Notes under the pieces: model-generated
The model's input: the letters and a program-made list of their open reading frames with translations, nothing else
Told to the model about the DNA's origin: nothing
Databases searched by the model: none
Shown here: positions 1 to 53,797 of the stretch, piece by piece
Numbering within the stretch: position 1 is the first letter of the stretch
How the letters are laid out: each line of letters begins with the position of its first letter
Assembly (NCBI GenBank): GCA_002796135.1
Contig: PCWB01000032.1
Coordinates: 1-53,797 of the forward strand
Direction: 5' to 3'
DNA from: Candidatus Omnitrophica bacterium CG11_big_fil_rev_8_21_14_0_20_41_12
GTDB taxonomy: Bacteria; Omnitrophota; Gorgyraeia; Gygaellales; Profunditerraquicolaceae
DNA: 53,797 bases
Position numbers and translations under genes: made by a program

Positions 1-572
1 AAATCCTGACGCACATTGCCATCACAATTTACATCAACGCCCTTAACATCTTTATTTATCCCTACCTTTAAATTTATCTGATAATTAAATAAATCCTCTG
101 CACTAGGATTCTTGATCAAAATTTCTTTACGAAAATTAAAACCGCTTAACTGCGGATTGCCAAAACTAGAAGTTATGCCTGCAGTGTCTGTGTAAGTTAT
201 ATTGATCGCCTTAAGCCTTGAATCTTCATCCAAAACTCTAACGCGCCATTTAATCCGGTCTCCTTTAACAAAATTATCTGCTAAAGGGACGCCGTTAGTT
301 ACCGGATAATAATGCAGGCCGTTATCCGCGCTCACATCTAGCGCCACTTTTCCAACTGCAGTATAATTTACACAAATAGTTTTTATCTGACCCTTGGTTG
401 CGGCAAATCCGGACAAGACATACTCTGATTTTACTAATTTTGGCAGGGCATAATCTCCTGCTCCCCCCTCATACCAGGATAAAGGTGATCTAATTATGGT
501 TACTTCGGCATGTGCAACAGCTAAACCGGAAAACAGCAATACCAGTACAAACAAATTAAATATTTTATACAT
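1..572 (-). CDS. Secreted protein, 3' end cut by the window edge (possible DUF2341-like beta-sandwich region)
   Basis: ATG at 572-570. I checked the frame by hand and it is open down to nt 3. The N-terminus MYKIFNLFVLVLLFSGLAVAHA is a Sec-type signal peptide. The later segment FNFRKEILIKNPSAEDLFNYQINLKVG resembles DUF2341. It is absent from the ORF track because its stop lies outside the window. Confidence 0.5.
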   Translation of the reverse strand, partial: MYKIFNLFVLVLLFSGLAVAHAEVTIIRSPLSWYEGGAGDYALPKLVKSEYVLSGFAATKGQIKTICVNYTAVGKVALDVSADNGLHYYPVTNGVPLADNFVKGDRIKWRVRVLDEDSRLKAINITYTDTAGITSSFGNPQLSGFNFRKEILIKNPSAEDLFNYQINLKVGINKDVKGVDVNCDGNVRQD

Positions 573-751
573 TTTTATCTGCCTTCGCATATACTCTTTA
601 CCTTCATAAATCCTACTTTAACTATATAATATTCAATCAGTAATAACAATCGTAAAACTACTCGATTTCATTGCGCTTCTTACTTAAAGTGAACGACACA
701 ATTTTGCAGTTTGGACATTTTAGATTGGACATTTCTAATCTCAAAAGCGCT

Positions 752-1393
752 TTAAACATCAATGATTTTATTTTCCAAAGCGTATTTTATCAGGTCACTG
801 GTCTTATGTAAGTTAAGCTTCTTTAAGATGCTGTTTTTATGGTTTTCTACTGTCCTGCGGCTGATAAACAACACATCCGCAACCTCCTTGGCGGTTTTGC
901 CCTCCACAGTCAAGCGTAAAACATCGCTTTCCCGCTCATTTAAAAGTGCGATTGCTTCATTTTTTTTCTTCGGCTCTTTGGCTGTACCCGCCAAATATTC
1001 TGAGATTGCCTCTCCCAGATAAACTTTACCCGCAGCTACCCGGGCCAAAGCTAAGATTAACTCTTCAGCTACATTTTCTTTATTTAAATAACCATTCACC
1101 CCTTGGTGCAAAGCTTTTGAAACATAAGCTCCTAACTTATGCACTGAGATGATAATAATTTTTGTCTTAGCAGAAACCCGTTTTATGCGGGCAATTATAT
1201 CCAAACCGCTGATTTTAGGCATGGTAATGTCCAGCAGCAAAATGTCCGGCTTAATTTTTTCTACAACCTCCAAAGCCTCTTCTCCGTTTGAAGCTTCTGC
1301 GCAAACCTCATATTCTGCATGCCCTTTAAGCACGCTTTTAATACCGGCGCGGATAATGTCATGATCATCTGCGATTACAATTCTGGTTGCCAT
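752..1393 (-). CDS. Two-component response regulator, NarL/LuxR family (REC + LuxR-type HTH)
   Basis: REC motifs are present (VIADDHDIIR, LLLDITMPKISG, and a KA.. lysine). The C-terminus LNERESDVLRLTVEGKTAKEVADVLFISRRTVENHKNSILKKL is a GerE/LuxR HTH. The start lies 2 nt after the kinase stop. Confidence 0.9.
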   Translation of the reverse strand: MATRIVIADDHDIIRAGIKSVLKGHAEYEVCAEASNGEEALEVVEKIKPDILLLDITMPKISGLDIIARIKRVSAKTKIIIISVHKLGAYVSKALHQGVNGYLNKENVAEELILALARVAAGKVYLGEAISEYLAGTAKEPKKKNEAIALLNERESDVLRLTVEGKTAKEVADVLFISRRTVENHKNSILKKLNLHKTSDLIKYALENKIIDV

Positions 1394-1395
1394 AT

Positions 1396-2727
1396 TTAAA
1401 TTGGTAATGTTACACAGATACTGGTGCCATGGTCTGCGCCTGAATTTATATGCATCCGGCCATCAAGCAACTCTACCCGGTCCTTTAAACCTAAAAGCCC
1501 CATCCTTAATTTATCTTCTCTGCGGCGAAAAGGGGATTTAAGCACCGCGTTATAATCAAACCCCTTGCCGTCATCCGTATAAAATAATTCGGCGATCTCT
1601 GATTTTTGTACTAACTTTAATTCTACATGTTTGGCCTGCGAATGCTTGGCCATGTTCGTTAAAAGCTCCTGCGTAATCCGGTAAAAAAGTAAATTGTATT
1701 CTTCGGAGAGCTCAAAAAATGCTTCAGGCTTCTGATAGTTATAATCAATGCCGGTAAGATGTTTATATTCCAATAGTAAGGCCTCCAGGCTTTCAATTAG
1801 GCCCAGCTCATCGAGATCCGGTGGCCGCAGAAGAAAAGCAATGTTATGACTTTTTTCCATTAAACCAGAAATAATCTCTCTACACTGATTGATCTTCTCC
1901 CGTATTTCAGCTGAAGCATTTTCCAATCCTTGTTGAATTACGCCTAAATAAATTTTTAAAGCGCTTAAATCCTGGCCCATCTCATCATGTATGGCATTGG
2001 ACAGATGTTTGCGTTCGTCCTCTTCGACATTGATCAAGCGATTAAACATATCCTGCCGTAATAACCTCTCCTTAATCCTGCGGCGGTAAACTGCCAGAGC
2101 AATTAAACTTCCGGAGATTAATGCCGCGGCTAAACTAAACTGCAGAAAAAAAACTGCACGTGTTTTATCGGTTCTGGCTTGTGCCATCTGCCGTTGTACT
2201 TCTTCTAAATTAGCTTTACCCATAGAACCGTCTATAAATTCATCGATTTTGTAAACCTTATTTTCAAAGCTCATCAACAGGTTATTTACTGCCGGGCTGA
2301 CTTTTCCGGATCCTTCCTGATCGACGGAGCGGATGATCTTCTTGCCTAGAGCAAATAACTCTTCAAAGGATAGTTGTGCCTGATCAGCCCATTCTTTTTG
2401 CTGACTTAAATAAGCATTGCTACGGTAGATCTGTAATTGTTGCTTAAAACTTTCTCCGAATAAGAAGATCTTATCTGCATCTGCAGCCATGGGCGCAGCC
2501 CCCAAATACCGGGCTGAGTGCCAATAAACATAATTGCGCACACCTAAAGCATAATTAGCGTTTTTTATGCGCATCTCCAGTACTGCTGATTCCAGGGTTA
2601 AATTGTTTTTACCCAGATCTTCAATCTTACGCATCAGCCCCTGAATCTGGGATATCCCCACCACCCCGATAACTAATGTAAGTGAAATTAAAAAACCAAA
2701 AGCTAAGAGCAATTTCTTCTCTTTCAT
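1396..2727 (-). CDS. Sensor histidine kinase, HisKA_3/NarX-LiaS type, with an N-terminal two-TM extracytoplasmic sensor
   Basis: H-box SNAIHDEMGQDLSAL and a HATPase_c tail (DDGKGF, GLLGLKDRVELLDGRM). There are two TM segments around a roughly 170-aa sensor. I prefer the ATG at 2727 (AAGGA upstream) over the TTG at 2739 used in the ORF track. Confidence 0.85.
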   Translation of the reverse strand: MKEKKLLLAFGFLISLTLVIGVVGISQIQGLMRKIEDLGKNNLTLESAVLEMRIKNANYALGVRNYVYWHSARYLGAAPMAADADKIFLFGESFKQQLQIYRSNAYLSQQKEWADQAQLSFEELFALGKKIIRSVDQEGSGKVSPAVNNLLMSFENKVYKIDEFIDGSMGKANLEEVQRQMAQARTDKTRAVFFLQFSLAAALISGSLIALAVYRRRIKERLLRQDMFNRLINVEEDERKHLSNAIHDEMGQDLSALKIYLGVIQQGLENASAEIREKINQCREIISGLMEKSHNIAFLLRPPDLDELGLIESLEALLLEYKHLTGIDYNYQKPEAFFELSEEYNLLFYRITQELLTNMAKHSQAKHVELKLVQKSEIAELFYTDDGKGFDYNAVLKSPFRRREDKLRMGLLGLKDRVELLDGRMHINSGADHGTSICVTLPI

Positions 2728-2728
2728 C

Positions 2729-4798
2729 TTAATTTTCAAGTTCCTTAACCCGCTTCAATGCCTGCACCGTCCAAGGATCATCAGGTTCGCCAAAGGCCAC
2801 ACGTTTTCTCCAATACTCCAGGGCCTTGGAAAAATCCCCCCGGTCTTCATGAAATAATGCCAGATTCGAATAAGCTGCGCAAAAATTCGGGTCAGCTGCG
2901 ATTGCCTTAAGATACATCGCTTCAGCTTTGTCTGATTTAGAGTCCCGCTCATAGATTATCCCTAAGTTGTTATAGGCTGCGGCATATCTATTATCCAGCT
3001 CCGTAACCTTGATAAAATTGCGGATTGCTTCGTTAGAATTAGAGTCTGCCTGAGCGCGCAGCCCTTTTTGATAATAATCTTTGGCGTTTTCTTTTAACAC
3101 CGGCTTCTCTTTTTCAAGCGCAACTGCTTTTTTTACTGGCTCCTCTGCTGCTGCTTTTTCTACCGCCTGTTTTGCTGCTTTATCTTCCGCGCTTACTGCT
3201 GATTTATTCACCGAAACAATCTTTGAATTAAGCATTGTTTTATCTATCGCCTCATCTCTAACTACTTTCTCCTGTAATCTTTCCGGTAAATACTCCATAG
3301 GAATAATATCGGTAATTTCCTCACCACGCAACCCCACATCCTCCTTTGATAAATGCGGAGTAATAAAAATAATTACCTCTGTCCTCTTTTTTTCATTCGA
3401 ACGGTAACTAAAAAATGTTCCTAAAAATGGGATCCTGGATAACACCGGCCAGCCTTTAATTGATTCTATATTTTCGACTTTAGTCATCCCGGCAATCATA
3501 ATCATCGTACCGTCTTTAACTTTAACTGTAGTTTCAGACTGAGAGGTCTGCACTATCGGGATAACGCTACCCAAAGCAGTTGTGATGGTGTCTTTAACTG
3601 AGCTGACCTCCGGCTTAATCTTCATCGTAATAAAACCATCTGCCCCGATCTTAGGAACGATCTTTAATTTTACACCAACATCAATAAATTCAACCGCTTC
3701 GGAGGTTACCGTTGAAGAAGTTGCCTGGCTTTGAGTTTGGGTAACATAAGCTTCGCGCGAACCAACCATCACACTTGCCTCTTCATTATTAACTACCGCA
3801 ATTCTCGGCTGAGAGATAACATGGGTTTTACCGTAAGTATCCAGAAAATTTAAGATTGCTTTATAATGGTCGGTGGCCAAGGTCCCGACTGAGATTTTTT
3901 GATAGGCTGCAGTAAGGGTGGCGGGAAAATATCCGGAAAAAGCCAAACCATCCATCGCCGCTTCAGTAAATACCTTTTCCCAATCTATGCCTCTTTCAAA
4001 TTTGTCGTCTAAGGTCAGCTCTACGATATCAGTTTCCACATAAACCTGACGCGATTCCTCATCCAACTCCCGGACTAACATATTCATTCTCTGCATCTTC
4101 TGCGGTAAATCCGAAATGATTGCCTTCCCGCTACGCTCATCAATAATTACTTCACCGGTTCCCGGGGTGACTGCTGCGCTAAATTGCGCTTTGGCATCAG
4201 CAGCCTTCATATAATTTAAATCGTAAATTGAAGTCGTTAGGGGCCGATCCAATTCTTTAATTGTTTCATTTAACAACTCCAGCTTCCCCGGGGTATCAAT
4301 CAGGATTATTGTGCCGCTGGCTTCATCAACCACAATTTTCCCCACATCGGATTTTAGCTGACCCAAAGCATTAAAAATTATCGAAGGCTTAGCATAAACT
4401 AGCTTTACAGTCTGGATTTTTCTCGGATCAACATAATCCTGGCCAAAATTTTTCCGGTATTCTGCGGCAGTCATCACATAATAAATATTGTCTTTTCTAT
4501 TTAAAGCTAATCCTTGGGTCAAAACAATAATATCCAGCACATCGTTAAAAGCCACATTAGTTAAATATACAGTAATCCGGCCGGTAATATCTTTACTGGG
4601 AACAATCGTTTTGCCGGTTTTTAAAGAAATAATCCGCAATAACTCTACGATATCGACGTTTTTTAAATCCAAAGAAATCTTATCATCAGCGCCTTCCTGA
4701 GCCTGAGAATCATCAACAGCACAATCGATTTTTATACCCAAAGGATTGATTAAAAATACCGAGATTAATAAAATTGTGATTAAATTATTTGGCTTCAT
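2729..4798 (-). CDS. Secretin (T2SS/T4P GspD/PilQ/MshL-like) with a roughly 200-aa C-terminal extension ending in TPR repeats
   Basis: It has a signal peptide and Secretin_N-like repeats. The secretin core is GADGFITMKIKPEVSSV...VIPIVQTSQSETTVKVKDG...GWPVLSRIPFLG...EVIIFITPHL. The C-terminal segment AKDYYQKGL...AAYNNLGIIY...AAYSNLALFHEDRGDFSKALEYW is TPR. A GAGG SD lies 5 nt before the ATG at 4798. Confidence 0.8.
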   Translation of the reverse strand: MKPNNLITILLISVFLINPLGIKIDCAVDDSQAQEGADDKISLDLKNVDIVELLRIISLKTGKTIVPSKDITGRITVYLTNVAFNDVLDIIVLTQGLALNRKDNIYYVMTAAEYRKNFGQDYVDPRKIQTVKLVYAKPSIIFNALGQLKSDVGKIVVDEASGTIILIDTPGKLELLNETIKELDRPLTTSIYDLNYMKAADAKAQFSAAVTPGTGEVIIDERSGKAIISDLPQKMQRMNMLVRELDEESRQVYVETDIVELTLDDKFERGIDWEKVFTEAAMDGLAFSGYFPATLTAAYQKISVGTLATDHYKAILNFLDTYGKTHVISQPRIAVVNNEEASVMVGSREAYVTQTQSQATSSTVTSEAVEFIDVGVKLKIVPKIGADGFITMKIKPEVSSVKDTITTALGSVIPIVQTSQSETTVKVKDGTMIMIAGMTKVENIESIKGWPVLSRIPFLGTFFSYRSNEKKRTEVIIFITPHLSKEDVGLRGEEITDIIPMEYLPERLQEKVVRDEAIDKTMLNSKIVSVNKSAVSAEDKAAKQAVEKAAAEEPVKKAVALEKEKPVLKENAKDYYQKGLRAQADSNSNEAIRNFIKVTELDNRYAAAYNNLGIIYERDSKSDKAEAMYLKAIAADPNFCAAYSNLALFHEDRGDFSKALEYWRKRVAFGEPDDPWTVQALKRVKELEN

Positions 4799-6305
4799 TC
4801 TTTACCTCGCGGCCGATATTGCCGGCTCCGGTTATAATTGTCGGGGTTATAAATATAACTAACTCGGTCTTTTTATTTTCTTTAGTTTTCGTAGCAAATA
4901 AATTTCCTAAAATCGGTATACGCGATAATTTCGGCCATCCACTACTATCATCCGTATCTTCCTGTTTTAATAAACCGGTAATAATCAAAGTGCGGCCATC
5001 CTTTATTTTAACTACTGACTCAGACTGAGAAGTCTGCACTATCGGAATCACCGAACCCGTAGAAGTAGTTAGAGTGTCTTTTACCGAACTGACCTCCGGT
5101 TTAATCTTCATCGTGATAAAACCGTCAGCTCCAATTGTCGGTACCACCGTCAACTTCAAGCCTACATCAATAAACTCAACACTCTCTGCAGTAAGCGTAG
5201 ATGACTCGCTTTGGCTCAAAGTAGTGGTGACATAGGCCTCACGGGTACCAACTAAAATTTTAGCTTCTTCTTTGTTAACCGCAACAATCCTCGGCCGGTT
5301 AATCGTCTTGGTGTTTCCATATTCATTTAACATATTAATAACGACATTATAGTCATTGGCGGCCAGTGTTCCCATGCTGATTTTCCCGTAACTGGAGAGC
5401 GCCGGGGTCACCGGGAATTTCCCTACGATATCTAAATTATCTACGGATCTAAAAATCCTGTCCCAATCAATCCCGCTTTGAAATTTATCATCAATATAAA
5501 CCTCGATAATCTCACCGGTTATTAATACCTGCCGGCTCTGCTCGTCAAACTCCTCCATCAATCTCTTAATCCTCACCAAGCGTTGCGGCAGATCATAAAC
5601 AATTACTTTTGAACCACGCTCATCTAAGATAATCTGACCGACTCCCGGAGTAATTAAATCATTTAAGAAACTTTTAATATCCGCAGCTTTAGCATAATTA
5701 ATATCAAAAACCTCCGTACCTAAAGGCTGGTCTAATTCTTTAATCGCCTGAGCCATCACTGAAATTGACTGCGGAGCATCAATAATAATAATTGTTCCGG
5801 TGGATTCATCGGAGATTATCTTGCCGACATCAGATTTTAATAAGTTGATCACATTTAAAACATTAGCCGGCTTAGAATAGGCTAATTTAAAAGTCCGCGT
5901 CTCTTTATGTTCGGAATATTTTTTTCCGTAAGCTCTCTCATATTCAGGGGCAGTCATTACCTTAATTACATTACCCTTACGCTCATAAGCCAAATTTTGC
6001 ATCGTGGCAACTACATCTAGGGCATCCTCAAAACTTAAATTATTCATAAATACGGTCACCCTTCCCTGAACTTCCGGAGAGGTAACAATCGTAACCCCGC
6101 TTTTACTTGAAAGCACTTTAAAAAGTTCATTAATATCTATCCCTTTGAGATCCAATGAAATCTTATCATTAACTTCAGGATTACCGGATTTAGAAGCGAC
6201 AACCTCCTGCTCAAGCTCTTCCGGCTGCAAATCATCTGCAATAATCGATTTTGCCATCAATAACATAATCAACGCTCCGAGAAAAAAATAACCGGTTAGT
6301 TTCAT
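4785..6305 (-). CDS. Secretin (GspD/PilQ/MshL-like), paralogue of 2729..4798 without the TPR tail
   Basis: Same architecture as its neighbour. It shares the run IGADGFITMKIKPEVSSVKDT and GSVIPIVQTSQSE with it, and carries GWPKLSRIPILG...ELVIFITPTI. ATGA start/stop overlap with the upstream gene. Confidence 0.85.
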   Translation of the reverse strand: MKLTGYFFLGALIMLLMAKSIIADDLQPEELEQEVVASKSGNPEVNDKISLDLKGIDINELFKVLSSKSGVTIVTSPEVQGRVTVFMNNLSFEDALDVVATMQNLAYERKGNVIKVMTAPEYERAYGKKYSEHKETRTFKLAYSKPANVLNVINLLKSDVGKIISDESTGTIIIIDAPQSISVMAQAIKELDQPLGTEVFDINYAKAADIKSFLNDLITPGVGQIILDERGSKVIVYDLPQRLVRIKRLMEEFDEQSRQVLITGEIIEVYIDDKFQSGIDWDRIFRSVDNLDIVGKFPVTPALSSYGKISMGTLAANDYNVVINMLNEYGNTKTINRPRIVAVNKEEAKILVGTREAYVTTTLSQSESSTLTAESVEFIDVGLKLTVVPTIGADGFITMKIKPEVSSVKDTLTTSTGSVIPIVQTSQSESVVKIKDGRTLIITGLLKQEDTDDSSGWPKLSRIPILGNLFATKTKENKKTELVIFITPTIITGAGNIGREVKNEAK

Positions 6306-6952
6306 CTTAATTCGTATTCCCGGGTGCTCGCTCCTAAGTTAACTTCTAAAGTTGCGGAATTACGCGAAATCTCCTTAATTTTAAACTGGCTGCTAAAAGA
6401 CTCACCTTTCTTTAAAGTATAAGTCCGCGAATCTTTGGCATTTTCAATCATTACCTCCGGATTCTTTGACCAGATAACCCCGACTAATTTAAAATCTTTA
6501 AGCTCATTCAGAACATCGACGTCTTCTTCGGCTATAACACCAGAACCCTTAAAACTAGGCGGCATGAAAAAATCCCTTCTTAAGCTTTCTCCGCTGATAT
6601 TTTTACGCATTGCTCCCTGCTCCCGGCCGGCTGAAATAAATTTTAATACTGCTTTAGAATCAGCCGGAGTAAAATAAGCGGCATTAGATTTAGAGATGGC
6701 CGGGGCACTAAATAAAGTGTAGATAAAAATCAAGGTCAAAAATGCTCCCAAGCCGATCAAGCCCTTATTTACTTTAACCAGATCGAACTTTAAGTTCTTA
6801 AAAATACCCTTTAGAGCAACTAAATCAAACCTTGACCCTGTGGGCAGCCCAAATGATTTCTTGGTGCCGGGTAGATTTATCTTGGCTCGACGCGGTTCAC
6901 TTGAGCCTTCGATGATCTTAAGTAATCTTTCATCCGATGTTTGCTTATCCAT
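6302..6952 (-). CDS. Bitopic membrane protein, PilP/GspC-like secretin-interacting domain (tentative)
   Basis: One TM segment (LIGLGAFLTLIFIYTLF). The C-terminal FKLVGVIWSKNPEVMIENAKDSRTYTLKKGESFSSQFKIKEISRNSATLE has the pattern typical of PilP/GspC HR beta-domains. Its position between the ATPase and the secretin supports the call. Confidence 0.45.
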   Translation of the reverse strand: MDKQTSDERLLKIIEGSSEPRRAKINLPGTKKSFGLPTGSRFDLVALKGIFKNLKFDLVKVNKGLIGLGAFLTLIFIYTLFSAPAISKSNAAYFTPADSKAVLKFISAGREQGAMRKNISGESLRRDFFMPPSFKGSGVIAEEDVDVLNELKDFKLVGVIWSKNPEVMIENAKDSRTYTLKKGESFSSQFKIKEISRNSATLEVNLGASTREYELR

Positions 6953-6954
6953 AA

Positions 6955-7779
6955 TTAAACTACGCTACGGGCAATTAAATCCCGGATCATCGCCCCGTCC
7001 ACCACTGTTTTATTGCTGGTCACCAGATTCCTTAAAGCATTATGACAAATTAAATTGATCCTGCGGGGATACCCCTGACTGTAACGCTGAATTTCACTAA
7101 CTGCTTCACCGGTAAAAAGTTGCAACTCTGTATTAAAACCGGCATGATGCAGACGAAAATTAATCAGATCTTTAGTTTCCGGCTCATCCAGAGGATTAAT
7201 CACATATTTGAGCACAATCCGGTCGTAAAAATTCTTAATCTCTTTGATCTTAGGCAAAAGCTCCATCTGCGAAAAAAGCACCAGTTGCAGCAGCTTATAA
7301 TCATTGGTTTCGTAATTTAGCAAAACTCGCAAGACCTCTAAAGATTCCTCATTTAATTTTTGCGCCTCATCGACAACTAAAACAATAGTTTTATTTTCAT
7401 CTACTCCTTTTTCAAAAAGATGTTTTTTAATTACCTCTTTATAATCCAGAATGCTGGGTGAGCCGGCAAGCTGATCCTGAAGATTAAACGTACGCACTAA
7501 TGATTCCAGGAATAACTCCTCGCTTTGAGCAGTGGGGTCTAAAATCATATAAAATAATATACCCTCCCGCTCCTTAAGCATTTGAAAAAGCTTGCGCGAA
7601 AGAGTAGTTTTGCCTACCCCGACATCCCCCAAAATGACGCTTAAGCCCCGGCGCAGGCGGATCTCAACCAATAAACGAATCAACGCTGCCTTATGTTCGT
7701 TAGATTCAAAGAAAAACTCCGGGTCCGGGCTGTTGGAAAATGGCTCTTTGATTAAGCCTAGCGTTGAAAAATAGCTCAT
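6955..7779 (-). CDS. AAA+ ATPase, ExeA(GspA)/MshM-like (AAA_22)
   Basis: N-terminus YFSTLGLIKEPFSNSPDPEFFFESNEHKAAL, Walker A GDVGVGKTT and Walker B LVVDEAQ. At 274 aa it has no peptidoglycan-binding C-terminal domain, so it is closer to MshM than to ExeA. Confidence 0.75.
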   Translation of the reverse strand: MSYFSTLGLIKEPFSNSPDPEFFFESNEHKAALIRLLVEIRLRRGLSVILGDVGVGKTTLSRKLFQMLKEREGILFYMILDPTAQSEELFLESLVRTFNLQDQLAGSPSILDYKEVIKKHLFEKGVDENKTIVLVVDEAQKLNEESLEVLRVLLNYETNDYKLLQLVLFSQMELLPKIKEIKNFYDRIVLKYVINPLDEPETKDLINFRLHHAGFNTELQLFTGEAVSEIQRYSQGYPRRINLICHNALRNLVTSNKTVVDGAMIRDLIARSVV

Positions 7780-8007
7780 TTAGCCCTTTCTTAGTAGATT
7801 ACAGATTAATTTTAAAGAATAACCCTGGCTTTTAAGGTTATCGATCTTTTTTAAACAAACCCCTACCTGTCGCGAGTCATAAAGCCGGCTGTTGGCATTC
7901 CTCTTCTTAACCATCAATAAGCCCAAATTAGTATAGTAGTTAACCGTCTGATAAGAAATACCATAAATTTTACCAATTTCAGTCGGTGAAATTAATGCTT
8001 TGGCCAT
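7780..8007 (-). CDS. Small HTH DNA-binding protein (MerR/excisionase-like HTH)
   Basis: ISPTEIGKIYGISYQTVNYYTNLGLL is an HTH. I prefer the ATG at 8007 because GGAGG lies 7 nt upstream; the ORF track starts at 8049. The stop abuts the ATPase start. Confidence 0.55.
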   Translation of the reverse strand: MAKALISPTEIGKIYGISYQTVNYYTNLGLLMVKKRNANSRLYDSRQVGVCLKKIDNLKSQGYSLKLICNLLRKG

Positions 8008-8090
8008 GCTTGCCTCCATTGTAAGATTAATTTTTATTTTATTTTTCAAGCTTATAGCTATCTATAGTAAGTGCTATAATGCTATATGAA

Positions 8091-8119
8091 ATGATATAAT
8101 AAACTATACATTTTGTCAA
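8091..8119 (-). promoter_or_regulatory. Putative sigma70 promoter of the HTH-ATPase-secretin operon
   Basis: On the minus strand: TTGACA (8119-8114), 17-nt spacer, TATCAT (8096-8091). The -35 context ACTTGACAA recurs at the putative promoter at 25270-25298. Confidence 0.35.
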
Positions 8120-8250
8120 GTACTATTCCGCTTTTTTTGGGGATTTTACCGACGAGAAAACATAACTTGGCAGATTTTTACAACACTTCTAAAAAGGAAA
8201 AACTGAATTGACATAACTTATGTATTTGCAACGGTTTTTGCGCCAGATAA

Positions 8251-8766
8251 TTAAATCTTTTTAAGCAGGCCTTTAAGGAACAGGGCTTCGGCCTTCAATA
8301 AACAGAGGTTATGCTCTAAGATCTGAGAGTGAGGAATAGAGTTTCTTAAATCTTTAGATCTTAGCAGCGTTTGGATGCTCGAAGATATCTTATTGAGAAT
8401 ACTTAGGCGGGCGGCTAATCTTCGGTGGGCTAAATTGGCAGGAAGATAGCTTAAAAAGTAGAGGCTTAAATCCAAAGTAAATTGAGGACGTTTAAAATCA
8501 AGCAGGTTTTTGCTTAGGAGCATCTCAAAACGCTCTTTACCTTTTGGCGTCAGACAATAAACAAAACATTCCGGCCGTCGGCCATGTTTAGCTGCCTGCT
8601 TGGATAGAAAGCCCTTTTTCTCCAAAACTTTTAAGGGATAATAAATTGATTTTAATTCGACACCGGCAAAAAGCGAAAGTATTTCGCGTACTTTTACCTT
8701 GATTTCATAACCGTGTTTCGGAGCCTGACGTAAGAGGCCTAATAGCAGAAGCTCCTGCTCAATCAT
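8251..8766 (-). CDS. PadR-family transcriptional regulator
   Basis: LLLLGLLRQAPKHGYEIKVKV...IYYPLKVLEKKGFL is a winged-helix PadR signature. 4-nt overlap with accA. Confidence 0.8.
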   Translation of the reverse strand: MIEQELLLLGLLRQAPKHGYEIKVKVREILSLFAGVELKSIYYPLKVLEKKGFLSKQAAKHGRRPECFVYCLTPKGKERFEMLLSKNLLDFKRPQFTLDLSLYFLSYLPANLAHRRLAARLSILNKISSSIQTLLRSKDLRNSIPHSQILEHNLCLLKAEALFLKGLLKKI

Positions 8767-9710
8767 GCGGTAACACCTATGGACCTGAATTTCTTATATC
8801 TTAATTTAAGCAACTCATCTTTTTCTAAAAGCTCTAATTCCTTAAGATTCCTTAAAAGTGCTTCTTTAATATTGAAAGCAGTTTTTTGCGCGTCACGATG
8901 CGCGCCGCCTAAAGGCTCAGGGATTACTTCATCAATAATGCCCATTTTTAAGAGGTCGGCACCGGTGAGTTTTAAAACCTGCGCTGCCTGAGGCGCCTTG
9001 GCTCCGTCTTTCCAAAGGATTGCTGCACATCCTTCCGGGGAAATAACTGAATAGTATGAATTCTCTAAAACTGCAACACGATCCGCCACCCCTACCCCAA
9101 GGGCTCCTCCTGATCCACCTTCTCCGATTACAATTGCTATAATCGGCGTCGCAATAGAAGTCATCTCCCGCAAATTAAGCGCAATCGCATGAGATTGGCC
9201 GCGCTCTTCAGCGCCGATACCAGGATATGCGCCCGGAGTATCAATAAAAACTACCACCGGTAAATTAAACTCCTCAGCCATTTGCATCAGGCGCAAAGCT
9301 TTGCGGTATCCTTCCGGATGCGCGCAGCCAAAATTTCTTTTTAAGTTTTCTTTGGTATCGCGGCCCTTTTGGTGCCCGATCACCATAATTTTCTTTTTAT
9401 CAAGCCTCGCCAAACCGCAGATCATCGCTTTATCATCGCTAAAAAGCCGGTCACCATGCAGCTGGACAAAATCCGACATAATCATGCCGATATAATCTAA
9501 AGTATACGGCCGCTGCGGGTGGCGGGCGATCTGCACTTTCTGCCAGGCACTAAGATTAACATAGGTATCTTTTTTTAAACACTCCAGTTTTTCTTCAAGC
9601 TTTTTTGTCTCTGAGAACAGATCGATCTTTTTTTCAGACATAAAAGATCGAAGCTCCTGGATTTTTTTCTCTAATTCTACTATAGGTTTTTCAAATTCTA
9701 GTCCGGCCAT
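8763..9710 (-). CDS. accA: Acetyl-CoA carboxylase carboxyltransferase alpha subunit
   Basis: Full-length match to AccA hallmarks: AWQKVQIARHPQRPYTLDYI, FIDTPGAYPGIGAEERGQ, GEGGSGGALG. Confidence 0.95.
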   Translation of the reverse strand: MAGLEFEKPIVELEKKIQELRSFMSEKKIDLFSETKKLEEKLECLKKDTYVNLSAWQKVQIARHPQRPYTLDYIGMIMSDFVQLHGDRLFSDDKAMICGLARLDKKKIMVIGHQKGRDTKENLKRNFGCAHPEGYRKALRLMQMAEEFNLPVVVFIDTPGAYPGIGAEERGQSHAIALNLREMTSIATPIIAIVIGEGGSGGALGVGVADRVAVLENSYYSVISPEGCAAILWKDGAKAPQAAQVLKLTGADLLKMGIIDEVIPEPLGGAHRDAQKTAFNIKEALLRNLKELELLEKDELLKLRYKKFRSIGVTA

Positions 9711-9715
9711 AATGA

Positions 9716-10525
9716 TTAATTAATTACCGTAACTTCGGTTCCCACAGAAATAATGCTATAGAGCTCCTCGACATCAGCATTGCTAAGCCGTATACATCCC
9801 TGTGTCACCTGCTTACCCAGCTCCTTAGGCTCAACTGTTCCGTGAATACCATAACCGGCCAGATCAAAGCCCATCCAGCGCGTACCCAGTACATTATCCG
9901 GGCTTTCCGTCGGAACAATTGCCCCGGCCTTAAACCATGTCGGGTTAGGAAGCTTATTAATAATTTTAAATGTGCCCACCGGGGTGCAATTATTTTTTCC
10001 CGTAGATACGATGTAGGTTTTAAATACCTCTTCATCGCTTTTCAGCAAAAGCGTGTTTTGGGATTTACTCACCAGAATATTAAAAGGCGAATTCCAGATT
10101 TTAATCTTGCGTCCCGGGATAATCAACGAATCACTAATATTGTTGCTTTTCATAATCAGCTCAGTAGTAGTTTTATGGAGCCGGGCGATCTTATCCAGGG
10201 TATCTCCGGGTTTTATCTGATAAAGTATGCTCTTGGGGGTGACGACGGGAGAAAATAATAATTTAATGTTTATATCTTCAGCTTTTTTCTGCCAGTCCAC
10301 AACACTTGAGGAATCCGGAGAATCGCTAACCAGTTTCTGATAAAATAATCTTGCTTCTGAAAGATTGCCTTTAGTTTCAAGCTGCCGCGCCTGATCAAGC
10401 AGATTACGCACGGCTAAATTGCCGGAAAGAGAGCCCCTGTTACTTATTATTTTTACCCCTAAAACAACAACGGCGCCGACCGCTATTATTACCGCAATAA
10501 TTATAATCAGATATTTTTTATTCAA
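9716..10525 (-). CDS. LysM domain L,D-transpeptidase (YkuD family)
   Basis: TM anchor, LysM domain (YQIKPGDTLDKIARLHKTTTELIMKSNNI) and a YkuD catalytic region (GIHGT...GCIRLSN). Confidence 0.85.
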   Translation of the reverse strand: MNKKYLIIIIAVIIAVGAVVVLGVKIISNRGSLSGNLAVRNLLDQARQLETKGNLSEARLFYQKLVSDSPDSSSVVDWQKKAEDINIKLLFSPVVTPKSILYQIKPGDTLDKIARLHKTTTELIMKSNNISDSLIIPGRKIKIWNSPFNILVSKSQNTLLLKSDEEVFKTYIVSTGKNNCTPVGTFKIINKLPNPTWFKAGAIVPTESPDNVLGTRWMGFDLAGYGIHGTVEPKELGKQVTQGCIRLSNADVEELYSIISVGTEVTVIN

Positions 10526-10547
10526 CTTAACCCCCCCAGATGTATCG

Positions 10548-11000
10548 CTATTTTACATAAGATACCAAGGCAATCGTAATACCTAAAAACAGCCCTATAA
10601 TTACCTCAACCGGAGTATGCCCGATAAGTTCACGCAGGCGCAATTCTTGGATCTTGCCCTGCCAATATATATCATCCATGATCTTATTTAAAATACCGGC
10701 TTGTTTACCGGTTGAACGACGCACGCCTTGAGCATCAAACATAACTACAATGGCAAAAGCAAAGACCAAAGCAAAATAAACACTATCAAACCCGCACTCT
10801 ATTCCGATGCTGGTCGCCAGGCATGCAGCGCCTGAAGCATGCGCAGAAGGCATGCCACCGCTTCCGATAAATAAGCGAAAATCAAATCTCTTTTTACGAA
10901 AAACCCCCAACACTACTTTGATCGTCTGGGCAATCAGCCAGGCCGAAATAGTGGTCATTAAAATCTTATTCCTATAAAACTCTGCGATAAAATCTTTCAT
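10548..11000 (-). CDS. Divergent PAP2 family membrane protein (DUF212)
   Basis: GGMPSAHASGAAC and FDAQGVRR..G motifs; about 150 aa with multiple TM segments. Confidence 0.7.
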   Translation of the reverse strand: MKDFIAEFYRNKILMTTISAWLIAQTIKVVLGVFRKKRFDFRLFIGSGGMPSAHASGAACLATSIGIECGFDSVYFALVFAFAIVVMFDAQGVRRSTGKQAGILNKIMDDIYWQGKIQELRLRELIGHTPVEVIIGLFLGITIALVSYVK

Positions 11001-11572
11001 TATTTTTTAGTTTGGGCAGGAACAACTTCGATCTTAACCTTCATGGTTGAACGGCCATCCTTGATTAGAAAACCCTGGTTTCCTTCTGCGGCAAGATCAT
11101 GGGAGCTATGTCCTTTGGCCTTTAACTCTCTTATTGCTTTTTTTAGCTCAGTTATGGAATTTAATTTTACTTTAGCCTGTTCATTCTCCTCATAGAGACG
11201 CTGACGGCTGTCAATAAGGGAACGGTTTTCCGCCTTTAATATTGAAAACTTATCGTTTACATCCTCAAGATCATTCTGAATGTTAGTGTTAGTTTGAAAA
11301 AGGCGCATAATCCGGTCTTTGCTAGCCTTCAAATAATCCTTAAGACCTTTATTTTTTAGCGCCAATTCTTCTTTAAACGCTTTCTCTTTCCCTATCTCCT
11401 GCAACAAGTTTTGCTTCTCTTGTGCTAAAACAGCAATCTGGTCTTGAGCTCTCACAAGATTATCTTGAAGCCGGTATCGCTCCTTCAGCTCGCTTACATA
11501 TTTAATCATGCTAAAGACAGTAATCCCCAGCAATAAGACAAAGGCTATATTCTTAAACATACTCTTATTCAT
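11000..11572 (-). CDS. Membrane-anchored coiled-coil protein, function unknown
   Basis: N-terminal TM segment followed by heptad-rich, Lys/Glu/Leu/Gln-rich sequence. No recognisable catalytic motif. Confidence 0.5.
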   Translation of the reverse strand: MNKSMFKNIAFVLLLGITVFSMIKYVSELKERYRLQDNLVRAQDQIAVLAQEKQNLLQEIGKEKAFKEELALKNKGLKDYLKASKDRIMRLFQTNTNIQNDLEDVNDKFSILKAENRSLIDSRQRLYEENEQAKVKLNSITELKKAIRELKAKGHSSHDLAAEGNQGFLIKDGRSTMKVKIEVVPAQTKK

Positions 11573-11630
11573 AAGGTTATATTATATAACCACCCATTCA
11601 AAAAGCAAGCTTTTTTCAGCCCCATTCAGG

Positions 11631-11667
11631 CGAAACAGTTTCCCGGCTAATCGGGAAAGGGGGAAAA
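11631..11667 (+). repeat. REP-like hairpin unit (core GAAACAGTTTC + TTTCCCG/CGGGAAA stem)
   Basis: cgaaacagtttcccggctaatcgggaaagggggaaaa. Nearly identical to the unit at 13253-13289. Confidence 0.7.
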
Positions 11668-11721
11668 TTTTTTGTTAGATTATCGGATTTTGTACGTCTA
11701 TTGACTTAAAAGGGAGGAGCA

Positions 11722-13251
11722 ATGATCTCAAAAACTTATAGTTTCGGACTTCTGGGCCTGGAGGCTTATCTGGTTGAAATAGAAATCGACGTTGCCGCAG
11801 GCCTTCCGCAAGTAACTTTGGTCGGTTTAGCAGATACGGCAATCAAGGAAAGTAAAGAAAGGGTACGCTCGGCAATCAAAAACTCAGGATTTCAATGGCC
11901 GGCGCAAAGAATAACTATAAATTTGGCTCCTTCTAATATTAAAAAGGAAGGCGCTTGTTTTGACCTGGCCATTGCCTTGGGAATTTTAGCGGCAACCGAA
12001 CAGATCAACGGTGAACTTCTTAGGAATTACGCGTTTCTGGGAGAGCTATCTCTTGATGGACGGTTGCGGCCGGTGCATGGAGTTTTGCCTATAAGTTTAG
12101 CCATGGCAAATCTGCCGCTAAAGAATCTGATCCTGCCCGAAGAAAATGCCAAAGAGGCTGGAATCGTTCCGGAGATATCTGCCTGGCCGCAAAAGAGCTT
12201 AAAAGAAACTATGCATTTTTTAACTGACCCCGGCTCAAGACAACCATTCAAATTAGTTATTGAAGAAAATCTTATACCAAATGCAAATTACAACCTAGAC
12301 TTCTGTGAAGTCAAAGGACAATATTTTGCTAAAAGGGCGCTTGAGGTGGCAGTTGCCGGCGGACATAACATTATCTTGCTTGGGCCACCGGGCTCAGGCA
12401 AAACTATGCTTGCTAAAAGAATCCCCACGATTATGCCTAGCCTTTCTTTGCAGGAAGCACTGGAAATAACTAAAATCCACTCGGTTGCAGGGACATTGTT
12501 AAACCAAGACGGCTTTATGGGAACCCGGCCATTCCGTTCTCCGCATCACGGAATCTCCGACGTTGCCTTGATCGGCGGAGGAAGCATACCTAAACCGGGA
12601 GAAATAAGTTTATCTCATTACGGAGTTTTATTCCTGGATGAGTTACCGGAATTCAGCCGCAAAGCGCTGGAAACATTAAGGCAGCCGCTGGAGGATAATT
12701 TAATTTGCATCAGCCGCATAAAAAGAAGTTTGATTTTTCCGGCTTGCTTTATTTTAGCTGCTGCGCTTAACCCCTGCCCCTGCGGAAATTATTTTAACCC
12801 GCAAAAACCTTGCCACTGTAACCCCGCAAAAATCAGGAATTACCTGGGTAAAATCTCCGGCCCATTGCTTGACCGTATCGATATACATATCGAGGTGCCA
12901 CAGGTAAAATACCGTGAACTAACCGAAACAAATAACGCCGAGTCATCGCAAGCGATCAGACAGCGCGTTGAGAATGCACGCCGGATCCAGCGGGAAAGAT
13001 TTAAATCAACCAAGATCTTCTGTAATGCTCAAATGCAGGGTCGGTTAATTAAAGAGGTTTGCCTGCTCAATAAAGAGGCCCAAGAATTAATCCGTATGGC
13101 GATATCAGAACTGGGTTTATCGGCAAGAGGTTATGATAAAATTCTTAAAGTGAGCCGAACAATTGCAGATTTAGAACAAAAGGAAATTATCTGCCAGGAG
13201 CATGTGGCTGAAGCCATACAATACCGCAGCCTGGACAAGCTTTTAAATTAA
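11722..13251 (+). CDS. comM: Mg-chelatase-like AAA+ protein YifB/ComM
   Basis: N-terminal Lon-protease-like domain, Walker A GPPGSGKTM, Walker B LFLDELPEF, and a C-terminal Mg_chelatase_C region (SARGYDKILKVSRTIADL). Confidence 0.9.
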   Translation: MISKTYSFGLLGLEAYLVEIEIDVAAGLPQVTLVGLADTAIKESKERVRSAIKNSGFQWPAQRITINLAPSNIKKEGACFDLAIALGILAATEQINGELLRNYAFLGELSLDGRLRPVHGVLPISLAMANLPLKNLILPEENAKEAGIVPEISAWPQKSLKETMHFLTDPGSRQPFKLVIEENLIPNANYNLDFCEVKGQYFAKRALEVAVAGGHNIILLGPPGSGKTMLAKRIPTIMPSLSLQEALEITKIHSVAGTLLNQDGFMGTRPFRSPHHGISDVALIGGGSIPKPGEISLSHYGVLFLDELPEFSRKALETLRQPLEDNLICISRIKRSLIFPACFILAAALNPCPCGNYFNPQKPCHCNPAKIRNYLGKISGPLLDRIDIHIEVPQVKYRELTETNNAESSQAIRQRVENARRIQRERFKSTKIFCNAQMQGRLIKEVCLLNKEAQELIRMAISELGLSARGYDKILKVSRTIADLEQKEIICQEHVAEAIQYRSLDKLLN

Positions 13252-13252
13252 A

Positions 13253-13289
13253 CCGAAACAGTTTCCGATCTAATCGGGAAAGGGGGATA
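13253..13289 (+). repeat. REP-like hairpin unit, same orientation as 11631-11667
   Basis: ccgaaacagtttccgatctaatcgggaaagggggata, immediately upstream of the RAYT start codon. Confidence 0.7.
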
Positions 13290-13294
13290 TAAAA

Positions 13295-13771
13295 ATGGTA
13301 AAAACAAGAATCTTTATCGAAAACGCTTGCTATCATATTTATGCAAGAGGAAATCAAAAACAGTTAGTTTTTATTGAAAGGAGTGATTTTGAATTCTATC
13401 TGAAGCAACTGAAACACTACAAAATAAAGTATTCTTTTCATTTGTATGGTTATTGCTTGATGCCCAACCATATCCATCTTATGGGAAAGCCTATCGTTCC
13501 TAAGAAACTATCTAATTTTATGCAATGTCTGCAACGTTCTTATACCGCTTATTATAATAAAAAATATAGCAAAGTCGGCCATCTTTGGCAGGGTAAATTT
13601 AAAGCAAAATTAATTGCTAAAGACCAGTATGCCTTGGATTGTATCTCCTATATTGAAACAAACCCAGTAAGGGCAAAATTGGTAAATAATCCTAAAGATT
13701 ATATTTTTTGTAGTTACTCGGAAAGGAATTTTGACAATAATTACCAGCTTCTGAATAAGTTTCTACTCTAA
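13295..13771 (+). CDS. REP-associated tyrosine transposase (RAYT; IS200/IS605-like Y1 HUH transposase)
   Basis: HUH motif in LMPNHIHLMG and catalytic Tyr context ISYIETNPVRAKLV. It is 158 aa and flanked by inverted REP units. Confidence 0.8.
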   Translation: MVKTRIFIENACYHIYARGNQKQLVFIERSDFEFYLKQLKHYKIKYSFHLYGYCLMPNHIHLMGKPIVPKKLSNFMQCLQRSYTAYYNKKYSKVGHLWQGKFKAKLIAKDQYALDCISYIETNPVRAKLVNNPKDYIFCSYSERNFDNNYQLLNKFLL

Positions 13772-13775
13772 TTGA

Positions 13776-13856
13776 CCCCGTTTCCCGATTGGGTGCGAAA
13801 CTGTTTCCCCGCTGATCGGGAAACTGTTTCCTCTTTAGGTTGGAAACTGTTTCGCC
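13776..13856 (-). repeat. Array of three REP-like units in the opposite orientation (core GAAACTGTTTC at 13797, 13820 and 13843)
   Basis: The cores are spaced exactly 23 bp apart. The reverse complement reads GAAACAGTTTCCCGatcagCGGGGAAAC, matching the upstream units. Confidence 0.75.
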
Positions 13857-13857
13857 T

Positions 13858-14823
13858 TTAGTAGGTGGAGACCTCGATTGCGGAGGTGGTGCTGGAGGTC
13901 AAGCCAGCGGCATCCTTAACCGTAAGGGTTACGGTAAAATTACGCACGCCGTAAGTGGTACTGTAATAAATATTCTCGGAGTTCGCTTTAGTTGAGGTAT
14001 CCCCATCGCCAAAATCCCAATTATAAGCAACAATTTTCCCGTTTTTAGAAGTTGATCTCTTCCCAGAAAATTTAACCATAAGAGGAGAAAATCCTTTTTC
14101 GGGTTTTGCCGTAATCACAGCAACCGGGGGCATTAATACCTTTTCGATCACCGGCGGCTTAACCACAGGCGGCTTAATTTTTTTCACAGGCTTAATCGGC
14201 GCAACGGGTATTGGTTTAACAACCGGCTCGGAAGTTATTTGGGGAACATGTGGAAGAGCTTCCGGTTGAGACTTTGGCGCTGCAGGCGCAGCTACAACTG
14301 CATCTTGTAAAGCAGGCTCTTTAGCCAGATCTTCAGTAATATAAACAGCAAGTTTTTCTCTTAGGCCGGCAATGCGCGCCTTTTCCAGCTCCTCTTTCTG
14401 TTCATCGAGCTTATCCACTCTCTCTTGATATTTAAGATTACGGTGATATTTATAATCTTTTACGGCAATAACCGGCCAACGCAAAACTCCCCATAAAAAA
14501 TCTACCATCATAGCCGGCGGCTCCCAAAAAACCTCTTTTACCCTCGACTCTATTAAATCCATCTTCTTATAATAATACTCAACCTTAGCCCTGCGGCGCT
14601 TAAACCGTTCCTTGGCCAAAGTTAAATCCGGGAGAGATTTATCTTTCCCGACGGTATATTCTAATATGGGATCTCCGTTATAGCTTGCTAGATAACCTTG
14701 GCTGCCTTCGCCGGTGGCATTAGGTTTTTGGAATTTATAAGTAGCGCATCCGGATAAAATAAACGTAACAAATAATAAAATCAGAATTTTTCTCAAGGTT
14801 CTTTCTTCCTTTCTTTTAACCAA
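13858..14823 (-). CDS. Lipoprotein with a proline-rich linker and C-terminal PKD domain
   Basis: Lipobox-like FILSGC, a linker PVKKIKPPVVKPPV, and the PKD signature YNWDFGDGDTS...FTVTLTVKDAAG. Confidence 0.7.
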   Translation of the reverse strand: MVKRKEERTLRKILILLFVTFILSGCATYKFQKPNATGEGSQGYLASYNGDPILEYTVGKDKSLPDLTLAKERFKRRRAKVEYYYKKMDLIESRVKEVFWEPPAMMVDFLWGVLRWPVIAVKDYKYHRNLKYQERVDKLDEQKEELEKARIAGLREKLAVYITEDLAKEPALQDAVVAAPAAPKSQPEALPHVPQITSEPVVKPIPVAPIKPVKKIKPPVVKPPVIEKVLMPPVAVITAKPEKGFSPLMVKFSGKRSTSKNGKIVAYNWDFGDGDTSTKANSENIYYSTTYGVRNFTVTLTVKDAAGLTSSTTSAIEVSTY

Positions 14824-14827
14824 CTTA

Positions 14828-16366
14828 TTAATGCCGCATCAGAGCCAGCGCTTCCGAACGGGTCTTTTCATTTTCTTTAAAAATTCCGCGCACCGCACTC
14901 GTTACGGTCATCGCCCCGGGTTTTCTTACTCCGCGCATAGACATGCAATTTCCAGAAATAACAACTCTCCCATTTCGCCTAACCAAAACTAACCCCTTTG
15001 GCACGCTCACACAAAAAACTTCTCCATTATATTTTTTAAACGAAAAATTACACGGCCTTAATTTTGAATACCATTTATCTTCCCCTAGCTTTGTTTTATG
15101 CGTCTCCATCTTAAAGAATTTTTTATTATTTTGCTTTGTACAACCAATACCTAATTTAATACAAACTTCTTGCAAATCATTTATTAGCCTCTCCGATTTG
15201 GAAACAAAATGTATCGCTTTGTTCTTTTTAATATGCCCATCACCCTTTATATACCAATCAAGAAACAACCTTAATAATTTAGGAGGAGCATTTTTTATAA
15301 CCCTAGGGATATATTTATCTGCTGATTTACCAAATTTCTTAAAGTATTCATAAAAATCTTTATCTTCTATTCTGAACTGGATGGTCTTTCCACTTTTACA
15401 TTGTATATATTTAATTCCTAAACCATCGAATAGATCCTTGATTTCCGAAAAACTTTTTGATTTAGGGCTTTGAGAAACAACAACAAATTTACGTTTTCCA
15501 GTCTGCGTAACACAGCCCTCACTAACCCAAATTCCAAAAAATTGCGCAAATATATCTGCAGATAAAGTATACCTACCAATCTTTATATTCTTAACACTCT
15601 TACCGGACCAATTACATGCCCGAGGAATTACTAAATATTTTTTCATCAATTCTTTTATTGGACTGATATGCCAATTATTATTCTCGTTATAAAAATCCCA
15701 TTCTGAAGAATAATAGCATCTGTGCTCAGGAGTAACCAGTAAATCGACGGAAAGGCTTTTAGCTCTTACCATATTCCCATTATATTTATAAGAAACGAAG
15801 TCTTTAGGCTTAACAAAAGACAGGCGCCTTGTTAAAGGATCCACTTGAGCTACTTTATCGATACTCTTCAAATCCTTGAACAACTTCCAGCTATTCTCCG
15901 TTAATATCTCTGTTCTTTCATCATAACAAAGATGTTCCGCCTCAATCACCACCATTACTCCCAACGGCTTTAATTTGCTCATCACAATTTCAGCAATCTG
16001 CGTCGTTAATCTCTCCTGCACTTGGGGCCGACGGGATAAAATATCCACCACCCGGACAAACTTGCTTAATCCGGTTACCCGGCCGTTTTTAGGAATATAG
16101 GCAATATTTGCTCTGCCTAAAAAAGGTAGTAGATGATGCTCGCATACCGAATATAACGGTATACCCCGCAGAAGGATAATCTCATTATGCTTTTGGTCCA
16201 GAATGACTTCCAGTTCTTTCTCCGGATCCAGCTTAATGCCTGAGAATATCTCTTCGTACATCTGGGCCACCCGGCGCGGCGTCTCTAGGAGATCTTTCCT
16301 TTTCGGATCTTCGCCGATTGCTTCAAGAATCTGGCGGACTGCCTTCTCAATCTTAATTTTATTCAT
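14828..16366 (-). CDS. folE: GTP cyclohydrolase I (FolE) interrupted by an intein
   Basis: The exteins match FolE: [31 protein letters not shown] | [11 protein letters not shown]...ALALM. I prefer the ATG at 16366 (GAGGG upstream) over the TTG at 16375. About 327 extra residues are inserted. Confidence 0.9.
14948..15928 (-). mobile_element. Intein with a LAGLIDADG homing-endonuclease domain inside folE
   Basis: The intein starts at Cys ([11 protein letters not shown], block A). Block B is LLVTPEH. Two LAGLIDADG-like motifs are present ([11 protein letters not shown] and [13 protein letters not shown]). Blocks F and G are EVFCVSVP...RVVISGN, followed by the +1 Cys (CMSMRGV). The region is visibly more AT-rich than the exteins. 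Confidence 0.85.
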
Positions 16367-16407
16367 ATTTATCAAACCCTCTAGTAAACCTCAAAATTAT
16401 AGAACTT

Positions 16408-16436
16408 ATTATCTAACGAAAACTGTCTTTCTGCAA
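16408..16436 (-). promoter_or_regulatory. Putative sigma70 promoter of folE
   Basis: On the minus strand: TTGCAG (16436-16431), 17 nt, GATAAT (16413-16408). Confidence 0.3.
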
Positions 16437-16447
16437 TAAGTTTTTCT

Positions 16448-16476
16448 TTGACTATTATTCCAAATATAATTATACT
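16448..16476 (+). promoter_or_regulatory. Putative sigma70 promoter of the stand-alone receiver gene
   Basis: TTGACT (16448-16453), 17 nt, TATACT (16471-16476), about 34 nt before the ATG at 16510. Confidence 0.4.
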
Positions 16477-16509
16477 ACTAGCTGGAAAGGCCACACTACT
16501 AAACCTAAA

Positions 16510-16896
16510 ATGCCCAAAAGAAAAATACTCGTAGTTGATGATCAAGAAGATGTATTGTCCCTGCTAAATGAGGCCTTATCCAAATTTGGTTTTGAAGCGA
16601 TGGTCTGCAAGGATCCTAAAAAAGTACTTGATTCAGTTAGGTCATTCCACCCTGATCTTATACTACTTGATTTATTGATGCCGAATCTGGGAGGATTTGA
16701 AATCTGTGAGATTTTAAATAATGACCCGGAAACCCACGGTATACCCATCATCATCATCTCCGGCCTTGGCGATTTAGTTGAAATAAAAAAAGCTTACAAG
16801 CTCGGAGTGGTAGGCTATTTCGTCAAACCGTTTGCCTTAAGCGATTTATGCAATGAAATATCTAAAGTTATCACCAACAAAGAAAAACCGCTTTAG
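16510..16896 (+). CDS. Stand-alone CheY-like receiver domain protein
   Basis: KILVVDDQEDV, LILLDLLMPNLGG and YFVKPF motifs. No output domain. Confidence 0.85.
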   Translation: MPKRKILVVDDQEDVLSLLNEALSKFGFEAMVCKDPKKVLDSVRSFHPDLILLDLLMPNLGGFEICEILNNDPETHGIPIIIISGLGDLVEIKKAYKLGVVGYFVKPFALSDLCNEISKVITNKEKPL

Positions 16897-16906
16897 CTAG
16901 CCGCCT

Positions 16907-18289
16907 TTATTTACCGATACAAAAATCATCAAAAATCCTGTTCAAAAGATCCTCGGGAAAACTTTTACCCAATATCTTATCTAAGTCAGCGCAGGCATCT
17001 TTAAAGCTCTGGGCAATAAATTCAGGCGGCAGCTTATCAGCTAAAGCAGACCGAGCCTGTCCGAGTAATTTCTTGGCGTCTTTTAGCGCCTGGATATGCC
17101 TTAAATTGCTCACCAGCATAAACTCCGGGGTAAGCACTTTTCCTTGATAAACAAACTCACAAAGCGCATCCTCCAGAGAATCAATATTTTTTGACTTTTT
17201 CGCGCAAATTTGAACTACTTTAGGGAACGCCTTGCAAATCTGCTCTTTTTCGATCCGCGCCTTTAAGTCAATTTTATTGATTACCGCGATCACGTTTTTA
17301 TTTCTTACTTCCTTAATCAATCTCCGGTCCTGGTCATTAAGCCTGCAGCTGGCATCAAACAAAATGATCACTAAATCCGCCAGCTTAATATGCTCTCTTG
17401 AACGCAAAATAGCTTTTCTCTCGATTAAATCCCGCGCCTTCAAGATTCCAGCAGTATCGACGATCTTTACCGGTATGCCTTTGATATCAAGCATCTCTTC
17501 AATTGTATCACGCGTTGTGCCGGCAACCGAGGTAACAATAGAGCGTTCTTTTTTAAGCAAGGCATTTAACAGCGAAGATTTTCCTACATTTGGTTTACCG
17601 CAGATAACCACATGAATTCCTTCGCGCAATATTCTTCCACAGAAAGCTCCCTCCAGTAATTTATTTAACCTGGCCTCAACATCCGTAAGTCCGCCGGAGA
17701 CTTGCATAGTATAATTATGCTGGATATCCTCTTCCGGAAAATCAATATCTGCATCCAGGAAAACTAAAATATCTAATAGTTTTTTACGGATTTTACTTAT
17801 CTCCTGCGACAGCCTCCCGCTTAACTGTCCTAAACTTACTTTTAATGCAGAATCGGTTTTTGCCCGGATGATATCAATGACTGCCTCTGCCTGGGCCAAA
17901 TCAATTCTACCGTTTAAAAAAGCCCGCTTAGTAAATTCTCCTGGACTGGCAAGCCGGGCGCCGTGTTTTAGAGTCAGATCTAATACTTGACCTAAAGCCA
18001 ACAATCCCCCGTGGCAATTTATCTCCACAACATCTTCCCGGGTATAAGATCTGGGTTTGCGCATAATCGTCAGGATCGCTTCATCGACGATTTTGCCATT
18101 ATCGCAGATTTTCCCGTAATGCATGGTATAGCTCTTAAAATCCGACGGTTTTGTCTTGCCAACAGGAATGAATATTTTATCGGCAATCAAGCAGGATTTC
18201 CTGCCACTAAGCCGTACAATACCGATGCCGCCTTGGCCTTGAGCGGTTGAAATTGCAGCAATCGTATCTTCTAAATTATCTTTAAACAT
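16907..18289 (-). CDS. mnmE: tRNA modification GTPase MnmE (TrmE)
   Basis: DTIAAISTAQGQGGIGIVRLSG, G domain GKPNVGKSSLLNAL / DTAG, and the C-terminal CIGK motif. I prefer the ATG at 18289 (GGGGAG SD) over the TTG at 18304. Confidence 0.92.
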   Translation of the reverse strand: MFKDNLEDTIAAISTAQGQGGIGIVRLSGRKSCLIADKIFIPVGKTKPSDFKSYTMHYGKICDNGKIVDEAILTIMRKPRSYTREDVVEINCHGGLLALGQVLDLTLKHGARLASPGEFTKRAFLNGRIDLAQAEAVIDIIRAKTDSALKVSLGQLSGRLSQEISKIRKKLLDILVFLDADIDFPEEDIQHNYTMQVSGGLTDVEARLNKLLEGAFCGRILREGIHVVICGKPNVGKSSLLNALLKKERSIVTSVAGTTRDTIEEMLDIKGIPVKIVDTAGILKARDLIERKAILRSREHIKLADLVIILFDASCRLNDQDRRLIKEVRNKNVIAVINKIDLKARIEKEQICKAFPKVVQICAKKSKNIDSLEDALCEFVYQGKVLTPEFMLVSNLRHIQALKDAKKLLGQARSALADKLPPEFIAQSFKDACADLDKILGKSFPEDLLNRIFDDFCIGK

Positions 18290-19601
18290 CTCTGAACTCC
18301 CCAACTACAAATAATGAACCGGTAACTAAAATTAAATCAGCCTTGTGCGCCAGACGCTTAGCTAAAAGCTTAGCTTCTTTTACGCTTTGCGTCAAATATA
18401 CTTTTTTCTTAAAATAGAGCGCTAATTTTTTAGGATCCATTGCCCGCAGAGTATCTGCGCGGGTGAGAATAATTTGATCAGCTAAAGGCTCAAGCGACTT
18501 GGAGATCCCCCGGATGTCTTTATCTCTAGATATTCCTAAAACCAAAATTAGTTTATTATATTTAAATTTATTTACCGCTTGCTTTAAAGCATCCGCAGAA
18601 GCCAGATTCTGCGCGCCGTCTAAAACAATCCCGGGTTTTCTGGCAATCACTTCGCATCTACCGGGCCAAGTCGTGTTATAAAGGCCCCGGCGTATTGCCA
18701 CCGGCCCGATATTAAATCCGAAAAAATTCAAAACCTCAACTAAACCCACGGCTAGGGAGGCATTGGCTATTTGATGATCCCCTAATAACCGCAGGCGCAA
18801 ATTTCGATAATCTCTACGCAGGCCTTTAATCGTAAAACCCTGCTTGGTTTTAAAATATTTTATCTGCCTGCCTAGCTCAAAAAGTTTAGCCTTAAATTTT
18901 TTACATCGGTTATGGATAACTTTCCGGGCTTCTTTACTTTGAGCCGCCGAAACTACAACTGCCCCTTTACTTTTTATAATTCCGCATTTTTCTCCGGCGA
19001 TCTTGGTTAATGTTTTACCCAGTTTCTGTACATGCTCAAAACTAATCGGAGCAATCCCGCAGACTAATGAGCCGGTGGCATTAGTTGCATCAAGAGAACC
19101 GCCCATGCCGGTTTCTAAAACTACAAAATCAAGTTTCTTGCGTTTAAAATATAGGAGGGTTAATGCCGTATAAACTTCAAAAAAAGTAAGTCCGTCGATT
19201 TTTGATTGACGATTATATTCATTAATTAACGGCTTTAATTCAACTACCAGCTCAGATAATCCCTTCGCAGAGATCATCCCTTCGAAGTCTTTAGTTGTTT
19301 TCCCGCCACAGGGTTTAAGGATCCTGATTCTTTCTCTGAAATCATGTAAATGGGGAGAAGTATAAAGGCCGACGGTAAAACCTGCTTCTCTTAAGATGTA
19401 AGCAACAAAAGCGCAAGTTGACCCCTTGCCTTTTGTCCCGGCAACATGAATAACGCGCAATGATTTCTGCGGATCGCCGATTAAAAATAAAAAATCCTTG
19501 ATTCGCTTAAGCTTGAGAGCTTCTCGGTAAGAATAGTTTAAATTTGTTTCGTAATTAGGAAAAGAGTTTAGGTATCTTAGAACTTCGGATGGAGAAAGCA
19601 T
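18282..19601 (-). CDS. folC: Folylpolyglutamate synthase / dihydrofolate synthase
   Basis: Mur-ligase P-loop HVAGTKGKGS plus the general FolC layout and length. Confidence 0.88.
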   Translation of the reverse strand: MLSPSEVLRYLNSFPNYETNLNYSYREALKLKRIKDFLFLIGDPQKSLRVIHVAGTKGKGSTCAFVAYILREAGFTVGLYTSPHLHDFRERIRILKPCGGKTTKDFEGMISAKGLSELVVELKPLINEYNRQSKIDGLTFFEVYTALTLLYFKRKKLDFVVLETGMGGSLDATNATGSLVCGIAPISFEHVQKLGKTLTKIAGEKCGIIKSKGAVVVSAAQSKEARKVIHNRCKKFKAKLFELGRQIKYFKTKQGFTIKGLRRDYRNLRLRLLGDHQIANASLAVGLVEVLNFFGFNIGPVAIRRGLYNTTWPGRCEVIARKPGIVLDGAQNLASADALKQAVNKFKYNKLILVLGISRDKDIRGISKSLEPLADQIILTRADTLRAMDPKKLALYFKKKVYLTQSVKEAKLLAKRLAHKADLILVTGSLFVVGEFRDV

Positions 19602-19604
19602 GCA

Positions 19605-21164
19605 TTAATGCTTGAAGTGCCGAATGCCTGTGGTAACCATGGAAATTTTATACTTATTACAAGCGGCGATAATTTCTTGATCGGCGATCGAGCCGCCCGG
19701 CTGGATGATCGCCTTGGCCTTGGCTTTATGCGCCCAGGATATCGCATCAGGTTTAGGGAAAAATGCATCCGAAGCCAGACAACAATTCTTACTTGATTTA
19801 CCGGATTTATTTTTAGCGATCATTACCGAATCTACCCGGGACATCTGTCCGGCTCCGATTCCCACCGTCCGGGTACCGACGGCTAAGACAATCGCATTGG
19901 ATTTTACGTGCTTGGCCACCTTCCAGGAAAAAATCAAACTTTTCCATTCGGCTTTGCTCGGTTTCTTTTTAGTTACTACTTTCAAATTATCTAAATTTAA
20001 GGTTGCTAAATCCTTGCTTTGTAAAAGCGCTCCCCCGCTAACCCGTTTGATCTGTGACTCATCCACCATCTTCAAATCATCCAGCTGAAGAAGCCGCAAA
20101 TTTTTCTTCTCTTTAAATAAAGTAACGGCCTGTTGATCAAAACTGGGAGCAATGATACACTCTAAAAATCCACTCTTGATTATGGCCTGAGCGGTTTTTA
20201 AATCCATTTTTCTGTTTAAGGCTACAATTCCGCCAAACGCCGAAAGCTTATCGGTTTTCCAGGCGCCTAAATATGCCTTGCTCAGATCTTTATCTTCACA
20301 AACACCGCAGGGATTATTATGCTTCACAATTACTGCTGCCGGACCCTGAAACTCTTTTACCAGCTCAGTTGCAGAATTTAAATCAAGAATATTATTAAAA
20401 GAGAGCTCTTTGCCCTGCAGCTGATTTAAATTAATCAGTCCTGCAGATTTTCCTTTTTCTTTATAAAAGGCCGCTTGCTGATGCGGGTTTTCGCCATAAC
20501 GCAAATCCTGGATTTTTTCAAAAGCTAAAATAAGCTCGTCAGGGAAAACCCCGGATGATTTTTTTCGGTCTTCAAAATTACTGCTTAAATAATTATAGAT
20601 TGCCGCATCATACTTGCTCGTATGACTAAAAACTTCAATACCCAGCTGACGCATTAAATCCGTAGATACCGCCCCATTATTTTTCTTTAACTCCGCAATT
20701 ACCTGAATATAACGTTGAGGGTTACAGATCACCGCCACCGATTGACAGTTTTTGGCTGCGCTACGCAACATGGACGGGCCCCCGATATCAATATTCTCAA
20801 TAATCTCCTCGCTACTTACTTGCGGCTTGTTGGCAGTTTTCTCAAAAGGATATAGATTAACCACAACCATATCAATGGGTGCGATTTTATGCTCATCTAA
20901 AACCTGCATATGTTTAGAATTATTACGCAACGCAAGCAGGCCGGCGTGAATCTTAGGATGAAGCGTTTTTACTCTACCGTCGAGTATTTCAGGAAAACCT
21001 GTATATGCAGATACCTCAGTTACGGCGATATTGTTTGCCTTCAGAAGCTGCGCAGTACCTCCGGTAGAAATAATCTCTACTCCGAAATTATTTAGCTCTC
21101 TGGCTAATTCCACAACTCCATTTTTATCTGATACGCTAATTAATGCGCGTTTAATCTTAATCAT
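19605..21164 (-). CDS. purH: Bifunctional AICAR transformylase / IMP cyclohydrolase
   Basis: MGS-like N-terminus (ALISVSDKNGVVELAREL, STGGTA, GRVKTLHPKIHAG) and an AICARFT domain (KHNNPCG, ASDAFFP) ending in RHFKH. Confidence 0.95.
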   Translation of the reverse strand: MIKIKRALISVSDKNGVVELARELNNFGVEIISTGGTAQLLKANNIAVTEVSAYTGFPEILDGRVKTLHPKIHAGLLALRNNSKHMQVLDEHKIAPIDMVVVNLYPFEKTANKPQVSSEEIIENIDIGGPSMLRSAAKNCQSVAVICNPQRYIQVIAELKKNNGAVSTDLMRQLGIEVFSHTSKYDAAIYNYLSSNFEDRKKSSGVFPDELILAFEKIQDLRYGENPHQQAAFYKEKGKSAGLINLNQLQGKELSFNNILDLNSATELVKEFQGPAAVIVKHNNPCGVCEDKDLSKAYLGAWKTDKLSAFGGIVALNRKMDLKTAQAIIKSGFLECIIAPSFDQQAVTLFKEKKNLRLLQLDDLKMVDESQIKRVSGGALLQSKDLATLNLDNLKVVTKKKPSKAEWKSLIFSWKVAKHVKSNAIVLAVGTRTVGIGAGQMSRVDSVMIAKNKSGKSSKNCCLASDAFFPKPDAISWAHKAKAKAIIQPGGSIADQEIIAACNKYKISMVTTGIRHFKH

Positions 21165-21865
21165 TATTTATTAAAGCGGAAATTGACTAAATCCGCATCC
21201 TGCATAATATATTCTTTTTGTTCGAGGCGCATCTTCCCGGCCTGCTTAGCTCCGGTTTCTCCACTGCCGGCAATAAAATCCGTAAAGCTGATAATTTCGG
21301 CGCGGATAAAACCCTGCTGGATATCTGAATGGATTGCTCCTGCTGCCTCCCAGGCACTTGTTCCTTTTTTAATCAGCCAAGCGCGGTTTTCTTTGTCACC
21401 TACGGTAAGAAAACTGATAAACCCACTTTCTACTAAGACTCTGGCTAACAAAGTACCCATATCCCCTAATTCTTCTTTGGTTACCTCAACAACCGGCTTC
21501 AATGTAAATAAACCGTATCCGGAAATAACTACTTTCTCCGCATCAGTTAATCCTATCGTCGAGATAAAATTTTCTTTTTCTAAAGCCGCTTGTATCTTCT
21601 CTAAAATTATTTTTTCTGCTTCAGGCGGGGTTTTACTCAGGCGCGTTTCCACAAACTCCAGATCTCCGAGAATAAGATCCGCCTTAGCATCTTTCAAAAC
21701 AATTATAGCATCAGCATCAAGTGCCGCATCAGCACCAAATAGCTCCACCTGAACATAGGTTTTTTTCTTAGCCTTGGCTAATTTATCTGCCTGATCAAGT
21801 GAATAATTCTTAACGCTGTGTTTGCCTAAAACGATTTCCGGTATGTCGAATACGCTGATCTTCAT
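21164..21865 (-). CDS. YchF-like protein lacking the N-terminal P-loop region (DUF933/TGS-like C-terminus retained)
   Basis: The C-terminus GAIHSDIQQGFIRAEIISFTDF...AKQAGKMRLEQKEYIMQDADLVNFRFN is the YchF C-terminal domain. No GxxxxGKS motif is present. Only 59 nt separate it from the upstream gene. Confidence 0.65.
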   Translation of the reverse strand: MKISVFDIPEIVLGKHSVKNYSLDQADKLAKAKKKTYVQVELFGADAALDADAIIVLKDAKADLILGDLEFVETRLSKTPPEAEKIILEKIQAALEKENFISTIGLTDAEKVVISGYGLFTLKPVVEVTKEELGDMGTLLARVLVESGFISFLTVGDKENRAWLIKKGTSAWEAAGAIHSDIQQGFIRAEIISFTDFIAGSGETGAKQAGKMRLEQKEYIMQDADLVNFRFNK

Positions 21866-21924
21866 AGATTAAATTAAAACTAATTTCCTGGTAGCTAATA
21901 GCAGGTTAGGTGTTAATTAAAAGA

Positions 21925-23112
21925 TTACTCCAGGTAGGTGTAAATCTTACCCTTATAATTACGCAACACATATTTACCCTTGGCCTGGGAAAGAATATAA
22001 TTCGGGCCCACCGGGATCTTCCCGCCACCACCCGGTCCGTCGATAACATAGGTCGGAACAGCATAGCCGGAGGTATGTCCGCGTAATTTCTCAATAATGT
22101 TGATACCGGTGGCTACAGGAGTACGGAAATGCTGAGTACCTCTAACCGGGTCGCACTGATAAATATAATACGGCTTCACTCTTATCTGCAGGAGGTCATG
22201 CATCAGGCGCCTCATAATAAACGGACGGTCATTAATGCCCTTGAGAAGAACTGACTGACTTCCTAAAGGTATACCGCTTTCCGAAAGCATATCGCAGGCA
22301 TTCTTACAACGCTTAGTAATTTCTTTGGGATGATTAAAGTGGATGCTCATCCAAATAGGCGAATATTTTTTGAGCATATTCACCAAGTTCTCGGTAATCC
22401 GCTGCGGCAAGGTTGCCGGAATACGCGTGCCGATCCTCAATAATTCAACATGCGATATGGCACGGATCCTAGAAATCAAAGATTCTAGTGCTTCATCTTC
22501 CAGTGAAAGCGGATCCCCCCCGGAAATCAGGACATCTCTTATTTTACGGTTGGCTTTGATATATTCTATCGCCGCATCAAATTTAGTTTCGGGGTTGGTC
22601 TCTTTTTCTTCATGATCACCTACAAGCCGGCGGCGGGTACAATGCCGGCAATACATCGCACAATGATCTGTAGCTAACAATAAAACTCTATCCGGATATC
22701 GGTGCACTAAATGCGGCGCCGGAGAATCCCGGTCTTCTGCGCAAGGATCAGCCATCTCGTGCGGAGAAATCGTAAATTCCTCACCCACCGGAACAGATTG
22801 CCTTCTTATCGGACAGTTTGGATCATCAGCATCAATTAAAGTTGCCCAATAAGGAGTAATCGCCATGGCTAACCTGCCTTTAGCTTTATCCAGCCCCTTT
22901 TCTTCATCGGCAGTAAGTTCAATAATCTGAGCTAACTCCTCTTTGGTACGGATTCTATGTTTGAGCTGCCAATGCCAATCCTCCCAATCCAGAGGATTAA
23001 CATCTTTAAAAAGAGAGATCTGCTGATAATCACGTGAGCGCTTCGGAGTGCGTACAACAGCCGGCGCTTCAATCTGCACTTTCTGGTTTTCTAAACCTAC
23101 GGGATTATTCAA
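21925..23112 (-). CDS. kamA: Lysine 2,3-aminomutase family radical SAM / PLP enzyme
   Basis: CAMYCRHCTRRR radical-SAM cluster, ISGGDPL, and IYQCD and VIDGPGGGGK (the two Asp positions I recall as lysine-specific). It lacks the C-terminal domain of clostridial KamA. Apparent TTG start. Confidence 0.8.
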   Translation of the reverse strand: MNNPVGLENQKVQIEAPAVVRTPKRSRDYQQISLFKDVNPLDWEDWHWQLKHRIRTKEELAQIIELTADEEKGLDKAKGRLAMAITPYWATLIDADDPNCPIRRQSVPVGEEFTISPHEMADPCAEDRDSPAPHLVHRYPDRVLLLATDHCAMYCRHCTRRRLVGDHEEKETNPETKFDAAIEYIKANRKIRDVLISGGDPLSLEDEALESLISRIRAISHVELLRIGTRIPATLPQRITENLVNMLKKYSPIWMSIHFNHPKEITKRCKNACDMLSESGIPLGSQSVLLKGINDRPFIMRRLMHDLLQIRVKPYYIYQCDPVRGTQHFRTPVATGINIIEKLRGHTSGYAVPTYVIDGPGGGGKIPVGPNYILSQAKGKYVLRNYKGKIYTYLE

Positions 23113-23113
23113 T

Positions 23114-24112
23114 TTAAGCCTTTATCCTTTCTGAGGCACTAAGCAGTATTGCCTCAATAAGATCCTCATATTTCATCCCCGCAGCATAAGCCATTATGGG
23201 AAAATTAGATTCTTTAGGGTCTAATCCGGGCAGCGGGTTAATCTCTAAGACATAAGGTACATTAAATTTATCCAAGCGGATATCCGTGCGCGAAATATCC
23301 AGGCATCCTACGGCCCGATGCGTACGTAAAGCCACATCTTTTATTTTTTCTTCAGTCTCTTTATCCAATCTTGCCGGGCAATAAAACTGCGGAACCAACC
23401 CTAATTCATGATTCCCTTGAAACTCCTTCATCTTCCAGGAATAAAAATACTCTCCGCTTTTCTGGCAGTTAGAAAAATCAATCTCTAAAATCGGCAACAC
23501 GCGGGTTTTACCATTCTCGAGAATACCCACAGTCAGCTCTTTACCCTCGATAAATTCTTCAACCAGGGCCTCCTGCTGATACAGATCAATACATTCCTTG
23601 ATCTTCTTGAAAAGATCCTCCTGATTATCAACCACATTGGTTTTGTTAATGCCCTTGGCTGATCCTTCACAATTAGGTTTGACGATCATGGGAAATTTTA
23701 ACTGCGAATCTAACACCTCATTGCCTTTTACAAAAATTTGAAAATTAGGAGTAGGAATATTCTCGGCTTTAAGTATTTTTTTAGTTAATCCTTTATTTAA
23801 AGCCAGCGCCAAAGAAAAGGTGTCTGAACCGGTATAAGGTATATTTAAATAATCCAGCACCGCCGGAACTTCAGATTCACGGAATCTGCCGTGTTTACCT
23901 TCAGCAATATTAAACACCATATCTACGCTATTTTTTCTAAAATACGAGAACAGGGCCGGATACTCTACGTCGACAGTTTCCACAGAATGGCCTTTAGTTT
24001 TAAGCGCACTGACTACGGAGTTAATCGTTTCCTCAGAATCGTATTCAGAGAAATAGTCCTCTGGTTTCTGCGGATCCTTCTTTTTTAAATTGTAGGTTAA
24101 AGCAACTTTCAT
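23114..24112 (-). CDS. ATP-grasp ligase, D-Ala-D-Ala ligase-like (paralogue 2)
   Basis: PMIVKPNCEGSAKG, EEFIEGKELTVGIL and LEINPLPG. The N-terminus MKVALTYNLKKKD parallels the upstream paralogue. Confidence 0.8.
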   Translation of the reverse strand: MKVALTYNLKKKDPQKPEDYFSEYDSEETINSVVSALKTKGHSVETVDVEYPALFSYFRKNSVDMVFNIAEGKHGRFRESEVPAVLDYLNIPYTGSDTFSLALALNKGLTKKILKAENIPTPNFQIFVKGNEVLDSQLKFPMIVKPNCEGSAKGINKTNVVDNQEDLFKKIKECIDLYQQEALVEEFIEGKELTVGILENGKTRVLPILEIDFSNCQKSGEYFYSWKMKEFQGNHELGLVPQFYCPARLDKETEEKIKDVALRTHRAVGCLDISRTDIRLDKFNVPYVLEINPLPGLDPKESNFPIMAYAAGMKYEDLIEAILLSASERIKA

Positions 24113-25147
24113 TTAATTTTCCCGCCGGTTGGCTACTGTAAGTGCGGAATGATGCTCCGCGGTAAGCCCGTTTCTTTTTAGCGCGGCGTCCAAAATCTTG
24201 CCGATCATCTGTTCATAGGTAATGCCGATATCTTTGGCCACCAACATAAAAACATCCTCGGTAGACAAGGACGGCAGCGGATTAATCTCTAATACATAGG
24301 AGTTGCCGTCATTATCAACCCTAAAATCCACTCTGCCAAAATCACGGCATTCAACACAGCGATAAACCTTTAAAGCCAGATCATCCAATTTCTTCTTCAG
24401 CTCAGCGGATATTTTAGCCGGGCAGATGTACTCTAGCCTGTCAGAAGTAATCCGAGCAAAGGTATAAAATTTATCGTTGAGTTTTAATCTGCCGTCTATC
24501 TTTATCTGCACAACCGGCATAATTTCGGGATTCTCATTGCCTACAATAGCAACCGTGAACTCCTGTCCCGAGATAAATTCCTCAACCAAAGCCGGCTGCT
24601 TGTAAGTTTTGGTAATAAACTCCACTTGCTTTTTAAGCTCGTCGTCATTTTCTACGCGGGAACTTTCACTTAAACCTTTTGATGAACCTTCAAAGCGCGG
24701 CTTGACAATTAAGGGGAACTTACAATGATCGCAATCAATCAGTCCTTCTGCAGAGCTAACTTCAAAAAATTTAGGAGTAGGGATTTTTTCAGCGATAAAG
24801 ATCTTTTTGGCCACAACCTTATCCAAAGTAAGCCCCAAGGTTAAGGCGTCTGCTCCGACAAAAGGAATACCTGCCATTTCAAGTAAGATCGGCACCTGAG
24901 ATTCCCGGTTCCTCCCGGTTAACCCCTCAGAAATATTAAAAACAAGATCAACTCCTAAATTATCAATTTTTTCCAATAAATTATTGGCGTTGCCTATTTT
25001 TTTTACTTTAAAGCCGTTAGCCGCAATCGCCTCAGCAATAACATTGATGGTTGAAGGAGCATCAAACTCCGCATTAGCATCAAGCGGATCCCCCTTCTTA
25101 AATTTATAATCACTTTTTAAATCGTAGGTCAGTCCGACGGTTTTCAT
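24113..25147 (-). CDS. ATP-grasp ligase, D-Ala-D-Ala ligase-like (paralogue 1)
   Basis: PLIVKPRFEGSSKG, EEFISGQEFTVAIV and LEINPLPS. Its stop abuts the start of paralogue 2. Confidence 0.8.
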   Translation of the reverse strand: MKTVGLTYDLKSDYKFKKGDPLDANAEFDAPSTINVIAEAIAANGFKVKKIGNANNLLEKIDNLGVDLVFNISEGLTGRNRESQVPILLEMAGIPFVGADALTLGLTLDKVVAKKIFIAEKIPTPKFFEVSSAEGLIDCDHCKFPLIVKPRFEGSSKGLSESSRVENDDELKKQVEFITKTYKQPALVEEFISGQEFTVAIVGNENPEIMPVVQIKIDGRLKLNDKFYTFARITSDRLEYICPAKISAELKKKLDDLALKVYRCVECRDFGRVDFRVDNDGNSYVLEINPLPSLSTEDVFMLVAKDIGITYEQMIGKILDAALKRNGLTAEHHSALTVANRREN

Positions 25148-25269
25148 AATAAAAAAAGGCTCTGGTTTAATTTCTTATTCCCACGAGCCCTCTAAGGATC
25201 TATCCAATTTTTTCCAACTTTGTTTATAAACCTCCGAATTTTTGCCCAAAATATTGTAGTTATATTATT

Positions 25270-25298
25270 TTTTTACCACAATATATCGGCATTGTCAA
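25270..25298 (-). promoter_or_regulatory. Putative extended -10 sigma70 promoter of the ATP-grasp/kamA operon
   Basis: On the minus strand: TTGACA (25298-25293), 17 nt, TGgTAAAAA (-10 at 25275-25270). Confidence 0.3.
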
Positions 25299-25333
25299 GT
25301 ATTTTCTGTTCCAAAAGCCCTGATTATGCCTTT

Positions 25334-25966
25334 TTATTCACCGTCGATAAAAGCAACTTGCGCGGCTTGAAAATCTTTAATTAATTGCTCAAGACCGGTA
25401 AAGACACAGCCTCGGATGCCCAGCTTCTTGGCACTCTCTACTAAATCCAGGCGGTCATCGGTATAAAATATCTCCTGCGGGCTGACATTTAGCTTACGGA
25501 TCACCTTATGGTAAATTTCCTGGTCAGGTTTGATCAACCCCAGTTGAAAGGAAAGAAAAATTTCGTCGAAAACCCCAAAGACCGGAAAATTCTTCTTCAG
25601 ATATTCATAGTGCAGCGTATTGATATTAGATAACAGCGCTGTTTTATACTTTGCGCGCAAGGTATTAACCAGCTTAAAAACCAAGCGGTTCTTGAGACTT
25701 AAGAAAAATATATCATTCCAGATGGGAATAAATGAAGCATAGCTGAGTTTTAAATCCAGCACCTGCTTTACCTGCTGGTAAAAATCTTCCGGAGAGATCT
25801 TCCCTGCTTCAAAGGCGATTGTAGCGTGTGATTCAAAAAAAAGATTGTAAATTTCAGTGGCAGTTTTTGGGCAAAAAAATGAAATCCTTTCTGCTGCCCG
25901 GCGATGGTCAAAATCTACCAAAACTTTGCCTAAATCAAACAAAACAACTTTAATTGCTCCGGACAC
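25334..25966 (-). CDS. HAD-superfamily hydrolase, subfamily IA (YihX-like)
   Basis: VVLFDLGKVLVDFD motif I, LLSNIN motif II and YTDDRLDLV motif IV. Confidence 0.75.
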   Translation of the reverse strand: MSGAIKVVLFDLGKVLVDFDHRRAAERISFFCPKTATEIYNLFFESHATIAFEAGKISPEDFYQQVKQVLDLKLSYASFIPIWNDIFFLSLKNRLVFKLVNTLRAKYKTALLSNINTLHYEYLKKNFPVFGVFDEIFLSFQLGLIKPDQEIYHKVIRKLNVSPQEIFYTDDRLDLVESAKKLGIRGCVFTGLEQLIKDFQAAQVAFIDGE

Positions 25967-25968
25967 CT

Positions 25969-26964
25969 TTAATTCCCCTTTTCTTTATTTTTCCTAAAAA
26001 GATCCAGAAACTTATCTTCATACTCCTTATATACATTCCAATTATCCAGCTCAACCTTTAATTCATTGGCCTTGGTGATGTCCCGACGGCTTTCTTCGAA
26101 AAGTTTTTCAATCTTTTCTTTTACCGAAGCCGGTAATTTGGTCAGCTGGCTCAAGGTCTTTTTAATCAGTTCAACCTCTTCCTCGCCGATTGGAGAGGTC
26201 TGTCCGGCAGGGCCAAGCTTTAAATATTCAAGCAGCTTATTAATCTCATCCTCCATCTGCTTGGACTGTTCGGCGAGCGGACCTAAATTTATTTGTATAC
26301 CTAAAATTTTCCCTAAGCCCTCAAGCACCGCAGCCGAAGCTTTAGGATTCTCAATCTGAATCGTATAAAGAGGAATATCGCCAAGCAGACAGAACCCTTT
26401 TAAACCGGATTTTTTAGCAATGCCTAAAAATAATCCGTTCATTCCGCTGATCTGGCCGTCTTCCAACAGGCTAAAATTATATTTTTTTAAACTTTCTTTT
26501 GTTTTTTCATCTGTAGCGGCAAACCAAACACGCGCCTCCTGTGTATGGTCAATAGCCTGAGGCATCGATGCAAAACTCACCACTGTTTTTACTCCTAAAC
26601 TTTTGGCCAGCCTGATAATTATTTTTACATAACTATCCGCCTTGGATAAATCCGGTTGGGCATTGCTTAAAAAAATAATCAAATCATGCTTGCCGGCCGA
26701 GCCACGCTTGGCAGCAGGATTCTTCCAATAATAGAATTTTCCCTGAGGAAGCGCCGGCACATCCAATATCCCCTTAGAAATTACGCTGGCGGTTGAATAA
26801 AAAAATCCTTCCGACGCAAGACTGGAAAATTCTACAGCTTTTAATTCGTCGATTAAATAATTTGCCGCCTTAAACGCCACCTCTCCCATTCCCGGCCAGG
26901 CAACAACAAGATAGGGCTGCTTAAGAATGACTTTTTTAGAAATATTCAAAGAATCCATTTTCAC
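25969..26964 (-). CDS. PAC2 (proteasome assembly chaperone 2-like, COG1938) family protein with a C-terminal coiled-coil tail
   Basis: PYLVVAWPGMGEVAFKAANYLIDEL resembles the PAC2 N-terminal motif. Length and the GMNGLFLG segment are consistent. Recognition is by memory only. Confidence 0.5.
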   Translation of the reverse strand: MKMDSLNISKKVILKQPYLVVAWPGMGEVAFKAANYLIDELKAVEFSSLASEGFFYSTASVISKGILDVPALPQGKFYYWKNPAAKRGSAGKHDLIIFLSNAQPDLSKADSYVKIIIRLAKSLGVKTVVSFASMPQAIDHTQEARVWFAATDEKTKESLKKYNFSLLEDGQISGMNGLFLGIAKKSGLKGFCLLGDIPLYTIQIENPKASAAVLEGLGKILGIQINLGPLAEQSKQMEDEINKLLEYLKLGPAGQTSPIGEEEVELIKKTLSQLTKLPASVKEKIEKLFEESRRDITKANELKVELDNWNVYKEYEDKFLDLFRKNKEKGN

Positions 26965-26980
26965 ACCTCATTTTTTTAGG

Positions 26981-28108
26981 TTAATTAAATTTATAATTTT
27001 TAAAAAACTCTACGAGCACTCTTGAACCGTTATATAAATTATTTAAATCAGCGTACTCATCAGCAATATGAGCGCAACCCTCTCTACCGAACCCGGTAGC
27101 GATGGCCGGAATATTTCTTTTTTTGAAAAAAGTTATTACCGTTGCCCCTTCTGAGCCACTGATGCGTGGGGCAATCTTTAAATTTTTCATCGCCGAAACT
27201 AAACTGCTAACTAAAGGATGGCTAGGAGCGATATAATACGGCTCTTGAATTCCCTGAATTTCGATTTTAAAATTCTTAGTGTGCTTGGCAATTGTTTTCT
27301 TTAAATCAAGCAAAATCACTTTTTCCGAGGCTCCCGGAAGAAACCGGAAATCAAGCTCAAACTCACACCAGTCGCTAACTACGTTTACCGTATCTCCGCC
27401 CTTGATCGTTCCGACATTAATCGTCGGGCCGCGAAGATATTTATTCCGGGAGTTAATTTTATTTTGTTTTTTAAGATCGGTAATTATTCCAGCCGCCATA
27501 TCGATAGCATTAACTCCCAGCCAAGGATAGGCACCATGCGCTTTTTTACCGCGAATTTTTACTTTAAGATGCATCAGCCCTTTTTGCGTAATGACAATTT
27601 CAAAATCATCTGCATCTAAAACCAGCGCCGCATCCGCTTTTAAAATTTTGCGTTCAAGCAGCGGTATCAGGCCCAGCCCTGAGCCACTTTCTTCATCAGC
27701 AGTTGCGGCCAAAACTAAATCATAATCTAATTTAACCCCGTCTTCAACTAAAGAATGAATTGCCTCCATGCCGCTAGCTAAATTACCTTTACAATCCGTT
27801 GTGCCTAATCCATAAATTCTATTTCCGCTAATTTTAGCGCAAAACGCCGGTCTCTTCCAATTTTTACCGGCAGGCACGGTATCTAAATGCGGAGTAATTA
27901 AAAGTCTTTTTTTACCTGTCTTACCTTTAAGGGTGGCCACCAGGTTAACGCGTTTATTTTTAAAAGTATAGGTTTTAACTTTTAAACCTAAAGCTTTTAG
28001 ATATTTCCCGACAAAATCAGCAATTTTACTTTCATCTCCGGGAGGATTCTGGGAATCCAGGGAAACAAGTTTTTGCACTATTTTGATTAAACGTTTTTTA
28101 TTGACCAT
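26981..28108 (-). CDS. M20 family metallopeptidase (ArgE/DapE-like deacylase)
   Basis: LITPHLDTVP, GTTDCKG and ADEESGS metal-ligand motifs; about 375 aa. Confidence 0.8.
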   Translation of the reverse strand: MVNKKRLIKIVQKLVSLDSQNPPGDESKIADFVGKYLKALGLKVKTYTFKNKRVNLVATLKGKTGKKRLLITPHLDTVPAGKNWKRPAFCAKISGNRIYGLGTTDCKGNLASGMEAIHSLVEDGVKLDYDLVLAATADEESGSGLGLIPLLERKILKADAALVLDADDFEIVITQKGLMHLKVKIRGKKAHGAYPWLGVNAIDMAAGIITDLKKQNKINSRNKYLRGPTINVGTIKGGDTVNVVSDWCEFELDFRFLPGASEKVILLDLKKTIAKHTKNFKIEIQGIQEPYYIAPSHPLVSSLVSAMKNLKIAPRISGSEGATVITFFKKRNIPAIATGFGREGCAHIADEYADLNNLYNGSRVLVEFFKNYKFN

Positions 28109-28736
28109 GTAAAGGACAGATCCCGCATCTAGGATCTTGCTTGTGACAGTAATCCTTGGCTAATTTTACTAAAAGGGCATGGTATTCATTAAACAGTTGC
28201 GCATCCTGCTTCAGATTGCGCATAAAAATATCCTGTACCTGAGAATAGCTGGCCTCTTCTTTAATCAATGCATGCCGTAACGATATTCTTTTAGTATAGC
28301 TATCGACGACAAATATAGGTTTATTTAAAGCGTAAAGCAATATGGAGTCGGCTGTCTCCTGGCCAATGCCGTTGACCTCAAGCAATTGAGCGCGTAAAGA
28401 GGCTAAATCTGCTTTAGCCATAACTTTAATCTTTGCCGCATAGATATCAAAGAAAAATTTTAAAAAATTCTTAATCCGGACCGCCTTAAGATTATGATAT
28501 CCGGCGCTTCTGACCAAAGCAGCAAGTTTTTTTGGCTTAAGCCGATAAAGCTTCTGCGGGGTTAATAATTTCTTTTCTTTAAGCGCTGCAATTGCCTTCT
28601 GAACATTAGCCCAATTGGTATTCTGCGTAAGGATTGCTCCGATGATTACTTCAAAAGCGCTGTCGGCAGGCCACCAATGCTGGGCCCCGAAAGCAGTATA
28701 CAGCCGTTTAAATATCCGGCTTAGCTTACGCTTCAT
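28098..28736 (-). CDS. Endonuclease III-related HhH-GPD protein with a C-terminal Cys cluster
   Basis: ILTQNTNW, HhH motif LLEVNGIGQETADSILLYAL, VDSYTKR and the C-terminus CHKQDPRCGICPL. Confidence 0.75.
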   Translation of the reverse strand: MKRKLSRIFKRLYTAFGAQHWWPADSAFEVIIGAILTQNTNWANVQKAIAALKEKKLLTPQKLYRLKPKKLAALVRSAGYHNLKAVRIKNFLKFFFDIYAAKIKVMAKADLASLRAQLLEVNGIGQETADSILLYALNKPIFVVDSYTKRISLRHALIKEEASYSQVQDIFMRNLKQDAQLFNEYHALLVKLAKDYCHKQDPRCGICPLHGQ

Positions 28737-30667
28737 TTGCTAAGCTCTAAAGGATTGAAACCATAATAGGCAAAAAGAGCATACACTGTTCCTGATACCG
28801 AACCTGTATGGCCGCCCTTAGGTGTCATCCAGCCGTGGCCGGTATCAACATGTTCTTGCGTGGCATAAGGTAAACATCCTTGGCCCTGGCCGGAGGCAGA
28901 AGAGCTGGAAATAATCATATTTCCCAATTCACCCAAATACATCTGCGCTTTTCCCCCATAATCAGCTGCTTTAGATTTGGTCGCTTTCCTGGAATAAAAA
29001 TCTTCCATGATTTTATAAGCTACAGCCATTTGGGCAGTCCACTCCGAAGAAACAATGCCGCCCCTGGCCGTATGCAGCCGGGGAGCAAAATCAAATCCTT
29101 TTATTTTTACGCTCTGGCCGTTTGGTTTAAGAAAGACAGCTTCGACACTACAGCTCTCCTCTACAAATTTCATAATCTCATCCGGATCCATGCCTAACTC
29201 CTGCAATTTTTGCGGGCCGATCGCAGCAATTGACCAGGCATAAGTATCTGTGGCAATCGTAGAATCACCTTTGCCGCGCTTAACCGGAAGATCTCGGCGG
29301 TCATAAGTATGCTCAGCCAACCAATTAATTGTTTTTTGCGCAGCCAACGAATATATTTTCTTCCCGGTAACTTTAGCCAGCATATTAAAAAATGCGTAAG
29401 CATCAAGATTATGCTCCGTAGAATACCATTCTAGCGCCGGCCCGCCGCGGATACCGCCGTCTATATCTGCATTCTGCAAATTAATGATCGTCTGAGCAAT
29501 GCTTTCAGCTAAACCTAGATAGCTCTTATCCTTACTGGCTTGCGTATACTGCATAATCGCCAAACCGATCCAAATATTCGGCCCGCTATGCATGGTAAAT
29601 TCCGCCGGAGCTCCATCATCGGCATAATAAGCGTTGATAAACCATCCATTTTCTCTTTTGGCGTGTTTGGCGAAAAAATCCAAAATCTTTCTGGCGCGCT
29701 CAAAATCTCCGAAATAAGTATAGGCCTGAATCAACAAAGCTAAATCATAAGTAAAAGACCAGTTGGCAATATCCTGGTCCCCTTCAAAGCTGGCTACTAA
29801 TCCGGTGCGGTTATTTTGATGCACTTTAAGCCACTGATACATCTTATCGAAATTAGCTTTCTGAAGAACTATCTTCTTCTCATCCAGTCTGGATACTTCT
29901 TGAGCAGCGACATTTTCAATACGCAGAGCTTCGGTTAATTTATCTTCTAAGGCGATCTTTTCAGCGGCTAAAGCAGCAATTGATTGATTAAGCTGTTTAA
30001 TCTGATTGAGATTGCTTGATTCGGTTCGAGATTTTTGTAACTCGACAGATTTGATACGCGTTTCTAAATCCTTCAGGTGCTGCTGGAGATATTGTCTTTG
30101 CATAGTAATCTCCTGTATTTTTTGCTGAGCCCGGCTTGAATCTTTTAATACGACCGACAGCTTTTCAATAAGTAACTTATTATTGCGCGTTAGGGTAAAA
30201 TTTAAATAGCTATTAATGCCTAAGATCAAGGCCAAAAGTATAACGGCTGATAAGGCAGTCGGAATAAAAAGTTTCTTTAGCCAGGCATAGCGCATTAACT
30301 GATTATTCTGTTTTACGGATATATGCTTATAATCTAATCCTACCTGACACTTACATTTACCTCCATGATCCTCTCTAATCCAAGTAATGCCGGCAATAAC
30401 TGGAATCGGTTTCTTGCTTACGGGGACATCGATCTCCAAAGATAATCTGCATTTTTTCTCTTTAATCAGCTTGAGCAGCTCCGGATCGATATTATTTATG
30501 GAAAGACAAATCCCTCCGCGGCTGATATTATTGGTAAAACCCTGGAGCCAGCCGGAAAGAGGAACATTTACATCCAACTCTTCCAGTCGAAACTGCACCG
30601 GAAAAACCGTATCCAAACGCAGATACTTACGCTGTTCTGCAGTAGTTTTTGTTTTATGTTTAAACAA
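28733..30667 (-). CDS. PilZ domain / TM / coiled-coil protein with a large helical-repeat (alpha/alpha-toroid-like) C-terminal domain
   Basis: PilZ motifs RKYLR (RxxxR) and NISRGG (D/NxSxxG), TM segment LFIPTALSAVILLALILGINSYL, and about 130 aa of coiled coil. The last roughly 370 aa carry repeated aromatic helix motifs. Confidence 0.7.
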   Translation of the reverse strand: MFKHKTKTTAEQRKYLRLDTVFPVQFRLEELDVNVPLSGWLQGFTNNISRGGICLSINNIDPELLKLIKEKKCRLSLEIDVPVSKKPIPVIAGITWIREDHGGKCKCQVGLDYKHISVKQNNQLMRYAWLKKLFIPTALSAVILLALILGINSYLNFTLTRNNKLLIEKLSVVLKDSSRAQQKIQEITMQRQYLQQHLKDLETRIKSVELQKSRTESSNLNQIKQLNQSIAALAAEKIALEDKLTEALRIENVAAQEVSRLDEKKIVLQKANFDKMYQWLKVHQNNRTGLVASFEGDQDIANWSFTYDLALLIQAYTYFGDFERARKILDFFAKHAKRENGWFINAYYADDGAPAEFTMHSGPNIWIGLAIMQYTQASKDKSYLGLAESIAQTIINLQNADIDGGIRGGPALEWYSTEHNLDAYAFFNMLAKVTGKKIYSLAAQKTINWLAEHTYDRRDLPVKRGKGDSTIATDTYAWSIAAIGPQKLQELGMDPDEIMKFVEESCSVEAVFLKPNGQSVKIKGFDFAPRLHTARGGIVSSEWTAQMAVAYKIMEDFYSRKATKSKAADYGGKAQMYLGELGNMIISSSSASGQGQGCLPYATQEHVDTGHGWMTPKGGHTGSVSGTVYALFAYYGFNPLELSK

Positions 30668-30699
30668 TTCTTCCCTCTTTTTAACTAGAATATCACGGA

Positions 30700-31269
30700 C
30701 TATATTTTATAACAAATAGTACCTAATGCAATACCCTTCTGCTGAGAAATAATTTTAAGTTTAGTAAAAACCTCCCAGGTCATCTCCACATCAGCAAAAG
30801 CCCGGTGTTTTTGAATTGTGGACACTCCTAATTCTTTAGCGACAAACCAAAGCGCATAGCGCGGAAGATCCGGCATAAGTTTTTTAGCCATCGTCAGCAC
30901 ATCAAAAATAACTATATTACTAATTGCGGGTAGACCAAGCAGCTTAAGTTCATTCTTTAAAAAACTTAAGTCAAATTCTGCATTATATGAACAAAGACCG
31001 CTGCCGGCAATAAAATCCAGGAACCTGGGCATCACCATGGTAATCTGCGCAGCCTCCTTGAGCATCTCCGGAGTAATCTTATTCACGGCAAAAGCCCCCG
31101 GAGAAATATCGCGCCCGGGATTAACCAGCATATCAAATGTAGCTATCCTCTCTTTACCCTTAACTCTTAAGCCGGCTAACTCAACAATACGGTCTCCGGA
31201 GTCAGGATAAAGCCCGGTAGTTTCCGTATCAAATACCGTAAGTTCTATTTCATCAATATTCTCAGGCAT
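30700..31269 (-). CDS. DEDDh 3'-5' exonuclease (DnaQ/epsilon-like)
   Basis: ExoI VFDTETTGL, ExoII YNAEFDLSFL, ExoIII HRAFADVEMT. Confidence 0.85.
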   Translation of the reverse strand: MPENIDEIELTVFDTETTGLYPDSGDRIVELAGLRVKGKERIATFDMLVNPGRDISPGAFAVNKITPEMLKEAAQITMVMPRFLDFIAGSGLCSYNAEFDLSFLKNELKLLGLPAISNIVIFDVLTMAKKLMPDLPRYALWFVAKELGVSTIQKHRAFADVEMTWEVFTKLKIISQQKGIALGTICYKI

Positions 31270-32158
31270 CTCTGGTTATAATATAGGCCGGAATCAGACG
31301 CACAGGCTTATAAGAAAGTTTAACCTTGCGCAAATTCTCCAACCCCGAATCATCCATAATATTTATATATTTATAATTTTTTAACTCCTGGCAGAAGCGG
31401 CGAAAGATAAATTGCGCCAATCCTTTTACCGCAAGATCCGTTACTTCATAAAGTATGCAAAATGTCTCCGAATTTAATTTATAGCCGAAACTGAACCCTT
31501 TGATCTTTTTATCGACTCTAACCACGATGCCTTCTAAATCAAGCTTACGATAATCAACCAAGATATCTTTAATAACTTTGCGATTATCCTCGAGCATCCC
31601 GCAATAAAGGTCATCATTACACTGGCTGATACGCTCTTTAAACCATAAACTAAACAACCTTAAGCAGCCAGATTGGTCCGCCGGATTCATTCTAGAAAAA
31701 TCGAAATTATAATGTTTGATAAAATAGTTGTGGGAAGCCCGCTGAGATTTAAATTTATTTCCGCCCAAGCTGGCCAGATCATTGCGCGAACAAAGATAAT
31801 CCGGATATTTATCATGGCGAAGATATCCCAGGGCACGATAATACTCCAGATCATTTTTTTCAACATTTTCAATGCGTGAAATATCTTTATTCTTATTAAT
31901 GCTATCCATAATGACAAAAGCTTCTTTGATTACCGCCGGCCGCTGCTCTTTAGCCAAAGGTGATAAATACATGAAGCAACCGATTTTATCCTGTAGAAAT
32001 ACACAGAGACTGTTTTCGATGATTGTCCATTTAATATCGTAGAGGGATCTCCAGATATAAATATTTGCAAAAGCATACGCCGCTAATTCATGCTCGGCTA
32101 AATTAAGATACTGATTAAATAATTTTTTATCTTTTAAGGTTAATTTATTTATCTTCAT
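31262..32158 (-). CDS. DUF2156 / LPG_synthase_C-like protein (MprF C-terminal aminoacyl-tRNA transferase fold)
   Basis: FANIYIWRSLY, PDYLCSRNDLASLGGNKFKSQRASHNYFIKHY and LENLRKVKLSYKP match the family pattern as I recall it (DYiY..dL..L.G.K...kRn..n.F; LRkaKlSY.P). Confidence 0.65.
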   Translation of the reverse strand: MKINKLTLKDKKLFNQYLNLAEHELAAYAFANIYIWRSLYDIKWTIIENSLCVFLQDKIGCFMYLSPLAKEQRPAVIKEAFVIMDSINKNKDISRIENVEKNDLEYYRALGYLRHDKYPDYLCSRNDLASLGGNKFKSQRASHNYFIKHYNFDFSRMNPADQSGCLRLFSLWFKERISQCNDDLYCGMLEDNRKVIKDILVDYRKLDLEGIVVRVDKKIKGFSFGYKLNSETFCILYEVTDLAVKGLAQFIFRRFCQELKNYKYINIMDDSGLENLRKVKLSYKPVRLIPAYIITRDA

Positions 32159-32163
32159 AATAC

Positions 32164-32227
32164 AAAGGGGACGTCCTAAAAAGGGACACCCTGTTATAAG
32201 GGTGTCCCCACGGAGGACGTCCCCTTT
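32164..32227 (-). terminator. Nested GC-rich hairpins (13-bp outer and 9-bp inner stems): intra-operon terminator or attenuator candidate
   Basis: Outer stem aaaggggacgtcc (32164-32176) pairs with ggacgtccccttt (32215-32227). Inner stem gggacaccc (32183-32191) pairs with gggtgtccc (32200-32208). On the minus strand the inner hairpin is followed by TTTTTA. Confidence 0.45.
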
Positions 32228-32724
32228 TTATGCGGCAAGCTTAATTCGGCTACTTCGCGGACCTCTTCATAGGCCTGAATAATCTGCGGGTTTTCTTTGA
32301 GCATCTTGACGAGCTTAGGAGAATTAAGGTAAGCCGTTAAATAGGCAATATAATCTTTTGCTTCTTGAGTATCTATTTTCTCATAAACATACGGACAATT
32401 TAAATCAACGGTTAAAAGCACCTTGTCTTTACGAAAATTAATCAGAAAAGGATATAGCTGACATTCAAACGGCCGCATATCATAAATTTTACATTGATTA
32501 TTAAGACTTCCCAAAAATGGACAAATAAAATCTGCACCCTCGGGATTAACTACGGGTTGAATATGGCGATTAATCGTGATCGAGGCAGCCGGAATTCCTT
32601 TTTTATCTAAGAGTCCCTGGATCTCTTCGTCCAGAAGGCAAGGGCTCCACACAGAATTTTCATCTTTAAACCGGCAACAACCCTGGCATTTAAGGCAGGC
32701 CTCTTGCGGAACAAATTGTTTCAT
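32194..32724 (-). CDS. YkgJ-family Cys-cluster (CxxCxxCC) zinc/iron-chelating protein
   Basis: CLKCQGCCRF near the N-terminus plus later Cys residues (CPF, C..YD.RP..C..YP). Confidence 0.7.
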   Translation of the reverse strand: MKQFVPQEACLKCQGCCRFKDENSVWSPCLLDEEIQGLLDKKGIPAASITINRHIQPVVNPEGADFICPFLGSLNNQCKIYDMRPFECQLYPFLINFRKDKVLLTVDLNCPYVYEKIDTQEAKDYIAYLTAYLNSPKLVKMLKENPQIIQAYEEVREVAELSLPHKKGTSSVGTPL

Positions 32725-33044
32725 TACTTTACAATGCTCCCCAGTTTTAATTTTTTATCCGGACTGACTACGGCCAGCAAACTCTCGTCGGAGCCGGCCA
32801 GAATCATCCCTTGGCTCTCTACCCCGCGTAAAATTACCGGGTCTAAATTGTCCACTAGAACTACCTGTTTGCCGATCAGCTCTTCTTTGGTGTAAAAAGC
32901 TTTGATCCCGGCCACTACTTGCTTTTGACGATCCCCTAAATCCACAATTAAAACTAATAATTTATCCGCATTCGGATGATCATTAACCTCTTTTATTTCT
33001 GCAATCCTCAATTCTAACTTTCTAAAATCATCAATGCTTGACAT
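32724..33044 (-). CDS. Stand-alone tRNA-binding domain protein (Trbp111/CsaA/MetRS C-terminal-like OB fold)
   Basis: FRKLELRIAEIKEVNDHPNADKLLVLIVDLGD...QVVAGI...GKQVVLVDNLDPVILRGVESQGMILA. Confidence 0.85.
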   Translation of the reverse strand: MSSIDDFRKLELRIAEIKEVNDHPNADKLLVLIVDLGDRQKQVVAGIKAFYTKEELIGKQVVLVDNLDPVILRGVESQGMILAGSDESLLAVVSPDKKLKLGSIVK

Positions 33045-33074
33045 GCATATCCCCCTTCGTCTTATGCCCCATAG

Positions 33075-34589
33075 TCAAAACTTCATCTCCACGTAACATT
33101 CAATCTGATAAGCATTATTCGCGTGGCCATCTCCGCGCACATAAGGACTAAATAAGCTGCCATCGACATCATCGCGTCTCTCTTTATAGAAGGCCCCGGG
33201 AATAAAAACCCCGCTTAAAAATCCAACAGTCATGTGTTTGTTCACCTTATAATCAACAAACAAATCCGCTTCATACCCCAGCTCCCGGGAAAGATATTTC
33301 CCCTGGCCGTTCAAAGTTCCCACCGGCTTATTGAACGCTCTTAAATAATATCCGTATAAACTTACGCAGAGTTTATCCGTAAAATTATAATCAAAACCAA
33401 CGGAAGGCATAATCAGGTCTTCAAAATCCCCTGAATAAAATGTGCCCGGCCGCGGCACTCCATAATTTAAGCCATATCCGCCACCCATCGCTACGATCGG
33501 CAGCATATCCGCATTACTACTGCTTATTGTATCACTTAAGTTGAAGTTTGTGGGAGAAGAATAGCTAAATGCCCGGTTGCGGCTTCCAGAATAGGCTGTG
33601 TCGCCGTTCTCAGCCATCTCCGGAGTAGCTTGATTACCGGAACAAAATAAGAACTGTAATTCCGGAACAAATTTCCCTAATACATAATCAAGCCCGGAAT
33701 AAAACATATACCCGGCATGAGTAATATCTTTATCAGCGCTCTCCTGGCTTTGGGCATACCCGAAGTTACGTGCAGCTTCCAATCTTAGGGTAAAATTATC
33801 ATTTGTATATTCCCAGGCTGTACCAAAAGTCCCCAGCAGGTCTCTTTTGATGGGCGCAGAAAAGAGATTATCTCTTTTGCCGGCAGATGTATAATCTGCC
33901 AACATCCCGACATACGGCCAAAAAGTTTGGTTACCTGCGGTTATTTTAACATCGGTAGCAAAAAAATTAGCGGCATTCGGTTCATATCTCTGCCCCTGCT
34001 CAATTTCTTGTTCAACGTGGGGCCCTAAATGATTCTTATAAACTAAATCCGGCCGGCAGTAATATAGGCGCCAAAAAATATCTTGTGTCTGCTTATAAAA
34101 AGAAACCCCGTAATTTTCATAGTTGCCGTTAAGCGCAAAACCATTACCTACTTCATAAATATATAATCCTGCCTTAACTCCAAAGCTGCCGGGAAGTTTA
34201 GAGTCAAACCAAAACTCCTCAAGCTGGGGGAGAAGCTCTGAGCCACGGTATCTTTCCACTCTGCCTCCGGAGTTAATCAGCGTATTGTGAATAAAAAGCG
34301 GCGCGCTGTAATCATAAGGCCCGGTACGCTCGAACTTAAAATAAAATTTATTGCCCGACTCCTTAAGGTCCCCGCTAAGGGCAAAACTATAATCTATACC
34401 CAAATAAGCAGCATGATCATCCCGATTATGGCTATCTAAATCTACCACATTTTTAAAACTTACCAGGTCCGTGCGAAAATAAGTATCCAGGGTTAAGCCT
34501 AATTGATTAGTATTAAGCAATTCATAACTGTAGGCGCAAGAAACAGCGCTTAAGCTCAAAATTATAACCAGGAAAGATCTTTTTATCAT
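33075..34589 (-). CDS. Outer-membrane beta-barrel protein (porin-like)
   Basis: Signal peptide, alternating aromatic/Gly-rich beta-strand pattern and a C-terminal ...YVEMKF terminal Phe. Confidence 0.65.
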   Translation of the reverse strand: MIKRSFLVIILSLSAVSCAYSYELLNTNQLGLTLDTYFRTDLVSFKNVVDLDSHNRDDHAAYLGIDYSFALSGDLKESGNKFYFKFERTGPYDYSAPLFIHNTLINSGGRVERYRGSELLPQLEEFWFDSKLPGSFGVKAGLYIYEVGNGFALNGNYENYGVSFYKQTQDIFWRLYYCRPDLVYKNHLGPHVEQEIEQGQRYEPNAANFFATDVKITAGNQTFWPYVGMLADYTSAGKRDNLFSAPIKRDLLGTFGTAWEYTNDNFTLRLEAARNFGYAQSQESADKDITHAGYMFYSGLDYVLGKFVPELQFLFCSGNQATPEMAENGDTAYSGSRNRAFSYSSPTNFNLSDTISSSNADMLPIVAMGGGYGLNYGVPRPGTFYSGDFEDLIMPSVGFDYNFTDKLCVSLYGYYLRAFNKPVGTLNGQGKYLSRELGYEADLFVDYKVNKHMTVGFLSGVFIPGAFYKERRDDVDGSLFSPYVRGDGHANNAYQIECYVEMKF

Positions 34590-34731
34590 TTCATAATTCC
34601 TATAGATAATCTCTGTTAAAAACTTAGGTTTATAATATCATTGGCCGGATAAAAATTCAATATGGATTTATCCGCATTATTAAGATATACTTTAAATAGA
34701 ATACAAAACTTCTAAAGAAAGAAGGCTGGCG

Positions 34732-35178
34732 ATGGCTTGGCGGTCTAAAAAAGGTTTTACTTTACCGGAAATGCTCTTGGCCGCAGTAATTGCCTCATTT
34801 GCGCTATGTGGCATATTATTAACCTATATTACCTGCCTGGACACAGTTAAGCTATCCAAAAACGTAAGCATTGCCACGAGTGCCGCGCAAGGATTAATCG
34901 AAGATATTCGCAGCACCCCCTTCCCGCAAATCATTACCAACTACGACCAATTAATATTCACTGTAAATAATATCCCGTCCAGCAGGGGCATAGTTTATGT
35001 TGATGATACTAATCCGGAACTGCTATTGGTAACCGTAAGTGTGTGCTGGAAGCAAGGGAACAGAATCATCGGTGAAGATACCAACCTTAACGGAGCGCTT
35101 GATGCCGGAGAAGATACAAATGGTAATGGCATAATCGATTCAACTGTGGAGCTGGTCACACAGGTGGCCAACCGATAA
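34732..35178 (+). CDS. Prepilin-type N-terminal cleavage/methylation domain protein (minor pseudopilin)
   Basis: KKG|FTLPEMLLAAVIASF with Glu at +5. Confidence 0.8.
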   Translation: MAWRSKKGFTLPEMLLAAVIASFALCGILLTYITCLDTVKLSKNVSIATSAAQGLIEDIRSTPFPQIITNYDQLIFTVNNIPSSRGIVYVDDTNPELLLVTVSVCWKQGNRIIGEDTNLNGALDAGEDTNGNGIIDSTVELVTQVANR

Positions 35179-35180
35179 AA

Positions 35181-35696
35181 ATGAGAGGCTTTACCGTTTT
35201 CGAAACTTTAATTTCTATGTTGATTTTTTCTATCATTACTGTGGCCTTAGGCCTGGCGGTAGTAGCGGGAAAAAATGCCCTGTTTACCAATGATCTTCCA
35301 ACTCAACTTCGTCAAAATTTATTATTCGCGATTGTAGCAATGAACCGGGAGCTGCGCCAGACTGCTCCGTCGAAAACAAATATCGGAGCAAGTTCAAGCA
35401 ATAATTATATTACATTTAAGATTCCGCATGATAACAATGGAGACGGCCTGACTGTTGATGCCATCGGTTCCATAGAATGGGGAGAGGATATTACTTATGC
35501 GCGGGATGGCTCAAACCGGCTCATCCGCACTCAAGCTGGCGCAACCTCAATCATCTCCTCGGAAATCTCTGCTTTACAATTTAGCCGGCCGGCAGGTGAA
35601 GCTGATATTCTTCAAATTGATATTGCTGCTCAAGGAGCCAATAACACAGGAAGTTGGCAGGATACGGAACAAGCGATCATTAAAATGAGAAATTGA
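35181..35696 (+). CDS. Prepilin-type pseudopilin (PilW/GspJ-like, tentative)
   Basis: MRG|FTVFETLISMLIFSII with Glu at +5. 2-nt gap from the upstream gene. Confidence 0.75.
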   Translation: MRGFTVFETLISMLIFSIITVALGLAVVAGKNALFTNDLPTQLRQNLLFAIVAMNRELRQTAPSKTNIGASSSNNYITFKIPHDNNGDGLTVDAIGSIEWGEDITYARDGSNRLIRTQAGATSIISSEISALQFSRPAGEADILQIDIAAQGANNTGSWQDTEQAIIKMRN

Positions 35697-35697
35697 T

Positions 35698-37002
35698 ATG
35701 CATAAGCATCCTAAAAAAATTATGAATAAAAAAGGAATAGCCCTGATCGCCACTTATATGACTTTAACTATATTGCTTGCTTACTCCGGGCTCCTTTTTA
35801 ATATAAGCACCGGACAAAACAAAACTACTAATACTTTTAAAAGACAGGCGCAGGCAACGGATATTGCTGAAGCCGGGCTTGACCGGGCGCTTAACTGGCT
35901 AAGAGCTCAACCTATCCCTCCGGGAAGTTCTACTAATCCCTGGGGAGGAATTCAAAATCTCGGGAATCCGGTTATCGGCAGTTATAACGTTGCAATCACT
36001 GATCTTGGCTCGCCCGGGGGTTCGCCTAGCGCGAAAAGATACCGCATAACCTCTACCGGTACGGTCGGCGGAATAACTCAAGTAGTCACGAATTACCTAC
36101 AAACAGATAATTATGCCCGCTATATTTGGTTTACCAATCGCGAGCAATTTGGCCCTTATAATGTATGGTTCTGGGACCAGGATCGTTTAAACGGGCCAAC
36201 GCATACTAACGGGCATTTTAATATTAAAGGAACGCCTATATTTGACGGAGAAGTGCGTTCTGTAGACGACTATATCAGGTATTTTAATAATGGTAACAAT
36301 ATTAATTCCTCTAATTTGAGTAATCCTCCTTATGATTTACCTGATTTTCAAGACACCGTTACTTTGGGCGCTGATTCAACTAATATGCCTACTCAGGCAT
36401 TAAACTTACGCACCGCTTCTACCGACGCCGGAGGCTTGCGGCTAAACGGTAACACAACTATTGTTTTAAATGCAGACGGAACAATGAATGTCACTAATTC
36501 TAAAAAACATTGGAGCAATCAAAATATGGCTTTACCTGCCAATGGGGCACTTTTTGTTGATAAGGGTTCTCTGACAATTTCAGGAACACTTAACGGCAGA
36601 TTAACCGCCGGAGCAAGCAGAGATATCAATATCCCTAATAATATAATTTACGCCGATGACCCGCGGGTAAATCCGGCATCAACAGACACTTTAGGCCTTA
36701 TCGCGGAACAAGATGTGATGATCGATCATAGCGCCCCCAGCAATTTAGAGGTAGACGCATCGATTATGGCTTTAAACACTTCGTTTATGCTGGAAAGCTG
36801 GTGGCAGGGGCCGGCAAAAGGAACCTTAACTGTCTTCGGAGGGATAATCCAGAACCAAAGAGGCCCGGTAGGAACTTTTAGCGGAACAACAAAAGTATCG
36901 GGTTATTCTAAAAACTATGATTATGACCAAAGGCTATTAAGTTCTCCTCCGCCGTTTGTCCCGACAACCGGAGATTATATTACCTTATCCTGGGAGAATT
37001 AA
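35698..37002 (+). CDS. PilX/GspK-like large pseudopilin (PilX_N-type N-terminus, no Glu+5)
   Basis: KKGIALIATYMTLTILL followed by AQATDIAEAGLDRALNWL. The Asn/Gly/Thr-rich C-terminal region suggests beta-rich repeats. Confidence 0.6.
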   Translation: MHKHPKKIMNKKGIALIATYMTLTILLAYSGLLFNISTGQNKTTNTFKRQAQATDIAEAGLDRALNWLRAQPIPPGSSTNPWGGIQNLGNPVIGSYNVAITDLGSPGGSPSAKRYRITSTGTVGGITQVVTNYLQTDNYARYIWFTNREQFGPYNVWFWDQDRLNGPTHTNGHFNIKGTPIFDGEVRSVDDYIRYFNNGNNINSSNLSNPPYDLPDFQDTVTLGADSTNMPTQALNLRTASTDAGGLRLNGNTTIVLNADGTMNVTNSKKHWSNQNMALPANGALFVDKGSLTISGTLNGRLTAGASRDINIPNNIIYADDPRVNPASTDTLGLIAEQDVMIDHSAPSNLEVDASIMALNTSFMLESWWQGPAKGTLTVFGGIIQNQRGPVGTFSGTTKVSGYSKNYDYDQRLLSSPPPFVPTTGDYITLSWEN

Positions 37003-37005
37003 TCT

Positions 37006-37416
37006 ATGAAAATTAAGTGGCTGATTATTGTATCAATAGTTTGCGTGGGAATAATATTCATCACTTTTATGCTTACCAAACAGGATCTTAAAAGCCAATT
37101 ACATCCGGATAAAGCCATAATTGTGCCTAAACAAGCAGAAAATTATCCGCAATCGCTTTCCCTGCCTACACCGATAAAATTAGTTACAAAATCTGCTCCT
37201 ATAACACCGGCCAAAAGCGCGATCACAATCATTAGCAAACCTGCCATAGAAGAGCCGCAAAAACAAATCCCCCTGCCTGAAACTATCCCTTATAAAAATC
37301 CCTCATCAAATGCTGATGATAGAAATAACTCTCAATCAGGGATCACCAAAATTGGAAAACAACCCGCCCCTAAAGAATCCCAAGAGATGCAATCACAAGG
37401 AATAGTTTTATATTAA
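37006..37416 (+). CDS. Membrane-anchored Pro-rich protein, function unknown
   Basis: N-terminal TM segment (WLIIVSIVCVGIIFITFML) and a low-complexity Pro/Lys/Ser tail. Positional coupling to the pilin genes. Confidence 0.45.
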   Translation: MKIKWLIIVSIVCVGIIFITFMLTKQDLKSQLHPDKAIIVPKQAENYPQSLSLPTPIKLVTKSAPITPAKSAITIISKPAIEEPQKQIPLPETIPYKNPSSNADDRNNSQSGITKIGKQPAPKESQEMQSQGIVLY

Positions 37417-37479
37417 AATAGGGACAGCGACTATTTTTTAAAGCATCAGTCAATTAAAAATAGTCGCTGTCCCTATTTT
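37415..37479. terminator. Bidirectional terminator: 26-bp near-perfect inverted repeat
   Basis: aaaatagggacagcgactattttt (37415-37438) pairs with aaaaatagtcgctgtccctatttt (37456-37479), with U-runs on both strands. It lies between the convergent pilin cluster and the tRNA genes. Confidence 0.75.
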
Positions 37480-37482
37480 AAC

Positions 37483-37561
37483 TGGCGGGGCCGACGAGAT
37501 TCGGACTCGCGATCTCCTCCGTGACAGGGAGGCGCTTTAAGCCAGGCTAAGCTACGACCCC
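37483..37561 (-). tRNA. tRNA-Asp (anticodon GUC), CCA encoded
   Basis: Hand-folded cloverleaf: acceptor GGGGTCG/CGGCCCC, D stem GCTT/AAGC, anticodon stem CCTCC/GGAGG with loop CTGTCAC, T loop TCCGAAT. Confidence 0.9.
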
Positions 37562-37623
37562 AAATATAAGAGGCTAAATTCTAACCTAAAATATTACCCT
37601 TGGCAACAATTTTTTATCTAAAA

Positions 37624-37700
37624 TGGTGGGCGATAGAGGAGTTGAACCCCTGACCCTCTGAATGTAAATCAGATGCTCTAACCAACTGAGCTAATCGCCC
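37624..37700 (-). tRNA. tRNA-Val (anticodon UAC), CCA encoded
   Basis: Acceptor GGGCGAT/ATCGCCC, D arm GCTC-AGTTGGTTA-GAGC, anticodon stem TCTGA/TCAGA with loop TTTACAT, T loop TTCAACT. Confidence 0.9.
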
Positions 37701-37710
37701 TTAAAATCTT

Positions 37711-38163
37711 TTAAAACTTTCCTAAAAGTGTCATACAGAAAGCCATCACAAAAAGCGCGACGGTTTCAGCCATACCTAAAACCACAATATAATTAGCAAA
37801 CCCTTTACCGGTTTCCCCCATGGCATCGCAAGCTACAGCCGCGCATTTACCCTGGAAGAAAGCGGATAAACCAATTGCTAAACCGGCAAATGCTCCCACG
37901 CTCCAAAGAAATAAACCCTTAGTAGTTATAATTTCTAACATCTTATTCATCACGATCATGCCGTATACGGTCTGCGTCAAAGGAGCAGCAGTAAAAGCTA
38001 CTAGCATAAAAGAAGCGGGTTTATTCTGTGAATAGTTTTTCTTCCATGCTCCGATCGCACTCATTCCGGCAATGCCAGTTCCTAAAACCGAACCAACCGC
38101 CGCCAGTGCCAAGGCTAAAATCGCACCCAAATCTTTGAATTGCATCATTAATCCTTGCTCCAT
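37711..38163 (-). CDS. atpK: V-type ATPase subunit K (16-kDa, four-helix proteolipid)
   Basis: Four TM helices. Alignable with Enterococcus hirae NtpK: PLTQTVYGM, FFQGKCAAVA, GMAETVALF. Confidence 0.88.
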   Translation of the reverse strand: MEQGLMMQFKDLGAILALALAAVGSVLGTGIAGMSAIGAWKKNYSQNKPASFMLVAFTAAPLTQTVYGMIVMNKMLEIITTKGLFLWSVGAFAGLAIGLSAFFQGKCAAVACDAMGETGKGFANYIVVLGMAETVALFVMAFCMTLLGKF

Positions 38164-38181
38164 AGCATCCCTCCTTCATCT

Positions 38182-39948
38182 CTATTCTTTTAATGGTTTA
38201 TATACCGTACCACTCCATGAAATATTAGCATGGCTGGAAAACTCTAAAAGATTAAGCCTTATACCATGCACTAAAACTGATAACGGGCCTAAAACCAGAC
38301 ATAAAACATGCCCAAGCATAAGAACAAATACACTAATTAATAAAGCAGGTACACTTTTAAAACCAATGCCTGCGGCCATGGAATTAAAAGCATCGGCAAT
38401 CGCCACGGCGGCCATACCGACGGCAAAAAGACGAATATAAGAAACTACCTCTCCGAAGCTGCCGATCAGCGCTAAAGCTAAAGGAATTAAATCAACGTTG
38501 AGAATTTTAAAAATATTTTTCTGAGGTTTATTAAATAAAACTACCAAACTTACCCCAGAGATAATTAGCCACTTGCCAAGAGCAGGAAACGGTTCCCCTA
38601 AAATCAGCATCTTGGCCAATAAAAATACCGACCAGATTACGCCGATCCAGCCAACATCAGCTAAGGCAGCTACGGAAGGCAGTTTAATTACCGCCCGCCA
38701 GATATGCGCAACACTAAGGTGTAATGCTCCTACAAAAAAACAAAACGACTGAATAGTAGTAAGATTATTTAAGGCAGGCACCAGAGGCTTATACCCCGCT
38801 TTTAACAACCACTCATGTCCAAAGAACGTTCCCGTTAATAGCCCCCATATAATAGCGCATAAGCTCAACAAATAAAAGAGATAAAAGACGGTTTTATTTT
38901 TAAGCTTTGCGCCGGATTTCTTATGTATCCAGAAAGTTAAAAGCAGATATACAATTCCGTAGCCGGCATCTCCAATAAGCATCCCGAAGAAAAGGCTGAA
39001 AAAGAAAATAAAAACCGGGCTAATATCCCACTCATGATATTCGGGAAAAACATCCAAAAACTTAAAAACCGGGCTAACTACTGCAATCCAGCGCGGATTA
39101 CGGATTAATGTCGGGGCACTGTCTGCCGGGGAAGGTTCGGTTATGGCTAATGCCCATTGCTCCTGCTTAGCCCGAAGAACTAATTTTTCGGCACTATCAA
39201 AAGGAATATAACCACTAATATAAACAAGCGTCTGGTCCTGCCCCATCCCGCTTAATGCCTCCTGGAACTCTAGCTCCTTTTGTAAAGCAGATTTTATTTT
39301 ATCCAAAGAAGCCGCCTGACCTAGCTGCTCAATCAATTTTTGTTCGATATTCCGGATAGTTTGTTGATCATGTTCTCTACGCCTAAACATATGCGCTAGG
39401 CTCATTTGAGGCAGGGGAATTTCCTTAATCCCGATGTCAATACTGCTGCGCCTGAGAAGAAGGCAATTGGCAATACCTCCTTTAACCGAAAGCTTGTTGA
39501 CTATAATATCTTCGGGAAGAGAATCCAACTGTTTAAGCGATATGTGGAAAAGTCCAGCAAAAATATTATACTTGGCTAAATCCGCAAAACTTTGCGGATC
39601 AAAATCACCCCACTCTTCATATTGTTTAATGCGCATAGAAAGAGCGCGGAAGTATTCTGTTAATTGTTCCCGATGTTTATACAGATCAATGATACGCTGG
39701 CTGACCTCTCTGCCATCAGCTGCTTCTTTATCGATCACAACATAGCCCGGCTTAGTTTTGATCCCTGATAAAATACTCAAAGCCTGATCAATCAAAACAA
39801 TCGTCTCAGACAAAGAACTGACATCTTTGCTCTTAGGTGATTGCTGGTGTTCAATATGCAAAACCCCAAGTCTGCGCAGGCTGTTTAAAGCGCTTTGGCT
39901 GTCTTTAGCTTGAGTAACCACGACCGCCTTTTTCATGGCCACGATCAT
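38182..39948 (-). CDS. atpI: V-type ATPase subunit I (a-subunit, stator/ion channel)
   Basis: Soluble N-terminal half followed by a multi-TM C-terminal half containing SYIRLFAVGMA. Operon position supports the call. Confidence 0.85.
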   Translation of the reverse strand: MIVAMKKAVVVTQAKDSQSALNSLRRLGVLHIEHQQSPKSKDVSSLSETIVLIDQALSILSGIKTKPGYVVIDKEAADGREVSQRIIDLYKHREQLTEYFRALSMRIKQYEEWGDFDPQSFADLAKYNIFAGLFHISLKQLDSLPEDIIVNKLSVKGGIANCLLLRRSSIDIGIKEIPLPQMSLAHMFRRREHDQQTIRNIEQKLIEQLGQAASLDKIKSALQKELEFQEALSGMGQDQTLVYISGYIPFDSAEKLVLRAKQEQWALAITEPSPADSAPTLIRNPRWIAVVSPVFKFLDVFPEYHEWDISPVFIFFFSLFFGMLIGDAGYGIVYLLLTFWIHKKSGAKLKNKTVFYLFYLLSLCAIIWGLLTGTFFGHEWLLKAGYKPLVPALNNLTTIQSFCFFVGALHLSVAHIWRAVIKLPSVAALADVGWIGVIWSVFLLAKMLILGEPFPALGKWLIISGVSLVVLFNKPQKNIFKILNVDLIPLALALIGSFGEVVSYIRLFAVGMAAVAIADAFNSMAAGIGFKSVPALLISVFVLMLGHVLCLVLGPLSVLVHGIRLNLLEFSSHANISWSGTVYKPLKE

Positions 39949-40562
39949 GCCAGGCCTCCTACTAAAACCATTTCTTCGATTTTTCTTTTGGCAATTTTAC
40001 AACGGCCGACTGCATTAGCCATTTGATCTCCGATATAAATTTTGATCAAGCGGATATTTTCTTCTGCCTCCGGGATCTTGACCTTCTCAAAAAGATTTAC
40101 TCTTTGATTAGTAACACGCAACTCCTGGCGCAATATCGCCATTCCTTGAGCAACTATTGAAACCTCTTCATTCAAAATAATGACCTCTCTAAAAGCCTCA
40201 ATGGCCGCATCAATCCATAAAGGAGCGGCAAATAAATCATATTCCGCTGCTTCAAATTCTATTTTGTCAAATACCGGAATATCTATGCCTGCGATATTTC
40301 TGGAATGCGTGATTATTTTTTGTCCCGATAAAAACTGTTTAAGATCCCCCGCCGGCTCACTAAGCAAACCTATCCAGAGATCAATTGATGCTTTTTTAAC
40401 AAGCAACGCCTGATTTCTGGCTTCAAGAATTAAACCCTGCTGCAGTATTTCCAGCTGTAATTGTTGTTTTTTTAATTGTAAGGTGGGTAGATAGCGTCGC
40501 AGCTGTTTTAAAGCATCTCGCTGTCTCTTTAATTCGCCTTTGGTAAACTTTAGTTTCGCCAT
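39945..40562 (-). CDS. atpD: V-type ATPase subunit D
   Basis: LKFTKGELKRQRDALKQLRRYLPTLQLKKQQL and the long coiled-coil character typical of subunit D. Confidence 0.85.
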   Translation of the reverse strand: MAKLKFTKGELKRQRDALKQLRRYLPTLQLKKQQLQLEILQQGLILEARNQALLVKKASIDLWIGLLSEPAGDLKQFLSGQKIITHSRNIAGIDIPVFDKIEFEAAEYDLFAAPLWIDAAIEAFREVIILNEEVSIVAQGMAILRQELRVTNQRVNLFEKVKIPEAEENIRLIKIYIGDQMANAVGRCKIAKRKIEEMVLVGGLA

Positions 40563-40603
40563 TATCCCGTCTATCCCTATAAAATTAAAAAATTGTTCTT
40601 ACT

Positions 40604-41920
40604 TTATTTTTGACGGGGCCAAAACTGTTCAATAATTGAAAGTTTTATTCCGGTCTCTTCCGGCAGAAAACAATCAGCTAAAATCTGCCAGCCTAAATCC
40701 AAGGCTTTTTCTAAAGGAATATTTACTTTAAGCGACATTATCTTCTCTTCAAAAAGTAAACCGTATTTAAGTAATTTGTTGTCCCAGGCGCTCATCTGGA
40801 ATCCCATCGACTGCTTTTCCAAAGCCTCCCGGTAGCTGGCAAAAAGTTGGATCATGGTATCCATAATCGTACGGTGGTCAGCGCGGGTTTTTCCGTTTAC
40901 CTGCTGCTTTAAACGGCTCAACGAACCGAAGGGTTCAATTACCCCGCCCTTAAGATAAAACTGCCCTTCAGTAATATAGCCGGTATTATCAGGAACAGGG
41001 TGCGTCACATCGTCTCCCGGCATAGTCGTAACTGCTAAAATTGTAATCGAACCAGCAGTATCAAAATCTACAGCTTTTTCATAACGGCTGGCAAGCTGAC
41101 TATAAAGATCCCCGGGATAACCGCGGTTAGAAGGAACCTGCTCCATCGTGATAGAAATTTCTTTTAAGGCATCGGCAAAATTAGTCATATCGCTTAATAA
41201 AACTAACACGCGCTTACCTTTTAAAGCAAAATCTTCAGCAACCGCCAAGGCCAGATCCGGAACTAAAAGGCATTCCACGACCGGATCCGATGCGGTGTGC
41301 ATAAAAAATATCGAGCGACTTAAAGCGCCATGCTGTTTTAAAGTATCTTTAAAAAACAGGTAATCGTCATATTTTAAGCCCATACCGCCGAGGATAATAA
41401 TATCGACCTCAGCCTGAATCGCAATCCTGGCCAGCAGTTCATTATAAGGCTCTCCAGAGATGGAAAAAATGGGCAGCTTCTGAGATTCAACCAAAGAATT
41501 AAAGACATCGACCATGGGAATCCCAGTGCGGATCATTTTATTAGGAATAATTCTTTTGACGGGATTCACCGGAGGCGCACCAATATCCACCAAATTTTCA
41601 GAAAGCTCAGGGCCCCGGTCCAAAGGCATGCCGCTTCCGTTAAATATACGGCCCAAGAGATCATCTCCAGTAGCTACCCGCATCGGATGGTTTAAAAAAC
41701 GTACTTTATCCCCTGTAGAAATTCCCCGGCTTCCGGCAAAAACCTGCAAAGATACTTTTTTACCATCGATACGGATAACCTGCGCCAGGCTTGTTCCAGA
41801 GCGAATGTCAATCTGGGCCACATCATTATAACCCACACCCTCAGCCTCGACGATGATCACATCTCCGGCAATCTGAATTATATTAGTATATACTTTTAGC
41901 ACTTGTCCACGAGGACACAC
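40604..41920 (-). CDS. atpB: V-type ATPase subunit B (non-catalytic)
   Basis: [29 protein letters not shown] and GYPGDLYS motifs. The start is ambiguous: GTG at 41920 lies inside a hairpin stem, and GTG at 41902 is an alternative. Confidence 0.88.
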
Positions 41921-41990
41921 CCGCGCAATTAGCGCACAAGCGCATGCCGACGCATACCTATTGCGTCGGGCGCCATTAAGCGCGGGGTGT
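41917..41990 (-). other. GC-rich compound palindromic element filling the atpA-atpB intergenic spacer
   Basis: Outer stem acacccgcgc (41917-41926) pairs with gcgcggggtgt (41980-41990). Inner hairpin ccgacgca (41947-41954) pairs with tgcgtcgg (41962-41969). There is also a mini-hairpin gcgc-acaa-gcgc (41932-41943). Confidence 0.5.
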
Positions 41991-43717
41991 TATCCTTTCC
42001 TTTTTTCTTCAAGTAATGTAGTAATTTTCTCTTCAACCCTTCTAAACTCTACACCCTCCCAAGGACTTGAGTTCCAAGTACGAAACAATTGTCCTAATTT
42101 CTGGAAAAAATGCCGTGCATTTTCTTTATCTTCTAATTTAAATTCAGAAAATAAGATCTTATGGATAAAATTAAAAATGTAAATTTGCCTTTCTTCAGAA
42201 GTGGCTTCATCAACCTCATCAAAAGCATTCTGCTGCAAATAAACCGAATCAAAAAATTCTCCTTTAAGATAGGCGATATAGTCTTTAAGTGAGGTTCCTT
42301 CTTCTCCGATAACTTTCATCATTTGAGCAATCTCATTGCTCCTGCGCAAGGCGGCATGAGCGGAATTCTCTTTTGCCTCATCGATAAAACCGTGATATTT
42401 GCTCCAGCTGATCAAAGGATCAATCGCCGGATATCTGCGTGCATCCGAACGCTGGCGGCTTAACCCATGGAAAGCGCCGACAACTTTAAGTGTAGCTTGA
42501 GTAACCGGCTCCTCAAAGTTTCCCCCGGCCGGGCTAACTGTGCCTCCGATAGTAACCGAACCAAATGTACCATCATGTAATTTAACCAGCCCTGCTCTTT
42601 CATAAAAAGAAGCGATCCGCGATTCAAGATAAGCAGGAAATGCTTCTTCTCCGGGAATTTCTTCCAGCCTTCCGGACATCTCACGCATCGCCTGGGCCCA
42701 GCGCGAAGTAGAGTCTGCTAAAAGGAGTACATTTAAGCCCATTTGACGATAATATTCTGCCAGTGTAACTGCGGTATAAACACTGGATTCTCGGGCGGCA
42801 ACCGGCATTGAGCTGGTGTTACAAATAATCACCGTACGGTCAATCAGCGGTTTATTGGTACGCAGATCAATTATTTCAGGAAAGGTTTTAAGTGTTTCCA
42901 CTACTTCTCCGGCACGCTCACCGCAAGCTGCAATAATTACAATATCAACCTGCGCATGCCGACTGGTTAATTGTTGTAAAACAGTTTTCCCGGCGCCAAA
43001 TGGCCCAGGAATGCAATATGTGCCCCCGCGGGAAACCGGAAACAAAGAATCAATCAAGCGCATCTTAGTCACCAGCGGTTCACTAGGTTTTAATTTTTCA
43101 GCATAGGCCTGAATAGGAACCTTAACCGGCCAGCTCTGTTTTAAAAATACGTCATGTAATTTTCCGGATTGATCCTTTAAAACAGCGATCTTTTCACTGA
43201 TCTTACGCTTAGCTCGACCGGATATTTCCACTACTTCCAGAACCCCTTTTAATCCAAAAGGAGCCATAATATAATGCTTAAAAATCTTTTCCGGAACAAC
43301 TCCTAATTTACTGCCGGCTAAAACTTGAGCACCGGCCTCGACCAAAGGAGTAAACTCCCACTCAGTATTTACCAGAGCTTCTAAATAAACGCCTCTTTTA
43401 AGAAAAAATCCGCATTGCTTGGCTAAAGCAGGAAGAGGATTCTGTAAGCCATCAAAAATCTGGCCTAGTAAACCCGGACCCAGTTCAACAGAAAGCAGCT
43501 CATTGCTAAATTCAACCTGCTCGCCGATTTTTAAGCCTGTCGTACTTTCATATACCTGCATTTCGGCTAAATCAGCTCTGACGCGGATGACCTCGGCTTT
43601 TAGCCGTTGTTGGCCATGCAAAATATAAGCCACTTCATTCTGGATAACAAAATCATCCAGCTTGACGGTAACCATATTGCCATTGATTTTTGCGATATGC
43701 CCTATTCTTTTATTCAT
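41990..43717 (-). CDS. atpA: V-type ATPase subunit A (catalytic)
   Basis: Walker A GPFGAGKTV, LLADSTSRWAQAMREMS and PAYLESRIASFYERAG. Confidence 0.93.
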   Translation of the reverse strand: MNKRIGHIAKINGNMVTVKLDDFVIQNEVAYILHGQQRLKAEVIRVRADLAEMQVYESTTGLKIGEQVEFSNELLSVELGPGLLGQIFDGLQNPLPALAKQCGFFLKRGVYLEALVNTEWEFTPLVEAGAQVLAGSKLGVVPEKIFKHYIMAPFGLKGVLEVVEISGRAKRKISEKIAVLKDQSGKLHDVFLKQSWPVKVPIQAYAEKLKPSEPLVTKMRLIDSLFPVSRGGTYCIPGPFGAGKTVLQQLTSRHAQVDIVIIAACGERAGEVVETLKTFPEIIDLRTNKPLIDRTVIICNTSSMPVAARESSVYTAVTLAEYYRQMGLNVLLLADSTSRWAQAMREMSGRLEEIPGEEAFPAYLESRIASFYERAGLVKLHDGTFGSVTIGGTVSPAGGNFEEPVTQATLKVVGAFHGLSRQRSDARRYPAIDPLISWSKYHGFIDEAKENSAHAALRRSNEIAQMMKVIGEEGTSLKDYIAYLKGEFFDSVYLQQNAFDEVDEATSEERQIYIFNFIHKILFSEFKLEDKENARHFFQKLGQLFRTWNSSPWEGVEFRRVEEKITTLLEEKRKG

Positions 43718-43724
43718 TATAAAA

Positions 43725-44258
43725 TTAATGCGGCAGAACTTTTTCTGCCATGGCTGCTTTGTCAGCAGTTCCGATTCTGGTCCAACGTTCTAAAATAGCC
43801 AGCTTTAAAGCATAAACTAAAAGAAAGTCCAGATCAAAATAATGCCCTGCCGCCAGCTCATCTAAAAACTCCCAGCGCACCAGATCTAAATACTTTTCTG
43901 CTTCTAAAATAGACCCTTGACGCAGACTTGCCTGGGCAATGTGAGTTATATTTATATCAAAAGATGGCCCCTGACGCAAGAACTTCTCCGGATTAATCTT
44001 CTTACGTGCTGCCCGGGCACGCGCCAGCTCATTCCTTAATCCCAGATCAAATTCCCTCCATTTCCACAATATATTATTCTTGGGTGAATCCAGAGCATAG
44101 GCATCGGTAGAAATAGCCTGTCGAATAAGATTAAAATCCTTCCCGGGAATAAGCTCTGTGCAACGCTCTAGAAAATTATCTACACTGATCACCGGATGAT
44201 TACCGGTAAAATGCAGCATTGGAAGGCTAGAAATTAAATAAATATAATAACTGGGCAT
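43725..44258 (-). CDS. DUF2764-like protein (subunit C-equivalent of Bacteroidota/Chlamydia-type V-ATPase operons)
   Basis: The call rests mainly on its position between E and A, its size (177 aa) and the N-terminal YYIYLISSLPML motif as I recall this family. Confidence 0.5.
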   Translation of the reverse strand: MPSYYIYLISSLPMLHFTGNHPVISVDNFLERCTELIPGKDFNLIRQAISTDAYALDSPKNNILWKWREFDLGLRNELARARAARKKINPEKFLRQGPSFDINITHIAQASLRQGSILEAEKYLDLVRWEFLDELAAGHYFDLDFLLVYALKLAILERWTRIGTADKAAMAEKVLPH

Positions 44259-44861
44259 TTATTTTATTTTTAATATCCGGGCTAACTCCGGTCTGATATC
44301 TAAAGCAATATATTCGGCTAAAGCAGTATCGGAGAAATCAAAATGAGATTTTCCGGCATCAAAACTAATACGTAACCCTGCGCTGATCTCATCGCTGGCT
44401 TTAAGCACGATCTGGGCCTTGGTCTCTTCAATAAGTTTCTTTAAGAAACACTTCTCCAGATGCTTGCGGTCTTCTACACTAAGAGTGATAATAACCTGTG
44501 AACTTCCTTTATCGGTGGCACCCTTAATCAATGCCAGAATGATCTTAAATAGCTCTTCGGGGGTCAGGCTCTGACGAATATTTTCGGCCACCAGCTTATC
44601 AAGCATTGTATCAACCTGAGCTCTTAAGGTAATGAGAAAATCCCTTCCCGCCTGACTAAGAGAAGTTTCCATGGATTTTCTGATCTTATCTGCCTGCTCC
44701 TGAGCATCGCCGGTGATCTTTTTTGCCTGGGCATGCGCCTGAGCAATAATCAGCTGTGCCTGGGCATGCGCTTTGGCCTCTATTTCTCTGGCTTTATCTT
44801 CTGCTGCTTTTATGCCTTCAGTCTGGATTTTTGCGATTAAATCTTTAATTTCTTTGGCCAT
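44259..44861 (-). CDS. atpE: V-type ATPase subunit E
   Basis: Long N-terminal Ala/Lys/Glu/Gln helix (EAKAHAQAQLIIAQAHAQAKK) plus a globular C-terminus; first gene of the operon. Confidence 0.75.
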   Translation of the reverse strand: MAKEIKDLIAKIQTEGIKAAEDKAREIEAKAHAQAQLIIAQAHAQAKKITGDAQEQADKIRKSMETSLSQAGRDFLITLRAQVDTMLDKLVAENIRQSLTPEELFKIILALIKGATDKGSSQVIITLSVEDRKHLEKCFLKKLIEETKAQIVLKASDEISAGLRISFDAGKSHFDFSDTALAEYIALDIRPELARILKIK

Positions 44862-45538
44862 TATAAATCTCCTAAAAGTTCTTCTGTTTTTGTTAGCGGA
44901 TTCGCGGCTTTTAAAATCGGCCGGCCGATAACTAAAAAATTACTTCCGGCTTCAACTGCCTGAGAAACTGTGGCTGTTCTTTTTTGGTCATCCTTAGCAG
45001 AATCTCTGCTCCTGATTCCGGGAGTAATAATTATGAAATTCTTCTTTATCTTTTTCCGTAAACTTACTGCTTCATGCACTGAGCAAACTACGCCGTCTAA
45101 CCCGTAAGCGACCCCCTGTTTTGCTAAAGCTAAAACTTCTTTTGATTTGGCTGGGCTGCTGGTTAAAACCGTCACTCCAATTAATAATGGCCTGCGGACA
45201 TTAATCGCCTTGGCTTGCGCTTTGGCTGAAGTAACAGCAGCCTTAATCATCTCTTTCCCGCCAGAGATATGCAAAGTAAGCATTTTCACTTTTTGGCGCA
45301 CTGCTGCTTCTACTGCTTTAGCGACGGTGTTAGGAATATCAAAATACTTAAGATCTAAAAAAACTTCCGCCCCTTTTTGATGGAGAAGACGAATAATCTG
45401 CGGGCCGAAAGCCGTGAAAAGATGGCTGCCCACCTTAAAAGTTTTTATTTTAGGATAAAGTTTATTTACAAAATGCTTAGCCTGCTCCAGGGTGTCTACA
45501 TCTAAAGCGAGGATAATTTGAGCACCTTGGTTTTTCAT
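44861..45538 (-). CDS. pyrF: Orotidine 5'-phosphate decarboxylase
   Basis: IILALDV, DLKYFDIPNTV and IGRPI motifs. I prefer the ATG at 45538 (AAGGA upstream) over the TTG at 45562. Confidence 0.9.
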   Translation of the reverse strand: MKNQGAQIILALDVDTLEQAKHFVNKLYPKIKTFKVGSHLFTAFGPQIIRLLHQKGAEVFLDLKYFDIPNTVAKAVEAAVRQKVKMLTLHISGGKEMIKAAVTSAKAQAKAINVRRPLLIGVTVLTSSPAKSKEVLALAKQGVAYGLDGVVCSVHEAVSLRKKIKKNFIIITPGIRSRDSAKDDQKRTATVSQAVEAGSNFLVIGRPILKAANPLTKTEELLGDL

Positions 45539-45581
45539 ATATAGCGAAATCCTTATGCGCAACGCAAGGACATATACTAAC

Positions 45582-46517
45582 TTACTCTTTGCATGCTTTT
45601 AATCTGCCGATTAAATTGCTTAAATTCTGAATATTATTATCCACCATGTATTGTTTCAATCCGCAGATAATCTCCAGGCTTACCCGGGGGTTAATAAAAT
45701 TAGCAGTTCCTATGCTGATCGCCGTAGCGCCGGCAATAAAAAACTCTAAAGCGCTTTCGATATCCATTATACCACCCATGCCGATAATGGGAATCTTAAT
45801 TTTGTTATACGTCTCCCAGACCATCTTCACTGCTACGGGCCTGATTGCCGGGCCGCTTAAACCACCCACCCATGAACCTAATTTAGGAACACGTTTATTT
45901 ACATCAATACTCATGCCGCCAAGCGTGTTAATTAGAGCTACAGCATTGCTACCGGCGTTCTGCGCAGCCGAAGCAATATCAACAATAGAGTTTACATTAG
46001 GAGAAAGCTTGGTAATTAAGCATTTTTGCGTAAGTTGGCGCACGGCGCTGACCAATTTAAAGGTATCCCCGGCATCCTGAGAGATCAACTTGTCCTTTTG
46101 CAGATTAGGACAAGATATATTCAACTCAATTGCCGATACTTCAGCTAACTTATCCAGCTGTTTGATCAAAGTAACAAATTCATCCGGGCTTTCTTCAGCA
46201 GCAATGCTGACAATGATCGGGATTGCTAATTTCTTTAAAAAGGGGAGTTTTTCTTGAATAAATTTATCCATACCGGGATTTTCTAAGCCGATAGAATTAA
46301 GCATGCCCGCCGGAGTTTCGCAAGTCCGCGGCGGCAGATTGCCGTGGCGGCCTTTTAGGGTAATCGTCTTGGTGACAATTGCCCCCAACTTTTTTAAATC
46401 CATAAAATCCTTAAACTCTTCGGCATAACCAAATGTTCCCGAAGCCACCATTACCGGGTTCTTTAAATCCAGATTGCCGATCTTTATGCTTAAATTTGGT
46501 TTAATCTGGCTTACCAT
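45582..46517 (-). CDS. pyrD: Dihydroorotate dehydrogenase, class 1B catalytic subunit
   Basis: NPVMVASGTFG, LNSIGLENPG, NISCPN and GGLSGPAIRP. Confidence 0.92.
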   Translation of the reverse strand: MVSQIKPNLSIKIGNLDLKNPVMVASGTFGYAEEFKDFMDLKKLGAIVTKTITLKGRHGNLPPRTCETPAGMLNSIGLENPGMDKFIQEKLPFLKKLAIPIIVSIAAEESPDEFVTLIKQLDKLAEVSAIELNISCPNLQKDKLISQDAGDTFKLVSAVRQLTQKCLITKLSPNVNSIVDIASAAQNAGSNAVALINTLGGMSIDVNKRVPKLGSWVGGLSGPAIRPVAVKMVWETYNKIKIPIIGMGGIMDIESALEFFIAGATAISIGTANFINPRVSLEIICGLKQYMVDNNIQNLSNLIGRLKACKE

Positions 46518-47287
46518 GTTAACTCCTTGCTGGAAAAAACCGGTCCGTCTTTACAAACTCTTTTATACCCACTTTTAGTAGCGACAACGCAACCCAAACA
46601 AGCTCCGGTGCCGCAGGCCAAATGCTCTTCTAAAGAAAGTTGTGCAGGAATTTTATTTTCACAGGAGATCTCGCTCACCCTTTTTAACATTGGGCGTGGC
46701 CCGCAGGAAAATAATCCTAATCCCTTGGTTTGCCCTAAAACAAGTTTTAATAAATCTGTAACCTTCCCCTTGAATCCCAGTGAACCATCATCAGTAGCTA
46801 ATTTCACAGTGCAGCCGAGCTTTTTAAACTCCTGCATACAGAGAATTTGCTTTTGGGTTTTAGCTCCGATTAAAACTAGCGGTTGGCTGGTTTTTATTTT
46901 CTCAGCCAGAAAGAATAGCGGAGCCACACCCATGCCACCGGCAATCAAAATGCTTCTTGCATCTTTGGCTTTGACCGCCTGACGATAATCAAACCCGTTA
47001 CCCAGCGGGCCGATAAGATCCAAAAGCTCCCCGGATTTTCTTTGAGATAAACTTTGCGTGCCGGTTCCAACCGCCTGATAAAAGAGTTTTACCTTTACCC
47101 CTTTTACTGCATAAATACTAATCGGCCTTCTCAAAAGCGGCACAAAGCCATGCCCAACTCTGATATTTACAAACTGCCCTGGTAGGGCATTTTTGGCAAT
47201 TATGGCCGACTCAAATTCCAAATGCCAGTAGTTTTCCTTAATCTTTTTGTTAGAAATTATCTTGGCTTTAGTTTGCACTGTTTTCAT
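46511..47287 (-). CDS. pyrK: Dihydroorotate dehydrogenase electron-transfer subunit (FAD / 2Fe-2S)
   Basis: RRPISIY FAD motif and C-terminal CGTGACLGCV cluster. Overlaps pyrD. Confidence 0.88.
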   Translation of the reverse strand: MKTVQTKAKIISNKKIKENYWHLEFESAIIAKNALPGQFVNIRVGHGFVPLLRRPISIYAVKGVKVKLFYQAVGTGTQSLSQRKSGELLDLIGPLGNGFDYRQAVKAKDARSILIAGGMGVAPLFFLAEKIKTSQPLVLIGAKTQKQILCMQEFKKLGCTVKLATDDGSLGFKGKVTDLLKLVLGQTKGLGLFSCGPRPMLKRVSEISCENKIPAQLSLEEHLACGTGACLGCVVATKSGYKRVCKDGPVFSSKELTW

Positions 47288-47978
47288 TTTTTTGCGGCAT
47301 CCGCTTACTAAGTAAAATTACTAAAATTATAAATAAAATAAAGGTCGACAATATCCACAGCAACTGCTGGAGATAATCCTTAAATCCTCCCTGGGCAATA
47401 TTTTGCCAGGACGTAACTAATAAAACTAACAAAAGCAAGGTTATAATCGAACCAATCTCTCTCCAGAACCAGGTTATTCTTATCGGTAAATACTCAATAA
47501 CATCTAATTTGATTATACTGGATATCGAAGGAAAAATGCGCGGGACTTTCCGGCAATATTGCGGATACGTATCCGGAAACATTAAGCGCAGCTTTTTTTC
47601 CTCGTGATAGATAAGTAGAATATAACGGATAATAAAAACTGTAATAAATATAACCACTGCCCACCATTTAAAAAGCGCCAGGACTACCCCCAGTCCGATT
47701 AAAAATATCCCTAAATACATCGGATTACGCATAATCTGATAGGGCCCACCCTGAATTAATGCCCGGCTATCCTGTGAGTTTTCTGACTTATACCCGCGGG
47801 CAGAAACGCGAATAATCTGTCCTAAAAGAATCAGCGCAAACCCGATGATCTCCAAGCTTTGTTCCCACAAACCTTTGGAATAGCTCCTGAAAAAAATTCT
47901 GGGAAAAAGTGCAACCCCTAACCCTGCGCAAACCATAATTATTCCGTTGATCTTAAGGCGTTTTTTCATTTTTGACAC
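47268..47978 (-). CDS. ICMT/PEMT-family membrane methyltransferase
   Basis: GPYQIMRNPMYLGIFLIGLG and HEEKKL motifs; multi-TM. Confidence 0.7.
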   Translation of the reverse strand: MSKMKKRLKINGIIMVCAGLGVALFPRIFFRSYSKGLWEQSLEIIGFALILLGQIIRVSARGYKSENSQDSRALIQGGPYQIMRNPMYLGIFLIGLGVVLALFKWWAVVIFITVFIIRYILLIYHEEKKLRLMFPDTYPQYCRKVPRIFPSISSIIKLDVIEYLPIRITWFWREIGSIITLLLLVLLVTSWQNIAQGGFKDYLQQLLWILSTFILFIILVILLSKRMPQKNENSAN

Positions 47979-48766
47979 TTGACACAGAAATACGTGCCTC
48001 TTCCTCCCTGTGTAATCCTTTTGATCGGACTTTTACAGGTAAAACAATTCTTACCGAGCCGGTTATAAACACGGTGAAAGCGGGCATAATCTCCCGGCTT
48101 GCCGGAAACCCGGACATAATCATCTACCGAAGAACCACCGTGCTTAATTGCGCTGCTTAATACTTTTTTTGTTTCTTTAAAGAGAGTTGATTTTTGGTTC
48201 TTGGTCAGGCTCTGTACGGATCTTTCCGGAGCGATCTTAGCCCGAAATAAAATCTCCGCAGCATAAATATTACCGATTCCGGAAATAAAAGACTGGTCCA
48301 TTAGCAGCGATTTGATGTTGGTTTTCTTCTTAGCAAGCATAGCCTCAAAATCAGAAAAAGTCAAATCAAATGGCTCGGGTCCGAGATGTTGAACAAATTT
48401 TAATTTTTTCCAATCATCGACTAAGCGTAACTCTCCGAATAAGCGCTGATCATTAAAATCCAGTATTGAGCCGTCAGAAAATTGAATTGCCACCCGGCTA
48501 TTTTTACTTCCTCCGGGATAAACTAATTGCCCGGTCATCTTTAAATGCATCGTCAAAAAGCGACCATCGGATAGTTCAAAAATCAGCAACTTTGCCCGGC
48601 GGAAAATCTTTTTTATCCTCAGCCCTTCTAATGATTTTTTAAATTTTGCCGGGCTAGGAAAACGCACAATCTTAGGATTATGCAAAAAAACCCTAGCAAT
48701 TTTTTTACCTATAATTACCTGCTGCAAATCGTTTTTAATGGTCTCTACTTCCGGTAGTTCCGGCAT
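47966..48766 (-). CDS. mutM: Formamidopyrimidine-DNA glycosylase
   Basis: MPELPEVETI N-terminus, H2TH region and a C-terminal zinc finger CFTC...CVKCQ. Confidence 0.93.
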   Translation of the reverse strand: MPELPEVETIKNDLQQVIIGKKIARVFLHNPKIVRFPSPAKFKKSLEGLRIKKIFRRAKLLIFELSDGRFLTMHLKMTGQLVYPGGSKNSRVAIQFSDGSILDFNDQRLFGELRLVDDWKKLKFVQHLGPEPFDLTFSDFEAMLAKKKTNIKSLLMDQSFISGIGNIYAAEILFRAKIAPERSVQSLTKNQKSTLFKETKKVLSSAIKHGGSSVDDYVRVSGKPGDYARFHRVYNRLGKNCFTCKSPIKRITQGGRGTYFCVKCQK

Positions 48767-48768
48767 AT

Positions 48769-50337
48769 CTATTTTACCTTTTTGCCTTTTATTTTATAAT
48801 ACTCCTGTAAAGATTTAACTTTAAGTTTTTTCTTTAACAATACCTCGATTCCGTTTACAGTTGCCTGGGCACCAAAAATCGTCGTACTGTAAGGAATACC
48901 ATGCAAAACAACCTGCGAACGTATTTTAACCTCATCAATCCGGGGGATCCTGCCAGAGGGAGTATTAATCACTAGTTGGATTTTCCCTTCTTTCATTAAA
49001 TCCAGCACATTGGGTTTTCCCTCTGAAATCTTGGGCAAAACTTTAGCCGTAATTTTACTCCTGGCCAAAACCGCGGCTGTGCCGCCTGAAGCATAGATTT
49101 TAAAACCTAGATCTTTAAGCTTCTTGGCAATTAAAATAATATTTCTTTTATCACGATCATTGACGGAGATAAATACATTGCCTTTTTTGGGAAGTTTTTG
49201 CCCTGCAGCCAATTGGCTTTTAATATAGGCCTGCCCAAAATCCACATCAATCCCCATTACCTCACCGGTAGATTTCATCTCCGGCCCAAGAATTATATCC
49301 ACTCCCGGAAAACGATTAAAAGGGAATACCGATTCTTTGATTGCCACGTGTCTAGGAATAATTTCTTTAGTAAAACCTAAATCTTTTAATTTTTTACCCA
49401 ACATTACCTTGGTTGCCAAATTTACTAACGGCACGCCGATCACCTTGGAAACAAAAGGCACGGTACGCGAAGCGCGAGGATTAACCTCTAAAATATAAAC
49501 TTTCCCGTCCTTAACCGCATATTGCACATTCATCAGGCCTATTATATGTAATTCTTTAGCCATATAAATTGTTGCCTGGCGGATTTGTTTTAAGATCTCC
49601 ACCGATAATGTATAGGTGGGTAAAGACATTGCGGCATCTCCGGAATGCACCCCGGCCTGCTCAATATGCTCCATAATCCCGCCAATAATAAAATCCTTTC
49701 CGTCTCCGACCAAATCAACATCAACCTCAATCGCATCCTCTAAGAATTTATCGACTAAGATCGGATGTTCTCCGGAGACCTCCGAAGCTTCTTTAATAAA
49801 TTTTTCTAAAACCTGTTCATCGTAAGCAATCTCCATGGCCCGGCCACCTAAGACATATGAGGGCCTGATCAATACCGGATAGCCAATTTTATTAGCCACT
49901 TCTTTTGCCTGCTCAAAGGTAAATGCCGTTCCGTTAACCGGCTGCAGGAGTCCAAGCTTATGCAGCATCTGTTGAAAACGTTTGCGGTCCTCGGCAATAT
50001 CAATACTATCAGCGCTTGTTCCTAAAAGCTTAACTCCTGCCTTAAGCAAGGGTACAGCTAAGTTAAGCGGAGTCTGGCCGCCAAACTGTACAATTACTCC
50101 GATAGGTTTTTCCTTTTCCAGAATATTCATAATATCTTCAAGAGTGAGCGGCTCAAAATAAAGCTTATCGCTGGTATCATAGTCAGTTGAGACTGTCTCT
50201 GGGTTGCAATTAACCATAATGCTCTCTACGCCTTCCTCTTTTAGGGCATATGCTGCATGGCAGCAGCAGTAATCAAACTCAATTCCCTGCCCAATACGAT
50301 TGGGTCCACCACCTAAAATTACGACTTTTTTCTTCAT
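48769..50337 (-). CDS. carB: Carbamoyl-phosphate synthase large subunit, C-terminal half only (split CarB)
   Basis: It begins VVILGGGPNRIGQGIEFDYCCCHA...NCNPETVSTDYDTSDKLYFEP, which is the start of the second ATP-grasp half of CarB. It ends with the MGS-like allosteric domain. It has its own GGAGAG SD before the ATG. Confidence 0.88.
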   Translation of the reverse strand: MKKKVVILGGGPNRIGQGIEFDYCCCHAAYALKEEGVESIMVNCNPETVSTDYDTSDKLYFEPLTLEDIMNILEKEKPIGVIVQFGGQTPLNLAVPLLKAGVKLLGTSADSIDIAEDRKRFQQMLHKLGLLQPVNGTAFTFEQAKEVANKIGYPVLIRPSYVLGGRAMEIAYDEQVLEKFIKEASEVSGEHPILVDKFLEDAIEVDVDLVGDGKDFIIGGIMEHIEQAGVHSGDAAMSLPTYTLSVEILKQIRQATIYMAKELHIIGLMNVQYAVKDGKVYILEVNPRASRTVPFVSKVIGVPLVNLATKVMLGKKLKDLGFTKEIIPRHVAIKESVFPFNRFPGVDIILGPEMKSTGEVMGIDVDFGQAYIKSQLAAGQKLPKKGNVFISVNDRDKRNIILIAKKLKDLGFKIYASGGTAAVLARSKITAKVLPKISEGKPNVLDLMKEGKIQLVINTPSGRIPRIDEVKIRSQVVLHGIPYSTTIFGAQATVNGIEVLLKKKLKVKSLQEYYKIKGKKVK

Positions 50338-50419
50338 TTACTCTCCACTTTATCCTATATTATGCCTAAATTATGGGTTAAATGCTCCACTTTAGTAATT
50401 TTACCCTATTCCGATTTTT

Positions 50420-50491
50420 TGCCCCTGGACAGAATCGAACTGTCACCACCAGCTTCGGAGGCTGATGCGCTATCCGTTGCGCTACAGGGGC
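50420..50491 (-). tRNA. tRNA-Arg (anticodon CCG), CCA not encoded
   Basis: Acceptor GCCCCTG/CAGGGGC, D stem GCGC/GCGC, anticodon stem TCAGC/GCTGG with loop CTCCGAA, T arm GACAG-TTCGATT-CTGTC. Confidence 0.88.
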
Positions 50492-50492
50492 G

Positions 50493-51734
50493 TTAAAACA
50501 AACTTAACTGCTGCTGTTTCTTCTTCATCTGATCATGATCATTAAAGATCGAAATTATACCATATTCCCCATCAAAGCCTGCTTTGATATTAACTTTACC
50601 AGCGCGTACGCGCAGAACACCATCCACCACTTTAGGCGGCAAACTTTTAAGTAACTCCTCTTTTGAAGCCCTGAGCAAAATATCAAACTCTGTATCAAAT
50701 TTAGCCAGATAACTCTGATAGTCTCTTTCTACGTTTATCGAACCCTTTCCTACGCCCCTGACTTCAGCAATAATTTCGGAAAGTGGGATTAAATTCTTAA
50801 AAGGAATGCCGTTCTCCGGTTTAAAACCTTCCGGCCGATCCGCTAATTTCTCTACCCGGTTAACCACGCCCACAGTAACCGCCTTACCGCACTTAGGACA
50901 TTTGCCATTGTGCGCTTTAGTCTCTTGCGGCGACCAGCGAATATTGCAAAGCCGGTGTCCATCAAAATGGTATCTTCCTTCCTCGGGGAAAAATTCAATT
51001 GTGTACAAAAATCTTTTTTTATCTTTGGTCTTTAGAACTTCGCGGATAGTTTTGTAATCTAAATCACAATTAAAAACATTGGCTTCCCGACCGATCTTCT
51101 GCGGAGAATGCGAATCGCTATTAGAGATCAGCGTAAACCTGTCTAAGGCACTTAAACGCCAATTCATTGCCGGGTCGCTAGATAACCCAGTCTCAAGGGC
51201 AAAAATCTTCGGCGTCTGTTCCTCAAAACAATCTTCAATTTTATCAAATCCGGACATCGAGCCAAATACAGAGAACCATGGGGTCCAAATATGACCTGGA
51301 ACAATTATACAATTTTCATCAATATCAAAAACAATTCTCGCCAATTCCGCAGCACTGATCCCGATAATCGGCCGGCCGTCGCTGGATAAATTCGCTCCGC
51401 GGCTAAGTAGAACGCTGTTAATTTTATCTACCGCAGCAAATGAAGGAGCAAAAATGAGGCTGTGGATCCGATACCCTTTACCATTCTTAGAGTAAATACT
51501 ACTGATCTCTGCAGTAAGCATAAAATATACGCCGTCATATTTAAATAAACCGTTTTCGCAATCTTCTAAGGTATGTTTTAGCTCCTCCAGCCACAAATGA
51601 TGCGTAAAATCACCTGTTCCCATCAAAGTAATGCCTTTTATTTTTGCCCACTTTGCCAAATGTTGAATATCCATATCGCGGCTGGTTGCCCGGGAGTATT
51701 TAGAATGAATGTGGAAATCTGCGATAAATTCCAT
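50493..51734 (-). CDS. PHP-domain protein, endonuclease Q-like (TIGR00375-type), with a CxxC zinc finger
   Basis: ADFHIHSKYSRATS and GTGDFTHHLW PHP motifs, CPKCGK finger, about 413 aa. The family assignment is from memory. Confidence 0.55.
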   Translation of the reverse strand: MEFIADFHIHSKYSRATSRDMDIQHLAKWAKIKGITLMGTGDFTHHLWLEELKHTLEDCENGLFKYDGVYFMLTAEISSIYSKNGKGYRIHSLIFAPSFAAVDKINSVLLSRGANLSSDGRPIIGISAAELARIVFDIDENCIIVPGHIWTPWFSVFGSMSGFDKIEDCFEEQTPKIFALETGLSSDPAMNWRLSALDRFTLISNSDSHSPQKIGREANVFNCDLDYKTIREVLKTKDKKRFLYTIEFFPEEGRYHFDGHRLCNIRWSPQETKAHNGKCPKCGKAVTVGVVNRVEKLADRPEGFKPENGIPFKNLIPLSEIIAEVRGVGKGSINVERDYQSYLAKFDTEFDILLRASKEELLKSLPPKVVDGVLRVRAGKVNIKAGFDGEYGIISIFNDHDQMKKKQQQLSLF

Positions 51735-51736
51735 GG

Positions 51737-53011
51737 TTAGCTTTTATAAACTATTTCACCGTTGTAAATTGTATATTCAACTAGGCCTTTTACTTTTTTC
51801 CCGATAAAGGGTGAGTTTTTTGATTTTGAAACAATGCTCTTTTTCTCAAGGATAAATTCTCTTTCTACATCGACGATAATTATATCGGCACTTGCCCCGA
51901 CGCTTAAAGAGCCTTTATCAATTCCTAAAATCTTTGCCGGATTTACCGCTAATTTCTCGATAAGCTCCGGCCAGCTTAATATCTTTTTATCGATTAACTC
52001 CATAATGCTTACAGCTAGTCCTGATTCAAGGCCGATTTTCCCGAATTCTGCGCGGTCAAACTCAATATCCTTTTCATTTTCCGTATGCGGAGCATGATCT
52101 GAAGCAATTGTATCGATCGTGCCATCTTTTAATCCAGCCTTGATTGCCGCCACATCTTCTTTAGCCCTTAAAGGCGGATTAATTTTCATGTTGGTATCAT
52201 AATCAACAATGTCATCTTCGGATAAAGCAAAATAATGCGGCGCAGTTTCTGCGGTTACTTTAATACCTTTTTTCTTAGCCTTAGCAATTATTTCTACCGA
52301 CTCTCTGCAGCTTACGTGGGCAATGTGTACTGAAGCACCGGCTTTTTCTGCCAACTCGATATCCCGCTTAACTCTTTTATATTCTGACTCATTGGATATC
52401 CCGCGCAATCCTAAACGTGTAGAATTAAAACCTAAATTAATTACGCCTTTGCCGGAAATCTTTTTATCCTCGCAATGGCAGATGGTTAAAACTTTAGCTT
52501 GCTTAGCTTTTTTCAAGGCTTCCAGCATTAAATCATCATTGTCTACTGAGCTCCCGTCATCAGATATGGCATAAACTCCTGATTTTTTTAAAACTGCGAT
52601 ATCGGTCAGCTCCTGCCCTAATCGGCCTTTAGTAATTGCGCCACAAATAAGCACCTCTACCTTAGCATCTTTATTGATTATTTTCTGTAATAATTCGATA
52701 CTCTTCGGGCAATCCATCGCCGGATGAGTATTGGGCATGGCCAACACCGTAGTCACTCCGCTCTTAGCAGCTGCGGCTGTGCCACTGGCAATGGTTTCTT
52801 TGTCTTCTCTGCCGGGTTCACGCAGATGCACATGCATATCAATAATACCGGGAGCGACAATTTTACCTTTAGCATCAATTATTGTCTCAACTTTAGTTTG
52901 AATATTTTTAGCAACCTTGGATATTTTATTGTTCTCGATCAAAATATCAAATACTGCATCAATTTTATTTGCCGGATCGATTACTCTTCCACCTTTAATC
53001 AATATGCTCAT
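51737..53011 (-). CDS. pyrC: Dihydroorotase
   Basis: DMHVHLREPG, a Lys-bearing central region, HVS and SDHAPH motifs. Confidence 0.92.
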   Translation of the reverse strand: MSILIKGGRVIDPANKIDAVFDILIENNKISKVAKNIQTKVETIIDAKGKIVAPGIIDMHVHLREPGREDKETIASGTAAAAKSGVTTVLAMPNTHPAMDCPKSIELLQKIINKDAKVEVLICGAITKGRLGQELTDIAVLKKSGVYAISDDGSSVDNDDLMLEALKKAKQAKVLTICHCEDKKISGKGVINLGFNSTRLGLRGISNESEYKRVKRDIELAEKAGASVHIAHVSCRESVEIIAKAKKKGIKVTAETAPHYFALSEDDIVDYDTNMKINPPLRAKEDVAAIKAGLKDGTIDTIASDHAPHTENEKDIEFDRAEFGKIGLESGLAVSIMELIDKKILSWPELIEKLAVNPAKILGIDKGSLSVGASADIIIVDVEREFILEKKSIVSKSKNSPFIGKKVKGLVEYTIYNGEIVYKS

Positions 53012-53797
53012 TTTTTGGCTTCCTTTGCCTGACTGACCAAGAATAAAACTGCCATTCTTACGGCAATACCATTAGTTACCTGCTCTAAAATTACCGAATT
53101 TGCCCCGTCAGCCACTTCGCTAGACATCTCAATCCCGCGGTTGATCGGCCCTGGATGCATGACCACAATATCTTTCTTAGCTTTGGCTAATCTTTCTTCG
53201 GTAATGCCGAATTTTTTAAAGTAATCTAATTGCTCCGGGAAAGCCGCGCCTTCATCGCGCTCAAACTGCATTCTTAAAACATTTACCGCATCAGCTTTTT
53301 TCAAAACCTCATCGATGTTACTAGATGTTTTTGCTCCGGTTAATTCTATGCCCACCGGGATCAGCATTTCAGGCGCGCATAAAGTAACGTTTGCGCCTAA
53401 TTTTGTCAATCCCCAGATATTCGAACGGGCAACTCGGGAATGGGCGATATCGCCGACGATAGCGACATTTAAACCTTTTATTTTTCCTAATTTTTCTTTG
53501 AGTGTAAAGATGTCCAGCAGCGCCTGGGTAGGGTGTTCATGCCAGCCGTCTCCGGCATTAACTACGCTGATATCGAGCGCGCGGGCAAGCATGTTAGCTG
53601 CCCCTGAATAATTGTGCCGCATAATAATTATATCAGCTTTAAGCGCCTGGATGTTTTTACCGGTGTCGATTAAAGTTTCCCCTTTACGCACACTAGAAGT
53701 TTCGGTAGCAATATTAATTACATCTGCCGAAAGCCTCTTGGCCGCCACCTCAAAAGATACGCGGGTGCGCGTAGACGGTTCATAGAAAAGATTTACC
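53008..53797 (-). CDS. pyrB: Aspartate carbamoyltransferase catalytic subunit, 5' end outside the window
   Basis: The frame stays open upstream of the ORF-track start. Nt 53797-53749 encode VNLFYEPSTRTRVSFE, the canonical carbamoyl-phosphate-binding motif. HPTQ and HPGP motifs lie downstream. Confidence 0.93.
   Translation of the reverse strand, partial: VNLFYEPSTRTRVSFEVAAKRLSADVINIATETSSVRKGETLIDTGKNIQALKADIIIMRHNYSGAANMLARALDISVVNAGDGWHEHPTQALLDIFTLKEKLGKIKGLNVAIVGDIAHSRVARSNIWGLTKLGANVTLCAPEMLIPVGIELTGAKTSSNIDEVLKKADAVNVLRMQFERDEGAAFPEQLDYFKKFGITEERLAKAKKDIVVMHPGPINRGIEMSSEVADGANSVILEQVTNGIAVRMAVLFLVSQAKEAKK

What the first reader, a model, noticed from the sequence alone, without database searches (positions are those of the whole stretch)
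752..8119. Self-contained outer-membrane-conduit operon: HTH, MshM/ExeA-like ATPase, PilP/GspC-like protein, two secretins and a kinase/regulator pair, without pilus or T2SS inner-membrane machinery
Seen: seven minus-strand genes are packed with junctions of -14 to +2 nt (7780|7779, 6955|6952, ATGA overlap at 6302-6305, 14-nt overlap at 4785-4798, about 1 nt at 2727-2729, 1396|1393). They lie behind one promoter-like site at 8091-8119. Established: ExeA/MshM AAA+ proteins and PilP/GspC adaptors act with secretins in T2SS, T4P and MSHA systems. Inference: this window has no GspE/PilB ATPase, no GspF/PilC platform, no prepilin peptidase and no major pilin, and the only pseudopilins lie 27 kb away on the other strand. 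Hard-wiring a secretin module to its own HTH protein and HisKA_3/LuxR two-component pair is not a canonical arrangement. It may represent a regulated secretion or uptake gate of unknown function.
Basis: partly seen in the sequence, partly recalled or inferred. Interest (0 to 1): 0.7.

Follow-up and report, generated by a model that had tools for sequence, protein, structure and literature searches.

The report
Split-off secretin half of Omnitrophota T2SS-like machine
The seven genes are real and conserved, but they look like the outer-membrane and regulatory half of a type II secretion / type IV pilus-like machine found across the uncultured phylum Omnitrophota, with the inner-membrane half probably encoded elsewhere in the genome rather than missing.

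Summary
Seven tightly packed minus-strand genes lie behind one strong, conserved promoter: a MerR-type HTH, an AAA_22 ATPase, a PilP/GspC-fold membrane protein, two paralogous secretins (the second with a C-terminal TPR domain), a HisKA_3 kinase and a LuxR-type regulator. The window comes from a Candidatus Omnitrophota genome.

The same seven-gene order recurs in about 25 species. An eighth gene, for a secreted DUF2341 protein, always follows; the window edge cuts it.

The "self-contained conduit" reading is not supported. In at least 13 other Omnitrophota species the core (AAA_22, PilP-like protein, secretin, TPR protein; in most of them also the kinase and regulator, in four the DUF2341 gene) sits directly behind GspE-GspF-PilM/N-PilO-GspG-minor pseudopilins in one operon. 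In other lineages the two halves lie about 27-30 kb apart on one contig. In one complete chromosome (CP070797.1) they are about 845 kb apart, and the GspE-to-GspG operon there has no secretin.

I could not retrieve the inner-membrane half for the window's own clade, so that step is inferred.

The unusual features that remain are tandem ancient secretin paralogs, a secretin-TPR fusion, a GspA/GspB-like pair outside Proteobacteria, and an embedded two-component system. This is a new variant of a known kind, of moderate interest.

The parts
8091..8119 (-). Sigma-70-type promoter, TTGACA-17-TATCAT
   Evidence: It scores 11 of 12 and is the best site in 1-8800. The TTGACA and most of the -10 hexamer are invariant in 9 species.
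8062..8100 (-). Two 19-nt direct repeats spaced 20 nt apart; one overlies the -10 box. Candidate operator.
   Evidence: The repeats were found. The block TTATATCATTTnATATAGCATnATAGCAnTTACTATA is conserved in 9 species. Its function is inferred only.
7780..8007 (-). Small MerR-type HTH protein of 75 aa, with a DNA-binding domain only
   Evidence: Pfam MerR_1 scores 36.8 bits against a cutoff of 21.6. The ATG and RBS are conserved. It sits directly upstream of the ATPase gene in most split and some contiguous lineages.
6955..7779 (-). Soluble AAA_22 P-loop ATPase, like GspA/ExeA/MshM
   Evidence: AAA_22 gives E = 3e-17. TIGR03015 matches over its full length at 170 bits, below the 324.5 cutoff. 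Walker A (GDVGVGKT) and Walker B (VVDEAQ) are invariant in 12 species. Identity is 79-95% within the clade, and 256 GTDB species carry relatives.
6302..6952 (-). Bitopic inner-membrane adaptor with a PilP/GspC/GspB-type HR domain
   Evidence: It has no Pfam hit. In the AF2 model the C-terminal domain (residues 154-215) has pLDDT of 82-93 by 10-residue blocks, and a transmembrane helix spans residues 58-82. The Foldseek top four are 3jc8 PilP, 3oss GspC-HR (TM 0.74), 2y4y PilP and 7oio LspC. The invariant N-terminal motif is SDERLLK-IE. An ortholog in L267 has a weak T2SSC hit.
4785..6305 (-). Secretin 1 (506 aa): signal peptide, N0/STN, two Secretin_N, secretin domain
   Evidence: The best NCBIfam model is PilQ at 234 bits (cutoff 284). 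It forms its own ortholog clade across 15 species.
2729..4798 (-). Secretin 2 (689 aa): same architecture, plus a linker and a C-terminal TPR domain (residues ~572-685, nt 2744-3085)
   Evidence: It is 53% identical to secretin 1 over 447 aa. It forms a separate ortholog clade. In other lineages the TPR part is a separate gene right after the secretin.
1396..2727 (-). Sensor histidine kinase: two TM helices, a periplasmic 4HB_MCP-like sensor, HisKA_3 and HATPase_c
   Evidence: The ATG at 2727 was read. It is conserved behind the secretin/TPR genes in both split and contiguous operons.
752..1393 (-). NarL/FixJ-type response regulator (REC + GerE/LuxR HTH)
1..590 (-). 5' part of the gene for a secreted DUF2341 protein, cut by the window edge. 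Candidate cargo or filament-tip adhesin.
   Evidence: The translation shows a signal peptide. A DUF2341 gene follows the regulator in L017, L023, L026, L028, L029, L030, L032 and L033, and also in contiguous operons L081, L085, L089 and L096. A promoter-like site lies at 744-717.

Best explanation
The cluster is the outer-membrane, assembly and regulatory half of a type II secretion-like (type IV filament) machine that is conserved across the phylum Omnitrophota. In the window's clade this half has been separated from the operon for the inner-membrane platform and pseudopilins.

Proposed working:
1. The two secretins are exported by Sec and form the outer-membrane channel or channels.
2. The 216-aa bitopic protein is anchored in the inner membrane. 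Its PilP/GspC/GspB-type HR domain binds the secretins' N0 domains, which tethers and helps assemble the channel.
3. Its invariant cytoplasmic N-terminal helix is the likely docking site for the soluble GspA/MshM-like P-loop ATPase.
4. The TPR domain on secretin 2 replaces the separate membrane-anchored coiled-coil/TPR protein that follows the secretin in other lineages.
5. A GspE ATPase, GspF, a PilM/N-PilO platform and a GspG-type pseudopilus, encoded elsewhere, would drive export through the channel.
6. The kinase/regulator pair and the small MerR-type protein control expression.
7. The DUF2341 protein encoded next door is the most likely cargo or filament-associated adhesin.

Shown: gene content, folds, conservation, and physical linkage to GspE-K genes in relatives. 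Inferred: all protein contacts, the cargo, the regulatory targets, and the presence of the GspE-K operon in this particular genome.
For: - The organism is an Omnitrophota bacterium. All 120 listed homologs of the 216-aa protein that carry a name are from Omnitrophota metagenome-assembled genomes.
- The seven-gene order is conserved in about 20 species representatives, and also in L032 and L033.
- The ATPase family occurs in 256 species. The AAA22-adaptor-secretin core is present in essentially all loci long enough to show it, and a MerR-like gene precedes the ATPase in most split and some contiguous loci.
- In L081, L083-086, L089 and L094-096 the order is GspE-GspF-PilM/N-PilO-GspG-minor pseudopilins-GspK-like-AAA22-adaptor-secretin-TPR, followed in most by HK-RR and in four by DUF2341. 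L082, L088 and L098 are partial copies. L106 and L267 show a second contiguous order. In L085 the GspG ortholog scores 135 bits against a cutoff of 88.85.
- A second contiguous order, E-F-G-...-PilO-(MerR)-AAA22-adaptor-secretin, occurs in L114-116, L119 and L122.
- Split arrangements exist. In chromosome CP070797.1 the E-F-M/N-O-pseudopilins-G operon near 0.88 Mb has no secretin, and the MerR-AAA22-adaptor-Sec-Sec-TPR-HK-RR cluster lies near 0.036 Mb. The halves lie about 27-30 kb apart on single contigs of JAAYZR01, WOZK01, JBDRPX01 and CAZAVF01. Roughly 20 further E-to-G operons end without a secretin.
- The adaptor has the PilP/GspC-HR fold.
- GspB-type HR proteins bind secretin N0 and work with a cognate GspA ATPase, and some GspAs lack the periplasmic part (PMC9239104, PMC4098917).
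- DUF2341 is described as a component of type IV pilus-like systems and as a domain of PilY adhesins (PMC4858521, PMC11809585).
- Seymour et al. report a 'T4aP' cluster next to an unusual F-type ATPase in most Omnitrophota (PMC10066038). That is the arrangement seen at L112.
Against: - The GspE-F-L/M-G operon was not found for the window's own clade. A protein search seeded with the closest available GspE found no hit traceable to the clade, by shared contig length or by the record of the three hits looked up.
- The window's own prepilin-like genes (34732-37416) are not detectably related to the GspG-K set of the contiguous operons.
- No secretin model reaches its NCBIfam cutoff, so the T2SS versus T4aP versus MSHA label is not settled.
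- BLAST similarity of the ATPase to E. coli GspA is confined to the P-loop (E = 0.002).
- No protein-protein contact was tested.
Confidence: 0.72

Rival explanations
1. The machine this module serves is a true surface pilus of the T4a or MSHA type, used for attachment to host or prey cells, rather than a protein-secreting pseudopilus. The DUF2341 protein would then be a PilY1-like tip adhesin, and the secretins would be the pilus exit pores.
For: - Both window secretins score best against the PilQ model (234 and 204 bits).
- The partner operon has PilM/N and PilO-type platform proteins and a GspE with an MshEN domain.
- A soluble AAA_22 ATPase plus a TPR protein beside the secretin is the MshM/MshN pattern of MSHA loci (my own knowledge).
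- Seymour et al. classify the cluster as T4aP and link it to host attachment (PMC10066038).
- DUF2341 has been described as a PilY-type adhesin domain (PMC4858521).
Against: - The major subunit passes the GspG equivalog cutoff (135 against 88.85 bits).
- GspI-, GspJ- (T2SSJ), GspK- and GspM-like hits accompany it.
- No PilT-type retraction ATPase lies in any of the operons examined.
- The PilQ and MshL models are both below cutoff.
- No AMIN domain was detected.
Confidence: 0.22
2. One reading: in this clade the seven genes act on their own as a regulated outer-membrane gate for secretion or uptake, without any pseudopilus or inner-membrane motor.
For: - No E/F/L/M genes lie within +/-10 kb of the cluster in about 25 species of the clade.
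- The cluster has its own conserved promoter, its own ATPase and its own two-component system.
- The partner operon was not retrieved for this clade.
Against: - The same orthologous genes are the 3' end of a complete GspE-to-GspK operon in many sister lineages.
- They coexist with a secretin-less E-to-G operon in a complete genome that also has a two-secretin + HK + RR module.
- The adaptor's HR domain and the secretins' N0 domains are the parts that couple secretins to inner-membrane platforms in known systems (PMC9239104).
- T4aP/T2SS-type clusters are reported in most genomes of every Omnitrophota class (PMC10066038).
Confidence: 0.06
3. The ATPase marks a PEP-CTERM/exosortase-type polysaccharide or protein-sorting export locus (TIGR03015 family), and the secretins are recruited for that pathway.
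For: TIGR03015 is the best NCBIfam hit for the ATPase and covers its full length (E = 6e-50).
Against: - The score of 170 bits is far below the 324.5 cutoff.
- No exosortase, chain-length determinant, Wza-type exporter or glycosyltransferase genes lie next to any copy.
- The constant neighbours are secretins, an HR-domain adaptor and Gsp genes.
Confidence: 0.02

Closest known systems
GspA/GspB (ExeA/ExeB)-GspD secretin assembly module of gammaproteobacterial T2SS (PMC4098917, PMC9239104)
   Same: - A P-loop AAA+ ATPase gene lies next to the gene for a single-pass inner-membrane protein whose periplasmic HR domain contacts the secretin N0 domain.
- Both lie beside the secretin gene.
- Some GspAs (Alteromonas, Pseudoalteromonas) also lack the periplasmic region.
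   Different: - The ATPase here has no transmembrane segment and no peptidoglycan-binding domain.
- Similarity to E. coli GspA is limited to the P-loop.
- A small MerR-type gene precedes the ATPase in most split and some contiguous lineages.
- The HR protein is the only GspC/PilP-like protein in the complete operons, so it may act as both GspB and GspC.
- GspB homologs were reported only in beta- and gammaproteobacteria (PMC9239104), whereas this is the PVC-group phylum Omnitrophota.
MSHA pilus secretory operon mshI-J-K-L-M-N-E-G-F of Vibrio (my own knowledge, not tested against Vibrio sequences)
   Same: - A soluble AAA_22 ATPase (MshM-like) and a TPR protein (MshN-like) are encoded beside the secretin.
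- The partner ATPase carries an MshEN domain.
- The platform proteins are of PilM/N and PilO type.
   Different: - The gene order differs.
- The MshL equivalog scores 170-177 bits against a cutoff of 250.
- The major subunit is of GspG type.
- There are two secretins.
- A two-component system and a DUF2341 gene are embedded.
Omnitrophota 'T4aP' clusters next to a type 2/3 F-type ATPase (Seymour et al. 2023, PMC10066038) and 'T2SS-like loci' near giant genes (West-Roberts et al. 2023, bioRxiv 10.1101/2023.11.21.568195)
   Same: - The inner-membrane half found here in relatives (L112) lies directly behind F-type ATPase alpha/gamma/beta genes, as those authors describe.
- Giant genes flank some copies.
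   Different: Neither paper (nor the 2026 Omnitrophota preprint) uses the word secretin, and a two-term search for Omnitrophota + secretin found nothing relevant, so the secretin/ATPase/adaptor/two-component module and its split from the E-F operon appear undescribed. West-Roberts's locus contains rcpC and a PPIase, so it may be a different, Tad-like system.
T4aP PilMNOPQ with TPR pilotins PilF/PilW/Tgl
   Same: - A PilP-fold adaptor accompanies a PilQ-like secretin.
- The TPR region has weak hits to Tgl and PilW.
   Different: - The stand-alone TPR proteins in relatives have an N-terminal membrane anchor and a coiled coil, not a lipobox, so they are not PilF-type lipoprotein pilotins.
- The adaptor is not a lipoprotein.
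- No AMIN domains were detected.

Membership tests
Type II secretion system (Gsp) | Outer-membrane secretin GspD | tested here: inconclusive
   The Pfam Secretin and Secretin_N hits are strong (E = 1e-44), and there are weak N0 hits. The TIGR02517 GspD equivalog scores 216 and 203 bits against a cutoff of 351.
Type II secretion system (Gsp) | Inner-membrane adaptor with an HR domain (GspC) that links platform and secretin | tested here: met
   Foldseek hits on the AF2 model: GspC-HR 3oss_C at TM 0.74 and rmsd 2.6 A, then PilP and LspC. The hhalign match to the E. coli GspC HR region is weak, E = 0.064. An ortholog has a weak T2SSC Pfam hit.
Type II secretion system (Gsp) | GspE, GspF, GspL/M and GspG-K in the same genome | not testable with these tools
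   These genes are absent from the 53.8-kb window. They are present and contiguous with orthologs of this module in more than 13 other species. In L085 GspG passes the equivalog cutoff at 135 against 88.85 bits. They are present about 845 kb away in chromosome CP070797.1. The source genome beyond the window could not be read.
GspA/GspB (ExeAB) secretin assembly pair | AAA+ ATPase gene adjacent to the gene for a bitopic HR-domain protein, beside the secretin gene | tested here: met
   The pair is conserved in all loci examined.
GspA/GspB (ExeAB) secretin assembly pair | GspA periplasmic peptidoglycan-binding region | tested here: not met
   The 274-aa ATPase is entirely AAA_22 domain, with no transmembrane segment and no PG_binding hit. 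Short GspAs without this region exist in Alteromonas (PMC9239104).
GspA/GspB (ExeAB) secretin assembly pair | Sequence relatedness to characterised GspA | tested here: inconclusive
   BLASTP against E. coli K-12 GspA gives E = 0.002 over 48 residues around the P-loop only. No PDB sequence relative was found.
MSHA-type pilus system | MshL secretin equivalog | tested here: not met
   TIGR02519 scores 170 and 177 bits against a cutoff of 250.
MSHA-type pilus system | MshM-like soluble ATPase and MshN-like TPR protein beside the secretin; MshE ATPase with an MshEN domain | tested here: inconclusive
   An AAA_22 ATPase and a TPR domain are present. GspE orthologs in relatives carry MshEN. No direct comparison with Vibrio MshM or MshN sequences was made.
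Type IVa pilus (PilQ module) | PilQ subfamily secretin with AMIN domains; PilP lipoprotein | tested here: not met
   TIGR02515 scores 234 and 204 bits against a cutoff of 284. There is no AMIN hit. The adaptor has a transmembrane helix rather than a lipobox.
XrtA/PEP-CTERM system ATPase (TIGR03015) | Score above the model cutoff, and an exosortase/EPS gene neighbourhood | tested here: not met
   The score is 170 bits against a cutoff of 324.5. No exosortase or EPS genes lie next to any copy.
NarL/FixJ-type two-component system | HisKA_3 + HATPase_c kinase, and a REC + GerE/LuxR regulator | tested here: met
   Pfam hits are above cutoffs. The nearest NCBIfam models are MctS/MctR, UhpB and NarL, all below equivalog cutoffs.
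MerR family transcription factors | N-terminal winged HTH plus a C-terminal dimerisation helix and effector domain | tested here: not met
   The MerR_1 HTH is present (36.8 bits against 21.6). The protein is only 75 aa, so it has no room for the coiled-coil and effector domain. It resembles the small HTH-only MerR-like proteins such as BldC (my own knowledge, not tested).

The most novel reading that the evidence does not exclude
The two ancient secretin paralogs, retained side by side in every species of the clade, may assemble into a mixed or two-channel outer-membrane complex. Secretin 2 would carry the system's TPR scaffold as a built-in domain. This outer-membrane half would be switched on separately from the motor half by its own kinase/regulator pair, so that export of the DUF2341 or giant adhesins is gated on contact with a host cell. 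My literature search found no paper describing a heteromeric or tandem secretin.
Probability: 0.12. Interest if true: 0.65.

Novelty: new variant of a known kind. Interest (0 to 1): 0.36.

Why it matters
Omnitrophota are uncultured, mostly ultra-small bacteria suspected of living as parasites or predators. Their pilus and secretion clusters are central to that hypothesis.

This analysis links a previously undescribed secretin / ATPase / adaptor / two-component module to the GspE-GspG ('T4aP') clusters already noted in the phylum. It shows that the system is often split into two distant loci, so surveys that score only contiguous clusters may mis-score its completeness.

It also extends GspA/GspB-type secretin assembly pairs beyond Proteobacteria. 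It provides natural gene fusions and fissions (secretin with TPR protein) and repeated tandem secretin duplications, which are testable leads on how secretins are scaffolded.

It does not reveal a new kind of transport system.

Tried and rejected
- **Profile search of the 216-aa protein against PDB sequences.** Nothing useful came back. The fold search was needed instead.
- **Phmmer of the ATPase against PDB.** No hit.
- **Literature searches.** Omnitrophota + secretin gave nothing relevant. A search for heteromeric or tandem secretins also gave nothing relevant.
- **Window prepilin-like cluster (34732-37416) as the displaced GspG-K set.** Rejected. It has no BLAST similarity to the GspG-K proteins of the contiguous operons, and no T2SSG hit.
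- **An apparent extra secretin upstream of the GspE operon in L112 and upstream of the module in L050.** Rejected. The hits are only to TPR repeats.
- **The TPR domain as a PilF/PilW/Tgl-type lipoprotein pilotin.** Weakened. The stand-alone homologs have a membrane anchor and a coiled coil, with no lipobox.
- **Three attempts to find the GspE operon in the window's own clade.**
  - An N-terminal-only profile scan found 545 relatives, but the best 80 kept contained none of the clade's assemblies.
  - A protein search seeded with the GspE of the nearest available lineage was followed by three contig look-ups, which returned other lineages.
  - All four genome scans are now used.
- **GspE-centred loci from other phyla.** They showed no AAA22 or adaptor homologs nearby, so no closer non-Omnitrophota model system was found.

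Full report
**Observation**

The ORF scan reproduces the seven minus-strand genes at the stated coordinates, with the stated junctions. I also read the two doubtful junctions base by base.
- The secretin-2 stop ends at 2729. One base follows, and the kinase ATG is at 2727.
- The HTH gene most likely starts at the ATG at 8007, 6 nt after GGAGG. That start and RBS are conserved in nine species, which gives a 75-aa product rather than the 89-aa TTG ORF.

The domain calls are as follows.

| Coordinates | Product |
|---|---|
| 752-1393 | REC + GerE regulator |
| 1396-2727 | HisKA_3/HATPase_c kinase with a 4HB_MCP-like sensor |
| 2729-4798 | secretin with C-terminal TPR |
| 4785-6305 | secretin |
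| 6302-6952 | 216-aa protein with no family hit |
| 6955-7779 | AAA_22 ATPase |
| 7780-8007 | MerR_1 HTH |

TTGACA-17-TATCAT at 8119-8091 is the best promoter-like site in the first 8.8 kb. The number of such sites in the region is no more than chance gives. What makes this site credible is that both hexamers are conserved in relatives.

**Organism and conservation**

All named homologs of the 216-aa protein come from Candidatus Omnitrophota metagenome-assembled genomes. Identical copies of the locus occur on several metagenome contigs.

A scan of GTDB species representatives with a profile of that protein returned 23 loci. ORF-by-ORF BLAST showed the same order, HTH-ATPase-adaptor-secretin-secretin/TPR-kinase-regulator, wherever the contig was long enough.

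| Protein | Identity to the window |
|---|---|
| ATPase | 79-95% |
| adaptor | 42-77% |
| secretins | 63-81% |

Immediately downstream of the regulator, on the same strand, every species encodes a secreted protein with a DUF2341 domain. The window holds only its first 196 codons.

**What the unannotated protein is**

An AlphaFold2 model built on 54 orthologs has three parts.
- A short N-terminal helix carrying an invariant SDERLLK-IE motif.
- A transmembrane helix at residues 58-82.
- A confident C-terminal beta domain (pLDDT 82-93 by 10-residue blocks).

Foldseek against the PDB puts PilP (3jc8), the GspC HR domain bound to GspD (3oss_C, TM 0.74), PilP (2y4y) and LspC (7oio) at ranks 1-4. The E-values are modest (0.007-0.2) and the profile-sequence match to E. 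coli GspC is weak.

**The key result: the module is half of a larger machine**

A scan with the ATPase profile found 256 species. The best 80 were almost all labelled Omnitrophota or mislabelled PVC bins.

A motif search for GspE-type Walker boxes and prepilin N-termini in the flanks, followed by Pfam and NCBIfam on locus L085, gave this operon:

1. GspE (T2SSE + MshEN)
2. GspF
3. PilM/PilN fusion
4. PilO/GspM
5. GspG (TIGR01710, 135 bits against a cutoff of 88.85)
6. GspI-like protein
7. Another prepilin
8. GspK-like protein
9. AAA22
10. Adaptor
11. Secretin
12. TPR protein
13. Kinase
14. Regulator
15. (IS200-like insertion)
16. DUF2341 protein

The same contiguous order recurs in L081, L083-086, L089 and L094-096; most also carry the kinase and regulator, and four carry the DUF2341 gene. 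L082, L088 and L098 are partial copies, and L106 shows the second order below. It also appears in further loci found from the GspE side. A second contiguous order, E-F-G-pseudopilins-K-PilM/N-PilO-(MerR)-AAA22-adaptor-secretin, occurs in L114-116, L119, L122 and L267. There the precomputed Pfam hits add T2SSJ, and a weak T2SSC hit for the adaptor.

Other lineages are split.
- About 20 E-F-M/N-O-pseudopilin-K-G operons end without any ATPase, adaptor or secretin.
- In four assemblies the two halves lie about 27-30 kb apart on one contig (coordinates).
- In the complete chromosome CP070797.1 the module, with two secretins, separate TPR proteins, kinase and regulator, lies near 0.036 Mb. The secretin-less E-to-G operon lies near 0.88 Mb.
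- An apparent secretin hit upstream of that operon proved to be a TPR protein. It is followed by F-type ATPase alpha (with PAS), gamma and beta genes and a regulator.

That is the 'T4aP next to a symbiotic F-type ATPase' locus described for most Omnitrophota by Seymour et al. (PMC10066038).

**What remains inferred**

I could not show the E-to-G operon for the window's own clade.
- The window has none.
- Neighbours within +/-10 kb in about 25 species are housekeeping genes.
- The clade's assemblies did not fall within the returned subsets of two GspE scans.
- A protein search seeded from the nearest available lineage also missed them.

The inference rests on three things: orthology of every module gene with the contiguous operons, the CP070797.1 case, and the reported near-universality of these clusters in the phylum.

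**Mechanism**

By analogy with GspB/OutB and ExeB, the HR domain should bind the N0 domain of the secretins and tether the channel to the inner membrane. In those systems the HR domain binds secretin N0 and the protein works with a cognate GspA ATPase. Some GspAs lack a periplasmic part (PMC9239104; PMC4098917).

The soluble ATPase has invariant Walker A and B motifs. It should act on the adaptor's conserved cytoplasmic helix. Because the complete operons contain no other GspC/PilP-like gene, the adaptor may also serve as GspC.

The TPR element always follows the secretin. As a separate protein it has an N-terminal membrane anchor, a coiled coil and C-terminal TPRs, not a lipobox. It is therefore not a PilF-type pilotin. 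In the window's clade it is fused to secretin 2, which argues for direct contact between the two.

The kinase/regulator pair is part of the unit in both contiguous and split forms. DUF2341 has been described as a component of type IV pilus-like systems and as a PilY-type adhesin domain (PMC4858521, PMC11809585). The neighbouring DUF2341 protein is therefore the best candidate for cargo or filament-tip adhesin. Giant surface-protein genes flank some copies, in line with West-Roberts et al..

**The two secretins**

They are 53% identical over 447 residues. Across 15 species they fall into two clean ortholog clades with equal conservation (mean 69%), against 41-50% identity between paralogs. This is an old duplication with both copies kept and no sign of gene conversion.

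A rough NJ tree of secretins from more distant loci suggests that tandem duplication arose more than once in the phylum. This tree is weak evidence. I found no literature on heteromeric or tandem secretins. Whether the two proteins form mixed rings, separate channels or serve two machines is open.

**Classification**

No secretin model reaches its cutoff: PilQ 234/204, GspD 216/203 and MshL 170/177 bits. The partner genes lean towards T2SS, with GspG above cutoff and hits to GspI, GspJ, GspK and GspM. Features of MSHA or T4aP systems are also present: an MshEN domain on GspE, an MshM-like ATPase, a TPR protein, and PilM/N/O. No PilT-type gene is in the operons.

I file it as a T2SS-like member of the type IV filament superfamily. 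The pilus reading stays as a live rival. The TIGR03015 (PEP-CTERM ATPase) hit is below cutoff and has no supporting gene context.

**Verdict**

The 'self-contained conduit' idea is very probably wrong. This is the detached outer-membrane and regulatory half of a phylum-wide T2SS/T4P-like system.

It is a new variant of a known kind, with several uncommon features:
- a GspA/B-like pair outside Proteobacteria;
- a small MerR-type partner gene;
- tandem secretin paralogs;
- a secretin-TPR fusion;
- an embedded two-component system;
- a linked DUF2341 gene.

Interest is moderate.

Noticed in passing
window 14828-16375 (-): GTP cyclohydrolase I (folE) is 515 aa and carries a LAGLIDADG_3 insert. Orthologs in L032 and L033 are 185-197 aa, so this copy appears to carry an intein.
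   Followed up: partly
window 13295-13771 (+), next to 11722-13251 (+): An IS200-like Y1 transposase gene sits beside a ComM/Mg-chelatase-like gene. It holds the same position in several Omnitrophota species (L001-L003, L032), which suggests a fixed, possibly domesticated copy.
   Followed up: no
window 34732-37416 (+): A four-gene prepilin-like cluster: 148 aa (KGFTLPE), 171 aa (RGFTVFE), 434 aa with DUF4900, and 136 aa. It has no detectable similarity to the GspG-K set of the Omnitrophota T2SS-like operons, so it probably belongs to a different filament system.
   Followed up: partly
window 8062-8100 (-): Two 19-nt direct repeats lie 20 nt apart, and one overlaps the -10 box of the operon promoter. 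They sit inside a block conserved in nine species. They are a candidate operator for the 75-aa MerR-like protein or for the LuxR-type regulator.
   Followed up: partly
window 28733-30667 (-): A 644-aa protein has an N-terminal PilZ domain and a weak GH76-like region. It is a possible c-di-GMP-responsive protein. The partner GspE ATPases in relatives carry c-di-GMP-binding MshEN domains.
   Followed up: no
window 37711-44861 (-): A complete V/A-type ATPase operon is present: subunits c, I, D, B, A, a DUF2764 protein and E.
   Followed up: no
L112 4220-8982 (CP070797.1, about 0.88 Mb): F-type ATPase alpha (fused to a PAS_3 domain), gamma and beta genes and a double-receiver regulator lie directly upstream of the secretin-less GspE-GspG operon. 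This matches the 'symbiotic' F-ATPase/T4aP loci of Seymour et al..
   Followed up: partly
L059-L061, L065, L073, L077 (secretin genes after the adaptor gene): A rough NJ tree suggests that tandem duplication of the secretin gene happened independently in several Omnitrophota lineages.
   Followed up: partly
L032 18815-20654 and L268 18023-21722: Giant surface-protein genes directly flank one or the other half of the system. One is 5207 aa with Big_1; the other is over 2553 aa with fn3, He_PIG and Big_9.
   Followed up: no
L028 1-2610: A ribonucleotide reductase gene carries a LAGLIDADG intein in a related Omnitrophota genome.
   Followed up: no
L053 (LCKE01000049.1), L103, L105, L227, L228: Several contigs carrying this Omnitrophota-type module or its GspE operon are deposited under other phylum names (Parcubacteria, Gastranaerophilales, WOR-3, Babeliales, Deltaproteobacteria). 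This probably reflects binning or labelling errors.
   Followed up: no

Follow-up and report, generated by a model that had tools for sequence, protein, structure and literature searches.

A predicted bifunctional intein at the zinc-ligand cysteine of GTP cyclohydrolase I in an Omnitrophota bacterium

The gene for GTP cyclohydrolase I (FolE) of Candidatus Omnitrophica bacterium CG11_big_fil_rev_8_21_14_0_20_41_12 is interrupted directly before the codon for a cysteine on which the zinc site of the enzyme depends. What is the insert, and how could a working enzyme arise from such a gene? An earlier note on this DNA had read the insert as a LAGLIDADG intein. Here the locus is analysed within the whole stretch of 53,797 nucleotides to which it belongs (contig PCWB01000032.1; hereafter the window) and compared with its relatives.

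An in-frame insert in folE

The open reading frame covers positions 14828-16375 on the minus strand and encodes 515 aa if read from a TTG and 512 aa if read from the ATG at 16366, the latter being taken as the folE start because homologues begin M[ND]K[IK]K. The neighbouring genes place it in a folate setting (PurH-FolC-MnmE-RR-FolE). Within the 54-kb window folE occurs once; another copy, or a compensating folE2, could lie elsewhere in the genome. An Rfam scan of the window returned three tRNAs only, with no riboswitch near folE. The features of the gene are listed below.

14828..16366, minus strand: folE precursor gene, ATG at 16366; the ORF as called mechanically opens further upstream, at an in-frame TTG (16375)
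14828-14830, minus strand: folE stop codon
15929..16366, minus strand: N-extein, FolE residues 1-146, ending ...EAEHL (PF01227 positions 1-147; 1WM9/1WUR alignment)
14831..14947, minus strand: C-extein, 39 aa, beginning with Cys+1 (codon 14945-14947; 1WM9/1WUR alignment, PMC11672702)
14948..15928, minus strand: predicted intein, 327 aa, Cys1 to Asn327, between Leu146 and the zinc-ligand Cys147
15899..15928, minus strand: block A; Cys1, T6, E7 and T10 invariant in the clade alignments
15719..15742, minus strand: block B, LLVTPEHR; T66 (B:7), H69 (B:10, invariant) and R70 (B:11) in the clade alignment
15074..15601, minus strand: predicted LAGLIDADG homing-endonuclease domain, about residues 110-285 (PF14528; PI-PkoII, TliVMA and I-DmoI matches)
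15512..15550, minus strand: LAGLIDADG motif 1, residues 127-139, with catalytic-position E137 and G138, invariant in the clade alignment
15233..15271, minus strand: LAGLIDADG motif 2, residues 220-232, with G229-D230-G231, invariant in the clade alignment
14948..15022, minus strand: blocks F and G; residue 306 at F:4, R317-R318 invariant in the clade alignment, ending G326-N327

The insert is 981 nt long, exactly 327 codons, and sits in frame in folE, so that the bounds proposed by the earlier note (14948-15928) are correct to the base. Across the junctions the protein reads VVIEAEHL, then CYDERTEIL...RVVISGN, then Cys+1. DNA alignment to L002, a syntenic locus whose folE is intein-less, gives the same junction, the uninterrupted site there reading GTTATCGAGGCTGAGCATATG on one side and TGCATGTCGATGCGCGGGGTAAG on the other. 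Removal in silico, which had been expected to restore FolE, does so: the backbone becomes ...EAEHL-CMSMRG..., and the resulting protein of 185-188 aa scores above the cut-offs of PF01227 (positions 1-178 of 179 covered, 3e-76, over the curated cut-off), TIGR00063 (positions 1-180 of 180, 2.2e-72, 242 bits against a cut-off of 181.6) and NF006826 (2.6e-83, 278 bits against a cut-off of 162). The spliced product would be a standard GTP cyclohydrolase IA of the kind represented by 1WM9/1WUR, 1FBX and 4UQF (4UQF match at E 2e-74). In those systems the enzyme is uninterrupted, whereas here the gene is split and the enzyme would form only through the predicted splicing.

Alignment places Cys75 and His78 (within CEHH) and Cys147 at the zinc ligands 108, 111 and 179 of 1WM9, and comparison with GTP cyclohydrolase IA structures shows the catalytic His145 to be present in spliced FolE. 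C179 of Thermus thermophilus FolE is a zinc ligand (PMC11672702), and the earlier note's view that the Cys following the insert is a zinc ligand is supported by its alignment with this residue. By that alignment, Cys147 serves both as a FolE zinc ligand and as the predicted splicing nucleophile.

The intein is foreign in composition relative to its exteins. Its GC content is 0.327, against 0.466 in the exteins and 0.413 in the whole window, and GC3 is 0.29 against 0.51, in keeping with the AT-richness seen before. The intein family profile matches one ORF only in the window, that of folE, at 1e-146, so the insert pattern is not a product of chance; the same profile finds no second intein of the FolE-intein clade in the window.

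Fold, class and relatives of the insert

The proposed identity of the insert as a LAGLIDADG intein holds at the level of both sequence and predicted fold. PF14528 matches it at 1.9e-10 (41.3 bits against a 22.5-bit cut-off), and the family profile matches PI-PkoII (2e-15), TliVMA (4e-14) and the HINT part of the AceL NrdHF intein (4e-7, residues 6-82). An AlphaFold (AF2) model of the insert has a pLDDT of 96.9 and a pTM of 0.93, and the best Foldseek matches are whole intein-endonucleases (7qsu at 2e-16 and TM 0.71, 1dq3 and 1vde). The match of the endonuclease domain to I-DmoI (target-normalised TM about 0.68, rmsd 3.0, 168 columns) supports a duplicated alpha-beta-beta-alpha-beta-beta-alpha fold. 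A search with intein and LAGLIDADG HMMs had been suggested as a check, and its outcome is mixed. The LAGLIDADG model PF14528 is matched, but the HINT/intein-splicing models of Pfam and NCBIfam give no direct match to the insert, so that HINT is assigned from the fold prediction, the 6zgq profile match and the motifs. PF14890 is recorded for some relatives.

Every diagnostic element named in the earlier note can be located, namely Cys1, TPEH (T66-H69), two LAGLIDADG-like motifs (cores at intein residues 130-139 and 222-232), a terminal Asn and the +1 Cys. An in-frame removable insert with Cys1, a block B Thr-x-x-His, Asn followed by Cys+1 and a HINT fold corresponds to a class 1 intein; the penultimate His (G:6), typical of the class but not obligatory, gives way to Gly326. 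E137-G138 and D230-G231, together with the duplicated fold, correspond to a monomeric LAGLIDADG enzyme with two motifs. Motifs and model alike point to a full-length class-1-type intein with a LAGLIDADG endonuclease domain. Two other classes were considered and rejected. Class 3 inteins lack an N-terminal nucleophile and have an obligate Cys at F:4 and a WCT triplet, whereas here Cys1 is invariant and the F:4 residue, Cys in 87 of 105 FolE alleles, is Ser in 15, so that Cys is not obligate at this position; at F:4, Cys is the second most frequent residue among inteins at large (PMC4031507). Class 2 inteins (KlbA type) have Ala1 and Ser at G:6, in place of the Cys1 and Gly326 found here.

Among inteins of known structure, the best fold and profile matches are archaeal bifunctional inteins and PI-SceI (TliVMA / P. 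horikoshii VMA, 7QSS/7QSU/7QST; PI-PfuI, 1DQ3; PI-PkoII, 2CW7; yeast 1VDE). These have the same order of HINT-N, two-motif LAGLIDADG endonuclease and HINT-C, and share with the FolE intein Cys1, the block B TxxH, the terminal Asn and a +1 nucleophile. The resemblance is one of architecture, with TM values of 0.6-0.7 and E down to 2e-16 at an identity of only 9-17%. They differ in their hosts (ATPase, polymerase and RNR as opposed to FolE) and in length (360-540 aa as opposed to 327 aa), and the FolE intein is without His at G:6 and F:13. From its length, the only criterion applied, it would also be without PI-SceI's additional DNA-recognition region.

The absence of His extends over the whole stretch of blocks F and G (14948..15022), both F:13 and G:6, where a His usually aids Asn cyclisation, being without it. 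The penultimate Gly, earlier singled out as unusual, is indeed there, but its oddity is tempered: it is invariant in the 105 FolE alleles and in the clade, and about 5% of functional inteins are without His at G:6 (PMC4031507), and it is therefore a lineage trait rather than a sign of decay. The Ssp DnaE, Chlamydomonas ClpP and Mja PEP synthase inteins, all of which splice, likewise have a residue other than His at G:6, and are related to the FolE intein by the general HINT fold only. For the ClpP intein this residue is reportedly Gly, as described by Wang and Liu in 1997. In the Ssp DnaE intein, Arg at B:11 has been proposed to aid Asn cyclisation (PMC4031507), and the FolE intein has Arg at the same position (R70). 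Unlike these inteins, the wider clade to which the FolE intein belongs keeps Gly invariant over thousands of sequences and couples it to an invariant Arg-Arg pair in blocks F/G.

The same-site intein occurs in 105 parsed protein clusters from at least 24 GTDB species in five phyla, its carriers being Omnitrophota, Chloroflexota, Rubrobacter, Aquificota and Margulisiibacteriota, and the junction is identical in more than 100 independent assemblies. All 105 FolE alleles have the common site H[LM]-C...GN-C (GN in 105/105). Cys1 is invariant in alignments of 42 and of 14 sequences as well as in all 105 parsed alleles, block B reads [TS]PxH[RK] in 104/105, and the motifs of the endonuclease are nearly as constant (EG of motif 1 in 97/105, GDG of motif 2 in 95/105, the LAGLIDADG acidic residues in about 95-99/105). 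One of the carriers, Rubrobacter taiwanensis (NZ_SKBU01000023), is a cultured organism; its predicted splice junction reads EAEHL-CMTMR. The FolE inteins are monophyletic in 96/100 NJ bootstraps, and monophyly over five phyla suggests transfer.

Beyond FolE lies a far wider clade, counting 710 representative clusters at a threshold of E<=1e-30 and 5872 when this is relaxed to E<=1e-10, whose members always end in Gly-Asn. Sister inteins, 28-35% identical to the FolE intein over the full length, are found in DPANN archaea, CPR bacteria, Asgard archaea and Omnitrophota, in hosts that include PurD, NrdD, ThyX, PolB, a class-III aminotransferase, an NAD-epimerase and a carbamoyltransferase. They share the signature CY[DS]xxTEILT ... 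TPxH[RK] ... SEG ... GDG ... VRRNG....[SC]GN, with C, S or T as the next residue. They differ from the FolE intein in host gene and insertion site, and the FolE alleles form a monophyletic group of their own. It was right to call the host of the present intein a metabolic enzyme, but less so to call this unusual, since the clade also occupies PurD, ThyX, the aminotransferase, the epimerase and the carbamoyltransferase.

Empty sites and selection

More than 120 FolE relatives of 88-96% identity are without the intein, the closest FolE relatives among them, and L002 and L003 are syntenic loci with an empty site. The intein is thus polymorphic for presence and absence among near relatives; in extein distance to the window, the intein-less L002 (pN 0.025) is as close as the intein-bearing L006. 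Between the window and L006, pN is 0.035 for the intein and 0.025 for the exteins, and the two divergences run in parallel. An apparent discordance between intein and extein in this pair (93% vs 82%) was discarded as an artefact of N-masked bases in the C-extein of L006. No claim of recent transfer among the closest relatives is therefore made: on the corrected values, the intein seems to have passed vertically among its nearest carriers. Synonymous divergence is lower in the intein than in the exteins. This could point to transfer, but the comparison is confounded by AT-biased codons and by saturation, extein pS reaching 0.92, and the difference may reflect AT-biased composition instead. Across the window, L001, L004 and L006, pN/pS is about 0.1-0.2 in the HINT and endonuclease parts, and that of the exteins is about 0.04-0.1. 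Both intein domains and the exteins are under purifying selection.

Splicing, homing and competing readings

The favoured reading, to which we give a probability of about 0.78, is that of a bifunctional intein that is spliced by the class 1 route and whose endonuclease is most likely active. The 512-aa precursor would be translated as a single chain unable to form the Cys2His zinc site of FolE. Within the HINT domain, Cys1 would form the N-terminal thioester with help from the block B residues T66 and H69, and the N-extein would then pass to Cys+1 by trans-thioesterification. Cyclisation of Asn327 would free the intein, and an S-to-N shift would rebuild the ...EAEHL-CMSMRG... of active GTP cyclohydrolase I. 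As blocks F and G are without His, the cyclisation step is probably assisted by arginine, through R70 (B:11, as in Ssp DnaE) and/or the invariant R317-R318. E137 and D230 are both intact in the central LAGLIDADG domain, which most likely works as a homing endonuclease. Its target would be intein-less folE, cleaved at a conserved site, ...GAGCAT(A/C)T(G/T) followed across the insertion point by TGCATGTC..., and repair would copy the element in. Homing of this kind into intein-less folE is the proposed cause of the patchy, cross-phylum distribution.

It is unlikely that the intein splices with its endonuclease inactive, as a vertically inherited passenger whose patchiness stems from old invasions and precise losses. 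The parallel divergence of intein and extein in the window and L006 would fit such a history, as would endonucleases that have decayed in some alleles: that of R. taiwanensis, 317 aa long, has SGG and GEG instead of SEG and GDG, and one from Aquificota has GNG. A silent endonuclease, however, is expected to drift or be deleted, as in Rubrobacter, whereas the window allele keeps both acidic residues at the catalytic positions, and its endonuclease domain, with pN/pS of about 0.09-0.16, is constrained like the splicing domain.

The position and chemistry of the splice junction invite a further idea. Loss of His at F:13 and G:6 throughout the clade, with R70 and R317-R318 conserved, could amount to a distinct chemistry of Asn cyclisation, and a splice junction made from zinc-site residues (His145 and Cys147, with Cys75 and His78 near) could bring splicing under the control of zinc or redox state. 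This is decidedly speculative; if true, maturation of the enzyme that opens folate and queuosine synthesis would be conditional. There is at most a slender chance that the intein is a conditional switch from which the host benefits, the zinc or redox state gating splicing and FolE maturation. The insertion falls precisely at a metal ligand, with Cys1 and Cys+1 adjoining the extein ligands Cys75 and His78; the Cys1/Cys+1 pair and the F:4 Cys could form disulfides, and the element has been kept in five phyla. For other inteins, zinc inhibition and redox traps are on record in the titles of works cited by PMC4031507. Selfish homing alone, however, predicts insertion at a conserved nucleophile, most near relatives thrive without the intein, and the same clade occupies many unrelated enzymes without metal sites.

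That the insertion is dead, leaving folE a pseudogene or its protein inactive for want of splicing, is highly improbable. The penultimate His and the His at F:13 are absent and the Pfam HINT models silent, but the 515-codon ORF is intact, the remaining catalytic positions are conserved, and GN, being invariant in 105 alleles, is no lesion. Intein and exteins are under purifying selection, and cultured organisms (R. taiwanensis) still carry the element. The exact junction, conservation and selection thus support a spliced mobile element over a dead insertion. As for a lineage-specific domain of FolE other than an intein, or a separate endonuclease gene joined to folE through an error of assembly or annotation, two Aquificota fragments do bear the NCBI name 'LAGLIDADG family homing endonuclease', but this reading is effectively refuted by Cys1, the Asn-Cys boundaries, the HINT and LAGLIDADG fold, the recurrence of the element, termini included, in unrelated host proteins, and the junction shared by independent assemblies.

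Taken as a bifunctional intein, the folE element is a genuine mobile element of an ordinary kind, in a host gene undescribed as an intein host in the searchable literature. No description of a FolE intein was found there, the co-occurrences of the terms that were checked being incidental, and a listing in InBase is possible; neither FolE nor cyclohydrolase appears in the main text of Novikova et al. 2016 (PMC4760082), with a listing in its supplementary tables likewise possible. The general understanding of inteins is unchanged. GTP cyclohydrolase I, a zinc-dependent, non-ATPase enzyme of cofactor biosynthesis, joins the intein hosts, and the large uncharacterised clade in many metabolic genes widens the view of inteins centred on replication, repair and ATPase proteins that PMC4760082 conveys. 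Annotation pipelines mislabel such genes, either as a plain 'FolE' of 510-540 aa or as a truncated 'LAGLIDADG homing endonuclease'. With its His-less, Arg-rich C-terminal site and a carrier in culture, Rubrobacter taiwanensis, the element lends itself to the study of histidine-free Asn cyclisation.

The insert and its position in FolE

The folE reading frame (14828-16375, minus strand) encodes 515 amino acids if read from a TTG and 512 if read from the ATG at 16366, the start that agrees with all homologues. The insert, which lies at 14948-15928 as the earlier note placed it, is on the minus strand and comprises exactly 327 codons, with the C-terminal junction NGRVVISGN followed by the C-extein, and its excision restores a full-length FolE matched above curated cut-offs by three models: Pfam GTP_cyclohydroI (positions 1-178 of 179, 3e-76), NCBIfam NF006826 (end to end, 2.6e-83) and TIGR00063 (positions 1-180 of 180, 2.2e-72). 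As that note had remarked, the insert is AT-richer than the exteins, the host FolE parts (GC 0.327 versus 0.466, with 0.413 for the whole window; GC3 0.29 versus 0.51). The nearest database protein (P0001, JGI, 56-kb contig) carries an identical intein and differs at one extein residue, SKLVRV versus SKFVRV in the window (FolE residue 103, about 16055-16069).

Identification of the insert as a LAGLIDADG intein is borne out by profile and structural matches alike. It matches Pfam LAGLIDADG_3 above cut-off (1.9e-10), the intein portions of NCBIfam models for intein-containing RNR, RNA polymerase A'', V-ATPase A, DnaB and GyrA, and, by phmmer, the PDB inteins TliVMA (7QSS) and PI-PkoII (2CW7). 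With a 14-sequence family profile, the last two matches strengthen to 4e-14 (TliVMA) and 2e-15 (PI-PkoII), and the N-terminal part of the HINT (splicing) domain of the AceL NrdHF-1-1 intein is also matched (6ZGQ, 4e-7). The best Foldseek matches in the PDB to an AlphaFold2 model of the insert (42 homologues; mean pLDDT 96.9, pTM 0.93) are complete bifunctional inteins, namely 7QSU (E 1.9e-16, TM 0.71), PI-PfuI (1DQ3) and PI-SceI (1VDE), followed by free-standing LAGLIDADG enzymes such as I-DmoI over the central domain; both domains of an intein-endonuclease are therefore present. All of the expected hallmarks (Cys1, block B, two LAGLIDADG motifs, terminal Asn and +1 Cys) were located.

Conserved residues of the window's intein (A2, intein-family alignment)
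Cys1: intein residue 1, invariant
T66: block B, position B:7, shared by at least 90% of sequences
H69: block B, position B:10, invariant
E137-G138: acidic and Gly end of LAGLIDADG helix 1, invariant in A2
G229-D230-G231: acidic and Gly end of LAGLIDADG helix 2, invariant in A2
Cys306: position F:4
R317-R318: invariant
G326-N327: end of the intein, followed by Cys+1

The insertion point lies two residues past the conserved His of the FolE EAEH motif, which we take to be catalytic (E. coli His179). Extein Cys147 aligns to residue 179 of Thermus thermophilus FolE (1WM9/1WUR), in agreement with the proposed insertion at a zinc-ligand Cys, and extein Cys75 and His78 align to its residues 108 and 111. 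FolE-IA enzymes have a Cys2His-OH- zinc site in which C179 is named as a Cys ligand (2024 review, PMC11672702). Since Cys147 falls on this ligand, the intein sits directly before a zinc ligand that doubles as the +1 splicing nucleophile. The active site cannot form in the precursor, and FolE activity therefore requires the predicted splicing.

Distribution of the folE intein and its clade

An intein-only query against 5.8 billion proteins returned 273 matches, the best 120 of which are nearly all FolE proteins of 503-559 amino acids. Features were counted in 105 parsed full-length folE alleles. Both the intein site (H[LM]/C...GN/C[MIV]xxRG, slashes marking the junctions) and the Gly-Asn terminus are common to 105/105, and block B reads [TS]PxH[RK] in 104. 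F:4 is Cys in 87 and Ser in 15; motif 1 has an acidic residue followed by Gly in 99 (Glu-Gly 97, Asp-Gly 2), motif 2 an acidic residue between glycines in 96 (Gly-Asp-Gly 95, Gly-Glu-Gly 1), and only 2 have a His anywhere within the final 25 residues of the intein.

When one genome was scanned for each GTDB species, 301 genomes held a relative of the intein. Among the best 80 of these, 24 are folE alleles, carried by Omnitrophota, Margulisiibacteriota, Anaerolineae, Ktedonobacteria, Chloroflexia, Rubrobacter (including the cultured R. taiwanensis), Hydrogenothermaceae, Persephonella and other Aquificota. The other loci, which share 28-35% identity, lie in PurD (GPN/TGGMG), NrdD (LTG/SIGV), ThyX, PolB, a class-III aminotransferase, an NAD-epimerase and a carbamoyltransferase of DPANN, Asgard, CPR and Omnitrophota genomes, and each of them terminates in [SC]GN before a C, S or T. 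Two features first regarded as unusual are thus ordinary here: a penultimate Gly (G:6) is a clade-wide trait, and metabolic hosts (PurD, ThyX, aminotransferase, epimerase) are common.

An exhaustive HMMER search of 1.84 billion cluster representatives gave 710 matches at E<=1e-30 and 5872 at E<=1e-10. Many of these proteins carry more than one copy, and in metagenomic proteins up to about 10 stretches match. A neighbour-joining tree built from 75 clade members places the FolE inteins together in one split (96/100 bootstraps), a result that fits one colonisation of the folE site with subsequent spread. The clade appears to be uncharacterised.

Individual members vary. One NrdD gene of a Candidatus Pacearchaeota (L038, CP061211.1) holds two clade inteins. 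A metagenomic TauE-family membrane protein (P0118, PF01925) ends its intein in Ser-Gln, then Ser, instead of Gly-Asn, and is thus a variant with C-terminal Gln whose host is a membrane transporter. Proteins of Persephonella hydrogeniphila (P0112) and Sulfurihydrogenibium subterraneum (P0119), named 'LAGLIDADG family homing endonuclease' by NCBI, begin within the intein and continue into the FolE C-extein; because of this start, the folE precursor of these genomes is either mis-annotated or disrupted.

Presence, absence and constraint among relatives

More than 120 relatives, most of them from Omnitrophota MAGs, are 88-96% identical to the spliced FolE; all measure 184-197 amino acids and thus lack the intein. 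One intein-less locus among them, L002, shows synteny with the window (MnmE, response regulator, FolE, PKD protein, Mg-chelatase), and its junction runs uninterrupted from ...GAGCATATG into TGCATGTCG... Its extein matches that of the window as closely (pN 0.025, pS 0.44) as does the extein of L006, the closest intein-bearing genome (pN 0.025, pS 0.64); the intein is therefore polymorphic, present or absent, down to the shortest distances sampled.

Neighbouring features in the window
11722-13251: ComM/Mg-chelatase gene
13295-13771, plus strand: IS200-like Y1 transposase ORF (PF01797, 5.8e-11)
13858-14823: PKD-domain gene
16510-16896, plus strand: response-regulator gene, divergent, between mnmE and folE
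16907-18304, minus strand: mnmE
18282-19601, minus strand: FolC-like Mur-ligase gene
19605-21164, minus strand: purH
37486-37561, 37627-37700 and 50420-50491, minus strand: three tRNA genes, the sole Rfam matches in the window

The Y1 transposase ORF occupies a 606-bp gap between the ComM/Mg-chelatase and PKD-domain genes that is about 18 bp in L002 and L003, both syntenic and intein-less, and is a second mobile-element difference between the window and these close relatives. Downstream of purH, the FolC-like gene and mnmE (16907-21164, minus strand), folE stands in a folate-related neighbourhood kept in loci L001, L002 and L005; the Rfam scan of the window found no riboswitch upstream of it.

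Comparison of the window with the intein-bearing L001, L004 and L006 gave an intein pN/pS of about 0.1-0.2. The endonuclease part (pN/pS 0.057/0.62 and 0.064/0.40) is under constraint equal to that of the HINT part, and the exteins are likewise strongly constrained. Together with the empty sites, this constraint speaks for a live, mobile element. Intein pS is consistently below that of the flanking exteins (L001, L004, L006; e.g. 0.33 versus 0.64, 0.56 versus 0.92), which may reflect AT-biased codons or more recent intein exchange; no claim of recent transfer between the closest relatives is made here. An apparent intein/extein discordance for L006 was an artefact of masked bases, and after correction inheritance looks vertical.

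In R. taiwanensis (L028, NZ_SKBU01000023.1; P0110), both LAGLIDADG acidic residues are lost (SGG, GEG) and the intein is shortened to 317 amino acids, with all splicing residues kept. Because of these losses its endonuclease is decaying; a few alleles have reached this stage of decay, which is expected in the homing cycle. This cultured actinobacterium is a convenient organism for splicing tests.

Predicted mechanism and significance

Splicing would most likely follow the canonical four-step class-1 pathway through Cys1, T66/H69, Cys+1 and Asn327. A class 2 mechanism is ruled out by a first residue of Cys, not Ala, and class 3 by the invariant Cys1 and the F:4 Ser of 15 alleles; Cys is the second most common F:4 residue in inteins (PMC4031507). 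Blocks F and G contain no His, an unusual feature of the window's intein; about 5% of functional inteins do without a His at G:6 (PMC4031507). For Ssp DnaE, Asn cyclisation is proposed to be helped by an Arg at B:11 (PMC4031507), and the folE intein shares it as R70 (R or K in 104/105 parsed alleles). We infer that arginines, R70 and the invariant R317-R318, may stand in for the assisting histidines. It is improbable that FolE maturation is zinc- or redox-gated, or that Asn cyclisation uses a distinct Arg-based chemistry. Two intact acidic residues and purifying selection on the domain lead us to predict an active endonuclease, which would target the highly conserved stretch of folE that spans the junction.

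HINT and LAGLIDADG inteins at a conserved active-site nucleophile are a textbook type of element, to which the folE intein belongs. In the roughly 8.3 million full texts searched, no intein was meaningfully paired with FolE or GTP cyclohydrolase, and the large survey by Novikova et al. names neither as an intein host in its main text (PMC4760082); it assigns 61.5% of bacterial intein hosts to COG category L and 21.7% to category F, other categories being far rarer. In databases, carriers bear the name 'GTP cyclohydrolase I FolE' or, in truncated form, 'LAGLIDADG family homing endonuclease'. What is new relative to the searchable literature is FolE as a host, together with the clade; the element type itself is known. 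An intein nucleophile doubling as a zinc ligand is a neat example for specialists, and the clade, with its Gly-Asn terminus, lack of His and many Arg residues, makes a reasonable target for biochemistry; neither is surprising in kind.
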